DNA from: Takakia lepidozioides
Lineage: Eukaryota > Plantae > Bryophyta
Length of the DNA stretch: 64,000 nt
NCBI GenBank assembly: GCA_030704615.1
Contig: CM060733.1
Coordinates: forward strand, 15,190,001 to 15,254,000
Reading direction: 5' to 3'
Under the pieces are notes generated by a model. It made no database searches, was not told the origin of the DNA, and worked only from the letters and a program-made list of their open reading frames with translations. The translations under genes and the position numbers were made by a program. Each line of letters begins with the position of its first letter. Within the stretch, counting starts at the first letter, position 1. Of the stretch, positions 1 through 64,000 are shown piece after piece.

Positions 1-112
1 GGGATACGGAATATTGGATTCTCTGTCACACATTTGGTCTTTTCCATTGAGGTCGATTCCTCATTCCACAGGCTACATAATTGTCAGTTACACACTTGGT
101 TGAGTGGAACAG

Positions 113-3100
113 GTGGTGCCCTTGAATCAAGCGAGGGAGTTTCCCAACAACAGAAAGGCCATCTATGTCTTCAAGGTATGGTCTTGTATCTCACTGAGAG
201 GAGGGTCATCTATGTCCTTAAGGTTCACTTACTGCACGTTTCTGGTCTCATTCCAAGTATTCCTTCCTAGCTCACTTTACCTATGAAAATTGGGTCAGAA
301 GCCCTGTAGGGATAAATTCTTGACGGTGGCTGCTCTACTCTTGGAGTTTACGCAATTATCGGAGACTCATGTTTATGGCCATAGTGTTGCAAGGTTCATC
401 CAGTGGAGTCGTGGTGGGGCATGACTGCTTTAGGATCCTAGTTTCTAACCCCCAAAGCATTGTGGTACATGGTCGTCATGGATGCAGAAACTGGAATGGG
501 AGTCGCTTTCTGTTGACCTGCTTCCACACCCCAACATGTTCACTGACGATAGACTTAGCAGCCCTAGCATGGGGGACTCAGAGAGAGATAATGATGGTGC
601 CAAGCGGTTATTCTTTGGTGGGGAACGCTTTCTGGACAACATTGCGGGGGCTGCCTATGTAATATTAATCCTCTTGCTCACATTTGAACGTGATTGTGGC
701 TGAGTCTTTGAACCCTAGTGGTTGACACATGCATCTTTACAATACAATGCTGCGTTTGTATGAGCTGATCTCGACGTTTGCAGCAAACAATAAACGTACT
801 TGTCTTGATGGACATGCCCTTTAAAATTTGTGTTTATGGGTGGTATGTGAGACTTTGCAGATAACAATAAAGAGAACGGAGCAGAACAAACCTCTTGGTC
901 TTGAGGTCCAGCTACATGTGCCAGAGATTCTTTGTCCTTCATTAAGCGAACCTGGTAAAATACCTCTTCTTGTACCATTGTGTAGGATTCGAGGTTGCTC
1001 TAAGATGTTTTTGTTGCAAACTGGAGGCAGTAATTGGATGCATCCTAGCAGTTGGAAGCATAGTAGAGATTGATTCATTCTTTGCACATGTATGTATAGT
1101 TTTACAAATCTGATTCTTTCGTTGTCAGTTAGTGGTGTGAAAATGGTAGCTGGGGTTTCCCTGCATTCTGCAAAGGTCTCCTGTTTTCGGTGATGATGTT
1201 AGTTCTGGCAAGAGTGGTGACAACCTACGCAGACAAAGTTGCCTTGTTGGAGGCTGCATCTGTGTTCATCAGAGCGTGATTATGCTACGCAGGGTTGCGG
1301 GCTCTGCTACGATTTATGACAGGAATCTACGTCTGTATGAATCGAGGAGATGTTGATGTGAGAAGTACACAGGTATAGTACCTCCAATGATACGACGAAG
1401 TGGTAAAAGGAGTGGGACCTTTCTTGGTTTCAAGCCTTGTCTTTGAGACACTTGGGAGTAATTCCCAGGAGAGTCGCATCCATCTCAATGTTTACTGGAC
1501 TGATGAGCTATCTCGGCCTCATTGCCTTTTCAAAGCACATCTCTGACAAATTGGCAGATCCCTTTAGAAACGTTGTCTCTCTTAACAGCTTTGGCTGTTC
1601 ATTGCCAAAGATGGCAAGACAGTGCAATACATGGTGGTGGACCTGGCAACAACCTTGCAGTGCCTTGAAGTAGTGCCACAGATCATGATGGCAATTGCCA
1701 TGAAATGTCACTGATCAATTTCGTGTGAAATCTCCCAACCTAGAAGCTGGGTTGGATGTCAGTCCATGAGAAGTGTTTTAATTTTTTAACTTGTTTAATT
1801 GTCCTGCAGTCTGATGACGCTGCTGGAAGGACACTGGTGGGAGTGAGGGTTGATCACATATTCCTCTGTATCAAGGACACTGGTGGGTTTGGACTCTATT
1901 TCTTTCTTTCTTTCTCTCTATCTAATGTGTTGTTCTACTGAGTCACATGGGCCCTTGTGGCCCTCTGTGGACGTTTGAAAGTCGACGAAATGATCTATTG
2001 GGTCGGTCCATTTGGGCCTCCTGTCATGGCAATAAATTTCTTCATCTACTCTCTCACATGGCACCCCGATGCTCCATTGTCCATGCTTATTTTTAAGCAA
2101 CTGGTGCGTGATTGGCCTGACCACATTATGTCTGTATACAGTCTTTTGTAAAGCTCAAGATCATTTCTTCCATGTTGGCTCTCGTTAGGCTAGTAAAGAC
2201 TGTAAACACTTGCAGTTGGGGGATAAGATTAATTGCTGGCATGTGCAGAGTTTCAGCTGGAGCTTTTGCTGCAATCGCTACACTATGTGCGGGTATGTTT
2301 GTCCACTTTATAGGTCTTCATGGCTTCTATGAGAGGTGGAGCTAAGTTTCTCAGTTGAATTTTGATCATAACTGCTGCTGACTTGAAGGTTGTGCATTGG
2401 AGCATGCAGTCTAGTGCGAATGATGGAGATTGCAGACGGACAATGGCTCATATCGTGCTAGGCTACTTGTTTCTAAGGTGTAGCTTTCTTCCCGTCAATT
2501 TGTATGTAACGAACACCACTATCTTTTCTTCCTCCATACTGGGATTGCTTATCAAAAGATGTATTGCTCAAATAAGCAGGAGGAAGATGTTCACACCAAA
2601 AGGTAATAAAGTGGAATTGAAGTTGTAATAGGGAGATCCTAACACCAATTTTTTATCTGCAGAGACACATTTTCACATCCCTCATGCACTCTTGTTCAAC
2701 CCAGCATGCACCCTTCTAGGCCCCGCATCTCTCAACCCGTCCCCTCATTTGGTGAGTTTCTCCCTCTCTGGATGTTATAAAGTTTCTTTCTTTCTTTCTT
2801 TCTCTACCTTCCTGTATTTTCCGTGCAAAAATTGTAGTTGGATAGGCAGCTAATGCAAGCACGGTTATAATTACCAATTCTCAAGTCAACTTTTACACTT
2901 CCAGTCTGCCCTCGGTATCCAGATTCTGCAGCCCTCTACTCTGGGGTGTCAGCCTTTCTCATGCTGGGTCTAAGTTGTTGTTAGTTGGGGTTTGAAATGT
3001 AAATAACATCACAAGATTTTTAAAATAGAAGTCATTTCTCTGTGTTCTGTGATCACACTCTTAAATGCTATTCCGCTCAAATACTTGCAACTAACCTCCA

Positions 3101-6100
3101 AATAAAAGGTATGGTATCTCACAAATAAGAGGTAATGCACTTTTTGAGAGCAAGTTGTTGGTAACTGCTGAACATCATGTGTAATTTTTTGGCAGTTGTT
3201 ATAGAGCAGTGGACTTCCTTTTCACCCCAGGGGTGAGTGAGGTGAGTGTAGTGAAAGCACGCTCTTGAAGCTTGGAAAAAAGGGGGAGAGGAACACAAAT
3301 GAGGAAAGTAGAAATTGTGATGGGCATGTTGGCTGATGTGCAAAAGTAAATCCATTGGCATGGCCTGTAAGGGTTCCTTACATTCTGTTCGAGAAGGTAC
3401 ATGTCCTTTAACCTTTCTCGAAGACAATGATAAGATTGTAGTGCAAATAAGTAATCAAACAGTTGCTGAAGACCTGCCCATAACCAGGGGTTCATACGTC
3501 TGTTTTGGCAGCCAGTGAAAAGCTATGGCCAAGAATTCATCCCCTGGAGAGAGAGCTGGTGCCAAAAACTGAAGATCCACCGATGCTGTGTATGTACTCA
3601 TCTCAGACTGCACCATCACCTGCACCGCCAACTCTTTCATCACAGACGGTCATCCAATGCCAACCTTTGAAGGTATCGAGAGAAGTTATAATAGAGTGCA
3701 GGAAAAGGTAGGGGTGGAGTTGGATTGAGAGGAGGAAGCATTATAAGAACCACAATGTGAGGGGGTTGTGGTGTGTGGGTAAGGCAAATGGTATCTTCTT
3801 TTCTGATGCTAACTATCTTCGGGTTCAGAATAAGCTACATACATCCATGAACTATTGCAGAAGTGATATTCTGCTCATGTGTTTGGTTTGTATGTAATGA
3901 CAGATCAACCTCCAAGAAGAGTCCTGCCTGCGAATCGCTTCTTTCCTAGCAGATGGTGTAGTGGTGGAGCCTGGAGTGGTTGTGCCAGACACATCACTGA
4001 ATGCCATGTACTTTAGTCTCAAGGAGTTTGATCTCACTGTCCCTGTGAAGACATCGCCTTTGGATGAAGGTCAACTTGATGGAGAAGATTGTTTCACAGG
4101 AGCCAGACTTCATGTTGAGGGATTTATGATGGCCCAAAGCCCATTCCTGAATTTCAGACTATTAAATCTTGACAAGGACCCTGCATGCTTTAGTCTGTGG
4201 AAGGGCCAACCTGTTGATTCGAGCCAACAAAGGTAGCCACTGTTGCACCCTGCAGTATGATGTTTGTTGTCAACCATCGGAAATGGATCACAACGAGGTG
4301 CATCTGAATGGTTTGATCATCAAGTTCCATACAGCAGCTCTATAGATCATAGGGAATGAAAGAGAAATGAAATGAAATGAAATGGTGCTTTATAACATCT
4401 GCGGAAAGCTCATAGAGAAAAGCAGAAAGAAGCTTTAGAATATCAGTGAGAACAGAGATATGGACTAATTTCCCCAGAGCATTGGTTAGAGGTTTTGTGG
4501 ATGTGTGGGGGCGACGATAGAGGAAGAATTGAGTGTTACACAATTCTATTTCTTTTTCAGAGTTGGTGAAATGGTTTCCCTTATAATGGTTTTCTGACGT
4601 GTGTACCATCGATGATGTTCCTATCCAGATGTCGAAATTTGGTAATGTTAATTTTTTTTACTCATTTGTTGTGTGACATGAAGGTGGGTGATGCGGGCAA
4701 CACACTTGAGCATTGCTCTTGAGACTGGCAGCTGCGATGATTTGGCACAGAGCATGACTGCAGCGGATTGGGCTGCAGGTCTATGGCGTTGTGTGGAGAT
4801 GTATGAGCCATGCGTGGAAGCTGCCATGGTGACAGCCGATGGGCGTTCATTGATCACCGTCCCTCCACCAGGTGGGACTGTCCGGTTGGGGATTGCATGC
4901 AAGAAGTACATGTCCAACACGTCAAGTGAGCAGTTTTTGTTTGTGCTGAAAATGTATACATATATGGGGAAAGTGAGTGAGGCTCTTCTCCAAGTTAGCA
5001 AAGCAGTGACACAAAAAGAGAAAGGTCTGCGAGCGGGTGCCCAAAAGTTGGTCAGTTCAAAGGAGTTGACACGCACAGCATCACTGGTTGGGTTGGTAGA
5101 AATGGCCCCTGGTGACAGTGCAGTTTTCCTGAGTGTGGAAGCGCTGGAGCTGAAGCTGCTGGAATCGGTGCCTGCCCAAGCAGCTACTGAAGGCCCCCCG
5201 TTGGTGCAAATTTTGAGCTGGGGGATTAGCCTCAGTGCCACCCAGCGGACTTTGGCAGCTGCAGCGGTAATCTCATCTAGTCTACGTTGGCAGGATATAC
5301 GGGTTGATTGTGTAGAGACTGAGTTGGCTTTTGCTGCACCGACGGTTTCACACTATGGAAGTCCCTTAACGCAGATGTTTGAGAGAAGGCGGGTCTCATT
5401 TAGTGACTCTCCTTTGGGATCCCCATTCAGAACACCGCAGACGTCTTTTTCAGGTGCAAGTTCCAGCAGAGAATCAGCGAGTTCTGAGAGGCAACGATTG
5501 CCTTCAGAAGTACCCCAAACATCAGGTAGGAGACAACGGTTTGAGCAAGGTTTACCTCATATGCGTGCTGTTTTCTGGATTGGAGAGGAGAGAGGCAGCA
5601 TGGCACCAACGGGAAGAGATGTTTCCGGAAAGGAATCAAGAACTGAAAGGTTACCGTTTTTAGACATCCATGTGGAAAATGTCATTCCTTACAAAGACCA
5701 GGGTTCTGAACGCCACAGTTTGAAAGTGGTTGCGAAAGTCGGCGGGGTGAGGTTAGGAGGAGGCATGGCTTACAATGAAGCCCTGCTGCATCGTTTTGGT
5801 GTTTTTGGACCAGATGGGGGTCCAGGAGAGGAGGTCAAGAAAGTGATAAGGAGTTTGTCCAAGGGGTCCTTGGCAAATATGTTTCGACCTTCTCCTGATG
5901 TTGTGGGGAGTGCAAGGAAAGGTATGTGAGGAAGCTTGTTACTTACTACTGTGTGGGGTTAAAATTGATCTTGATTGTCATTATTTCCAGGGGCGGAAAA
6001 ATGGTTATAAAACTTCCATATAAAGTGCAGGTGTGTCAACACGTCTATGTTTGAACATGCTTACGTCCTGATGCTCTTCGGAGCACAATAGACCTTCCAA

Positions 6101-8406
6101 CTCTTGAAGATAAGTTTCCATGCCTGGTGCAGTTCAGTGCAAATAGAAAATCAATTGTAGGGTAATATAGGATACCCCAAAGAGTCCAGTTCCAAAGCAG
6201 ACATGAGTTCCAACTCAAATGGTTTGACTCACTACAAGGCTCCAAAAGTAAAGTGCAGGGTGGAGCCCCCTTGATTGGTAAATAATCGTTGTCATAAGTG
6301 GGTCAATTTGATTAGTTCTAAAGTTTCTGTTTAATTGACAGGCATGTTATGGTTCATTTCAGGAACTTATTATGTTGACTAAAGAAATTGCATGGCCTTA
6401 GCACTGAGTTTCTCATCATTGGTGCTACAATCAGAGAGCTCACTTTTATAGTTTGAAGCTAACAAACTGTTGCTGGAGCTGATGGTTTGTGCGATGTATG
6501 TTTGCCAGGTGACGTGCCAACTGATGACACGGATGACAACTCGTGGGAGGTTGGTCTGCCTGATGAAATTGACTTAGATCTTCAACTTCTGGACTGGCTC
6601 TTTGCCCTCGAAGGTACCAAGGTTGCTGAGCTATCACCATCCAAGAGAGAGAGTCCTCCCTCCCGGGAGGACAGGTGTTGGCATTCCACATTCCGATGCC
6701 TGCGGATTATAGCCCGGGGAACGAGGCAGTCGAGTGATTCGACAATCAAGGATCAACGAACTAGTTCAGGCCCTGTGCAACGTGTGATCGTGAGTACATA
6801 ATTATTGCTGTTGGGAAATACGAAGCATGTGAGATTTTGGTTTAGTTTGATTGTCAATCCTCATTGATGAATATTTTTCCTTGTGTTCTTGACAGCTCTT
6901 TTCATCCGCCGATTTAAGTATGCTTCTATCTGATGAGAGTCTCACCTTGTGTAGTTCCCTTGTGCTGCCACGCACTAGATTCTGATCATGACCCATGGCT
7001 TTCTTATGGTCAGATGAAAATTGAGGGGCTTCAGGCCTTGAAGCCAAGGTCGTCGTTTGACCCTGCTATTCAGGATCCAGTGGTTGTAGACAATGGGGAT
7101 GGATCAAAGATACCTCTGGTTGCTGAGTGGGATGAAAATGGAGACACAGTTTTGGAAAATGGTGATATGGGGGATGCTACTGGCTCAGAGCGTGTGGACA
7201 ATACTGGAGCCTCAGAGAACCATGATACTGGTTTGGGGAATGAGCCACTGGATGGAAGGGAGAGATTAACTCCAGAAAATCCAACTGTGACAAGCCATAG
7301 TGGCTTTGATGTTGAGGTCCGCTTGGTGGAGAGGGAAGATGAGATCGACACAGATATAGGTATGGGCGAATGGGTGGTTGAGAGCTTTCGGGCTGCTGTT
7401 AGAGAACCGGTAAGCTGCCAGCACCCTTTTCTTTTTTGGATATGGAATCTCATGTGTTATGCTGTACAGAACTCGCTTCCATAATCAGTGAAATTTTACC
7501 TGCGGACTGTGATTGGCTGGGGCATACAGGTAGAGGTTGAGGCAACGAAGCGGGAGCTGGAGTACATGGTGGAGCTCTGTAAATTGGAAATTGAGTCAGC
7601 AAGCCGAATCGCTGCAGGAGGGCTGAAGCTGCTCCAGCTGCATGGTCCCATTGGCCAGTCTGCCATTGACCAACTCAGTATCATTGGTGAGCAGATGTTG
7701 ACAGAACTCTATCATTTGTAACAAACAATGAATTGTACTTATGGCTGCTACAGGATCTGTAATTTGATGGAATGATGGCTTTTTCCAGCTTACAACATTG
7801 TAGGAGTAGATTGACATTTCATGTTCTGTGTTGGGGTGGCCTTCGAGTCTGTCTCTGGCGACTACTTCCACCAGCAATGGTTTGTCGTACTCCAAGGTCA
7901 CCATCTCAGCTTCCCAGAAGGGAACTCTCATTTTATGGACAAATTATGGCTGACAGTTGCTCCTTGTAGAGCAGTCTCAGTTCCATGTGCCCTTAATTTT
8001 ATGAGACCTTTGCATGTTCTGGTGATCTCATCAGCTTACAGCGAGTATTGTTGCTAAATCCTTGCTTTGGGATGCAGGTAGTGGCAGCTTGGATAGAGTA
8101 CTCACACCAGACAGAGATAAGCATAGCCGGCGGTTTAGCGAAGGGAGTGTGCAATCTACACCCATGCGGCGGTCAACTAAGGAGACCACCATAGCTGCAC
8201 TTGAGGCAGCAATTGTTGCGTCCCAGGCCTTGTGTTTAAGGATAAGTCAGAATTTGATATGGGTTCAGGAAGAGAGATGTGGTTCGGCTATGCTTTGTTG
8301 TGATTCTACTCTTGTCGACGAAGCTCCTACAACGGAATTGAATGCACTAACAGAACAGCTGCAGAGTATGCAGGCCTTGTTAGGGATCCTTAAGAATGAC
8401 ATTTAA
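113..8406 (+). CDS. 3' part of a multi-exon BLTP3/UHRF1BP1-like (chorein-N family, At3g20720-like) lipid-transfer protein gene; 5' exons lie upstream of the window
   Basis: GT-AG exons read by eye at approx. 113-175, 488-658, 861-954, 1293-1372, 1810-1882, 2249-2292, 2410-2477, 2663-2751, 3512-3672, 3904-4232, 4684-5921, 6509-6789, 7014-7409, 7530-7686 and 8078-8406. Peptides KLEWESLSVDLLPHP, DGAKRLFFGGERFL, PLGLEVQLH, LDKDPACFSLWKGQPVDSSQ and GGVRLGGGMAYNEALLHRFG match the plant family as recalled. Confidence 0.8.
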
Positions 8407-9394
8407 CGCTCGTGCCCTCCTCACAACTAGTGAGATGAGGTGTTGAGGAAGGGCTCAGTACTGAGATGATGGGCTGATGAGTCTGTGAAGTATATAGCTC
8501 TACCGAAGGTCATTCGTGGGGCTTATGTAGACCCTCCAGGGATGTAGGCCATGTGTAACAAACCAATTTCAGCTTCAATATGTCAAATTTGTGGAGAGAA
8601 TCTGACAGTTTTCCAGCCGGATTTAGTCTGAACTGGATCATATGCTTTGTATGGTGAATGAAGCAGATAAATCGAAGGCTGGGAGTTACCACCTATGAAT
8701 CGTAAAGGAGACCCTTGACGGGTTGCCTGCAGACTGGCCTCTTGCACAATTGGGACACAGCACAATGGTCACCATGGGAATGTAAAAAACTTCTTAACAG
8801 TTAAAACTGCAGTGAGTGGAGTGATTAACCCATGCTGCCGCAAGCGAAATGCAAAAACTCTCAAACAAGATCGTTGATCCTAGGAAGTGCCACAAACAGA
8901 AAAGAAGGACCAAGCAAGTTGCAATGTTGCAATTTTTTATGATGATTTAAATTTCATGCAAGTCAAATGTCTTGTACTAGTGGATTGTTGGAGTTCTGAA
9001 TTAGATATCCCAATGAGCAAATTGTCACAATAGGATGTTCATCCCAAATCTTGAAGCTGAACCCAGTAGAAATGCCGTAAACCACTGTGTATACAGAATC
9101 ATCTATTTTTATATAATCTTTGACAATTGGGTCATCCAAACCAAACATTGCCTCCCTCATTTCCCAATTACTTGAAAGACGGCTTTTCCTTCTAAGGGTA
9201 GCCCTTTTTCTCTCCAGTTCTGGAGTTCTTCGTAGATGTCCGTCAAAAGCATATGTACAGACTCACTGTAGCACCACAGGAGCTCTACTTCCATCTCTGA
9301 AGAACCCGAACGCTTGCTAACAGTCATGCTGAATTTTGGGCAACTATTCTAGGCGTCAGTCTGCCTGCAGGCACAAGTAGGGTTGACAATAAGT

Positions 9395-11439
9395 TCACCC
9401 CTCACTGGCAGCCAAACACTTGTCCACCATGTCCACCAGATGCGGATTCTCTAAGGCCGCTGCCACCCTTTCCTTGTCATTCAGCTGCTTGTTCACTGCA
9501 ACCCACTCCACATGTCATCTATGTTCTTTCTTCCCCTCTTTCTCTGGCCAAGCTGCAGTGAGAGCATGTGAAGTTTTCAGGTCCTTGAATATCTCAAGGA
9601 CAAACAGTTTTGGAAGGCAACAGCAGAAATATCACTCAGTCAATGAGCTAAACCCAGCATACTTTAACCACTATAATCCCTTCACTGAAAGACAGGGACT
9701 CAAAAACTAAGAAAAAGACATCCACATGGTCCAGTATGCTAAATTCCAAATTAAGAATAGGCTTGGACATTCAGGTAACCTGTCTGGACAAGATGGAATG
9801 CACAAAGCCGATGTTGGGCATGTTGTGAGGACTGAAAGTTTTCTGATGCATTACAGTGTGCAAGTCTTGTGACGGACCTCATTGAAATCAGCTGCACTTC
9901 TTTCACCTGGGTTCAAGAAGCTTAAGACAATACTGAAGTTGTGATCCTCACTGGTTCAAATTCTGAAATGAATACTCACATAAAGTTGATGGCAGGGTTA
10001 AGAGCTTCCCAAAGAAGTCTGTAAAGGTCACTCTTTGCTCCTGAAGTGACATTTTATTCTTCTCTGTCTCACCTCTAATTGGAGCAGGTCCACAGCCACA
10101 AAGCTACAGCAAACAAAGTCTAAAAACTATAGCATATATCATCTCTTTCAAAGCTGCCACACAAGGTGGGGTGACAGCTTTACTTCACAAAAATAAGGGC
10201 AAAACAATGACAAGGAACACACCTGCAGCTTCAGATGCATGGGAGCCTGGTGCTACTTGGATATCCACCTGAGCATCCTCACCCCACCATCCCCTTCAGA
10301 TAGTACTTACAGCCAGAACACCGATGGAGATACACATCAAAATATCACAACACTCCTTGTAACCATACAGGACTGCCTTTCCTCTCTAACTTGTTTTTTG
10401 CTAGCATCCCAAGATTATTGCTAACCCATGTAAACTTGCTCCTATACAAAATACACAACAGCTGCCGCCGACAGTACCTAGAATACAACACGTGCTCGTC
10501 ACAGAGAACTATGTGTCTGCAGCTTGAAAGAGCACGAACCCACCCTTTTAAGCACAAAGAGTCCGTGAACTACAGAAGTCCTGCCAAGACAGGGAGTGCC
10601 CATCAAGCCTTCCAATTGCTTCACGCAAACACAGGACGCCTCCTTAGCCAGGGCGAGGTTCTATAGCCACAAATTCATGTTTCAAAAGCAGTTATTATCA
10701 AACATTGTGAGCAAAGTGAAGTGTGTGAGCAAAAGATGAAAACCTTAAAGCGCGGGGGCAGAGCACGCAAGAGCTTCACACGCAAGCACAGTCCAATCAC
10801 AGTAGCCATGCTGCAGTGCTGCACAGTTGGTGTGAACGTAATCCTGTCCATCGAACCAGACCCCTCATTTGGATAATCTTCTTATGTGGGACCTAAACAA
10901 CCCCCTAAAAATCAAGGGTATGAATTTACATCTCTTGCCCAAACTGGTTGATAACATATTCACAAAATCAGGACATGGAAAAAGGAGAATTTTGCAGTGC
11001 TCGTTATCTTCCCCCTTCGGCCCTCCTCTGTCTTCCTCTCTCTCTCTGCATACAAGGAGCACCATGCTAAGAAAGAACCAAGGAGCACTTACGTGACATG
11101 GCTGTTCTTATCGTCCACAGATATGGAGTCCTCTGAAACTACGTTGAGCTGCTCCAGTGAGTATGGATGCTCTGGATCTGTTATGTCCCTCACATGGTGT
11201 GAGACTTCAAAGTCAAGGACAACAAGTCTCCCCAATTCTATCTTCTCTCACACACACTTACAATTCTACAACACAGAAACGCATTCTCCAAATTGGGTGC
11301 CGTGAAAAAAAAGGATATCATAGATTTCCAGGGCATCGAAGGGATCGACTGTGGATTCTTGGTCGCTAATTTCCGGTCGAGAGGAACGCTCCTTGCGCTG
11401 GTGCACCACCGGGTTGGCGTTGATCAAGCCTGGTGTCAT
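9395..11439 (-). CDS. AE7: AE7/CIA2 (MIP18/FAM96B family) cytosolic Fe-S assembly protein, 5 exons
   Basis: Exons 11439-11319, 11198-11092, ~10843-10744, ~10268-10223 and ~9495-9395 give [18 protein letters not shown]...[18 protein letters not shown]...[68 protein letters not shown]. Not visible in the ORF track because the exons are short. Confidence 0.93.
11199..11318 (-). other. U12-type (minor spliceosome) AT-AC intron 1 of AE7
   Basis: 5' site ATATCCTT (11318-11311), branch site TCCTTGAC (11219-11212) and terminal AC (11200-11199). Splicing restores the conserved E-I-Y-D-H-V-R-D frame. Confidence 0.92.
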
Positions 11440-11986
11440 CTTCTCTCACTGTATGTCTTGATTGCAGTCTTGTGCTCACAGGAACCTTCAAATTTCAGCA
11501 GCCTTCACAAGCCCAAGTCGCCGCCCTCTCTCTTCACACTTACTCTTGTTTAGCAAAGTTGCTTTCTTTCTCTCTCTCTCTCTCTCTGTTACCAGTGCCC
11601 ATCAAAATCTAAACACGCTGGCTGCCTACCATTCCTGTGGGGCCTCCTGTCCAGTGTTGGACTGGTATATAGGGTCTGGCCTGTTATTAACCCCAGTACC
11701 AAGTATCAACCAGGGGATTAAAAACCGGACCGGGCTGGTAATTATTTTTGTAATAGTGTCAAGAACCAGGTCAATACTCTACCTAGGGAGGAATGGCAGC
11801 ACTACCCATATTAGGGCGCAGAAAAAAAGACCATGCACAAGGTATCATTCAATCCTTTGCATATACATATATATATATATGACGCCAACCGAAGCTAGCG
11901 TAAATAAGAGCCTCTTCCCCTTGCGGGCACCGTAACGTGTCACACAGTGGCTAGCTGGTCACTTTCAATCTTACGTTTATTGAGGA

Positions 11987-12800
11987 TTAGGGATGTGAGT
12001 GATGAAATAGCCGTGAAATGCAATGCAACGCTCGTAGTAGAGGTGTTAGGTTAAGATTATCTTTCAAACCTTGGATATTATGGGTATGAGCACCGCCCCT
12101 GACACCCGCAGTGATGACCGTCAGAGGTGCCGCCTTCCAGCCTCCGTCGTGATGGAGGGCATGTACGATTGGGTCATATTTTTCATGTTTGTACATAAAT
12201 CCCTTGCATATTTTCTTTGGCCTCTTGAGAGTTGAGGCTTCCTCTGGCCACATAGAAGATATGGATTGTTTGATGCGTAGTGGTAAGAAGAGTAAAAAAT
12301 ATTTCAACATCAAGACCCAGCTTGTATTACCCACCCAACCATGGAGGTGAGTACATAGCTGCCGCAATCAAGCTAGAACCAAACACGGGGAGCACTGGTA
12401 GATCCTTGGCTTCTGGGTGTATGAACATGGCGCATCTTCAAGTCACCATCATCAAAATCATTTCTACTGGATATCTTGAATTGGTATCAGGGCAAGGTGG
12501 CTGCTGTCCTGTGTTGATTTCATGAGTAGGGGGGATGCTTCCGCCATGAATTCAAGTAGACACCACCCTCTCAGAGTACCTGTTCCGGAGCGAGGAAGCC
12601 AAGTCTTCCTTCGATATGCCTGTGACGGCATAGTAGTAATACATGCAATATCTCCATAGTACATGCCACCACCAGACTATCAATGTTATTTGCCAGGCTA
12701 CTCCTGTGACCAACATTGTGCACCTCCCCATAAAGGGATGGATGAGGGGGATGGCTGACGTAGATGGCATCAATTTCAATTTACTTAAAGAGTATCCTTT
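11987..12800 (-). mobile_element. Possible degraded non-LTR retrotransposon C-terminal (restriction-like endonuclease-type) remnant
   Basis: Peptide KHEKYDPIVHALHHDGGWKAAPLTVITAGVRGG resembles the K..KY...GW...GxRG pattern; otherwise degenerate. Confidence 0.3.
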
Positions 12801-12948
12801 ACTTTTTGCCTTGGGAGTGCAGAAATAGGCTCAGATCACTGGCAGGAAATTGAGTTTAATAAAATCCTTCTAACCCAAAGGCTACATTCAAATCACTTGG
12901 AGCGCCTCTGCTAATCCAACCAGCACTGATCTGTGGCACATGTTTCAC

Positions 12949-15900
12949 TCAATGAGAACGGAACAGACGATCAAGATGGAGAAGGTGGCCACGGACATGG
13001 TATACATGCACCGAATACAATGTGGCTGCCAGAAAAACAGCACCAAATGAAAAAGAAATGGGAATGCCGAAGTCCTGAAACAACCAAAGACATGCAGAGA
13101 TTTAGGGTTCAGTGTCCATCCCTCCAATGTAAAGAAAACATAGTTTACACAAAGTAGATCAGCATAAAAAAGGACATTACTTCTCATCTCTCTCTGCCAA
13201 CCAGAGCCATAACATGTGTAGGTTCAACAAAAATTACGAAGCTTGATACACAGAAAAGACATGGCGTCTGAATCCAGTTCAACTACATATCATACCTGGG
13301 GATGAGAAACAACCATGCCCATGGCGTAGGTTAGCATGTCCATTATAGCCTGCAATGAATTCTGAACCCCACCTACCACCCCTCTTTCTGCTTCTGGCAC
13401 TGATTCCTGCAATCCCAAAACCACACAATCGCATTTAGATGTAGCAACTGAAGGTCTTTATTTTTGGCTGTGACTACAATATTCTATTTGGTTTCAATGG
13501 TTTAGGCGATGGTCTTGCACAGGAGCAACTGTTTTCTAGATTCAATTGTACTGAAGATCTTTACTCCAACCCCTTGCCCATTCTGTTTCAATCGGCACTA
13601 AGGTGCTTCTGTGATTGCTGTGCAAGCTTTCTAAGAAACTCCTCTCATGTTTGTTGAAACAGGACATTTAGACCATAACCATAACTGCAGGCTGCCAATT
13701 CAGACACTGATTTCTTGAGTAAAATATCATGCTCAACCAACGAAGACTACCAGTATGAAGACTCAAACTTGAGAACTAATCTACACCCTATATCCTTCAA
13801 CACACAGATCAGACAAGAAGGGGAAGAGTTTTTTCCTGCATGAGCTGGGTGACAGAGAGATCAAACATCCAAAGGCCAAGGCGTGAGGCTGAGACACCAC
13901 CAATCAGTAGACCTGCTGCTACACTCGAGCTACGGACCCAAATTGAAGCCACACATAATGAGAGCAAAGAGCACTGGATTTGGCACACATAGTCAACCAG
14001 TTAGATTCAATTTTTTGGCTATAAAGCGCTTGCAAGAGAAAGATAACCCAACATTCCCTCACTTGCAGCCATAGACCCCATGAGATACTACCTTCCAAAC
14101 CTGATGGAGCTGTTATCCCATGAGAGAGAGGGAGAAAGAGAGAGAATGAACTCATAAGACATTTGCCGTAGGGACCAGAGAGGGAGAGAGAGAGATTCCT
14201 CATTATGGCACCATGTGGACACTATGCGAGAATCCATCAGACCTGATAGGCAACATGCACGTCTGACCCCACTAAACACGTGTTCAATAGGATAGACAAG
14301 TGCTTCAGAATCAAGAACCATAGATTTCACTCACTCTCTTAATGGACAATAATTCATACCTAAGACTATTAGAATACCTTCCCAGGGGACAATTTCAACA
14401 ACCAATATTTTTGTTAGCTTCGAAAGAACCCAATCAAATGCTACTGCCTCACAATCACACCCTGAATTGCTGGCCCCATACCTAATCCTTGACCGCTTCT
14501 GGTACTAACTGCTCTTATATATGAACTCCCATTCTCTGCAAGGGCCATTCAAATTCAGGAAAAACTTGATGATGCATCCCTTCTTATATGAGACAGTCAA
14601 TCAAACATACCTGCAACCAAATGGACCAAAGACCTGTGCGAATCGTTTGCAGGCGAGCATGTACTGATGGGTAGACAACCGTTGCTAGGATTCCCACCAA
14701 AGCTGCTCCTCCCCGGGCCAGGCCCAAAATGTAAGGTGGCAGCCCTCTCCACTTCAAAACTGCAGTCATCAATGTCCCAAAGCTGGCAAAAGTTGCAAGA
14801 TCGGGGATCTGATTAGACATTATGCGGACTTCTTTTTACTGCAGATGAGGCGAATAAAAGCAAGAAAGAAATCTTTCTTCAAACAACTTATTCCGGGAAA
14901 TACAACAGACCAAAAGTTACAACTTGGATGTTGCACAGGAGCAATGCATAGGCTTTTAGGAACGGATTACATCATGCCATCACCACATACATCGAAATTA
15001 CATGTTACGGGGAGGCAAACACTGCAAAAATTCTCCACCAAGAAACAAATGATTCGTCTACCTGTAGCACCTAAAGACTAATTGGTCCCACATTCACTAA
15101 TTGGTCCATATAAAATCATAAACACGCATCTGTTTACAGTGGGGAGCACCTCAAAACTGTGAAGTAGAGCAGAGCAAGTGCCAACCCTGCCAACATTGCC
15201 TCCTGCCTCATATAAACACCCCACCCTTCAATGACTGGCAAGTGCTGCAATCTGTGCACCAAAGCATTGCTCCATGACTTAGAGTGCATCAGCTTCCCTT
15301 GAACCAGTCCCTCTTCTTCGTCCTCAATATTTTCATTCTGCAGCAGGATCACTCATCCATTTCAGTTCGCAGGTAAGAACAGACTCATGTCTGCTCCTCT
15401 GTCATCTTTTCTCCCTGCTTTTCCTCTTATCTATTCCGTGGACATCTACCTCAGATCCCACTCCGGGAGCAAGCAATGGAGGACTCGGACCTTTGCTTGC
15501 CCTATCAATAGTCTATGCATGCCCTAATTCCGAAAACAGCAGACACCGGTCATGAAGAGTAACAGTATGCCTTCACTTCGCCTCTATCTCTCTCTTCCAC
15601 TCCGTCCAAACTTGGCATGGGTATACTCCACTAGCCTACGTCAAACCACACATGATCCCTCCATAATTTGTCCCATAGGGTATTGGGGTCCCCCCACAGC
15701 CATTATGAAGCCCCAGAACCATCACGAACCTCTATCAGGCGACCCTTTCCTTTTGCAACTCTGCCACTTTCTTCTTGCCCCACCAGCCAACTTTCAACAA
15801 AGCCCCCTGCAACTGGAGTCTCCATTACTGTGCCTTTGGTATGAGCCTTGCACTGTAAGCCAGGCATTCCCATATAAACCGAGTAAAGGAACCAGTATTC

Positions 15901-18900
15901 CAATCCAACAGAAGCAATGTTCCACACGGCAATGAAGACAGCACTTGAAATTACTGACACAGAACTCATGAGAAACCCAACAGCCACAGGTGCCAAGAGC
16001 TTGCAGCTAAGGTCAATGCGGCGCATGACTGCATTCATCCCAGTTAAGAGCCCTGGGGACTGCGATTCCGCAATCACAACTACCCTGCAGCAAATTAGAC
16101 AGTATTTGAGTCCTGAGTGCACCAACTGCTGAGAAGCCAATTAAACCACTCTGTTAGTCCATTTATGTGCCACATACGACACAGGCAAGGCTTCTTAACC
16201 ATCTGGTGAAATTTGCACTCTACCCTCCTCCTCTAGAGCAGAGCCCAAGATGTCTCCTTAAATTTCCTTCAGCTGAACATTTTGACTCCAAAGTATGCAA
16301 TTCTAAGAACCTAGAAAAGACTTGAATCACAAAGTATGCATATCATCAAGGCAGTCACCCTGTGAGAAAAGCATCAGCCTCAATCCTATTTGAGGTTGGC
16401 AAAGGGACTCTAAGCAACACCACTCAAAAAACCCACTTATGATCTCTATGGGGCAAGAAGAGAATTTCTTTCTGTACAACTTTGTTTGGGGTCATCCTCC
16501 AACTTAAAGCAACTTACAACTCTCCAAGATAGTCACATGTGAGTGGCAAGTAGTTTTAGAACAGCCTATAGAGCAGAGTAAACTCCAAGCTCACATTTGA
16601 GAGGTAACCAAAGATTAACAGAAGAGCATACAAGATTGAAAAACAAAGGAACTGGGACAAAACCTCGGGAAAAGAAACAACCAAAAAAGAAAGGAAACCA
16701 GAATGAATGCTGTCACATCAATTAGACAGCCAATCCAAGAGAGAGAGACAGTTAAGTCATGTTATGGGTTTTAGGTCATGCAGCGGCTAAAATAACTCTC
16801 CAATGACTTCATCAGTTCCCCAACAGAGGATGCTGACCCGATGAGTTTCTGTGCAACATGTCAAGACTCAGCTAAGACAGTGTGTTTGGCATTCAGATCA
16901 TAGGAAACACAAGAATAAAAACCACAAAGAGGGAGGGAGAGAGAGAGAGAGAGAGATTCTAAATTTAAACTAATCAAGATACAAACTGATGAGATTTGTA
17001 TAATGCTATTATGAGACCTTCCGACACAACTAAGCAGCAACATTGGGAACACAAAGGTAGTGGAGAAACGTAGCAATATATATGCCACTCCCCAATTGAC
17101 TTTGTTCAGGATGCAATAAATGACACCAACCTGAATAGAGGCCTTAGCTACATACCGGAGGGTTTGCATAGCCAACTTACCAATCACGCTCAACGATAAT
17201 ATTGCTCGCAAGACCAGCAAGAGCACCAAATGCGCCAAAAGTGTTGACAAGAACCACCAGTGCAATGAAAGCCTTAAAACCCCCAGGAGCAGACCCTGGA
17301 TGAAGCAACAGCACAACCACCGCCAATGCAGCTGCAACTACTGATCCATTCTGTACACCCAATGATATCTGCACCACCTGCCCTTTACCCAACCCTGGCT
17401 TTTTTTAAATAATCACTGCCCCTCTGTACAGCCATAGCCGTTGCTCCACCACCCACCCCACTTTCCTTTATTTTCTGCTACATCCAAACCAGCTGGGGTG
17501 CATGACCTCAAGGCCAGGACAAGCAAAGTTGGATGAGTATATATTTCCTGTCAGGAATGGAGGCAAGAACCCAAATATTTTTTGTATTCCTGGGAAAATC
17601 CCACACAGCCTTGAAAATCCTGGTAATGTGATGCGGTAGGGCCAAAGGGAGACAAAGAAAGGTGAACTCCTTACAACTCATCAGACTGTGGATGCAGCAA
17701 CCTTTGTGAGCTCACACCCCACACCCAGTTTGATACAGCATGAAGAGAAAGAGATGCATACCCTCAGCCCCGGCCTTTTATCCACCCAACCTCCAACAAC
17801 GACACCCATGGCTGCCACTGATGCAGCTTCCACCAAACCATAGATGGCTGCCAATAGTAAGGAATTGGGCCAAACTTCTATCATGAACAGTCCCACAGCA
17901 AACTCCCACATTCTGTGTGATGCAACCATGGATCAGAATACATCTGCTACAAAAGGATCTGTTTGTTCGACCATAAAATCCAGACGCGCAAGATCAAAGG
18001 TTTCCTCAGAGAAAGTGAGACAATTAGACAGAGAGAGGAAGCATTTGCGAATTGATCACTACCACGATAAAAAGTTCACCCACATTTGAGCAAATGGAAG
18101 AATACTGCTGCGTCCTTCACAAATGGTTCTACAATTTTCACTTTACAGGTGCTTGACCAGAAAACAAGTGAGAGCAAAAACAACACCCTCTCAGGGTATC
18201 AATTACCACACAAGAAACAGACTGTCGTTGCCTTCCTCTTGCACTCTAACAGCAAGGTCATTTAACAACCTGACAGCAGGAGCAGACAAGAATGCCTCTC
18301 CCAAATAGAGGGCGCAACAAACAATTTCATTTAAAGCATTGTAATATCTTTGGTAAAGGCACTGCAATAGAGAAACCAGGGGAATGAAGAACAAAGAACA
18401 CCAAAAATATTGTAGCTTCTATCATCCTATATAGCGAGAGGTACTAGAAAGAAGGGAGGTTGGACAGGGCGAGAGAAATGAAATGAAATAAAATGAGAGA
18501 AAGGCAGGAAAAGGGGAGAAGGACAGGGAAGTAGAGAAATGACAAAGGAGAATATCAGAAACACCTGTCCCCCCATCTCGAAAGAAAATGGCTACAGTAG
18601 AGATAGCGAACCAAAAGGTCCACTTGTTTCTTCTCCGCGAGCCCCTCCATGTCTCTCTCCATCCTGCTCAATTGCTCACTAGTCTCATGTATTTGTCCAG
18701 ACCGTGATTCATAGCCGGAACCACCGTCTCCAGAAATCCAACCAACTCCTCGGACCCCAGCTTCTTCGGAGACATTCTTTGTGGACGTGCTTGAATCCTG
18801 TTCACCATAGCCTGTTCCAGATGAGGATCCCTCTGGAAAGGATGAGAGGTTTTCGTCACCATATGATTTTTCTTCACTTACTAACACTTCTGAGTGAGAC

Positions 18901-18953
18901 AGAAGAGGGGAGAGCTCCAACAGGTGAGGAGAGTCCCCGCTGGCTGCCTCCAT
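12949..18953 (-). CDS. IREG/FPN: Ferroportin / IREG (SLC40) metal exporter, multi-exon
   Basis: Exonic peptides YLYCSHFLSRWGDR, MWEFAVGLFMIEVWPNSLLLAAIYGLVE, IIVERDW, MNAVMRRIDLSCKLLAPVAVG, LALLYFTVL, FGTLMTAVLKWRG, SRLGLWMFDLSVTQLMQ, ESVPEAERGVVGGVQNSLQ and final exon DFGIPISFSF...RSH* (13074-12949). Confidence 0.92.
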
Positions 18954-20164
18954 CGCCGAGGTCCAATGCAGGATGCCAGAATCCGCCCAAACAAATGCCC
19001 CAAAACAACTTGCTGCAAGTAGGTGCTTACTATCTTTTGCGGTGCTTACTTGGGCCTGGATACAAACTTTGGGGATTTTGATACCTGTACTTCAGACTCA
19101 GAGAGTGATCCCGGGGCAGGTTGGCCATGCCTTGTAACTTGGGTCCACTTTTGTGGGTCCTATGCATTTCACATTTGATGGAATGATCTTTGTCAAGTCA
19201 CCTCCTTGCAAGAAGGACTGGACCTCATTACGACGAGGCCACGCAAAATTCAGAGGCCTTTTCCTCAACCGAACTTGTCTGATTCTTTGTAAAATGTTGG
19301 GAGAGAGAGAAGACTCGGGCCAAAACCGGCATAACTAAGAGCCACTTACACGGCTACTAACTGTTCGGATGGGAGTGTTTGGTTGGATGTTGAGCAAAAT
19401 TGGTTGAGGTTTAAATTGAATCTTATCTGCCCAGCAAAAGTTATGGCCAGTTTAAAAGGTGGCAGGAGAAAAAACCTGGTTGTATGGGTTCTGATTCTCA
19501 AGAAAAGACTATATACCCATGTCATATTTCAGGTTTGAATAAATGGGAGAGGTAGAAACTCTCTCCAAACTTTCATGGTCAGCATTCCTTTCTGAAGTTA
19601 GGCCAGTGAAAGAAGGTCGACCTAGTGGGAATCTGAGTAGCACGCTTGCTAATGGGTGTCACACATGCCCTTCTGTGGAGGTAGAAGTCTTCGGACAAGA
19701 CTCATAGAATCCGAGTTCAGAGTAGAAGTGAGCTGCCAGTGTGAAATGTGAGAAGCAATCTTTAATATCAAATCAGATGTGTCCCAACAAGAAGCTGTCA
19801 AGACTGATGACTTGGAAATATCCCGCTCTACAGCAGTACTCTGTAACAAAAAGGACAAAAAAAGTTAGTACCAAAGACTGGACATTGTCCATAGGCAACC
19901 TGATTCGCACTAAGCCTGAGAGAGACAGACGACAAACAGAGAGTGTTCCTTCCTGTCTATCTCATGGTGTCATGACCTATGCGTGGGCCAGAGTCCGTTT
20001 TAATGCTGATGGGCTCCAGCTGAACAAACGCCAAAGGATGCTACCAATTACAAAAAAAACTTCTGAGAGAACTTTGAGAGAGGCCTACTGACCTCACGAA
20101 AGCTCAACAAAAACAGCCAGCGAGAAAACAATGACGGAATTGTGAGGGTGGGCAAAGAGCCGAA

Positions 20165-20430
20165 ATGATGACCACCGATTTGGCCCAGTTAATCTTCTAT
20201 CCAAACTCATCACTGAAGGTTTGCCGAGCCTTACAAACTTTGGAAACATTGCTTCTAGAGGAGTTATTGACAAGGAGGACAGAGTCATCAGCATATAGAG
20301 GAACTTTGATATCCTTCCTAGGTTGGGGGTCGGAGGGGATGGTAAGCCCCACAATGTCGTTTGTGGATTCCATAAGATGACCAAGAGCATCTGCCGCAAG
20401 TAAGAAGAGAAAGCTGCCAGGGGGCGACCG
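20165..20430 (-). mobile_element. LINE (L1-type) reverse transcriptase fragment
   Basis: FLFLLAADALGHL...VGL...PLYADDSVLL...F...G*KINWAKS: YADD box and downstream motif typical of L1 RT; contains a stop. Confidence 0.7.
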
Positions 20431-20569
20431 GAGGTTTTGAGGGGATTTAGGAAGGTGTGCACGCTCAGGCTGGGCATTCGCGTGCTTCTCTCTGAACAGA
20501 TCAATCGTGAACGGAGTTGTGGATGTGGGTCTTTCGGTGCTGAAGGAGGTGAGAGGCGGGGAAGGGAAA

Positions 20570-23500
20570 ATGGATGCACTTGCAGCGTTTCTGGTGCAGA
20601 AGCGAGAGGAGCATTTGGAGAAGTCGTCTGAGGGTGGGACGCTGGGTGATTTGCATTTGGAGTCATCAGGTACGGGAAGTATCAATGGTAGGTGTTGGGT
20701 CTTTTTCCCAGGTGCAACGTACTGCATTCGAGTGTACTCTGACCATGAATTGATCCTTGTGCAGCTCTTCTGCAATCATCAGATGTAAAAAAGTGAGGTT
20801 GACTGAGAGGGTAAGAGCCGGAATTCATATAAATGTGGGGAACCCCTCTGCATTTTTGGCAGCATGTGAATGTGCGTTCTTCTGGGCAATTATGTGTGCA
20901 GAGGCATTGGCAAATGGCTACTTAAACTATTTTAGCAAGCAAAGGGAGCAAGAGCAACCGAGTGGTGCACCAGATCCCCGTCCAAAAGGTGCACTATCTT
21001 TGGTTTTCTGTCCTTTAGCGACCTTAGATAACAGTAACAGACAGACATAACTGTAGTGTCGTATTGCATGGTTGGCAGACAACCTCAGTTTGGTTGCCAA
21101 TCTACAAAGCATGGCCAACATTGTATGTTAGGGTCTTCAGGAACCAGCAACAATCAAACATTCCCTGTTAGTTAGTCTTCAGGATTCATAAACCTGAAAT
21201 CACTACTAGGCTGTTCGATATGATTTGTCTATTGCTCATGTGACGAAACTCAAAGAACCTTTGCACTGGTGTCTGACTCATCATTTTGTCATATTGCCAC
21301 ACAGTAATCCATGAATAATGTGTTGCAGATGCAGAAGGGAACTGTGCAATCTGTATGCTGATAGCATTGAAATCAGCCAACTAGTTTCAAATTACCTTGA
21401 GTCAGCTGCAATAGACACTGACATAACTGCTTCTGCAACCTACTCACAAGCTCTCAAGCCGACCAACTGTTGCAGCATGCCATAAGATCTAGTCTTCTGT
21501 CAATCCCATGCAGTCATTGACACTCTAGTCAATGACTTATAGAACTTTATTTCCTCTGTCGTGCTTATTCACGACAAGTGTGCTCCCTGTGCAGGAAAGC
21601 AACCCAAGCACCAAGGCATTATCTACCTCAGAAGAATTCAGGCCCTTATGCCATTCTTATCACCTTATGTCGGTATGCCTTATCTTTTTTCTTTCTGTTT
21701 CTGTTTGCGGAGAAGAGAGCCTGAATAAGGAAGGTGGGTAAAAACTCATTGAGAAAAGAAGTGAAAGGGAGTAATAGAGATGTTTGTGCCAATGTTGTGA
21801 CCACGGACCAAGGTACAGTTTTCATTATGTTTTTAGCATGTTTCTAGTGCCGGGGAAAAAAGTCCCTTGTAGAAGAAATGTCATGGCAAATATGGTGGTG
21901 CTGCAGAGCCATGCAGGAAGGTAAAGCCTAGGAACTGATTGATGCTGCTGAAGCAAGTGGCCTCTTACGCTTACCCATTGAGTAAGAAATGAAATGAAAT
22001 GGTGCTTTATAACGTCCACGGAAAGTAAGAGAAAGTAGCCCTGGGATGAGCTCCTTGGTTCTTAGAGGCTTAGATTGATCCAATCCATGTATATTTTTTT
22101 TCCATGTAGTTCTGGACTGAAAGTGAATTGGGGAAAGAGCAGGCCCAACAAAGGTGTTATCCCACCAAGGTTTGGTTCCGGTCCTCAGTATTCGTACTCT
22201 GGCTGGAACTCCATGAAGCCTCTCATTGAGAAAGGCCTGGTGATCAAGAAAAACAATCCTGCCAAGTGAGTGCCACCACCTTCCAGTTTAACCTTATTCT
22301 GTCTCCCGAGGCTCTGTCAGCTTCAACTTCCATTGACTTCTCACCTCCAAATAGGTATGCTTCACATCCAGACCTGACTCAACGATCACAATTACGGGGG
22401 CTTTGTGTATGGTAACTTGGCAACCTGTATAAGCGTCATTGCTGTACGTGTTATAGAGAGAAAGATAACTCCTGCTGAAGCCAGCGTAAATAACATATAA
22501 GAGCCACTTCACCTTGTGACTGCCCCCTGTCATGGGTGAGCTATATGTATTACAGACCTATCACTGCTGATACTTCTCACTAGATGTGGCATCAGGTGGG
22601 AGGAACAAAAGCTCTTTTTGTTATGACTGCAGGAAGAGACAGGCCAGAGCTCACCCCTCAAACTACCTACAAAACAACTCAAGTTTTTACTAATAGCCTT
22701 TGGTGCCATTCAGGTACATGCTGATCGATATGGGTAAGACAACAGCACAGGACTGTATGGTGAGGTCAGGCCTGGGGGTTGAAAAGGATCCTAGCCAGGG
22801 TTCACCTATGGAGGAGGATATGGAAAGGGATGAGGGTTGCAGACAGGAATCGCTGGGGGAACTGGATGCTCGAGGCCCACAACATTCTTCAAGTATTCAG
22901 AGTGGATCCCAACACCGCACTATGGGCAGTTTTTCAGAAAGAGACACCATTTTGGAAATGAACAGGGTTACTGTATGAAAATTCATTACTCAAGCCTCAA
23001 ATGTGAAAAGATACCTGGTCTGGTTAAGGTTTTTCTGCTTATGGATGGTCTAGAAAAGTCCTCAAGGGAGCTTTGACTATCATCCTTCTGCAAAAAGTTT
23101 CGATGGTTTCAGGTCAAAACTGAATGGCTGTGTGAAAGCTGACAAAGACCCTCTGCATAGAGTACATTTGCATTCGGGAATTCTCATAAATTGTAGAGGG
23201 AGGTAGGAAATGTAAATAAACCTGTGTAAGTGGGCATGGCTGGTTCTTTAGAGGCTGCTGGAGCAGATCGGTACCAAGTTCCATTTGATGTTGCAGCCCC
23301 TGCTACATAGAATAGTCACATTGATTTGAACCAGAAAATTTGCTAAAGGTAGACTAGACATTTTGTGTGTTGCCTCCAAGAGATCAAAATGGAGACAATT
23401 TTTTGTCTAGCTGCATCCCCAGCCATTCATCCAATTAGTAAACTCAAATAGCTGTAAGACCTTAAAACCATCATCAACGCAGAATTCTGAGGTTTGGCCA

Positions 23501-25560
23501 TGACAGATGAGTCAAAACCTGCCCTTGGAAGATCCCTTATCCTTGACTTTTCTGGCCATCCAGTGAAGTCTATTCCTGTTAAGTGAAGATGTCATCCTTA
23601 CCTCTTTCTGATGGAGTAACAGTTGGTGTTCTATCTTTCTCCACCCTGCTGCCATAGCCCTTGCCTAACAGGAACTCCAAGGCATGTGCCCACAGGTCTT
23701 TGTCTGGCAAACCCTCCCCTGTAGCTCGCTGCAATGCAACACGGATCTCTGGCTCTTTGAATCCCATTGACTTCAGCTGTACCCCCATGATTGCCAAAAT
23801 GTGGCGGCCTCAGTTTTCCAGAATTTCAATAAACACAACTATGAGCCCACATCCATGGTAAGACACCATAAGCACTCCAGTTTGTGATATGGGCTGTGTA
23901 GGGATAGATACAGAGATAGTGGGGAAGGGGATGTGGGAGAAGAGATTAGCTACTATTTGGTCTTCCTATGCATAGGTCTGAGAGTCTGTGATTACAGTTT
24001 TCAGCAAGGTCCAGGAGATAAGAGAAGCATGAATTGGTGGTGAACATAGCAGGGCCTGCTAGCTCCAGGACTGGTGGAGGAGAAGCAAGCACCTTAGGAG
24101 GTAGTGAACTGGCAGTGCCACCTCTGGATGTGGGTGAAAGTTTGGTGCAAGTCTACGACATGGTTCTCGTTCTAGATACACGGGAGCAGATTCGACATAA
24201 CACTACGGGGTAGACCCTTTTCGTTCATTTCTTGAGGCCAAGCAAAATACGTCCACTATCTCTGCAAGAGGCATGGATTGCTTTTGAGACAACGTTTTAT
24301 CATGGAGAGGCTTGCTGCCAGTTAGAGGGTAAAGCCACTGAAGGCTTGGTGGGACCAGATGCTCTTCTCTTTATGCACAAATGGCTCTTACCAATATTGC
24401 ATGCAGAACTGGCTCACTTCAGAAGTTTGCTGATCGGCTCCGTGATCAATACAATGTGAATGTTGAGGTCGGTATTGTGTCTGCAGTTTAGCTTTCCATC
24501 TTCTTAAACTGAACTGCAATATTACTGCTCATGCAGTTATTAGATTTTGCCATGACGATGGGATGATGAGTTAAGTAATGGGATGAAATTTGCAAGAAAA
24601 ATTTAGTTAACAGGACAGCAACTTCTTATATTACAATGTAATTCAGGCTGATGTTACAGACTTTTTAGAACTGCGAATGATCCGGCCAGTGCACTCTAAT
24701 GTCACCCTATTTGATAGGTTATTACAAATTTATCATGTGTTCAATTACAGATAAGGCAACTGCCAGTGGGTGATGCAACATGGATTGCAAGGCACAAGCA
24801 GCGAGATCAGGAGTATGTGTTGGGCTTCATGCAAACCCTAAATGTGGGTTTGTAAGATGCTGAAGGTGGGGAATATTGCGCGACAAAAACAAAAAAAAAC
24901 CGCTTCCAGATAGAGCCCTCCTCCCAACCGTAGGAACACAGGGTTTGTTGTGTTCCACCCCCGAGCTCATGCCGAATTTTGAACTCGGCGCCTCGGGGAG
25001 GAGCATGTTGTCCAAGGACTTAACGTCTTTAATGGACAGTATATTAAGTGTAATTACAATTATTGATGATTTGTGCTCATTAATTCTGGTGAAACACATG
25101 AGCACGCTAAGGGCATCGAGACAGTTGGAGACGCTCTAACCTTAACACAAGACTAAGAAAGAGCGTCGATGATCTCTGACAGTCCATCAAAGACACCTGC
25201 TACAAGCAGCAAAAGCTCCGCCTTTTTCTATGCATCTACACTGTTGGTTTGTTATTGGAACACGGTTCTCTTAAACAAGCATATCCGTCTGATTGACCAA
25301 GAGGTTGTTGTGTATAGGACATTCACAACCGAGATTTTGGAAGGATTTGATGTTCAGCGGACTCGTGACGCAAATGACACGATAGCAAGATATGGTGAAT
25401 TGACTCTTGCAATTACTGATCGATACTCGATGGAGTTTGGAATATCCCGTGCAGATTGTCTACTACTGTCTGCCAGACCTTCAAGGATTTTGTGGAGCAC
25501 TGCAGCTTGAGATGGAGCGAATCAGTGATGTCTTGGTGTCCAATTGATGCAAGTTGGCCA
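20570..25560 (+). pseudogene. MUS81: MUS81 crossover-junction endonuclease pseudogene (stops, frameshifts, insertion, internal inversion)
   Basis: Exon peptides LAAFLVQKREEH (~20580), GIGKWLLKLF (~20903), YLPQKNSGPYAILITL (~21620), YSGWNSMKPLIEKGLVIKKNNPAK (~22200), YMLIDMGKTTAQDCMVRSGL (~22715), PPLDVGESLVQVYDMVLVLDTREQ (~24118), IRQLPVGDATWIARHKQRDQEYVLGF (~24750), RKSVDDL*QSIKDTCYKQQKLRL (~25157; ERKxxxD motif region with a stop) and FTTEILEGFDVQRT (~25323). Confidence 0.85.
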
Positions 25561-26867
25561 TCCTGTTTCTAGTTAATGTCACATGACTAATGCCAACGTT
25601 AGTGAGGAAATATGAGACTCCCTGCAGGTGTGCCCTCTTCTTGTGTTCACCTGGTTAGAATTTCTTTCCGTTTTACAGCTCCTGTTGATTGTTTCAGGGT
25701 TTCAATTGGCAGTTGCTTTACAGGATGTTGTAGAAGTAGGTTGAGACTTTTTCCGTTAACATCACTACAGAGCGTAATCAAAACTTGCTGGTAATTACTT
25801 GATCTGTCTCTGGACCACCCACAGCATATGGTGCTTACACTGGCTGAATCAAGTGGTGTGGGAATGGGGGAGGACCTTTCAGAACTGACCTTCAGAACAC
25901 CTTTGACGTGCATTTGATGGGTGGGCTTGCAGGTGCGTAACGTAATGGAAGATATGGCTTTGTCAATTCTGGACCGATATCCAACTCTCCTTTCACTTGC
26001 CCAAGCATACTCAAAACTTGTATGTTTTAAACTTGAATTTTAGAATGCGCTGATGGTGGATGGGATCTAGGAAAGTTTGATATGTCCTTTCCATACCTCA
26101 ATTTAGTAGCAAGTACAACTGTGTACAGAATAGAGTGCTTGGTGAGTGCTTGACTGGTTCAGCCTCATCTTTCAAATTAAATTCTAGCATCTCCAAGAGA
26201 ATGTAGTCATAAGACATTGGCTGCTACGACTTTCCAACCACCATTCTCCCATACTCGACTGAAAGTGTGTTAGTCATTAGACACATCATCTTCCACGTCT
26301 TTAGACACATCACCTTCCTTTAGCACATGGTTCCTCCCGTGTGTTAGTGGCCGGTTTCCCCTCTACTAATGGCAATCTCCCAATCACCTTGATTGCCTCT
26401 CGTGTGTCTACGCCCTGACTGTGTGTAACTCCACTTGGGGGTGTAACTCACACTTGGTCTCGAACTTTGACTAAGTCCAAATTTGGCTAAGAAGAGACCG
26501 GGGTTATAGAGGGTTAGGATACTGACACCCGGATTACATTTCAATAGCCTTCCCATCAAGAATCGAACCCAATATTTCGCAGCCTGCACTTACCAACATT
26601 CTTCAGTATATTTACTAGTGAAACCGAGGAAAGACTCATATTTGTACTAGGTGGCAAGGATGGAAGCAATCCAAGCTCGGTAATAGGAGTGCTCTGGGAG
26701 CGGTGATAGGTGAGGCATATCCAGTGAGAGAGGGTGTGTGGTTGCACAGCTTCATCTCCAGCTCCAGCTCTAGCTTGCACAGCTCCCTTCACTCCAACAT
26801 CATTCCTCACTCTTGTCTGCACAACAAGGCCTTGGAGGGAAGTGGGGGAGTATTGCAGCTTCGCACA

Positions 26868-27113
26868 ATGGCATCCTTTGCGCTTGCATTGCCCATGGGG
26901 CAGGTGATGATGAGCGCTGCAAAGACGGAGAAGAAGGGATTCTTAGACTGGCTGGGCGGTGCTCTGGACAAGGCGGAGATATCAGAGTTGGACCCCGTCC
27001 TGAAGAAGGTGGAGGGAAAGAATGGCGCGGCCACTGGCAAGCCTGCAGCCGAGAAGAAAGGCTCCGGCCCTGCTCCTCAAAAGAAGGCCGGGCTTTTTGG
27101 AGGCAAAAAGTGA
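26868..27113 (+). CDS. TSP9: Thylakoid soluble phosphoprotein TSP9-like, intronless, 81 aa
   Basis: MASFALALPM...EKKGFLDWLGGALDKAEISELDPVLKKVEGK...AGLFGGKK: short transit-like N-terminus, DPxLKKVE core and Gly/Lys-rich tail. Confidence 0.75.
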   Translation: MASFALALPMGQVMMSAAKTEKKGFLDWLGGALDKAEISELDPVLKKVEGKNGAATGKPAAEKKGSGPAPQKKAGLFGGKK

Positions 27114-28766
27114 CCACAATGTAGATTAATCGCTGGCGGTACACTTTTGAGTCCTTGGTTGTTCGCAGTCCTCTCTCTTATTTCTCTGCAATTTACATTC
27201 TGGAGCTCACATTCTGGAGCCGATTATGGCTTAACAGATCATCTACTCTCTGCCCACCAGTGGATCTGTGGGGAGGCTAGTTACATTATGTACTGGCTGA
27301 TTAACAGGTTGCTTCACCATGTTCACTTGTGTAAATTCAAAACATGTTTCAGTATGGGTATTTCTGTTTTCCATTGAGTAAGCAGGTCACGCAGAGCTGT
27401 TCGCATACGCTATCGACTTGCCTTCTACACATTACTCAACAAATCTTGAATTCGTCTTCCTCTTGCTTTTCCTCTATTCTGCACCGATCTCCTTCGCGTT
27501 TTCTGGGGGTGGTTGAGAAATGTTTGAAAATATATGCAAAATTTTACTGTGAAATGGGGGGCGTTGCAGGGATTCGTCTCGTGATAATCATGTGTCAAAG
27601 ACCGGTGGCAAGAGAGTTGAGACTCGCTACTAAAGACGAAGAGATACGAGAAACAGTTCTAGATATGATTGATCTGTATTATTATGGAGAGAATAAAATT
27701 AGGAGCAGAAATGATGTTTTCAGCCTTTTAAAGAGTACTTTTGCCAAGGCTTCTGTAGAGTAGATGTTTTTTCTGGAGATCTCTCTGAAGTTGCAATTGT
27801 TAATAAGCTGGTGGTTTAAAAGGGCTTGAAAATGGGAGTTCTGAGATTCGCTTGGAGGAACCCTGTGCAAAGTTCATCTATGAGATGATATCATGTAGTG
27901 TCCCTGAGATTTCTCAGATCTGCAGCAGCAAGTCCACAAATTGTGTGTCTTGCTTGATCCCCTTGCTCCCAACTTGCTTGCTTGGGTACATAGCAGGCTG
28001 CTCCACACCAGCAATACAATGACAAAAACGAGAACCTTGAAAAAATTGCAACTTTTTGACCATGAGACTACGAAGGTACATTGGCAATAAAACACTGACT
28101 TTGGACAACTGTTGACCGGATTCAAGGATGACTGGTACACATGAAGAAAAAAATATCGTTCATTGGTTGAAAACCAACCTACCAAGTATCTTTCTTGGTA
28201 AACCCTCTTCCAATCTAAGCACTTAACTGCTAAATCCTGGCACACATTTGGCAGAAACCTATTTCTCAACAAAAGATCATAATCTCTAGCACCCTGGCAG
28301 AAATGGGCGAAGCTGAACAATAAAATGAGAATCTTGTAGATGACTTGAGCATTATCTGTGAGCAAAGACTTTGAAAGAATTGTTGGCCAGTATCACAGAA
28401 AGCTTGTCACAAGTCATTTTACAGAAGTTGCAGCCTTTCCTAAACAGGTTGGAGAGAAGAAGACAGAGCAATCCCACATTGAAGGAAGTCTTCTGCTCCC
28501 GTGATGTTGCTCACTTAACTCTTGAAGACCAACATACACACTCCCAGCAAATCACGCTGCCATTCATATGGGCATTTCCAGCTGTAATAACTGCACACCC
28601 ACAATGGCTCTCTATAAATACCTAACTTCTCGAGTTGACAGCTGTGTCCTCACTCTGGAAATTAACTGTTGGATTTCGTGATAGTGTCTCTAAAAACAGA
28701 AGTTCGTGTGTGTGTGTGTGTGTGACAATTGACAAACTTGATTACAGGGTGACAACAGAAACTGAC

Positions 28767-30485
28767 CTCAAAAGGTGTACCTTGGCGCTCCAAGTCAATC
28801 ATGCAAAGTGCCACTTCACAGCTCTGCGACACAATGGGCTCATAGTCCTTTTGAAATGCCTTGAGCAACTCCACACTTTCCTCATCTGCTAGAACATGAC
28901 ATCCGTCGCACAAGGCCACCCCCATTCAATTGTTACCAGAGTGTCATGTACTGAGGACATTGAAGCTACCAGACTCAATAGCAGCTAAGCAGGTCCCTGG
29001 CACTCCATATGGACACATAAAAGCAAAGACATACCAGCAATAGAACCAAGTGCCTCAGCAGCTTCATGCCGCACCATGGGGTGCTCGGCAACATCCTTCA
29101 GCGTCCTTGCTAGAGCCTGTGTGGCAGCCTTATCTTGAAGTTGCCCTAAAACATATGCAACCTGCAAACAATAGACTCTTTAGCCACCCCTTTCCCTACA
29201 CAAGCAGGCTCTGCACAAGAGACCAGCATGGGACAAACAAAGCTAGCTGGCTTGCGGGATGGAGGTAGAACTTTCAGCACAAATACATGATACCATAGCA
29301 ACCATGCGTTTCAACCTTTTACTCAATGGAATATGCACACCTCATGTCGGAGAAGGGCACTTTGCACTTGCAGAGCAGTGACAATGGCGGCAACAGCATC
29401 AGCACCAGCCCGATTGCGAAGGGAAAACAAGGCTGCATATCGCTCATACATGCCCTCTCCCTCATCCAGGAGCACCTTCCTTTCCCAACCCATTGCATGC
29501 TTTTCATCAGGCTATTCAATCCAAACTTCACCTCTTGAGGCTGACATGCAAACACTTCACTCTCTGGTGAAGCCTCAAAAGAAGCTACCACTTCCAAAGC
29601 CAAGAGAAACTGATAGACTCACAATAAAAAAATGGCAACAGTTACCTCAAATCCGTGACAGAGGAGGTTGACGGAGCAGGGGCAGCAGGGTCCACCGACA
29701 GAAAGGGTGAGTGATCGTCATCGCAGGCTTGGCCCTGATGTATTCGGCGAAGCGCTAGTTCACACGTCTCTCGTACCTCAGGGGCCGGATCTGATACACA
29801 GCTCTCCAGTAAGAACGCCACACACTCTGCTGCTCCAATCGCCCCCAATGCCTCTGCTGCCTGCACTCTCGTCACTGCGTGTTACCATAGAATTTCACAC
29901 AGACCTTACTTCCCTGACCCTCATGCCTAATTCCCAAATATCCAAGCAGACCAGACGTGGGAGCGGCCTGTCCGTTACTAGGAAAAAGAGAAACAAGGCA
30001 ATAGCAATTACCTCATGGCGCACTATGGGATGGAAGGAGTGAATGTCCTGAAGAGTGGTCCGCAGCGCAGGAATGGCTGCCGCATCCTGCATCTGTCCCA
30101 AAGCAAACGCTGCCTCGTGCGCCAAAAGATTCGATGCGTCACTCATAGCTACCATCCATCCATCAACCCATTCATACACAAGTTTCCTTTCAGAGACTAG
30201 GTCGAGTACGTCGGTAATGGTGCAACCTCATTCTTTCTTGCAGCCAAAGCGCGCATTCTACAAAACCCAGGACTGAAAAATGCTGCAGGCCACACCAGAA
30301 AACAAACCTGCAATGAGAGCCTGGCGAGGTCCATCCCCCCTGAGATTTCGGAGAGCAAAGAGCGCCCGCCATCGTTCTGCAATCGAATGCCTCGGGTCCA
30401 GAAGCCGCTGCCCAATGAGCGCCTCGGTCTGGGCCGACACCACTGTACCTGAATTGCCAGGCGACGCTACCACAACCTCCTCCAT
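28767..30485 (-). CDS. DOHH: Deoxyhypusine hydroxylase (HEAT-repeat di-iron enzyme); short final exon not located
   Basis: [36 protein letters not shown]|[46 protein letters not shown]|[25 protein letters not shown] and [12 protein letters not shown]: all four HE metal-binding motifs. Confidence 0.93.
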
Positions 30486-30868
30486 TGCGTCCTCCCTCTT
30501 TCTTTCCCGTCTCTCTTCTTCGGTGCAGAATTGCGCCATCCCTAAACCTTGAGGCGATTTCCTGTCAACGAGGGACCCGCACGTGCGACTGCGTGAAATT
30601 CTTCCCCTTCTTCCACTTCCAGTTAATGTTTTCCTTGAATCTCCACAGCCACATCAGAGTGCCTGCATTGTCTGCCTGCTTTACATGTGGATGAAAGTTG
30701 TCAGCTTTTTTGGGTCATGTTTATTTGCAGCACTTGCCCAAACATGTTCAAAAAATATAGCATAGTACAATGTCCTTCACATTCTGGAGTCTTCGGCCTC
30801 ACCCCTACGTGGTTGCCCTCACACTATCACTTCCTCATGCTCAGCCACCTTTTCTGAGAAAGACAGGC

Positions 30869-31615
30869 ATGCAGATGGCAGATATGGACAGTGAAATCCA
30901 AGTTCCCTTGCTCCTAGACCAAGCTGAGGATATCTCTAGTGGACCACCAGGATGAGGAATCTCCTGAGGATGAACTAGGTTTTGAGAGCCTTGACTATGA
31001 TCCAATCCACAGTTCAGTGCACTCCCAACAGAAAGTGCAAAACCAGCGGCATTTCTATGGGTAAGCTTTTCCTATTCAGGCGTAGTTTTCACACAACTTG
31101 ACATTTGTCAAGCTCTAGGGTGAAACAGTTATCTTCAGTCCTCTTGCACCTCCAATTCAGCTCAGGTGCAGAAGGTTTTGGTTGGCTCATCTTCGTTGAG
31201 CATTACAAGCTTGTACAGGAAACAGGAGGCCTTGGCTCAACTCCTGTAGAAGTCTGATTGAGCTTATAGAGGCATTACTTTTTGGACTCTCCTCATTTTG
31301 CATCGCCTCCTACATTCATGATCTCTTCTAGAGACAGCACTCAGCGAATTTGAAAGTAAGTCTCCTCTGTTCCAATCAGAAGTTGTAGAGCTCGTTTAGT
31401 AGAATTTGACATTGACTGTGCTCACCACAATGCCCTTAGTTGGCCACTTCGTTGGACCTTTTGACCTTTGAAAAGTTTCTCAGCTGTATCAATTTCAATC
31501 AATTTACAATTGATTATCACTGAGAAATCTGGCTACTGGTGTGTGGGTGTGGACAGGTACACGGGGTTCGCAGTTGCCAAGTGGAGCATCACAATAATGA
31601 TTGGTGTTCTTGTCG
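30869..31615 (+). pseudogene. CLC: Truncated CLC chloride-channel gene fragment (first two exons only)
   Basis: FESLDYDPIHS...RHFYG|YTGFAVAKWSITIMIGVLVG carries the ESLDY and KW..IG.L.G motifs of plant CLC N-termini. Frameshift near 30950; no further exons seen before the SMT1 3' end. Confidence 0.65.
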
Positions 31616-32717
31616 GTATGCCCTCCCCTACCTCGTTCTTCTTCAGGGGCCCTACAAGTCCTATTTATTGTGAGATACAATACTCTAACCACTGGTTTCC
31701 CCCCTCCAATGCAGTAACAAAAGAACTGCGTACTTTTCTGGGCTCACATACTCCTGGTTTCAGGACCTGCTTATCAGCTCTTCCAATTTTGCAGCCAAAG
31801 TGCCATTTAAGTTGGATGAAGACAATCTAGGAATATTGACAAACAAAAGAATTACTATATTCCCAGGAAGCAAGGCTATGGACACTCAAACTTGAAAGGA
31901 CAAGAAGAAAACAAAAGAGTCTGTCAACTTTTTCCAAAATTTGCCTACAGTTCAGTCTTGATGGTCTAGGGGACCAAAAGGAAGTCCAAGTGAGAGAGTA
32001 ATAGAAATAAGACAGAAAATCGAAAACACCTGGTGACTTAAAGATCTTGACGCTGAAAAGAGAGAGAAACACACATTCAGAAACGTTCACGGACTGACAT
32101 GCAGGTTGGCTGTTGGATTCAAGATGTGACAAATGAACTTTGGAATCTCTCTTTCACTGAGACCATGCCACCGAAGCTCCTCAATGGTGGTGTATCGTTT
32201 TTTCCCTTTTGAGCTCCCGCGAGCCTGAGTTACAGGGTCTCATTCCTAAGTCCGGTAACTTTTACTTTGATGAGGTAGCAATCATACAACCAGGCTAGAG
32301 ATTTAGCACCTTTGACTTTAACAAATCGTCCGGGAACATTACCTAAGAGAATCCTTTCATGCTGCACATGTTCAGTCTCTAGAGAGCATCACACACCAGG
32401 CTAGACATTTGAAAGCTGTGTTTACACAACCTCCAGAAACAGTACAGGTAAGACCATCTAATCAGTCGCAATGCACATAATTGAATTTCAATTAATAACG
32501 AATAAAACAGCTGGCCCCATTACAGGACTGAAGGTCGATGAACGGTACAATGGTAGCTGAAATTGGGAATTGGCAGTCCAGAGTTTGCAGAGGGTCACCA
32601 TCTAGCAGCATGAAGAGCATTATACACTACACAATCACACTCATGAATGACAGGGAAACTAGGTGGCAGTGAGAAACAAAATTGTGTCTCCGTATGAACC
32701 TATGGCAGGAAAAGGCA

Positions 32718-35700
32718 TCATTCCAGCGGCTTTCGAACCAAGAAGAAGTACATGGGTGTGAATATTTCTCTCCTGCAATCACAGGCCAGCTCAATCTCAG
32801 AAATGTCCAACTCAAACTCAGAACATCAAGAACAAGAGCAGTATCTAATCTCCCTATAGATAGCTCTTTTGCGTTTCAAATCTTACATCAACCCAGATTT
32901 CCATAAGGAAATAGAGCTGACTTGGGAAATGAAATAGTACTTCATAGCATCCATAAGATGCTCAAAGAACTTATGGGACAAGAGGAAGAAAGAATGAAGA
33001 AAGAGAGGGTCACAAGCAGCCCAAAAGCAACTAAAGCTAAAGGGATTGTCTAAGAGTCAATGCGTCATGCAGGTAAGTTGCCGAGCATTTCTGGTCCTCG
33101 TAAGGGAAGAAAGAGAGTTCTCACACCATAAAGAAGTCCATTAAGAGCAAGTGAGACTTACCGGCCACCCTCAACCAGGCCTTCTGCAGCCTTCTCTAAG
33201 AAAGCACTGACTCGACTGCTGCCTTCTGGGGCTACCTTCAAGGACTCCAGGACTCGCACCTATGGTGGGGAAAATGTGAGCAAACAAGAGCAGCATTTCC
33301 TTTACAACATACTTCCAAAGTTACCTCGTGAACTCCCTATGGACTTCGACAGTGCGCTTGTACAGCAGCAAATCATTTCACAAAAACCCAAGATCAAGGA
33401 ACAAATGAGCCATGAATAATTACATCCCGGTAACAGAGTCAATTATCATTTGCTGATTCAGTAGACACCTTCCCACACAAGAAAGGTAAGATATGCCCCC
33501 AAATAAGAAGGGTTGAGCCTTCCCTACCATGTTGCGAGTGAGAAATCGGCCAACAGTCGTGAGACGGAAAGTGGAGATCGAGAAATAGCTGGGGTCCAAA
33601 GGCTGATACCATGGCACTTGTGAACTCTTAGACAGGTCCTCATCCACCAACACCTGCTTTCAGCAACCATGGTATTTCTGTTATACGTTATGGGACGTTG
33701 ATCTGATAGGACATTTTATCATACCTCCAACTTCAATACTACAGCACTCCTTACCTCGAAACCAGCCGACTTAAGAGCATCAAAGCACTGCTTTGTTGTG
33801 CGAATATCAGGCAGTCCATCACCCAGCTCAATCTCTGCCTGCATCATGGCAACCCAGCAAATGACTGATTTCCAAAACTACGGTGCAAAAAGCTGTAACT
33901 CACAAAAGCCTGACAAGTGAATGAATGAAGTTTCCCAATTCCTGGTCCTCTGTGCAGATGAGCCAAGGGTACAGGACTTTGAGGCTGACCAGAAACCAAC
34001 AATGGACTAAACACTTCCCCATTCAGTACCATATGTATTCATACCATGTCAAGGATAGTTGGCAGGAGTAAAAACCTTGCACTTTTGATGAAGGTCATTT
34101 TTGGGGTCAAAAGCTTCAGTCATGCACCATTCGTAGCCAGCAAACAGCTGCCCAGGTTTTAGCACTCTATGTATTTCCTTGTAGCACGCAACCTGTGTCT
34201 CCACCATTAAAGTTAAGTTTTTGAATCTTGTAGACAACATGAAGACAGAACAAACAAAACTGATGAATGAGGCCCATGTACCTAGGAGAAATATGTCATC
34301 CCTTGCAGTAGCTCTCACTGCTCTTGACAAGAGAGATTGAGCAGAAGCCTAAGTACCACAAAGATGACCCACACCACGTCATCCCTCAACTTGTGCCAAA
34401 CACACAGTGGAGAGAAAGAGGACAAAAAATGATTACATCCGTTGGAGGCCCAAAGGGCCGAGGAGAAGAAAATAAAGAAGTGAACATCATAAAGTGGGGA
34501 CAGATAAAGGCAAATATACAGATGTGGAAGACTTACAGGGTCAGGGGCATGACAGGTGGCCTCAATCGTATAAACTGCATCATACGTGTTGTCAGGGACC
34601 GGTATATTCATGAAGTCTGCCTGCATCATCCAAACAAAGTGTGACTGTCTAGAAAAGCCAGTCAACATGGATTTCTAAATCTCAACACGGAGGCAAGGAA
34701 AAACACCAGCAATAAGAGAGACGTTCACATTTAGCTACTCAGTGGCATTGACCAATACCTGCATCCCACTACCACTGGACCAGTTGCACAATTGCTCACC
34801 CCATTGTTCTCATCTTGAAGTTTTATTCATCACAAGATGATAACCACTAAATATTTAGTTGAGTCTATTGACAAGAACAGAACAACAAAACTAGGCTGAA
34901 ACTTGTAGAAACAGAACTCGGGTGCCGCTAACATGCATACTTTAAGGTAGTCGCATGTTTTGTCCAAACCAGCCTTCTTGTTTAACACCTACAGCCACCC
35001 ACAAAAACACAATAATAGTCAACCAACAGTTAGCTGCTTCATGGTCTGAGAACGGATCTCCCAATTTCATGTGAGGTCAGAAGCATTCCACGGTTGATCC
35101 TTCACTTAAATGGGCAGCAATTAAGAACTTACAGTGCCACGGGAAATTTGATAGGCATTGTTGTTAAGTCCTGTGACCAAAGCGCCGCTGCAGCATACAG
35201 GGCATATTAAAATTTTAACGCCCATTCAGCCTTCCATGCTACAACTTCCAATTAAAGCCTGCGGTGTAACTTCTAAATGAATCATGGCACTGAGAAGGCC
35301 TTACATCACTGGTGAGCAGACAATATTGGATTGACAAACGGTATAACTGAAGACAAAAGCCAAGTCAACTTATGACTCCAAATACCTTGTCATTCCAGCA
35401 ATAATGAGAACAGAATTTGCTACAAATAACAGGATTTCTTGTTTACATAACACAACCTGATAACATAAGAGAATGCGAGTTATGGAAAAGCAGGATACCT
35501 GAAGCCAGCAATCTCCCTCAATGGGCCCCCAATGCCACAGCCCACATCCAAAACCTGACACGAGCCAACATCCATCCACAAGGACAATCTATTTGTCAAT
35601 ACTAGCTCAGAACTAGCTCACAGACATTAGTAGATGCATAATTTGCTTGTCAAGACACAATGAAGTGGATCCTAAACGCAGTGCTTGACCACTGGACTTC

Positions 35701-36825
35701 CTCATCCAGACCATGTCTGTAATATTAGAGATCTGTACAGCCCTAGTTGTAGCCCAACGTGCTCTCCATTCACAAGTTTGACTGTGCTGAGAGAAGAAAA
35801 AGTGCATGCTTTGAAACCCAAAAAGCTAGGGGGTGGTCACCTTCTGTCCTGGGACCAAGCCAAGCCTTAGGGCCAGGTAGTGTTCATGGCGCTTAATGCT
35901 CTCTCGCAGAGTCTCTCCTTTCCACCTGCCGCCAAAAGAACCCAGAACAGACAAATCAATCAACCTGCGTCACATCTCTTTGCCAGCTGGGAAGCCTGTC
36001 AGGAGACGAAGTTGTACAATTCAGGTCATGTGATGATATTACTGTCATAACAGAGCAACTGAACTAATCCACAACCCCTAAAAGCTCAATAGTTTGGGAT
36101 ACCTGTTAGCAAAGTGGAATGACTCGCCCCATCCATACTCGTAGAAGCTGGTTGCAAGGTCATAGTACTTGTTCACCTATATCAAGTATCGACATTATGA
36201 TTTGCAACAAATGTCTTCACCACTCACGTACAATGCATCATATCCGAGGACTCGGTTGACGTATTCCTAAGAGTGTATATGCCTGAGACAACTCCAAGGA
36301 ATACATCTCAACCCAAATACCCTCAAATTCACATTTTCAGATTCGAAGAAGGGTTGAGAGCAGTATAATCAATGACAATATCATCAAACGATGTGTTCAA
36401 GAGCAAACATTGATAGATACAATATCAAGGTTCGGAAGGAAAAATCGATATTACCATGTCAGTGTAGTTTGACTTCCTTTGCTCTTCATCACCACCATGG
36501 TACGTGTGGTACTTTTCATATCTGCGGGACCAATCCCACATAGCAGCTGTTAATGAACTTCTCTTATTACACTACAGAAGCAACTTATCCTCGCTCACCA
36601 GTCCTCTCATCCCAAGAAGTGAACCGCAGTGGTGCTGTAGCTATAATGCGGAACACATTGTCCTCCAATCTCCAAACCACACCCATCTACAAGCCCGATA
36701 CGCTGACTGAGGAAACATTGCAAAAGCGAGGGGCATATGACTAGGTACCCATCAACAGCTGACAGCACTTCGCCTCGAGACAACAAGCCTCCTGTGCCGT
36801 TCGCCAGGTTAAGTGCATCCGCCAT
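32718..36825 (-). CDS. SMT1: Cycloartenol C24 sterol methyltransferase, ~13 exons
   Basis: [98 protein letters not shown] and [16 protein letters not shown]. Confidence 0.95.
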
Positions 36826-37439
36826 GTTCGAACCGCCCAGAACCCACCTCCACAAAGACCTTGCAAAGTGCGTGGGACCGTCCTCCCCTCCCCCCCCCCA
36901 ACAAACACACGCTCTCTACTTCTCTTTCTCTCTCTCTCTCTCTCACTCTCAAAGGGGTGTGCAGAGAAAGAAGATACTTAGAAGACGACAAAGAGAATTT
37001 GATTGGGTCTGTTAGCCTCCCGACCTGTTCACACGACAGCTGTCCCTGCGTTGGTCCTACAACGCGAGTATGGGCTTCTCCCGTGAGCTTTGCCTCTTCA
37101 AGCCTCGATTAGTTTTGTTTTTTGTAAGAGGGAGATCGACAACCATCCGATCAGCCATTCACACCAAAATTTCTCATTGTAAAATGGGACTTTTCAGACA
37201 AGAATTCCGCATGGACAGTTCCAGATTCCTCTGTCCGTGTATTGGCCAGGAGAACTCAGTAAGGCTGTAACTGCAGATCACTGGCGTCTGCCGGATTTTC
37301 GACCCCTCGCTGATCTGTGCACTTTCACACTCTGTACTCTGCACTTGTGTGGGGCTGGTTCGGATATTCTTGGTACTGTAGAGCTGGGTATTATTAGTCT
37401 TGTTGATTGATGCCGCAGATCAGAAGGAGTCATCCGACA

Positions 37440-37821
37440 GATCTTTAGTTGGTCTTGAAGGTATGTATCATGGCAGGGAAAGATCCTTGAGACTCACCTT
37501 AAATACTATGCTTGGTTCATGTTCCAGTTTGGGTTTGGGAGGGCCTCTGAATTTCAAGAAGCTTTCCTAATAACGGCAGAGGGACAGCGCCCTGAGAGCA
37601 TGGAGGTAACATAACATTACCTTCATGGAGGTAGCTATAATTTCCGTTCAAAAACAATTGGAAGTCCATCTAGTCTTGGGGCATGTGTGGCTTTCCAGCA
37701 CACTGAGATTGGGAGAACTCTAGAATCATTGTTCTTTCAACGAATGTATGCCATATCTTGCATTGTGATCTTCACCAATGCAAGAACGAACGCATGGCAT
37801 AACTATTCATGCTCTTCGCTC
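37440..37821 (+). mobile_element. Degraded LINE ORF2 3' region, interrupted by the gypsy-DNMT element
   Basis: SWQGKIL-like motif at ~37468; apparent continuation at 48898-49925 ending in a (TTTCA)n tail. Confidence 0.4.
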
Positions 37822-38148
37822 TGTCAAGTTATTTTACCACTAGTGTGAAACTAGCTAGGAAATAGCTAGCTTTTACATATTGACATTTGGGATTGGCCCA
37901 AGTGTCAATCCAGGGGTCAAGGCAGATTTAGGCCCTGGAGTGGTTATCTTCACGGCAAGCGCGGGAGGCTCATCTTTCTCGAGTTGAGCCTCACCGCGCC
38001 TAGCTATGGCGCCGTAGTGTGGATTCCCCATGGCGTGGGGTGCACTTGGCTTGACTTGTATTTGAGTGATGAGGTTATATATGCATGAGTTTATGCTTCA
38101 GCTTTGTGAGCTCGCATGAGCTTGTGCTTGTATTCTTCTTCTTTATCA
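37822..38148 (+). repeat. Terminal repeat A1 (327 bp)
   Basis: Near-identical to 48381-48705 and to the reverse complement of 50956-51273; starts TGTCAAG and ends TTATCA. Confidence 0.95.
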
Positions 38149-38160
38149 CTCGAGAAAGAT
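38148..38160 (+). promoter_or_regulatory. Putative self-priming primer-binding site
   Basis: ACTCGAGAAAGAT directly at the end of A1 is the exact reverse complement of ATCTTTCTCGAGT (37972-37984) inside A1; no TGG-type tRNA PBS is present. Confidence 0.7.
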
Positions 38161-38863
38161 CAGCTCGTATCTATGAGTGCTAGATACGAGTTAGTTGTAG
38201 CACTTGTGGTTTTTGCTTGAGAATGAGGGAAACCAAGTTGTTATGCAAGGAGCACCGTGGAGCTCTTGGTTGTTAGAAGCGGAGGCGATGTGGGTTACGA
38301 GGTGGTAGACCTTGGCATTCGATCTTCAGCTTCAGAGATGAAAGCACCATGCTGCAGGTAATTCCAGAGCACCTTGATGGTTTCAGATTGTGTACATACA
38401 TGAGCAAGCACGATTGGGAAGAGGACCAGTCAAGAGCAGGTTATAGTGGCTTTGGTGGCAAAGCTAAGAACTGGACCTGGGAATGCGAGCTTTCATTGTG
38501 TGAAGGATTGCAAGACCAAGCGAAAGGGCTGATTTGGCTTGGGGCAAATCAATGCACTTTGTGGAGTATGGTGAGATTGGGTTTCAATCTCGAGCTTCAG
38601 CATTGAGAGGGCTCTTGTCATGGCAAGAGCAGGGCTGGAACAGGAGCTAAGAGGTGCGGCAAGGCCATGGAATGTGCACCTAGGGTTTCAGAGCTTGGAA
38701 GAAGAGCTCTTGCACCACAAGAGAAGTGTCTTGTGGCTGGAAATGTAAGCCTTAGGGTTTCAGGAGCTTGGCAAAGGCTATGGAGTGCTTAGTCTTATCT
38801 TAGAGAGCATCAAGGAGCCAAGGAGCCAAGATAGGGGGCTGATATCTCTTGTGTGAAGAGGTT

Positions 38864-39245
38864 GCATGTGTGGAGCATGTATTCAGCTCATTGAAGCTTC
38901 CATCTTCAAGCTTGGAGGGCAAGCAAGGAAGAGGGAAGGGCTGACTTCCCTTATGTGAGGGCAATGTATGTGTGGAGCATGCTATCAGCCTGGTGAAGGC
39001 TTGCACTTTTAGGTGTGGGAGTGCAAGAAAGGAAGGAAGGGGCTGGTTTCCCTGTAGGGCATGTAGAGCATGCTTTCAGCCTGCTGAAACTTGTATTATC
39101 AGGTTTGTGGGTGCAAGAAATGAAGCAAAGGAGCTGATTCTCTTATGGTGAGAGTGGGGCATGTGTGGAGCATGCCTTCAGCCCATTGAGGCTCTTGTTT
39201 TCAAGCCTTAGAGAGCTAGAACGGAAGGTCTAGGGTTGGTTTCCA
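38864..39245 (+). repeat. Four diverged ~100-bp tandem repeats in the element leader
   Basis: Recurring CATGTGTGGAGCATG-(3 nt)-TCAGC-like units, each followed by a GGAAG/GGGCTG-rich stretch, starting at about 38865, 38967, 39060 and 39160. Confidence 0.7.
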
Positions 39246-39684
39246 CTTGGAGTGAAAGAACAGCACTTGTAGGGCCTATGTGAGTTGGGGTTTCAACTTC
39301 AAGCTTGAAGGGAGCGCAACTCTGGAAGCAACAGGTGTAGAGGGCTGGAATAGGCTCTAAGATAGATGCTATGGCCAATGAGAGTGCTTGAATGAGTGCT
39401 CACAAGGGCTGGGAACCAGCAGGGCTTGGTTGTTTGCCATTGAGTTTAGTGGCGTGTTTGGAGAGGCTAAGTGAGAAAGAAGGCTTGGTTTGTGGCAACC
39501 ACCTCATGGCTTAGGGCTACTATGGTGGTGTGTGGGAGCCGAAAGAGCAAGGATACCTTGCTGATTTCCTCACAGCCACCATAGCTCGGTGGAAAGAAGC
39601 CTAGAGTCCAAGAGACACAAACCCTAGCTTGGCGTGGCTAAACCCCTTGGAGAAATGGCTAAACTTCCAGAGCGGCCATGTGTG

Positions 39685-39890
39685 GGGCTGTGACAGGCTG
39701 TGACAGGCTGTGATGGGCTGTGACAGGCGGTGCCCTGTGCCCTGTGGGGCTGGGACGGGCTGTGTCAGGCTGTGACAGGCTGTGCCCAGTGGCCTTTGGG
39801 GCTGTGACGGGCTGTGCGGGGCTGTGACAGGCTGTGCCCATGGCCTTTGGGGCTGTGATGGGCTGTGAGGGGCTGTGACAGGCTGTGACC
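39685..39890 (+). repeat. GGCTGTGACA-type 10-mer minisatellite with a higher-order unit
   Basis: Many GGCTGTGACA/GGCTGTGATG/GGCTGTGACG units; the block GGCTGTGCCCA..TGGCCTTTGG occurs twice. Confidence 0.85.
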
Positions 39891-40626
39891 AGTGAGCTGT
39901 GTGGGCCTGTGCTGGTCTGTGGTGGCCCGTGTTGACCTGTGGACGGCCTGTGCTGACTCGTGGAGGCATTGGTGGACTGCCTAAGGACTGGCATGTGGTC
40001 TGGAAGGCCGAATTTTGAAGCTCGTGGAGGGCGGTTTGAGGAGTATCTTCATGATATTCCCATGGTCATGCAAGTGAGGGTAGAGAGGAGAGGCAGAGTG
40101 TTGGGATGAGAGCATGCTGGGGTTAGGCATTGCTTTAGCTTCTCTTCCTCGTAGTTTCCACCCTCTCATTAGGCCAAGACCTTTCCGTAGGTGGAGGCAA
40201 GAGTCAGTCCGGGTTTGGGCTGGGGTGTCCTTGTAGGAGCAACACCGTGGAGTTGTTTTTGGTGTGGGGGAGTTGTCGATCTGATTTCTTGTGTTTGGAT
40301 CCCCTCCATACCTGCATGCTTGACTGTGCGCCATGCTAGTTTTGTGTGGGCGCTTGTTTTTATAGGTGATTGGTCCGGATTTGATCACCGGCCAGTCCTA
40401 GAGCATGCTGTCGATGGTGAGGCTGGGGTGATGACCAGCCAGACCATCATTGTTTCTCCTGTGGTGAGGTTGGAGGTGATGACCAGCCAACCATAGGAGT
40501 GCTTGCGGTGGATACAGGTACAAGTGTAGGCTATGTTAGGAACTTAGTATTCCAAACCATAAGCCGCAACAGGTTCTCTACCCGGTTACCTTGTGGAGAG
40601 GGGGTTAGGGACATGTTCATGACCGG

Positions 40627-43600
40627 TTGAGTGTCAACACGGAGGTGCCACTAGTTGCTGGGGACAGTGCCGGTTCGAGCACTAGCGATACTAGTGGGTA
40701 CACGAGACGAGGTGTGCGGTTTAGGCCACCTTCACCTCCTGTGTCTTCCACGGAAGGTTCTGATTCGGATTGTGAATCAGGAGGGCTCATACCGGCGGTG
40801 CAAGTCGTTTCTTTGCCATTGTTGTGGGACACAATGGAGGAGATGTATGGAGCTACCAAGGGGCCACGAAGGTACTCTGGGGCGGTGGGCACCATCGAGT
40901 TGGATGATTTTATCCAAGAGTTTGATAGTTGGTGTGATTTGCAGCAAATGCGCAATCCACAACTATTTACGCCTTTCATGGCATGGAAGGGGCTGTTTCA
41001 GCACCTTGAGGGGCCGCCTATGGATGATTACCATGAGTTCAGGCGGGGGCATGAGGTCGAGATCGAGGAGTGGAGGATGTACTGGTCACCCGACTATGTC
41101 TCCATCACTAGGGGCACTAGAGCCACGAGGGCAGTGGCTACACCTGCCGCTGCACCGGCAGCTTCAGCAAGCAGCAGTGGGACTGGTGGTACAGTAGCTA
41201 CGACGCCCACCCAAGCCACCACCGCACCAGCACTAGCACCCGTGCCTGCCTTCAACCCTGTTGTGGAGTTCTTCAAAGAGTTGAGAGGGAACTACCAAGG
41301 GGTGAGGACAGAGAAGTTGCGGAGCTTGCAAGAGTTCCAACGGAAGCCGACCGAGAGCTTGAGGGAGGCTTTCACTCGCATGAGGCGCTTGATAAATGTA
41401 ACCCAAGGGGTTACGGAAGCTCAGGCAGTCCAATTCTGGTATGGGATATTGGACAAGGAGCTGAGGAGAAGGGTGCGGGATGCGACTCTCCTACAAGCGG
41501 CCCAACCCACCTTAGCAAATGTGTTTTTGCTGGCAGAGCGGATAGAGCTCAACATGGTGGAGGAACGAGTGGTCATGGTGGGATTTGCTAAGGAGACACC
41601 ACGGGGTAGTGGTGCTCCTAGCCAACCACTACCTCAACGTACTCAAGGCAACAAGGGGGCTCAGGTGAAGCTCAGGGAAGGGCAGAGAGGACCTCAGATG
41701 CAGGGGTCTCTCCCTTCATTTGCTGGCCAACAACGGGCGGATGTGGTGTGTTGGACATGTGGAGGACCCCATGCCAAGAAGGATTGCCCAGAGGGAGGCA
41801 AAGGGCCGGCACATGCACAGCCTGCACAGTTGCAGTGTGGGCATTGTGGCAAGCACGGGCATGGAGAGGCCCAGTGTTATGGTTTGCATCCTGAGTTGCG
41901 CCCAGGCCAGTTCCAAGGGAACAATGGTGGCCGGGGGCGAGGTGGAGCAGCCCAAAGAGGACGAGGTGGCCAGCCACGAGGTGCACGCCAAGGGCAAGCT
42001 CAACGTGGCCAAGGACGCGGAGGTCAGGGTGTTGACCAAGGCATGGCCAACCGGCTTCAGCAGCTAGAGCAGAGGCTCGCTGCCATGGCTACAGCTCAGG
42101 CGGTACCGGCTCTAAGGCCGGATGGTCCCCCTCCTGCTCCTGAGGGAGGAGATATGGGAGGCATGGGATTCATGTGTGGAGCAGCACTACCACTAGTGCA
42201 GGTAGAGTCTGCTGCAGCCGTGACTCGAGGAGCAGCACGAGTTCCTGAGCCACGAGGTGCAGAGGTGCAGTTGGATCCACAGCGTGGGGAGGCAAGCCGT
42301 CAGGCTAGGCTTCCTCAGTCATTCACATTGGCGGAGACAGTGTCGACGCCATCCATGGCACCTAGTTCTCGCCCGACTGTTACCGAGGCGGAGGTTACTA
42401 TGCCATTGGGGAGAGCTACACGGGTAGCACCACTACCTAGTGTTGCCAAGGCTACGGCAGCTAGTGTGCTGTTAGGAGCGGCCACATCTGTGTGCCAGGC
42501 TCCATTGTTCTCGGCTACCATGATTGCGACGCCGGGGATAAGACCAGCTGAGGTGTTCAGGCTGGCAGCTACACTCTGTGAGAGTGGGGAGGTTACTTCA
42601 TCTTCTGCGGAGATAGTGGGAGGTGTAGTGCCGGAGGGATCCTCGGATTTGAGGGTCAAGACTGCCACGGCGGCGCCATGGCAAGCTGCAGCTGCCAGGT
42701 TGATGGAGCTGCCAGCTAGGCCAGCCATTGAGCGCGCCATGGTGACACCTGGAGTTGTCATGTTAGACAACCAGGATGGCATTTTCTGTTTGAGTGGACC
42801 GGCAGGCAAGAGGTACCGGCCACTGCGAGTCTTGTTGGACTCGGGAGCTCAGCCACTGATGCTGGGCAGAGCTGCTATTGCAGGCTTGGGCCTCACGGAG
42901 GCGGATATGGAGCCTTGTCCTTTCCAGATACAGACGTCTTTGGGAGGATCGGAGCAGGCTCGGGGCATGACACGGCGTGAGTTGGCTATCAGACTACGGC
43001 CGGATCACCCTACAGATGGCTCAGTGATGCGAGCCAAGGCCATTGTGACAGATGTAGTCGCATACGATGTCCTGGTTGGTGGGGCAGTGTTGTACCCCAT
43101 GGGCTTCACCCTGGATTTTTGGGAGGAATCAGCTTCATATAGGTCTGCATGGCAGTCAGGGGAGGGCCGGCGTGTGCAGCTCCCTGTGACGTTCATAGGA
43201 GGAGTTGCGGTTGCCCAGCGAGGCAAGATGCCGACACTAGCAGCATTCACAACGGCAGTGAGTTGGCCTAGAGAGTTGCTTGAGGGCAATGCTCATTCAG
43301 AGGATGTACCACCTCCGGGAGAGCAGGATGACATGTATGGTATGACGGAGTTGCCTACCATGGTTGCTCAGACTCCATTGTGGGGCACGAGCAAGGATTT
43401 GCAGCGGGTTGCTGATCGACGGGTGCAACAAGCCTGGGTGGAGGCTTTTGTACCGTCAGGAGAGGAGGAGAGTGTGGGGATTGCACCAGGACCACCTCAA
43501 TTGTCTCCATTGGACACCACACCTATTGTGTGGCAGTATCCGGATGAAGGCATTTGTCTTCTGGACTTGTTTGGCGGGATCAGCACCGGATTGGCTGCTG

Positions 43601-44798
43601 TGTTACAAGCAGGTGTACGAGTTCGGCGTTACCTGTATGTGGAGAGGGATGAGACTGCACGACGCGTTTCACTTCGCCATGTTGCTCAGTTGGTGCAGCG
43701 GTAGCCTGAGTTGTTGTCGGTGTCTGCAATTCGTGGATATCAACAGGCCTTGCCAGCAGACATTTCGTTGCTGGGGGCGCAGGATTTGGAGCGGGTTGGC
43801 TCCATTGATCTGGTAGTGGCAGGTTGGCCTGCCAAGGGCATTCATCAGCCGGGCATGGCAATGGATTGCGAGACTCGAGGTCGGGTCTGTTTTGGGAGAT
43901 GGTGCGGGTTTTGCGCCACTTGCAGCTTCATCAAGCTGTATCTCCAGCATACATCTTGGAGAATGTGCCACTGATGGGCGATTCTCGGGCCAGGGTGATG
44001 GCCAGTGTGCATCAAGTCCGGTCGTGGCTTGGGTCAGCAGTGTTGCTAGATGCAGCTACAGTGGGGTCACGAGCTCATCGTCCACGGCTATGGTGGACTA
44101 ACTTGATGCCACCCGCACTGCTCAAGCGTGCATTTGATGGGGTGCAGCGGCCAGCGCATCTCACAGTGGATAACATTCTGGACACAGGGAGGCAGTCTCA
44201 ACGTGTGAGACACGATGACCGTTCGCCTTTGGCAGTGGTCAACAAGGTGGGTCAACCACGAGCAGCATTACCTACACTGCTCAGCTTCCCAGGATCGCAT
44301 GCTTTCCGGGATAGTGGACCTGGCCTCCTGTGGGATGCTCAGTTGCAGCAGTTAGTGGAGCCTAATGTTGACGAGCGTGAGCGGGCAATGGGTTTTACCA
44401 CTGGTACCACGGCGGTGTCGTCTCTTTCTGAGGCATCACGTCGTCAAGTGTTGGGGCAAGCAATGGATCTCAATTGCTTGACCTGGATTATCAGCTTGGC
44501 TCTAGCTGAGCAACGCAGAGTGCGGAATACACTTCCCTCAATGGTCTCTCTGCCTACCGAGACGGTACAGGCAGTGAGTGGGGGCGAGCATATGAGGACC
44601 ACGGGGTGCATGCATCCATGGCACACGTGGGAGGTGCTCGAGGTTCAGAGGGAGTTGGCAGCCAAGGCGGCTGTGATGGATGAGGTTGGGGATTCTTCTC
44701 GGGTTGAGGAGGTCCTCAAGGATGAGATGATGGGGCAGGATGAGGCCTTGTCATTGACTGAGCAGGCAGGGAGTACTGCTCAAGAGGTTGCAGCATAG
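40627..44798 (+). CDS. Gag-protease-DNA cytosine methyltransferase polyprotein (one premature TAG at 43702, one 1-bp frameshift at ~43830)
   Basis: Zn knuckles CWTCGGPHAKKDC and CGHCGKHGHGEAQC, RGG tract, protease VLLDSGAQ (~42830). C5-MTase motifs I LDLFGGI (43561), II YVERD, IV DLVVAGWP[C]QG, VI ILENV (~43959), VIII HRPRLWW, IX ERERAMGF and X LGQAM (~44451). Confidence 0.9.
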
Positions 44799-47700
44799 CA
44801 ACCACGGGACGCGTCCTCTACCTCTAAGCCCACTGGACTTAAGGTTGTAGTTACGGAGGACAATTGGGAGCCTGACATTGGACCCATTGTCACCGGAGGA
44901 GAGAGACGACGTATACGGCGATTCCTGAGGGCTTACAAGAATTGCTTTGCCTTCAGTTTGAAGGACTTGGGAGCACTGAAGGGTCAAGAGATCCGTATTG
45001 AGTTGGCCACTGACACGCCAATCTTTCGGAGACCCTATAGATACAGTGACATGGAGAGGTCTTTGATTCAGATGAGGACTCAAGATCTCTGGGAGGCAGG
45101 TTTGGTGGAGCTCTCTGGTGGAGAGTATGCTTCAGCCACAGTGATGCCAGCCAAGAAGGATGTCTATGGCAATTGGACGGAGAGACGTATGTGCGGTGAT
45201 TACCGGCCTGTAAATCGTCAGACCAAGTCCGATAAGTATGCCATGCCAACACCAGAGGAGATCTTTGATGCTATCGGGCATGCTAAGGCCTTTAGCACTT
45301 TGGATTTACGATCCGGATATCACCAGTTGCCAATCAAGGAGGCGGACAAGCAAAGACGGCATTCTGGGGGATCAATGAGCACGGCAAGGATTGCCTATAT
45401 CAGTGGCGGTTCTTACCATTTGGGCTTAAGAATGCTCCTGCAGAGTTTCAGAGAGTCATGGATAGGATTCTAGCAGGGGTGGACTTTGCTCGGTGCTACA
45501 TAGATGACATCATCATCTTTAGTGTTACGATGGAGGAGCATGAGAGATACCTTCAGGTGGTATTGGAGCGCTTGAGAGCGCACAGATTGAAGTTGCATCC
45601 GGGGAAGTGCAAGTTTTTCCACAACCAGATTGAGTATCTGGGTCACATGATATATCCTGGAGGATTGGGGGTACAGCAGACTAAGGTAGAGGCCATTGCA
45701 CAAATTCCACGCCCCATGGATGTGAGCCGAGTTCGAGCTTTCATGGGGTTGGCAAACTATTATAGACGGTTTGTCAAGGGATTTAGTACCATTGCAAAGG
45801 CTCTAACCAAGCTGACCAAGGTGGACCAGGAGTGGCAGTGGGAAGATGAGCAGGAACGAGCTTTTCAAGAGCTCAAGGCGAGGTTGACCTCGGCGCCTAT
45901 CTTGAGACGACCTATCAGGGGGCGTCCCTTTCAGCTGCATACGGATTGGAGCATGCTAGGGCTTGGAGCAGTGCTCACACAGGTGGATGATGAGGGAAGA
46001 GAGTTCGTAGTAGCTTATGCTAGCCGCTCGAACAACGCTGCAGAGGCTAAGTACAGCTCATATGAGGGAGAGTGCTTAGCTGCAGTGTGGGCCGTGGCAC
46101 ACTTCAGGTGCTATCTATACGGCAATCTTTTCACCCTTGTCACGGATCACCAGCCACTCAAGTGGTTGATGGAGTCAGACAAGCTTACGGGGAAGCTTGC
46201 ACGGTGGGCACTTATACTCCAGGAGTATGACTTTCAGGTTGTGCATCGACCGGGTTTGGTCAATCGAGATGCGGATGGATTGAGTCGCAATCCATGCATG
46301 AGCCAGCAGGATGACACTGGAGCTCGGTGGCATGGTGAGACGGACGAGGAGATGGTGCCGGGATGGCACGCATCTGCATTTTTGTGTATCTTGGCATCGG
46401 GAGGTCAGATTGGACCTACAACAGGGATGACTGTAGAGGAGTGTCTGAGGACCCTGAGGCTAGTGATGAGCTAGGTGGTGCCGAGATATACATGAGGATT
46501 CGGCTGTGTTGGATTACCTCCGCACGGGAGACACGGCAGCCATTGTGACTGCCAGGGAGAGGGATCGGATCCTGCAACGAGCCAAGAGGTTCAAGTGGGA
46601 GGGGATACACCTACTTCGAGTGTGGGAGGATGGTCGGGTGAGGATTGTGCCTCACCCCACACAGCGTGCACGGTTAGTGCGGCATGCCCTTGAGGAGGAT
46701 TGGGGCATTTTGGAGTGCGACGCACTCACAGTTTACTGCAGGGGCAGTATTGGTGGCGTGGTATGCATACAGAGGTGCAACAGTTCGTGGCTAGGTGCAT
46801 GGTGTGTGACAGGGTGCGTGCTTCATTCAACGCCCCTACACCACAGTTGCATCCTTTACCAATCATGGGATTGGGCTACAGGTGGAGTCTTGACTTCGCA
46901 GGACCGTTGCCACTGACTATGCGCCACCACAGATATGTGTTGGTGATGGTGGAGCACTTCTCCAAGTGGATTGAGTTGGTTCCATTGCCTGACAAGGCTA
47001 GTGAGGGGGCTGCGTATGCATTCTTGGATCGTGTGCTTAGCCGATTTGGTGCTCCAGCTGAGGTACTCACGGACCAAGGGAGAGAGTTTTTGGGGGAGTT
47101 TCAGGCTTTGTGTGATAAAGCCTTGATAGACCACCGCACCCACTTCTCGGGATCATCCTGAGGCCGATGGCTTAGCAGAGAGAGTTGTTCAGACGGTGAA
47201 GAGGGGTTTGCGCAAGTATGGCTTGCAGAAGGGACACCTAGGAGATTGGGATCTTCAGGTTCCTTGGTTAGCCATGGGCTACAGGTTCAGCAAACAAGCA
47301 TCACTTGCCTCCTTCTCACCATATTTCCTTCTCTTTGGCCGAGAGCCGGATTTGCCTGCAGCCATTCGTAGGGACACTGCTCAAGTCCTTAACCTTGACG
47401 ATCCGGACGTGTGGGTACGTGCATGTGATCAGCGTGCAGAGTTGTTCAAGAAAGTCATGCCCATGGCTTTTGAGAACCTTGCCATTGCACAGCACCGTGA
47501 TACGTTGAGGTATGCCACTATACGTGGTGGAGGATATCGTCCTGGGGTTCGGAGGTTTAGCCCTGGTGACTATGTTTATTTGCAGCAGACTGCTCCTACG
47601 ACTCTGGATGTTACTGCAGGGCGTGTTATTCTGAGGGTTCGAGAGGTGTTGCCCTCAGGGGTCCTGATCTTAGAGGGTCGGGATGGCATGACTTGAAAGA

Positions 47701-47932
47701 CCATGTGCGTAATTGTGCGCCATGTCACCTTCCCAATGTCGATGGCAGAGTTGACCCAAACTTGGCAGTGGTACCTGCAGGTTTGAGGTGCATGCTCTGT
47801 GGGTCTGCCAAAGGGGCAGCCACCATGCTGGTGTGTGATCGGTGCTCAAGGGGTTGGCATATGGGATGCTTGACACCACCTCTTGAGAAGGTTCCTGACG
47901 GAGATTGGTTGTGTCCACACTGCTTGGGATAG
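44799..47932 (+). CDS. Pol: RT-RNaseH-integrase-PHD finger (several 1-bp indels)
   Basis: [67 protein letters not shown]-terminal C4HC3 PHD CMLC...CDRC..GWHMGC...WLCPHC (47789-47923). Confidence 0.92.
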
Positions 47933-48192
47933 TGACAATGGACATGACTGGAGGCAGCTAACAAGACATGGGAGGCCAAGCTCATAGGAGTCAATACATG
48001 AGATCCCAAGCTCAAGTTCACAGGTTGCAAGACGGCGACTAACGATGGGGCAACTCTTGCACCCGGCCTCTTGATCTATCGAGTTTGAGTGTAGTAGGGA
48101 TAGTGGTGGAGGACTTAGTGAGGCTATGGTCACTATCACATCTTGTGGCTACCTGGACTTAGAGGGACCTAAGCACCAGCTAGGGGGGCGAT

Positions 48193-48897
48193 TGTGTGGA
48201 CTAGTGACTGCCATAGTGGGGCGGAGTGGCAGCCTAGTGACTGACTAGTTGTAGCCTAGTGGTTGGACTAGTGGCTGGACTAGTGGTAGACTAGTGGTAT
48301 ACTAGTGTGTGGTGTGCACATGTGTTGTGTGGTTTTGGACAGCGATGTAGTTGTGTAGCGATATGTATGCGCACGACAGCTGTCAAGTTATTTTACCACT
48401 AGTGTGAAACTAGCTAGGAAATAGCTAGCTTTTACATATTGACATTTGGGATTGGCCCAAGTGTCAATCCAGGGGTCAAGGCAGATTTAGGCCCTGGAGT
48501 GGTTATCTTCACGGCAAGCGGGGAGGCTCATCTTTCTCGAGTTGAGCCTCACCGCGCCTAGCTATGGCGCCGTAGTGTGGATTCCCATGGCGTGGGGTGC
48601 ACTTGGCTTGACTTGTATTTGAGTGATGAGGTTATATATGCATGAGTTTATGCTTCAGCTTTGTGAGCTCGCATGAGCTTGTGCTTGTATTCTTCTTCTT
48701 TATCATTGTGTGGACTAGTGACTGCCATAGTGGGCAGCGGAGTGGCAGCCTAGTGACTGACTAGTTGTAGCCTAGTGGTTGGACTAGTGGCTGGACTAGT
48801 GGTAGACTAGTGGTATACTAGTGTGTGGTGTGCACATGTGTTGTGTGGTTTTGGACAGCGATGTAGTTGTGTAGCGATATGTATGCGCGACACGACA
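48193..48897 (+). repeat. Right-end repeat block B1 (48193-48378) - GC - A2 (48381-48705) - T - B2 (48707-48897)
   Basis: B1 and B2 are near-identical and rich in tandem CTAGTGG units; A2 matches A1; B1 starts just after the PPT AGGGGGG. Confidence 0.95.
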
Positions 48898-49925
48898 TAG
48901 ACATGCCTGGAAAGCATTGGTGGAAGGTTTCTTTCACAAACGACATCAAGAATTGGGCGTACTAAGTGGAAGAAGGGCTCAACACTGAAGAATGAGTTGC
49001 TGCAATTGAACCAAGAGTTGCCCGCAATGTTATGGACAACTTGCAGCACTGTACGATGCCCATGTTTATCTTCCTACCCATATCTGGAGTGCAGATGAAA
49101 AAGGATGTGAGGGAGGACGGGATTCCAACAACAAAGTGTTGACCAAGAAAGGTCCCGAAAATTGTGTACTCAACAATTCCTACCATTTAAAGACATTTTG
49201 CTTAGCAGAATCCTAGTAATATTCATTAAAGGGAGTGAGAGAACATTCATAACTGACTAAAGACTGGTGCAGCTATGGCCATCGTGCAACCAAAAGCTTT
49301 CATGAATTGTTTCTGAAGTGGCTTCTGGGTTCTGTTAAGGAAATTGTGAATCAATGGGGCCAAGCTGCAGCACCCGCTACCCACAATGGCCTTGTCACAT
49401 GGATGCCTGTCCACATCAGAAACGGCACCTACACAGCTCCAGAGAGGTGGGAGAGGAAATAGCAAAGATTAGTGGTAGGTGAGCAAAGCTTTTACTACCA
49501 TGGTACATTGCTACTCGGCCTTCTCCATGCTGTCCATGCCTGATGAGTAGAGGCCAGGCCGGCTTTTATGGATTCCAGAGGGAACTAGGTCAATTTCCGG
49601 ACCGTAGTAATCAGTTCTGGCACAGGCACCGATTTCTGCATGGAAGACTAGTCAGGAAATGCCATTTATTTTGATACGGTAATGTCACAATCATTCTATC
49701 CCTTCCATGGAACTCACTGAAGTCTTGCATTATGAGGATCAGAACTAATTGGCAGCTTACTTGCACGAGGCCTTGACCCTTACGCAATCCCCAGAGCAGC
49801 AGTAGCAGTAGCTTTGGGCTGCTTTTTTACTTGTGTTTTTCATTTTGTCCCATAAGCTCTTTGAGCTTTCCGCAGATGTAATAAGTACCATTTTGTTTCA
49901 TTTCATTCATTTTCATTTCATTTTG
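48898..49925 (+). mobile_element. LINE 3' end with a (TTTCA)n tail
   Basis: Ends GAGCTTTCCGCAGATGTAATAAGTACCATTT...(TTTCA)n; related 3' ends occur on the minus strand at ~4364-4415 and ~21986-22026. Confidence 0.5.
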
Positions 49926-52358
49926 GTTCATGGCATATCTTTCATCGTTTGTGCATTTCTAATGCATGATTAGTTCTCTTGTATGGCATTACTAGTCGAC
50001 TCACTACAAACACCAAAACTCCAAAGCATGAATCGCTATGAATGATTGTTCAAGTAATTTCGAGCACTTCATGGAAAGTAGTAAAGCAGTGGTTGCGCCA
50101 ATTTCCACAGTCGCAATTGCCACTGGGCATGTAGCACTGCAAGTTATGTGGTCTACTACCACATGGCGCCCCGGGCCCGTGGCCATGTGGCAGCAGTGCT
50201 GCTCGTCGTGGCGCCGCCACGTCGACGTCCACATCGTCGTCCACGTCCGCGTCCATGTGTCACCGCGCTTCGGTGAGTCGGTGCACTCATCCGGAGGGAA
50301 AAGTCAAAGTCAGCCCAAAAGGTCAGACACACGGGCTTGGCAACAGCCCAGCCTCCCGTTTGATTACATGCGGTGGAGCCCCCCTTGAAGTAATCCTCAG
50401 GAACCACGTGGTTCTTCAGCATTAATCGCATTAATCGCTGAGCAGTTGTTCGCGCGTCTTCGTCCTTTACCACTCCAATCATTGGATGTCCAACCCAACT
50501 ACCACGTCTGTTGTAACTAGTCGTTTGTAACTTCCAGTCGATCCCGGTTTTTTGACTTTTACGACTCAAAATGAGTCGTTACTCCAGTGGTAACTGACAC
50601 AAATGCTTCTAGTGTAATGTCTTAATGTACCATGTACAGTTCTAAGTTAGTCCATCCTGCAAATGTGGGCTCTTGGCTCTTGTTATGATTTGGTATCTTT
50701 CCTAATGTTTACAAGGTCTTGGGGAGAGTCAGCTTGGTCTTCGCAAGCTGCGTTTCAATCTCTGCCATGTCGTGCGCATACATATCGCTACACAACTACA
50801 TCGCTGTCCAAAACCACACAACAATGTGCACACCACACACTAGTATACCACTAGTCCACCACTAGTCCAACCACTAGTCCAACCACTAGGCTACAACTAG
50901 TCAGTCACTAGGCTGCCACTATGCTGCCCACTATGGCAGTCACTAGTCCACACAATGATAAAGAAGAAGAATACAAGCACGAGCACAAAAATCTGAAGCA
51001 TAAACTCATGCATATATAACCTCATCACTCAAATACAAGTCAAGCCAAGTGCACCCCACGCCATGGGGAATCCACACTATGGCGCCATTAGCTAGGCGCG
51101 GTGAGGCTCAACTCGAGAAAAGATGAGCCTCTTGCGCTTGCCGTGAAGATAATTACTCCAGGGCCTAAATCGCCTTGACCCTGGATTGACACTTGGGCCA
51201 ATCCCAAAATGTCAATATGTAAAAGCTAGTATTTCCTAGCTAGTTTCACACTAGTGGTTAAAATAACTTAACAGCTATCGTACGCATACATATCGCTACA
51301 ACAACTACATCGCTGTCCAAAACCACACAACACATGTGCACCAACACACTAGTATACCACTAGTCCACCACTAGTCCAACCACTAGGCTACAACTAGTCA
51401 GTCACTAGGCTGCCACTATGCTGCCCACTATGGCAGTCACTAGTCCACACAATCGCCCCCCTAGCTGGTGCTTAGGTCCCTCTAATCCAGGTAGCCACAA
51501 GATGTGATAGTGACCATAGCCTCACTAAGTCCTCCACCACTATCCCTACTACACTCAAACTCGATAGATCAAGAGGCGGGTGCAAGAGTTGCCCCATCGT
51601 TAGTCGCCGTCTTGCAACCTGTGAACTTGAGCTTGGGATCTCATGTATTGACTCCTATGAGCTTGGCCTCCATGTCTTGTTAGCTGCCTCAGTCATATCC
51701 ACTGCCACTATCCCAAGCAGTGTGGACACAACCAATCTCTGTCAAGAACCTCTCAAGAGGTGGTGTCAAGCATCCCATATGCCAACCCCTTGAAATCGAT
51801 CACACACCAGCATGGTGGCTGCCCCTTTGCAGACCCACAGAGCATGCACCTCAAACCTGCAGGTACCACGCCAAGTTTAGGTCAACTCTGCCATCGACAT
51901 TGGGAAGGTGACATGGCGCACAATTACGCACATGATCCTTCTAAGTCATGCCATCCCGACCCTCCAAGATCAGGACCCCTGAGGGCAACACCTCTCGAAC
52001 CCTCAGAATAACACGCCCTGCAGTAACATCCAGAGTCGTAGGAGTAGTCTGCTGCAAAATAAACATTAGTCACCAGGGCTAAAACCTACCGAACCCAGGA
52101 CGACGTCCTCCACCACGCATAGTGGCACAACCTCAACGTATCATGGTGCTGTGCAATGGCAAAGTTCTCAAAAGCCATGGGCATGACTTTCTTGAACAAC
52201 TATGCACGCTGATCACATGCACGTACCCACACGTCTGGATCGTCAAGGTTAAGGACTGAGCAGTGTCCCTACGAATGGCTACAGGCAAATCCGGCTCTCG
52301 GCCAAAAAAGGAAATATGGTGAGAATGAGGCAAGTGATGCTTGTTTGCTGAACCTGTA

Positions 52359-55300
52359 TGTCGCGGCCCTTTGCCTTGAGGGCAGGGGGTTTGGGACACA
52401 TGAGGGGCTGCCCCTGTGGTGGGGGCAGCGGCAGCGATAGGTACGGGGGGCTGAAGCACCCTTGAGTGCCCAAGGCACTCAAGGAGGCGGAGGCGCTCAC
52501 TAGGTGGAGCCCCGCACACCGGGTTGCGGTGGGGGTGGCTCCACAAGGGGTGGTGGTAGCTTAGCGGGACTTAGTGGGGGGTGGCATAGGACTCACCATG
52601 AGGGCGGAGACCTCGTGGTGGGAGTCGTGGGGAGTCTTGGGACTCATCACGGTCCATAGGGGCCGTGATGAGTGGGCCAAGACTCACCGCGACTCATCAC
52701 CGGGAGTCGAGGGTTTTCGTGGTGGTTCGCCATAAAATGGCATGGCTGGTTATGAAACCCCCGCGGACAGCTACAGTATATAAGGGAGTAGTAACCCCGA
52801 GAACGGTGCAAGCCCGTTGGTGACCAAAAACTAGTGAGTAAGCGAGCGAGCCGGAAAGCGACCAAAGAGTGGGGAGCTGTTCCGGACTGCCATCTACCAA
52901 AGGGAATTCTCCTAGTCCCAAAGAGGTGGAGGGTTTAGAAGGAAGCGAAGGGGGACCGTTATGTCCCGGTGAGCAGCCGAAGCTCCAAGTTGGCCCGGGC
53001 GGCCAGGTTGGGAGTCAGGCGCGCGCATCAAAGCGAGTAACTATGACTTGAAGGGGAGCTTACCGAAGTGAGGTGCGCGACATTTGGTATCAGAGCTTAG
53101 AGTTCAGTACGCGATCGTCCTTGGGATTGGCCTCATCATGGGGTCGGGCAAGCCAAAGCGAAAGCGGAACGGCCCAAAAGATGATGATCCTGGTGAGCCC
53201 GATGGGGGCGACGTGTCACCGAGGCGGCCGTTTGAGGAAGCGATGAATGTTTCCGAAAACGAGGCCGCTCAAGAGCGGAGGAATCCGAGGAGTCGGAGCC
53301 CGAGGAATCCTTGAGAGCTCCGACAAACCAAGAGATGCCTCCCATGCCGGCAGCCTTTTGGGAAGGGTTGTTGGCGCAGTTTGGCGGGACGTTGAAAGAC
53401 GTGTTGAAGGCGGCTAATGCCACTTCCACTAAGGCAAAGTTTAAGGTGAAGCCTAAGGAACCCGACACCTTCGAGGGCGTTCGAAATCGGAAGGCACTCA
53501 ACACCTGGCTCTTGGAGCTAGAGCAGTACTTCCGGGCGGCCAAGTTGAGTGACGAGGATCGGGTGGAAGTGGCTCCCACCTATTTGAGGGGCTATGCTCA
53601 ACAATGGTGGCAGAAACGCCTTCACGACCGAGGCCCAAGCCCGGAAACCTTGAACTGGAGTGGGTTCAAGGAATTGATGAAGAGACAGTTTGTGCCCCTC
53701 AACGCGTCCTGGCTTGCCCGGGACAAGATGAGGAATTTGAAGCAAACAGATGACATTCGGGGGTATGTCCAGGCTTTCAATGTGCTGTTGCTCGAAGTCG
53801 CGGACATGGCAGAACCAGAAATGGTCTTCAACTTTGTGGCGGGACTGGCCCCATGGGCCAGGCGGAAGTTGGAGGAGAAGCCACCCAAGACTTTGAACGA
53901 GGCAATTGAGAGGGCTGAATGTTTCTCGGATGTCCCTAGGGGTGAAAGACAAGGCCGTACGGAGCTGAACCACAAGAAGATTCGGCGGGAAGGTGACTCA
54001 TTCTGACCGGAAAAGAAGTGGGATAGGCCACGCGGCGATAATGGCACGTGGAAATCGAAGGGAGGGCCTTCGTACGTCAAGGCGGCACCCGGTGCTCCAA
54101 AAGGAAAAGCGGGTGGAGCGGCTTATGGCGGACAGAAGGCGACCTTTGATGGAGCGTGTTTTCAATTGCGGGGAGCCCGGGCACATGGCCAAGAAGTGCA
54201 CGAAGCCCGGCAATTGAACATGACTCGGGCGACCACGGAGCTGTCGGAAGATACCATCAGTCGCTTGGTGGAAGCGGTGGTCGCCAGGACTTGCAAGGTA
54301 GGCAAATTTTCTTGTGAGTTGTATCAGGAAACTGGCGCCTTACGAAAAGGGAGTCAGTTATTGTTCGTGGATGGGATAATATCCGGAACTAATGTGTCGT
54401 TGTTGGTGGACACAGGAGCGTCGCACTCCTTCATGACGCCGGCGGCGGCGCGAAAGTTGGGACTCCCGACAAGTGACGTGGGGGCCTCTATTGAGGTGCG
54501 CTCTGCCAAAGGAGAACCTCAGTTGGCGACAAGGTTGGCGTTTGATGTTCCTCTTCAACTGGGGAGTTGGGAGGGACGTGAGAACTTCACTATCTGCGAG
54601 ATCGATGGAGTGGATCTCATTTTGGGAATGACCTTTTTGAGCAAATCCGGAGCGGTCATAGATGGCCGCAAGAGAGTAGTCACGCTGCCATGTGGGAATG
54701 GTGGCGAGGTTTTACGAGTGTCGGAAACGCCCAAATCCGTGGGAGGGCGAATAAACCTTCTATCAGCAAAGGAGTGGGCCGTGGAGGAGACACACGAGTC
54801 CCAGTTTTTGCTTTACATTAGAGAAGTGAAAGGAGAAGGCGATGGGGAGCCGAGCCCAGATTGGATCAAGGGGATTTTGGAGAAATACCAGGATGTGATG
54901 CCGGAGGATTTACCAAGCGGCTTGCCACCGCGAAGAGGAGTTGACCACAAGATTGAGGTGATACCGGGATCGGAACCGCCTGCCAAGGCGCCCTACCGGT
55001 TGAGCCACAAAGAGTTGGTCGAGCTGAAGACTCAGCTCAAGGATCTAATGTCAAAGGGGTACATCCGGCCGAGTAAGTCACCTTACGGAGCCCCGGTGCT
55101 ATTTGCAGACAAGAAGGATGGGACGCTGCGGATGTGTGTCGATTACAGGGCTCTGAATAAGGTGACTATCAAAAACCGGTACCCTTTGCCAAGGATCGAC
55201 GACCTCTTCGATCGGTTGGCAGGAGCGAAGTATTTCAGCCGGATCGACTTGCGCTCCGGCTATCACCAAATTCGGGTGGCGGAAGGAGATGAGGAGAAGA

Positions 55301-58300
55301 CCGCGTGCAGGACAAGGTATGGTTCATATGAGTTCTTGGTGATGCCTTTTGGGCTCACCAATGCACCAGCGACATTTAGCACGCTGATGAACAGCCTTTT
55401 CCAGAGTGGTTGGATGACTTTGTGATCGTGTACATCGACGACATCTTGGTGTACTCGAAAACAAAGGAGGAGCACCTGGAGCACCTCAAAAGGGTGTTCC
55501 AAAAATTGCGAGAAGGGAAGCTGTATGCCAAAGCTTCAAAGTGCGAATTCGGGGTCACAAAAGTGGAGTTTTTGGGGCATGTGATTACACAGGATGGGAT
55601 CAAAATGGATGACAGAAAGGTGAGGGCGATCTTGGACTGGGAGCCTCCGACTTCGGTCCCGGGAGTGCGATCCTTCCTAGGACTCGCCTCCTATTACCGG
55701 AATATGTGAGAAATTTCGCCAAGATCGCGGGGCCGCTGTCGGACCTTCTGTGTAAATCCAAAGTCTGGGTATGGAACACATTTTGTGGCCAAGCTTTTGC
55801 TGAATTGAAGCAGCGGATGACGGAAGCTCCAGTCTTGAAAATCCCGGAGTTCGATCGCCCGTTTGAGATTCATACAGATGCATCGGACTTCGCGATTGGG
55901 GGTGTACTTATGCAAGATGGACGTCCAGTGGCTTACGAAAGTAAGAAACTGAATGAAGTGGAGCGACGGTGGCCGACGCACGAAAAAGAGATGAAGGCGG
56001 TGGTGCATTGCCTTGAGCTCTGGCGCCACTATGTTGGTTCCAACCCAGTGAAGGTGTTCACGGACAATGTCACGGTGAAGTATTTTGCCACGCAGCCCAA
56101 GTTGTCCCCAAAACAACTTAGGTGGCAAGATACTTTGGCAGTGTTCGACGTGGATATCCAGTACAAACCGGGACGGGACAATGTGGTGGCCGATGCTTTA
56201 AGTAGAAAGCAACAGCTCTTGTTGGTGTACAAGGGCGAGACGGCACTCCAAAGGAAGATCCGGAAGGCTTGCCGGAAGGATGAGCTGGCGAAGTCCGTGA
56301 TGCAGGACTTGAGGATGGGGGTTAAATCGCAGTTCCACTTGCAAAATGGACTGCTCCGGTATAAGCAAAAGCGTCTCTACGTGCCGAAGGGAGGGATCAG
56401 GGATAGTCTCTTGAGAGAATGCCATGATAGCCCGCTTGCGGGCCACGGTGGAGCCAAGCGCACTGCGGCACTCTTGAAGAAAGAGTATTTCTGGCCCAAA
56501 CTGAGGGAGGAGGCAGAGGAGTATGTCAAAACATGCACCACATGCCAACAAAACCGGAGCGAGTACAAAAAGCAAGCGGGGCTATTACAACCCTTGCCGA
56601 TTCCAGAGGGGACTTGGGAAAGCGTCTCGATGGATTTCATGACTGCTATGCCGCTGTCAAAAGGATTCGATGCAATCATGGTGGTGGTAGATAGGTTCAG
56701 TAAAATGGGCCATTTCATCCCCACCAAGGAGACGGCAACGGCGCAGGAGACAGGGCGACTTTACTTCACCACGTCTTAAAGCATCATGGAGTCCCGAAGG
56801 ATATTGTCTCGGATCGCGATCCAAAGTTTACGAGTAAATTCTGGAGAGCACTTTGGAAGAAGATGGGGACGAGGCTGAAGATGAGCACCGCCTTCCGACC
56901 TACGACGACGGCCAAACGGAAAGAGTGAATTCCGTAGTGAAGCAATTCTTGCGGAATTACGTGTCGGCAGACCAATCAGACTGGATGGAACACTTAGACG
57001 CGGCAGAGTTCTGTTATAATAACACAGAACACTCCGCAACGGGAGTTTCCCCTTTCGTGTTGGTCTATGGAAAAGCACCTCTGGTGCCGACAAGTTGGGC
57101 CGCCCAGGACGTTGAGGAACCGGGCAGTAGCGGCGGTACTGGAAGAACGCGAGCGTTTGTTGAAGCTCGCAAAGTACAATATTGCCAAAGCTAGGAAACG
57201 GTATGAAAGGCAGGCGAATCGGAAGCGGAGGGAAGTGAAGTTTGAGGCAGGCACAGAGGTCTGGTTGAACATCAAGAATTTCCGACTACCTCCGGAAGTG
57301 AGTCCGAAGTTCGTGCCTCCGTATGCGGGACCCTTTCGCATTCGAAAGGTTATGAATGAGGATGTGTATGAATTGGAGCTGCCGGCAAACAGCAAGGTGC
57401 ACCCAGTATTCCATGTCTCCTTTTTGAAGCCTTACTTCAAAGATGAAGCGCGTCCGAATCGGCATCAAGTGTTGCGTCTGCCACCTATGCTGTTGGATCA
57501 TGAAAATGAACCTGAGTACGAGGTGGAGGCAATACTTAAGTCGAGGAGGTTCAGGAACCAAGAAACGGAGTATCTCGTCAAATGGAAGGGCTATCATCAT
57601 GTGGAGGCATCTTGGGTGCGTGCCTCAGAAATGGGAAACGCATCCGAGGCGGTTGCAGCTTTCGAAGGGCGACCTCAAAAGCGGAAGAAGCGTTGATGGG
57701 GACATCAACCTTGGAGCGTGGGGGAGGAAATGCATGCTTAGCCCGGTTTAGCTAGCTCAGGAATCCGATTGCAAAAACTTGTATTGTACAAAAATTTGTT
57801 ATAAAGGAAAAGGGTTCCAAATATTGTGCGTCCTATTGTGTTTGGAATGGTGATGCATGGTGTGGTTGGCTAGTGTGTAGAATGCATGCTAGCTTACAAA
57901 AGTGGGAGAGGTAAATTGGGTAATCGTGTGTTTGCGCAGTGCCGAAATCGGGTGACTCCCATCCAAGGGGCAAGGAAACTTGCGCCTTCTTTGGGAGTTC
58001 ACGTGCTAGTGCGCACCTGGCGCGTGCGCGTACTATAACTGCGCTACCGAGGGGTTGCCTTGTAGTGCGGGCTAACGCGGAAGCTACGTGCTTCCGTTCA
58101 CGTACTATAATCGTGTAACCTCGGGACGAAGTCGTAGTGCGGCTTCGACGTGTTCCCGTACCTCAGGCCAGCATTCCAAGGCGGACCCAATTGTAGTGAT
58201 TGGGGCGCACGGTTGGTTCAAGGTTATCTTCCTAGTCAAAAGAGGGTTCCAGGTGAACCCTTGCTCAAGGTGATGCCAAAAGCGGCATCATGAGCGATCG

Positions 58301-59331
58301 CAAGCAATGTTGTTGCAGTAAGGCGATTCGATCCTCGGGGAGGATCATTCCTTGGCCTTGAAGTAGGCCAAGAAGAGTGCACTGGGAGGAGCTGGAGAGG
58401 CTCCACCCTTGGCCGGGACTTGGAGGAAGTCGGCCGAACTAGCTAGTGGAGAGTAGAGTCAAGTGTGGGGTTTGGTTCCTTACCATGGGACGCCATGGTA
58501 CAGAAACAAACTCCTTGATGTGGGACGCCACAACTTGGATGTTCGTTTCTACAAAATGGACAAGTCGATGAGGACATCGACTCCCTGTTGGTAGGGGTGT
58601 GTGTCGCGGCCCTTTGCCTTGAGGGCAGGGGGTTTGGGACACATGAGGGGCTGCCCCTGTGGTGGGGGCAGCGGCAGCGATAGGTACGGGGGGCTGAAGC
58701 ACCCTTGAGTGCCCAAGGCACTCAAGGAGGCAGAGGCGCTCACTAGGTGGAGCCCCGCACACCGGGTTGCGGTGGGGGTAGCTCCACAAGGGGTGGTGGT
58801 AGCTTAGCGGGACTTAGTGGGGGTGGCATAGGACTCACCATGAGGGCGGAGACCTCGTGGTGGGAGTCGTGGGGAGTCTTGGGACTCATCACGGTCCATA
58901 GGGGCCGTGATGAGTGGGCCAAGACTCACCGCGACTCATCACCGGGAGTCGAGGGTTTTCGTGGTGGTTCACCATAAAATGGCATGGCTGGTTATGAAAC
59001 CCCCGCGGACAGCTACAGAAGTATATATAAGGGAGTAGTAACCCCGAGAACGGTGCAAGCCCGTTGGTGACCAAAAACTAGTGAGTAAGCGAGCGAGCCG
59101 GAAAGCGACCAAAGAGTGGGGAGCTGTTCCGGACTGCCATCTACCAAAGGGAATTCTCCTAGTCCCAAAGAGGTGGAGGGTTTAGAAGGAAGCGAAGGGG
59201 GGGACCGTTATGTCCCGGTGAGCAGCCGAAGCTCCAAGTTGGCCCGGGCGGCCAGGTTGGGAGTCAGGCGCGCGCATCAAAGCGAGTAACTATGACTTGA
59301 AGGGGAGCTTACCGGAGTGAGGTGCGCGACA
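52359..59331 (+). mobile_element. Full-length chromovirus (Galadriel-like Ty3/gypsy) nested in copy 2
   Basis: LTRs 52359-53082 and 58602-59331 (TGTCGCG...CGCGACA), TSD CTGTA (52354-52358 and 59332-59336), tRNA-iMet PBS TGGTATCAGAGC (53085-53096), purine-rich PPT ~58590-58601. Confidence 0.96.
53138..57696 (+). CDS. Chromovirus gag-pol with C-terminal chromodomain (frameshifted)
   Basis: Gag [13 protein letters not shown] knuckle, [58 protein letters not shown] and AGPF motif, chromodomain [18 protein letters not shown], basic tail KRKKR. Confidence 0.92.
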
Positions 59332-62279
59332 CTGTAGCCCATGGCTAACCAAGGAACCTGAAGATCCCAATCTCCTAGGTGTCCCTTCTGCAAGCCATAC
59401 TTGCGCAAACCCCTCTTCACCGTCTGAACAACTCTCTCTACTAAGCCATCGGCCTCAGGATGATCCCGAGAAGTGGTGCGGTGGTCTATCAAGGCTTTAT
59501 CACACAAAGCCTGAAACTCCCCCAAGAACTCTCTTCCTTGATCCGTGAGTACCTCAGCTGGAGCACCAAATCGGCTAAGCACACGATCCAAGAATGCATA
59601 CGCAGCCCCCTCACTAGCCTTGTCAGGCAATGGAACCAACTCAATCCACTTGGAGAAGTGCTCCACCATCACCAACACATATCTGTGGTGGCGCATAGTC
59701 AGTGGCAACGGTCCTGCGAAGTCAAGACTCCACCTGTAGCCCAATCCCATGATTGGTAAAAGATGCAACTGTGGTGTAGGGGTGTTGAATGAAGCACGCA
59801 CCGTGTCACACACCATGCACCTAGCCACGAACTGTTGCACCTCTGTATGCATACCACGCCACCAATACTGCCCTTGCAGTAAACTGTGAGTGTGTCGCAC
59901 TCCAAAATGCCCCAACTCATCATGGGCATGCCGCACTAACCGTGCACGCTGTGTGGGATGAGGCACAATCCTCACCCGACCATCCTCCCACACTCGAAGT
60001 AGGTGTATTCCCTCTCACTTGAACCTCTTGGCTCGTTGCAGGATCCGATCCCTTTCCCTGGCAGTCACAGTGGCTGCCGTGTCTCCCGTGCGGAGGTAGT
60101 CCAACACAGCCGAATCCTCATGTATATCTCTGGCACCACCTGGCTCATCACTAGCCTCAGGGTCCTCAGACACTCCGTCTACAGTCACCTCTGTTGTAGG
60201 TCCAACCTGACCTCCCGATGCCAAGATACACAAAAATGCAGATGCGTGCCATCCCGGCACCATCTCCTTGTCCGTCTCACCATGCCACCGAGCTCCAGTG
60301 TCATCCTGCTGGCTCATGCATGGATTGCGACTCAATCCATCCGTATCCCGATTGACCAAACCCGGTCGATGCATAACCTGAAAGTCATACTCCTGGAGTA
60401 TGAGTGCCCACCGTGCAAGCTTCCCCGTAAGCTTGTCTGACTCCATCAACCACTTGAGTGGCTGGTGATCCGTGACAAGGGTGAAAAGATTGCCGTATAG
60501 ATAGCACCTGAAGTGTGTCACGGCCCACACTGCAGCTAAGCACTCTCCCTCATATGAGCTGTACTTAGCCTCTGCAGCGTTGTTCGAGCGGCTAGCATAA
60601 GACACTACGAACTCTCTTCCCTCATCATCCACCTGTGTGAGCACCGCTCCAAGCCCCAGCATGCTCCAATCCGTATGCAGCTGAAAGGGACGCCCCCTGA
60701 TAGGTCGTCTCAGGATAGGCGCCGAGGTCAACCTCGCCTTGAGCTCTTGAAAAGCTCGTTCCTGCTCATCACTGCCACTCCTGGTCCATCTTGGTCAGTT
60801 TGATTAGAGCCTTTGCAATGGTACTAAATCCCTTGACAAACCGTCTATAATAGTTTGCCAACCCCATGAAAGCTCGAACTCGGCTCACATCCGTGGGGCG
60901 TGGAATTTGTGCAATGGCCTCTACCTTAGTTTGCTGTACCCCCAATCCTCCAGGATATATCATGTGACCCAGATACTCAATCTGGTTGAGGAAAAACTTG
61001 CACTTCCTCGGATGCAACTTCAATCCGTGCGCTCTCAAGCGCTCCAATACCACCTGAAGGTGTCTCTCATGCTTCTCCATCGTAACACTAAAGATGATGA
61101 TGTCATCTATGTAGCACCGAGCAAAGTCCACCCCTGCTAGAATCCTATCCATGACTCTTTGAAACTCTGCAGGAGCATTCTTAAGCCCAAATGGTAAGAA
61201 CCGCCACTGATATAGGCAATCCTTGCCGTGCTCATTGATCCCCCAGAATGTTGTCTTCTGCTTGTCCGCCTCCTTGATTGGCAACTGGTGATATCCGGAT
61301 CGTAAATCCAAAGTGCTAAAGACCTTAGCATGCTCGATGGCATCAAAGATCTCCTCTGGTGTTGGCATGGCATACTTATCGGACTTGATCTGACGATTTA
61401 CAGGCCGGTAATCACCGCACATACGTCTCTCCGTCCAATTGCCATAGACATCCTTCTTGGCTGGCATCATTGTGGCTGAAGCATACTCTCCACCAGAGAG
61501 CTCCACCAAACATGCCTCCCAGAGATCTTGAGTCCTCATCTGAATCAAAGACCTCTCCATGTCACTGTATCTATAGGGTCTCCGAAAGATTGGCGTGTCA
61601 GTGGCTAACTCAATACGGATCTCTTGACCCTTCAGTGCTGTTAGTCCTTCAAACTGAAGGCAAAACAATTCCTGTAAGCCCTTAGGAACCGCCGTATACG
61701 TCGTCTCTCTCCTCCGGTGACAATGGGTCCAATGTCAGGCTCCCAATTGTCCTCCGTAACTGCAACCTTAAGTCCAGTGGGCTTAGAGGTAGAGGACGCG
61801 TCCAGTGGTTGCTATGTTGCAACCTCTTGAGCAATACTCCCTACCTGCTCAGTCAGTGACAAGGCCTCATCCTGCCCCATCATCTCATCCTCAAAAACTT
61901 CCTCCACCCGAGAAAAATCCCCAACCTCATCTTTCATCGCCACCTTGGCTGCCAACTCCCTTTGAACCTCGAGCACCTCCCACGTGTGCCATGGATGCAT
62001 GCACCCCGTGGTCCTCACATGCTCGCCCCCACTCACTGCCTATACCGTCTCGGTAGGCAGAGAGACCATCGAGGGAAGTGTACTCCGCACTCTGCGTTGC
62101 TCAGCCATAGCCAAGCTGATAATCCAGGTCAAGCAATTGAGATCCATTGCTTGCCCCAACACTTGACGATGTGATGCCTCAAAAAGAGACGACACCGCCG
62201 TGGTACCAGTGGTAAAACTATTGTTGGTATCATTTCTATGCTATCAAAAGCCTCGCTCTTTGCTCTTGCTATTCTGGTA

Positions 62280-63205
62280 CTTGAACCTTTGCCTTAGTGG
62301 AAGTGGCATTAGCCGCCTTCAACACGTCTTTCAACGTCCCGCCAAACTGCGCCAACAACCCTTCCCAAAAGACTGCCGGCATGGGAGGCATCTCTTGGTT
62401 TGTCGGAGCTCTCAAGGATTCCTCGGGCTCCGACTCCTCGGATTCCTCCCGCTCTTGAGCGGCCTCGTTTTCGGAAACATGCATCGCTTCCTCAAACGGC
62501 CGCCTCCGTGACACATCGCCCCCATCGGGCTCACCAGGATCATCATCTTTTGGGCCGTTCCGCTTTCGCTTCGGCTTGCCCGACCCCATGATGAGGCCAA
62601 TCCCAAGGACGATCGCGTACTGAACTCTAGGCTCTGATACCAAGTGTCGCGCACCTCACTTCGGTAAGCTCCCCCTCAAGTCATAGTTACTCGCTTTGAT
62701 GCGCGCGCCTGACTCCCAACCTGGCCGCCTGGCCAACTTGGAGCTTCGGCTGCTTACCGGGGCATAACGGTCCCCCCTTTGTTCTCCCAAAGAACCCTCC
62801 ACCGATTTGGAACCAGAGGGAATTCCCTTTGGTAGTTGGCAGTCCGGAACAGCTCCCCACTCTTTGGTCGCTTTCCGGCCGCTCGCTTACTCACTAGTTT
62901 TTGGTCACCAACGGGCTTGCACCGTTCTCGGGGTTACTACTCCCTATATATACTTCTGTAGCTGTCCGCGGGGGTTTCACAACCAGCCATGCCATTTTAT
63001 GGCGAACCACCACGAAAACCCTCGACTCCCGGTGATGAGTCGCGGTGAGTCTTGGCCCACTCACCACGACCCCTATGGACCGTTATGCCCCGGTAAGCAG
63101 CCGAAGCTCCAAGTTGGCCAGGCGGCCAGGTTGGGAGTCAGGCGCGCGCATCAAAGCGAGTAACTATGACTTGAGGGGGAGCTTACCGAAGTGAGGTGCG
63201 CGACA
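62280..63205 (-). mobile_element. Truncated second chromovirus copy: gag 5' end, PBS and a rearranged LTR with a 129-bp inverted repeat
   Basis: Reverse-complement gag (62280-62590), PBS (62631-62642) and LTR from 62645; 62645-62773 and 63077-63205 are inverted copies of the U5 end. Confidence 0.88.
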
Positions 63206-64000
63206 ACTCATGTCTTAAGTTCACAAGCCAATCATAGTAGTAATAGGCTTGGTTATATAAACCAATCACCATCTCAGTCACTGTAAGCATATACATTTCA
63301 TGAGCCATTCTCCAGCCTCTCCCTCACTCTCAGTCCAGCCCCACACACTCCCTTCTCCATCAGTTCATCACTCCAAAGATCATTCCTCCGCCATACACCC
63401 CAACCTCTTACTCACTTAGATTTACCCTAAACCTTGCTCGGTTCTGCCTCTACCTCTGCTTTACACAAAACCCTACCCTAAACCCTACACATCATGAAAA
63501 TGCTCAATCGCTTCCACAATCTGAGAGGAACTAAGGGTGAGATTGTACTCATAAGACGTTGTTTGTCGTAGCCTTGTGGCCATTGACCCCGCGCCCAGTT
63601 TGAGGGGGAACAAAAGGAACAGAACCTACCTCTGTCAGGGGCTGACGTTGGTAGTAAGACTTACCTTCATATAAAGACCGCATGTCCTCCTTCCAACTAA
63701 GTTCAGCAGATGTTCAACAATCCTTTCACCATCTCTTCACACAAGACATCCCCTACTTTAATGATTGTACCGCTGGCATGAGCAACATCTAAAGGCAGTA
63801 CACCAGCAACACTTCACCAGCAGAGACACCCATTCCGTAGCACTTTCATGACCTCCTACTGTAATTCAGAATGTTGTTCCTTCTCCCATGAATATCAAAC
63901 CCCGCGATCGCGGTTGTCCCACCATCGTGCATGCCTTCATGCCCCGATTCTAGGGCTTGAGTCCCTGTCTACCCCCTATCCCACCAGCTCCGCTCGTCAT

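Follow-up and report, generated by a model that had tools for sequence, protein, structure and literature searches.

How does a retroelement whose leading repeat is followed by no tRNA-type primer site begin reverse transcription, and are the ends that reverse transcription would make the ones that the element inserts? Both questions are raised by an 11-kb Ty3/gypsy element in the window, the whole 64-kb stretch of DNA analyzed here. A sequence-only reading of the locus had proposed Tf1-like self-priming without noticing that the repeat departs from an ordinary LTR: the element is arranged as A-internal-B-A-B (Table 1). In the standard LTR model, the polypurine tract and the primer site fix the ends of the cDNA, and integrase uses exactly those ends. 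Self-priming is an already known mechanism and the ordinary part of this case; its notable part is that a conserved gypsy clade has inserted ends that are permuted relative to the ends of reverse transcription.

Organization of the element and its neighbors

The frames of the coding part are broken. In order, they specify Gag and protease (both weak matches), a cytosine methyltransferase, reverse transcriptase (RT), RNase H, an rve integrase and a PHD finger. The features that place the element in Ty3/gypsy are the Gag-PR-RT-RH-integrase order, the Ty3-like RT, and a DDE integrase together with short target duplications, which are found in relatives, none being visible at the window copy. The integrase has an H2C2 zinc finger and an rve core (E 2.5e-14), in which the D-D-E residues were located by eye. 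No chromodomain match was obtained, and a PHD finger stands at the integrase C terminus in the window and in the related locus L026. No tyrosine recombinase was among the Pfam matches of the ORFs covered (49 of the 51 window ORFs of at least 70 aa, 21 of 37 in locus L056 and 16 of 40 in L026). The best match of the methyltransferase among solved structures is DNMT3A, a weak one (E 0.001), and PF00145 was also found in L056 and L026. The ORF upstream of it terminates in a stretch that resembles DNMT motif I.

Table 1. Features of the element and of its second copy, in window coordinates
Feature	Positions	Strand	Basis or remark
Repeat A1, left end, TGTC...ATCA, 327 bp	37822..38148	+	99.4% identical to A2
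Hairpin, 14 bp with one bulge, spanning the predicted start	37959..37999	+	Folding
Predicted self-primer (predicted first 12 nt of the transcript)	37972..37983	+	Observed complementarity
Primer-binding site CTCGAGAAAGAT, not tRNA-type	38149..38160	+	Complementarity
Hairpin, 12 bp, directly 3′ of the primer site	38162..38192	+	Folding
Leader, 2.4 kb	38193..40608	+	No Pfam or Rfam match
ORF with weak Gag and protease matches	40609..43704	+	Pfam
Cytosine methyltransferase domain	43809..44798	+	PF00145, E 2.6e-7; frame broken
Reverse transcriptase and RNase H, two frames	44799..46474	+	Closest solved structure Ty3 RT, E 2e-53
Integrase, several frames, then PHD finger	46470..47932	+	PHD E 1.7e-11
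Polypurine tract AGGGGGGCGA	48182..48191	+	Directly before B1, not before A2
Repeat B1, 187 bp	48192..48378	+	Repeat comparison
Internal palindrome GACA-GC-TGTC at the B1/A2 joint	48375..48384	+	Conserved in relatives
Repeat A2	48381..48705	+	Repeat comparison
Repeat B2, right end	48706..48897	+	Matches B up to 48888; last bases differ
Second family copy, 94-97% identical	50768..62218	-	B-A-B at 50768-51453, internal part up to 62218

The B repeat is built of ACTAGT-containing units. The leader is G-rich and holds degenerate tandem arrays at 38835-39244 and 39666-39921, with units of about 100 bp and 10/52 bp; an Rfam search over 37700-40700 gave no match. Summed contig depth over A was about twice that over the leader, depth not being a copy number.

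The second family copy is interrupted at 52359-59331 by another gypsy element, on the forward strand and of conventional build, with LTRs of about 730 bp that are 98% alike, the primer site TGGTATCAGAGC and a 5-bp duplication, CTGTA. We take this site to be of the tRNA-Met type. Inverted pieces of the LTR of the conventional element lie at 62284-63205. Elsewhere in the window, a short repeat that opens with GAAAT units occurs twice in direct and once in inverted orientation (4369-4408, 21986-22025 and 49857-49917) and possibly marks the termini of a further mobile element. An open frame of 415 codons with no Pfam match occupies 4682-5929 (+).

Complementarity between repeat A and the primer site

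As the sequence-only reading had stated, ACTCGAGAAAGAT at 38148-38160 and the segment at 37972-37984 are perfect reverse complements of each other, and a match of at least 13 nt arose by chance in 1 of 20,000 dinucleotide-resampled repeats. A38148 is the terminal base of repeat A1 (37822-38148, TG...CA), and the primer site proper is therefore the 12 nt at 38149-38160, pairing with 37972-37983. The claim that the repeat is followed by no TGG-type primer site was borne out, and ARAGORN found no tRNA gene within the 64-kb window. A C/A initiator-like step is present at 37971/37972. On the model of Tf1 and by comparison with relatives, the transcript would start at the A of this step and its first 12 nt would be released as primer by a cleavage predicted between 37983 and 37984.

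We scanned metagenome contigs for relatives and analyzed the best 80 of 504 confirmed loci, among which three further families were recognized, F2, F3 and F4, with RT identities to the window element of 70-77%, 48-52% and 50-60%, respectively. All three have the A...B-A-B layout. In a quick tree, built without reference clades, the window element, F2, F4 and Marchantia proteins formed one clade, with F3 apart. A search of viral contigs found no relative.

Each family has a primer/site pair of its own, and the two members of each pair are complementary: ATCTTTCTCGAG/CTCGAGAAAGAT in the window family, AGTTCTTTGAG/CTCAAAGAACT in F2, AGTTTTTCTAGA/TCTAGAAAAACT in F3 and ACTTTTGGTGATT/AATCACCAAAAGT in F4. 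The covariation between the two segments that the earlier reading had named as a check is thus found in four families. Locus L017, of F2, has the site TTCGAAGAACT and carries AGTTCTTCGAAT in its own A2. The covariation is argued from the paired sequences, since the primers were out of register when the four promoter regions were aligned with MAFFT. In 12 of 14 distinct left ends, the best 12-nt pairing fell at the homologous place, with 10 to 12 Watson-Crick pairs; in the other two (L017 and L076), the left primer copy is decayed. The primer segment of the window family contains a 6-nt palindrome, CTCGAG, and F4 lacks it.

The spacing of promoter elements points to the same start. A TATA box lies 31, 32 and 29 nt upstream of the first paired base in F2, F3 and F4, respectively, and in all three this base is a purine that follows a pyrimidine. 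A canonical TATA is lacking in the window family, which has TTATCTT at -28 and a TATATA downstream of the predicted start, at about 38077.

RNA folding agreed with these features. When the RNA was folded from 37972, its first 13 bases paired with the primer site (z -7.4), and a slightly longer stretch retained nine of those 13 pairs; the predicted 5′ end of the transcript folded onto the primer site in six of six copies. When folding began at 37822, a hairpin at 37959-37999 formed in place of the primer/site pairing. The sequence-only reading had described the complementary segment as the loop of a hairpin extending over 37965-37992. The hairpin exists, and its loop does overlap the segment; it is larger than described, however, with 14 bp and one bulge, and the loop proper is 37973-37984, A37972 belonging to the stem. 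A long-range pseudoknot between loop and primer site, the alternative offered at the time, is disfavored by these folds: with the upstream arm present, the hairpin forms and leaves the primer site unpaired with it, the program being one that cannot predict pseudoknots.

The left arm of the hairpin lies upstream of 37972, and the hairpin would therefore form only in the 3′ copy of the RNA. There it likely hides the second copy of the primer sequence and prevents it from competing for the site. A hairpin spanning the predicted start is present in the window family, F2 and F4. No upstream arm was seen by eye in F3, three copies of which lacked the search motif used for folding, and the hairpin is therefore not universal. 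Two further observations concern folding of this region. The closing pair A38173/T38181 of the second hairpin reads G/C in most of the contig depth, with both changes together in one X12 contig. The part of A upstream of the predicted start (37822-37940) folds as three adjacent hairpins, and the complete A repeat gave a fold with z -9.6.

The pairing might instead be structural, serving dimerization or a contact between loop and site, in an element with the same split layout whose transcript starts elsewhere and is primed by a host RNA. The lack of a canonical TATA at -30 in the window family would fit such a role, as would the location of the segment within a hairpin loop and its palindrome. 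We nevertheless consider it very unlikely. In four families whose letters are unrelated, the pairing begins with the base that directly follows A, and in three of them it lies at TATA distance; the palindrome is absent in F4, and the hairpin competes with the pairing instead of supporting it. Covariation, TATA spacing and transcript folding together make Tf1-like self-priming, with a predicted start at 37972, very probable for this element.

Inserted ends and repeat joints

From the positions of the tract and of the primer site, it follows that the copied repeat is B-GC-A. Two equal LTRs of this kind, running from tract to primer site, are not what is found at the ends of inserted copies. The copies run from the start of A to the end of B, two points that flank GACA-GC-TGTC, so that their ends correspond to the internal B/A joint. 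This palindrome consists of two abutted integrase-end motifs with a 2-bp spacer; against host DNA, A starts with TGTCA and B ends with GACA. B preceded A in none of 14 left ends. Other insertions begin at the same base as A1, as seen from loose contig ends at 37822, and in the window's species 33 and 29 contigs (runs X1 and X2 of one sample) leave B at 48378 into unrelated flanks. Among the loose ends listed (103 and 317 further ones exist), what follows A is always either the primer site or B. In F3, the ends defined by tract and site lack TG/CA altogether (ATAC.../...CAAT).

Target duplications were assessed in the nine insertions for which both flanks were available. A 4-bp duplication was exact in four of them (L026, L064, L075 and L043), and at least three of the four positions agreed in eight (adding L056, L076, L041 and L037+L038), with p values of 6e-8 and 1e-9; L060 matched at one of four. 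At the window copy, no duplication was seen in the assembly. One X1 contig has the B end plus GCT before the right flank of this copy, which fits three letters of its left flank, GCTC. Duplicate assemblies of one insertion were counted once. We left out of the counts L020, which is the insertion of L019 and diverges after B plus three letters, and L003, in which no primer site follows A. The duplication tally also omits L017/L018, whose B2 is cut short, and both it and the joint tally omit F4, whose borders are unsure and whose solo A-B in L041 matches at two of four positions.

Could the element be an ordinary LTR retrotransposon, its LTR being B-A or A-B, with ends rearranged either once it was inserted or through misassembly? 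Such a reading would fit the window copy, whose frames are broken and which lacks a target duplication, and the differing assembly of one insertion in two contigs (L019 and L020). Against this, the same layout recurs in both window copies and in 20 insertions of three other families, target duplications flank the A start and the B end, and many independent flanks adjoin B at a single base. We regard such rearrangement as highly improbable, and consider it very probable that internal att sites define the inserted ends.

The two joints within the repeats differ in how often they are altered. The B1/A2 palindrome kept its length in 18 of 19 insertions. The A2/B2 joint corresponded exactly to the site-defined end followed by the tract-defined start in 12 of 19; it was off by 1 or 2 bases in four others (L019, L045, L061 and L076) and showed a large loss or a fold-back in three (L075, L078 and L029). 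Altered joints thus numbered seven of 19 for A2/B2 and one of 19 for B1/A2 (Fisher p 0.042), a modest value from a tally made by eye on short-read assemblies.

The B copies of an element resemble each other. Among variants present in two copies, six of 14 private ones were common to B1 and B2 of the same element, 4.8% being expected (p 2.5e-5); three of the six came from one element. In the first window copy, B1 and B2 are identical over 186 aligned bases, and pairs across the two copies are 96.6-97.9% identical. In F3, B2 ranked its own B1 first in four of 10 elements and above the mean of the others in all 10. These comparisons suggest that B2 is likely copied from its own B1, a signal that gene conversion could also give.

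It is also conceivable that self-priming operates as proposed and that the A-B right end is templated by RNA or made by RT, through copying as in DIRS, PAT or Ngaro elements or an end-to-end jump; integrase would then find the A-start and B-end termini already made and would only trim the GC. The repeat layout is that described for PAT, Ngaro and VIPER elements, 12 of 19 A2/B2 joints are precise, and a templated end would account for the missing mirror product discussed below. It would also suit one case, L012 (3300-3602), in which the end of the PHD coding sequence runs into A only a few bases from where the primer is predicted to be cleaved: the tract and B1 are missing, and part of A is retained together with B2. 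Priming at 38149, however, begins at the A end and would not copy a B2 present in the RNA. The A2/B2 joint is moreover the primer-defined end joined exactly to the tract-defined start in all four families, and private variants are common to B1 and B2. We therefore consider a templated right end unlikely, and the end-joining reading set out in the next section is preferred.

Of 33 right ends, 20 read B-GC-A, 12 B alone, and one was odd. The B-only ends could come from annealed B copies, a 1-LTR circle, later recombination between B1 and B2, or assembly collapse. Locus L029 (3361-3878) has A2, then primer-site sequence, then an inverted copy of the upstream part of A that ends in TGACA against host DNA. 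Such a structure is what would be left if a plus strand folded back after copying the self-primer; in this single case, the fold-back end was apparently used as the right insertion end.

A candidate route of insertion and related systems

These features can be assembled into a chain of five steps. Transcription would start at 37972. RNA bases 1-12 would then pair with 38149-38160 and be cut off as primer by RNase H; the pairing is observed and conserved with changed letters, and release by RNase H is modeled on Tf1. Transfer of the minus strand to A2, with the plus strand primed at the tract that precedes B1, would next yield a cDNA of the form B-GC-A/internal/B-GC-A, as expected from the positions of both priming sites. 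Integrase may then cut after CA on each strand of the left palindrome, drop the GC and insert with a 4-bp stagger; the inserted ends and the duplication are observed, and the cut is the presumed step between them. Finally, the primer-defined A end would be joined to the tract-defined B start, either by host break repair after insertion or in a 2-LTR circle before it. End joining would give B-A-B, and annealing of the two B copies the B-only form. The linear-first route is slightly favored over the circle-first route because it explains both forms and the damaged joints.

The main gap of the model concerns its one-sidedness. The mirror product A-B-A/internal/B was seen in none of 14 left ends, and it would be expected if either junction could be cut; the model therefore needs an extra assumption. 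One speculation is that the left junction alone is used because it may be the first to become double-stranded. With this gap, we regard the whole chain of self-priming, linear cDNA, integrase cut at the left palindrome and rejoined ends as reasonably probable.

The clade appears to break the standard link between RT ends and integrase ends, across families about 50% apart in RT. More broadly, and with moderate confidence, we propose that an old green-plant clade of Ty3/gypsy has uncoupled the ends that RT makes from those that integrase uses: it would prime itself, normally cut an internal att-att palindrome and rely on host repair or a 2-LTR circle for completion. If so, it would be a natural and obligate example of junction integration, a route formerly proposed for retroviruses, with an LTR integrase that normally acts at an internal or a circle junction and with insertion tied to host repair pathways, and it would suggest how split direct repeats can arise without a recombinase. 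LTR finders that require a target duplication beside both LTRs would probably miss such elements or misplace their bounds.

At the circle junctions of IS3 and IS911, the substrate of a DDE enzyme is likewise a pair of abutted ends separated by a short spacer. The integrases of foamy virus and HIV-1 cleave palindromic LTR-LTR junctions, according to the parts of PMC2884000 consulted. The likeness to the present palindrome lies in the DDE enzyme and in the two abutted ends with a short spacer; in retroviruses, the junction is made from cDNA ends and represents a side route, whereas here it is inherited inside the repeat and apparently serves the normal route.

Self-priming has reportedly been proposed for TOC1, a split-repeat element of Chlamydomonas. 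It was shown for Tf1 and proposed for Tj1, and a prediction in PMC6317226 assigns it to 12% of plant elements, chiefly Tcn1 and TAR. Our element resembles Tf1/Tf2/Tj1, Tf1/sushi and Tcn1 (PMC4600332, PMC6317226, PMC2864245; relevant sections) in having no tRNA site and a site complementary to that segment of its own repeat which is predicted to begin the RNA. All of those are chromoviruses with ordinary twin LTRs, and in the Tcn1 copy described, a chromodomain is present and a 5-bp duplication adjoins the LTRs. Ours, in contrast, combines a PHD and a DNMT domain with split repeats and 4-bp duplications. Membership in the Tf1/sushi/Tcn1 chromoviruses was considered and rejected on architecture, given the PHD finger, the lack of a chromodomain match and the split repeats.

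Split direct repeats of the form A1...B1-A2-B2 are shared with PAT, Ngaro, VIPER and TATE (PMC6681497 and PMC7192593, in the parts consulted). Those are tyrosine-recombinase elements, whereas a DDE integrase, a Ty3-like RT, a polypurine tract and 4-bp duplications are found here, with no recombinase match.

Among the closest described systems is KnitGypsy-Dnmt3 of Klebsormidium nitens (de Mendoza et al. 2018, PMC5890265), in which a Gypsy Pol carries a Dnmt3-like domain. The legend of its Fig. 4c presents the repeats as those of DIRS elements, which the paper gives as A-coding-B-A-B, and the domains as typical of Gypsy. The window element likewise has a Dnmt3-like domain in Pol and A-coding-B-A-B repeats. 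The consulted portions of the paper are silent on any primer site, target duplication, internal palindrome or mechanism of KnitGypsy-Dnmt3; "PHD" does not occur in the main text, nor "PBS" or "priming" in three supplements. A 2026 preprint mentions a streptophyte Gypsy-DNMT3 in passing, in the part consulted. In the mostly open-access literature covered, we found no description of how this clade is primed, of its target duplications or of cleavage at its junctions; subscription papers or Repbase reports may hold one.

The protein family extends beyond KnitGypsy-Dnmt3 to liverworts and mosses: the named relatives of the window proteins are from Calypogeia, Marchantia, Riccia, Sphagnum and Closterium, a range which suggests that the host is probably a land plant without seeds, and no K. 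nitens protein was named among the 120 of 1071 and 37 of 37 protein matches listed. The Marchantia relatives make the model testable in existing genomes and 5′-end data. In Marchantia polymorpha, related Gag-to-DNMT proteins annotated as hypothetical genes form a cluster of 18 members, and four of the 15 members listed (P0123 and P0166-P0179) carry Mp_Vg (V chromosome) names.

Follow-up and report, generated by a model that had tools for sequence, protein, structure and literature searches.

The window analyzed here is a stretch of 64,000 nucleotides from the moss Takakia lepidozioides, in which positions are counted from the first letter. It holds one copy of a Gypsy retrotransposon on the forward strand and two parts of a second copy on the reverse strand (Table 1). 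In profile searches of the forward-strand copy, hereafter the window copy, the domains follow the Gypsy order of Gag, protease, reverse transcriptase (RT), RNase H and DDE integrase, and a C5 cytosine methyltransferase domain is placed between the protease motif LLDSGA and the RT. As assembled, this copy is non-functional.

Table 1. Features of the retrotransposon and of its second copy in the window
Feature	Position	Strand	Basis and remarks
Repeat A1, left end of the element, starts TG	37822..38148	+	99.4% identical to A2 (0 mismatches, 2 gap columns)
Predicted 5' end of the transcript, putative self-priming role	37972..37984	+	13-nt complement of 38148-38160
Putative primer-binding site	38148..38160	+	complements a stretch inside A
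Gag, two CCHC knuckles	40834..41900	+	PF03732, E 0.006, under cut-off; knuckles from translation; matches Marchantia P0003
Aspartic protease	42760..43170	+	weak profile match, E 0.06; motif LLDSGA at 42832-42849
DNMT3-like C5 cytosine methyltransferase domain	43540..44522	+	PF00145, motifs; broken by stop and frameshift
Family-wide in-frame stop between methyltransferase and RT, read-through-like context	44796..44804	+	stop codon 44796-44798
RT and RNase H	44970..46300	+	PF00078, PF17917, PF17919; frameshift near 45352
DDE integrase and zinc-binding domain	46600..47690	+	PF00665, E 2.5e-14; PF17921; several frameshifts
PHD finger, C-terminal end of Pol	47783..47929	+	PF00628, E 5.8e-12
Purine-rich tract adjoining B1 upstream	48180..48191	+	read from sequence
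Repeat B1, last letters CA	48192..48378	+	followed by 2-nt spacer and TG of A2
Repeat A2	48381..48705	+	repeat comparison
Repeat B2, right end of the element, last letters CA	48706..48897	+	repeat comparison
Copy 2, 3' part with B-A-B repeats	50767..52358	-	93.9% identical to copy 1
Copy 2, methyltransferase end to integrase	59332..62218	-	96.6% identical to copy 1; cut inside motif IX

The element does not end in two identical full LTRs; its repeats are instead arranged A-coding-B-A-B, and the terminal CA of B1, a 2-nt spacer and the initial TG of A2 form a palindromic CA-nn-TG site. A DIRS (tyrosine-recombinase) identity is ruled out by the DDE integrase, which follows RNase H, and no tyrosine recombinase family matched in the seven element frames scanned. 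A chromovirus identity is likewise ruled out, as a PHD finger follows the integrase in the place of the chromodomain. The best PDB matches of this finger are CHD4, KDM5B, PHF12, KDM5A and ATXR5, which we take to be mostly readers of unmodified H3K4, as is the ADD domain of animal DNMT3. No tRNA genes were found within the 64-kb window.

The two parts of copy 2 are separated by a chromovirus insertion. The first-pass annotation had seen in copy 2 a retained tail of methyltransferase motifs IX and X; motif X is indeed kept, but only the final residues of IX are present, and past 62218 the copy is joined to chromovirus gag sequence.

The methyltransferase domain resembles DNMT3

The C5 motifs run in the canonical order that had been read from the sequence: I (43561-43578), II (43636-43650), IV (43819-43830 and the next frame), VI (43953-43967), VIII (44073-44087), IX (44373-44396) and X (44439-44465). 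A profile search, the check proposed at that stage, matched PF00145 in the part of the domain 3' of the frameshift (E 2.6e-7, 30.8 bits against a cut-off of 22); the N-terminal part alone gave no Pfam match. Against an unbroken domain from Marchantia, identity is 81% (77/95) for the N-terminal part and 74% (169/229) for the other. Membership of PF00145 thus follows from a profile score above the curated cut-off together with the presence of motifs I, IV, VI, VIII, IX and X.

The domain had also been called complete. It is a genuine C5 domain, but in this copy it is interrupted by an in-frame stop at 43702-43704, previously overlooked, as well as by a frameshift near 43827-43830 that splits motif IV. 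The frameshift had been recognized, although the added T suggested as its repair (near 43830) disagrees with the family contigs. At the stop, the letters of the window are contradicted by more than 99% of the contig depth of run X1 and by the entire depth of X5, X6 and X12. Contig depth free of the frameshift amounts to 443 of 443 in X5, 91 of 93 in X6 and, for X1, at least 158k of 393k. Most family contigs carry neither lesion.

Comparisons of sequence and of predicted structure place the domain closer to DNMT3 than to DRM, DNMT1/CMT, DNMT2 or M.HhaI, in line with the earlier reading of it as DNMT3-like and non-permuted. All 29 PDB sequence matches of a homologue are DNMT3A, B or C, and the family profile scores 84.9 bits against DNMT3A, 48.1 against the tobacco-type DRM entry 4onj, 34.9 against M.HhaI and 24 against DNMT2. 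The predicted model of an unbroken homologue aligns with DNMT3A at Z 23.8 (rmsd 2.8 over 259 residues), compared with Z 19.8 for the best bacterial enzyme. The motifs are not circularly permuted as those of DRM are. Relative to the catalytic domains of human DNMT3A/B and to the moss PpDNMT3b, as described in PMC6453930, the fold and motif order are the same (Z about 23, 25% identity), but the element's domain has no PWWP or ADD and is embedded in a retrotransposon polyprotein.

DNMT3 likeness does not establish capture from a host, given the equally high scores of bacterial and phage enzymes: one bacterial protein reaches 84.4 bits against the family profile and others 65-82, the best PDB matches of a Vibrio phage enzyme are likewise DNMT3B and DNMT3A, and phage clusters make up two of the top three Atlas clusters, and PHROG 116 is a match as well. 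A phage or bacterial DNMT3-like methyltransferase, rather than a host DNMT3 gene, is therefore a serious candidate for the donor, if one that we hold somewhat short of probable. Against it, the identity to prokaryotic and viral relatives is low (22-28% in genomes, below 32% among the 20 phage matches listed), and the published tree of 2018 groups the domain of a Klebsormidium element with Dnmt3, in a divergent clade (PMC5890265). Viral contigs gave 92 pattern matches, 0 of them confirmed, and only 13 distant enzymes were found in prokaryote genomes.

Conservation and selection across bryophytes

The domain belongs to the family, as first proposed: read depth over the methyltransferase equals that over the RT, no joint bypasses the domain, and we found 80 related domain loci. 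Homologues occur in Marchantia, Calypogeia and Sphagnum, and Marchantia polymorpha contributes 16 of the 49 matches listed; Marchantia Mp4g09160 and the Calypogeia protein P0001 have naturally unbroken domains. Clustered at 50% identity, sequences retaining the domain make up 570 clusters. The element is highly repeated, with a depth four orders of magnitude above that of its flanks. Of these 80 loci, 79 retain the catalytic Cys, all 80 the motif VI Asn, 71 its Glu and 78 the second Arg of motif VIII (the median site is kept at 56%). The Pro before the catalytic Cys is replaced by Glu in 41, and EC is the form of motif IV in 75 of 150 representatives. The close clade retains PC.

Substitution rates, a further check proposed at the outset, indicate purifying selection on the domain. 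Between the window copy and 13 close loci, dN is 0.19-0.28 and omega 0.07-0.11, with dS near saturation, and the median omega of 35 pairs at dS 0.5-2 is 0.19. Close pairs give 0.47 (0.42 for the RT), as decay after insertion would. Within the host species, third codon positions account for 15 of the 21 variable places listed (p 4e-4). The tree of the domain and that of RT-RNase H are broadly alike; we draw no order of events from them because their deep nodes are weak and there is one outgroup. A passenger gene fragment, captured but not under selection, would fit the broken state of most copies, the window copy among them (74 of 80 loci; the domain is unbroken in only 6). The selection results already contradict this: an omega of about 0.1-0.2 across lineages, the third-position bias within the species, and the retention of the domain in mosses and liverworts on a tree resembling that of RT-RNase H make it highly improbable.

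A conserved stop separates the enzyme from the RT

The domain was originally placed between protease and RT, in the Gag-protease frame. Its position was confirmed and it is in frame with the RT, but the family-wide stop at 44796-44798 intervenes. At the methyltransferase-RT boundary, 23 of 26 close-clade copies carry TAG or TAA followed by CAAC(C/T); the strict read-through context CARYYA is found in only 3 of the 26. The distant clade is without the stop, and the frame is open in 8 of 37. The Marchantia models P0003-P0005 terminate just past the methyltransferase domain. Because of this stop, the enzyme is likely produced in amounts equal to those of Gag, with the RT presumably reached by read-through.

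Split repeats and target-site duplications

Exact 4-bp target duplications were seen around 10 of the 14 elements, representing 9 of 13 sites, and these elements have TG...CA ends; the window copy has no target duplication at its ends. Since the TG...CA ends lie inside what would be an LTR, the duplications suggest integration from a circle. Complementarity of at least 11 nt at the primer site is present in 14 of 26 elements, compared with 20 of 650 controls. Copies of the form A-coding-B were considered as proof of one-LTR circles and rejected, because recombination or assembly collapse explains the loci L037 (A-B-A-B) and L047 (A-B), which have identical flanks.

A model for the role of the enzyme

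We propose that this bryophyte Gypsy family encodes a DNMT3-like enzyme that is packaged to methylate the element's own DNA copy before integration, a proposal to which we give an even chance. It builds on observed features: the domain with its position and conserved catalytic residues, the signature of purifying selection, the stop kept ahead of the RT, the split repeats and the target duplications of 4 bp. Gag-protease-methyltransferase would be the main product, and RT-RNase H-integrase-PHD would arise when the stop is now and then read through, so that each particle may contain many methyltransferase molecules. Lying at the end of the Gag-protease frame, the methyltransferase would likely be packaged, released by the protease and able to methylate the new DNA copy, probably at CG. 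Self-primed reverse transcription would yield a normal two-LTR DNA in which each LTR is B+nn+A; this DNA would close to a circle, and the integrase would open the CA-nn-TG palindrome inside one LTR to give A-coding-B-A-B. The methylated copy may then arrive resembling host chromatin, guided to nucleosomes by the PHD finger. In a published yeast assay, the related SymbioDIRS-Dnmt3 domains carried out de novo CG methylation; the Klebsormidium nitens Gypsy domain was inactive, but human DNMT3B failed too and the authors called the result inconclusive (PMC5890265).

The base composition of the element does not decide the matter. CpG at its codon junctions stands at 0.32 of expectation, compared with 0.68 in the neighboring chromovirus and 0.38 in host exons. 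We rejected this depletion as proof of self-methylation, given that host exons are equally depleted and the chromovirus is the one control element; the flanks of the loci yielded no additional controls. The sites at which the two copies in the window differ show no CG bias (CG 0.062, CHG 0.087, CHH 0.032).

Two other roles have to be weighed. The enzyme might act on chromatin, methylating the element's integrated copies, their promoter or the neighborhood of insertions, and so limit transposition or silence rivals. A Gag-level amount of enzyme exceeds the need of one DNA copy, and the element also bears a PHD finger whose nearest structures are presumably for the most part readers of unmodified H3K4, but this finger lies on the integrase side of the stop and not on the methyltransferase. 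Self-silencing also suits poorly an element so far above its flanks in depth. Although this option was raised in the 2018 paper (PMC5890265), the host enzymes MET, CMT and DNMT3b are reported to account for 93-97% of each methylation context in Physcomitrium (PMC6453930), and we consider it unlikely. We are a shade more skeptical of a non-catalytic role, in which the domain might bind the DNA copy, shield it or aid its circularization, or of action on the element's RNA. The inactivity of the K. nitens domain in yeast (PMC5890265) and the frequent EC form of motif IV would agree with such a role; the Cys, Glu, Asn and Arg together with motif I are, however, conserved far above the average site, and PC is retained in the close clade.

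The packaging model may be extended. One ancient PHD-bearing Gypsy lineage might have carried an active DNMT3-like enzyme from algae to land plants, and in bryophytes combined Gag-level loading through a leaky stop with a methylated circle and integration at an LTR-internal site; taken jointly, these propositions are doubtful. If true, they would describe a retrotransposon that methylates itself and integrates as a circle, one that is found in Marchantia and accounts for a large share of some moss genomes. The circle alone, if it holds, would be an uncommon way for an integrase element to replicate.

Relation to known elements

The first-pass annotation had rightly urged caution about novelty, since an element of this kind has already been described in Klebsormidium nitens (PMC5890265). 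Compared by its published description, this KnitGypsy-Dnmt3 is the closest known element: it shares the Gypsy domains and integrase, a polyprotein that includes an unpermuted Dnmt3-related domain, the DIRS-like A-coding-B-A-B split repeats and purifying selection. It differs in its few copies, whereas the bryophyte family has land-plant hosts and a very high copy number, and its authors place the domain in the ORF of the RT, whereas ours lies upstream of a conserved stop. Neither target duplications nor self-priming nor a PHD finger is mentioned in the available text of that paper. The matches listed include no protein named for Klebsormidium, so orthology to the K. nitens elements is putative. 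SymbioDIRS-Dnmt3 and SymbioLINE-Dnmt of Symbiodinium, as described in the same paper, are also retrotransposons with a C5 methyltransferase, the DIRS type having the same repeat layout, but they have a tyrosine recombinase or LINE endonuclease in place of the DDE integrase, and unrelated hosts.

Other systems share single traits. According to the accessible part of a preprint (bioRxiv 10.64898/2026.05.21.726589), EpiLTRs and DAM-LTRs are Gypsy-like and combine DNA methyltransferases with a chromatin reader, as here, but differ in having a chromodomain along with a DNMT4-related domain and an adenine methyltransferase; the preprint sets them apart from 'streptophyte Gypsy-DNMT3'. A PHD finger is found in the polyprotein of Chlamydomonas Gypsy-7a_cRei (bioRxiv 10.1101/2022.06.16.496473), and tRNA-free self-priming, as predicted here, in Tf1/Tcn1 (PMC6317226), the Tcn1 elements being chromoviruses. 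Unlike the bryophyte element, neither is described with a methyltransferase in the text available.

Our literature search found no report of such elements in land plants, although trees or supplements of streptophyte papers may include bryophytes; two papers citing the 2018 work say 'streptophytes' in the portions available, and the available portions of PMC12344493, PMC10952607, PMC11096116, PMC6453930 and bioRxiv 10.1101/363937 and 10.1101/2021.11.30.470311 contain no land-plant mention. Relative to the papers searched, the land-plant range, the conserved stop, the C-terminal PHD finger, the predicted self-priming site and the 4-bp duplications at LTR-internal TG...CA ends are new.

Why retrotransposons bear an enzyme that normally silences them has been an open question since 2018; the hosts known at that time did not lend themselves to manipulation. 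Marchantia polymorpha has the family together with methylation mutants and methylomes, which brings the question within reach of testing. Ordinary LTR finders would likely miss the split repeats and the repeat-less A-coding-B form, and the family may therefore be under-annotated. Some Marchantia gene models, Mp4g09160 and Mp8g17980 among them, carry PF00145 and could be mistaken for host methyltransferases.

Architecture and state of the element

Translation and Pfam searches of copy 1, the Gypsy element at 37822-48897, reveal Gag with two CCHC knuckles, protease, a C5 cytosine methyltransferase, RT, RNase H, a DDE integrase and a PHD finger. The methyltransferase motifs I to X follow in canonical order (43561-44465), as the first-pass annotation had claimed, and the PF00145 profile, which it had proposed as a check, matches above cut-off for the part of the domain 3' of a frameshift. 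The domain had also been called complete, but in copy 1 it is broken by an overlooked in-frame stop (43702-43704) and by the frameshift near 43827-43830. Both breaks are mostly absent from contigs of three studies and thus belong to copy 1 or its assembly. The terminal repeats of copy 1 align with zero mismatches and several gap columns, a pattern that suggests long-read errors. As for copy 2, the second, minus-strand copy, motif X is present as described, but only the end of motif IX is retained.

Features of the window surrounding and within the two copies
Feature	Position	Strand	Remarks
Host-gene exons, chorein-N / UHRF1-binding-protein-1-like family	4682-7484	+	closest to mosses
Leader of copy 1 (2.7 kb)	38149-40833		two tandem-repeat arrays; CpG 0.33 of expectation
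Leader tandem-repeat array 1	38836-39244		about 100-nt units
Leader tandem-repeat array 2	39666-39921		about 52-nt units
Chromovirus (Gag, PR, RT, RH, INT, chromodomain)	52359-59331	+	inserted into integrase of copy 2
More chromovirus gag and LTR pieces	62219-63205	-	abut copy 2 directly, inside motif IX

A retrotransposon of this kind with a DNMT3-like enzyme is already known from Klebsormidium nitens; in the available part of its description that element, KnitGypsy-Dnmt3, has a single open frame, whereas the present family has a conserved stop in the close clade, the nearest kin of copy 1. No report from a land plant was found in the literature text searched. The name Marchantia is absent from the main text and supplements examined of the 2018 paper (PMC5890265); later papers, in the parts available, give 'streptophytes' as hosts, and their figures and supplements may cover bryophytes.

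Relatives and selection

Named hosts accompany 20 of 49 domain homologues and are all bryophytes (16 Marchantia polymorpha, 2 Calypogeia, 2 Sphagnum). Scanning metagenomes yielded 288 confirmed relatives; the locus counts use the best 80 of these, which stem from few source samples and include duplicates, and are therefore not independent. The domain order of the window recurs in 76 of the 80, three being too short and one carrying the domain between RNase H and integrase. A profile search returned 570 clusters with E values of 1e-30 or lower. Among the best 150, the domain follows RT/RNase H or immediately precedes integrase in 90, follows protease or precedes RT in 11 and stands alone in 49, and Pfam bears out the architecture for 18 proteins. 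Summed contig depth in sequencing run X1 is 59-82 on the flanks versus 0.36-1.28 million within the element, equal over methyltransferase and RT; this depth is not itself a copy number but indicates a very abundant family. A large sister group (P0305-P0447, L058) is ordered RT-RH-DNMT-INT-PHD, frequently has EC in motif IV and is possibly, at a guess, of green-algal source; two of its scanned members additionally carry a G-patch domain.

A family consensus and dN/dS had been proposed as a further check. Of the 80 loci, 79 retain the catalytic Cys, and median omega for the domain is 0.19 (35 pairs, dS 0.5-2), with 0.36 for RT-RNase H (18 pairs). Motif VI retains its Asn in all 80 and its Glu in 71, and motif VIII its second Arg in 78; Glu replaces Pro ahead of the catalytic Cys in 41, and only 6 loci have an unbroken domain. 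Against 13 close loci the copy 1 domain shows an omega of 0.07-0.11, with dS near saturation, and close pairs give 0.47 for the domain and 0.42 for RT-RNase H. Within the host species, third positions account for 15 of the 21 variable places among those listed (40 of 144 rows; p 4e-4). For 25 elements, the domain tree and the RT-RNase H tree agree in their main groups; deep nodes are weak, and a single taxon is placed differently.

Identity of the domain

All 29 PDB matches of a domain homologue are DNMT3A, B or C, and on the family profile DNMT3A scores 84.9 bits, ahead of the best DRM entry (48.1) and M.HhaI (34.9). The structure predicted for an unbroken homologue, with a mean pLDDT of 69, matches DNMT3A with Z 23.8 and an rmsd of 2.8 over 259 residues; the best bacterial enzyme reaches Z 19.8. 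Since enzymes of bacteria and phages reach 65-84 bits on the profile, a phage enzyme likewise has DNMT3 as its best PDB match and, of the three top Atlas clusters, two are from phages, DNMT3 likeness in sequence and fold does not point to a particular donor. C5 methyltransferases from Bacteroidota and phages (L081-L093, L094, L095) carry DNMT3-like motifs, and their profile scores are as high as that of human DNMT3A.

Expression and putative function

An in-frame stop (44796-44798) divides the domain from RT in copy 1. At the same place, 23 of 26 close-clade copies carry a stop, TAG in 17 and TAA in 6, ahead of CAAC(C/T); of the other three, two contain a frameshift upstream and one a different double stop. 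This conserved stop is absent from the distant clade, in which 8 of 37 copies are open. The Marchantia protein models P0003-P0005 end just past the domain. UAG-CARYYA is the read-through signal of tobacco mosaic virus and SIRE1; the copy 1 context fits it, with a strict fit in only 3 of 26 copies. We infer that the methyltransferase would be produced at the level of Gag, and Pol through read-through of the stop.

The best reading of its function is that the enzyme would be packaged and would methylate the new DNA copy, as was also proposed in 2018 (PMC5890265). In yeast, according to the available part of that paper, CG was methylated by the Symbiodinium element's SymbioDIRS-Dnmt3 and not by the K. 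nitens domain. Observed/expected CpG at codon junctions is 44/137 in the copy 1 element, 55/81 in the adjoining chromovirus and 10/26 in host exons; the low value of the element is compatible with self-methylation, though not diagnostic of it. Differences between copies 1 and 2 are highest at CHG, a sequence pattern that points towards silencing by the host once the element was in place. The nearest fingers to the element's PHD finger are those of CHD4, KDM5 and ATXR5, which are readers of unmodified H3K4.

Terminal repeats and integration

Copy 1 is laid out as A1, coding region, purine tract, B1, two bases (nn), A2 and B2, and many related loci share this split-repeat layout; KnitGypsy-Dnmt3, in the part of its description available, likewise joins DIRS-like split repeats with Gypsy domains (PMC5890265). 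The ends are TG...CA, and an exact 4-bp duplication occurs in 10 of 14 elements, or at 9 of 13 sites with one of each duplicate pair left out. No target duplication is present at the copy 1 ends; recombination or misassembly may have shaped this copy. The sequence following A1 is the complement of one within A, mostly about 25-30 nt past a TATA-like box; complementarity of at least 11 nt is found in 14 of 26 elements versus 20 of 650 controls, and the paired sequences differ among three groups of elements. This resembles the self-priming of Tf1/Tcn1 as partially available sources describe it. Taken together, the ends, the priming complementarity and the repeats suggest that B+nn+A behaves as the LTR of this family.

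Joining both termini of a normal linear copy head to tail would reproduce the A2/B2 joint, which carries a 19-nt insert in the related locus L060. A circle cut open at the CA-nn-TG palindrome would yield the A-coding-B-A-B layout, and foamy virus integrase is described, in the accessible text, as cleaving LTR-LTR palindromes (PMC1180852); the same layout could also arise on a linear template through additional strand transfers. One insertion site occurs in two forms, A-B-A-B (L037:5337-15006) and A-B (L047:536-9666).

Neighbouring sequences

Copy 1 and copy 2 lie tail to tail with 1.9 kb between them (48897-50767). The chromovirus within copy 2 has a 5-bp duplication at its insertion, and 5 of 735 LTR positions differ; a deletion or nested event likely lies behind the junction of copy 2 with the minus-strand chromovirus pieces. 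In protein comparison, the host exon at 4682-5926 indicates that the host is probably a moss, and one distant from both Physcomitrium (63% identical) and Ceratodon (62%); the exon is 48-53% identical to liverworts, with less than 50% identity over its full length to seed plants.
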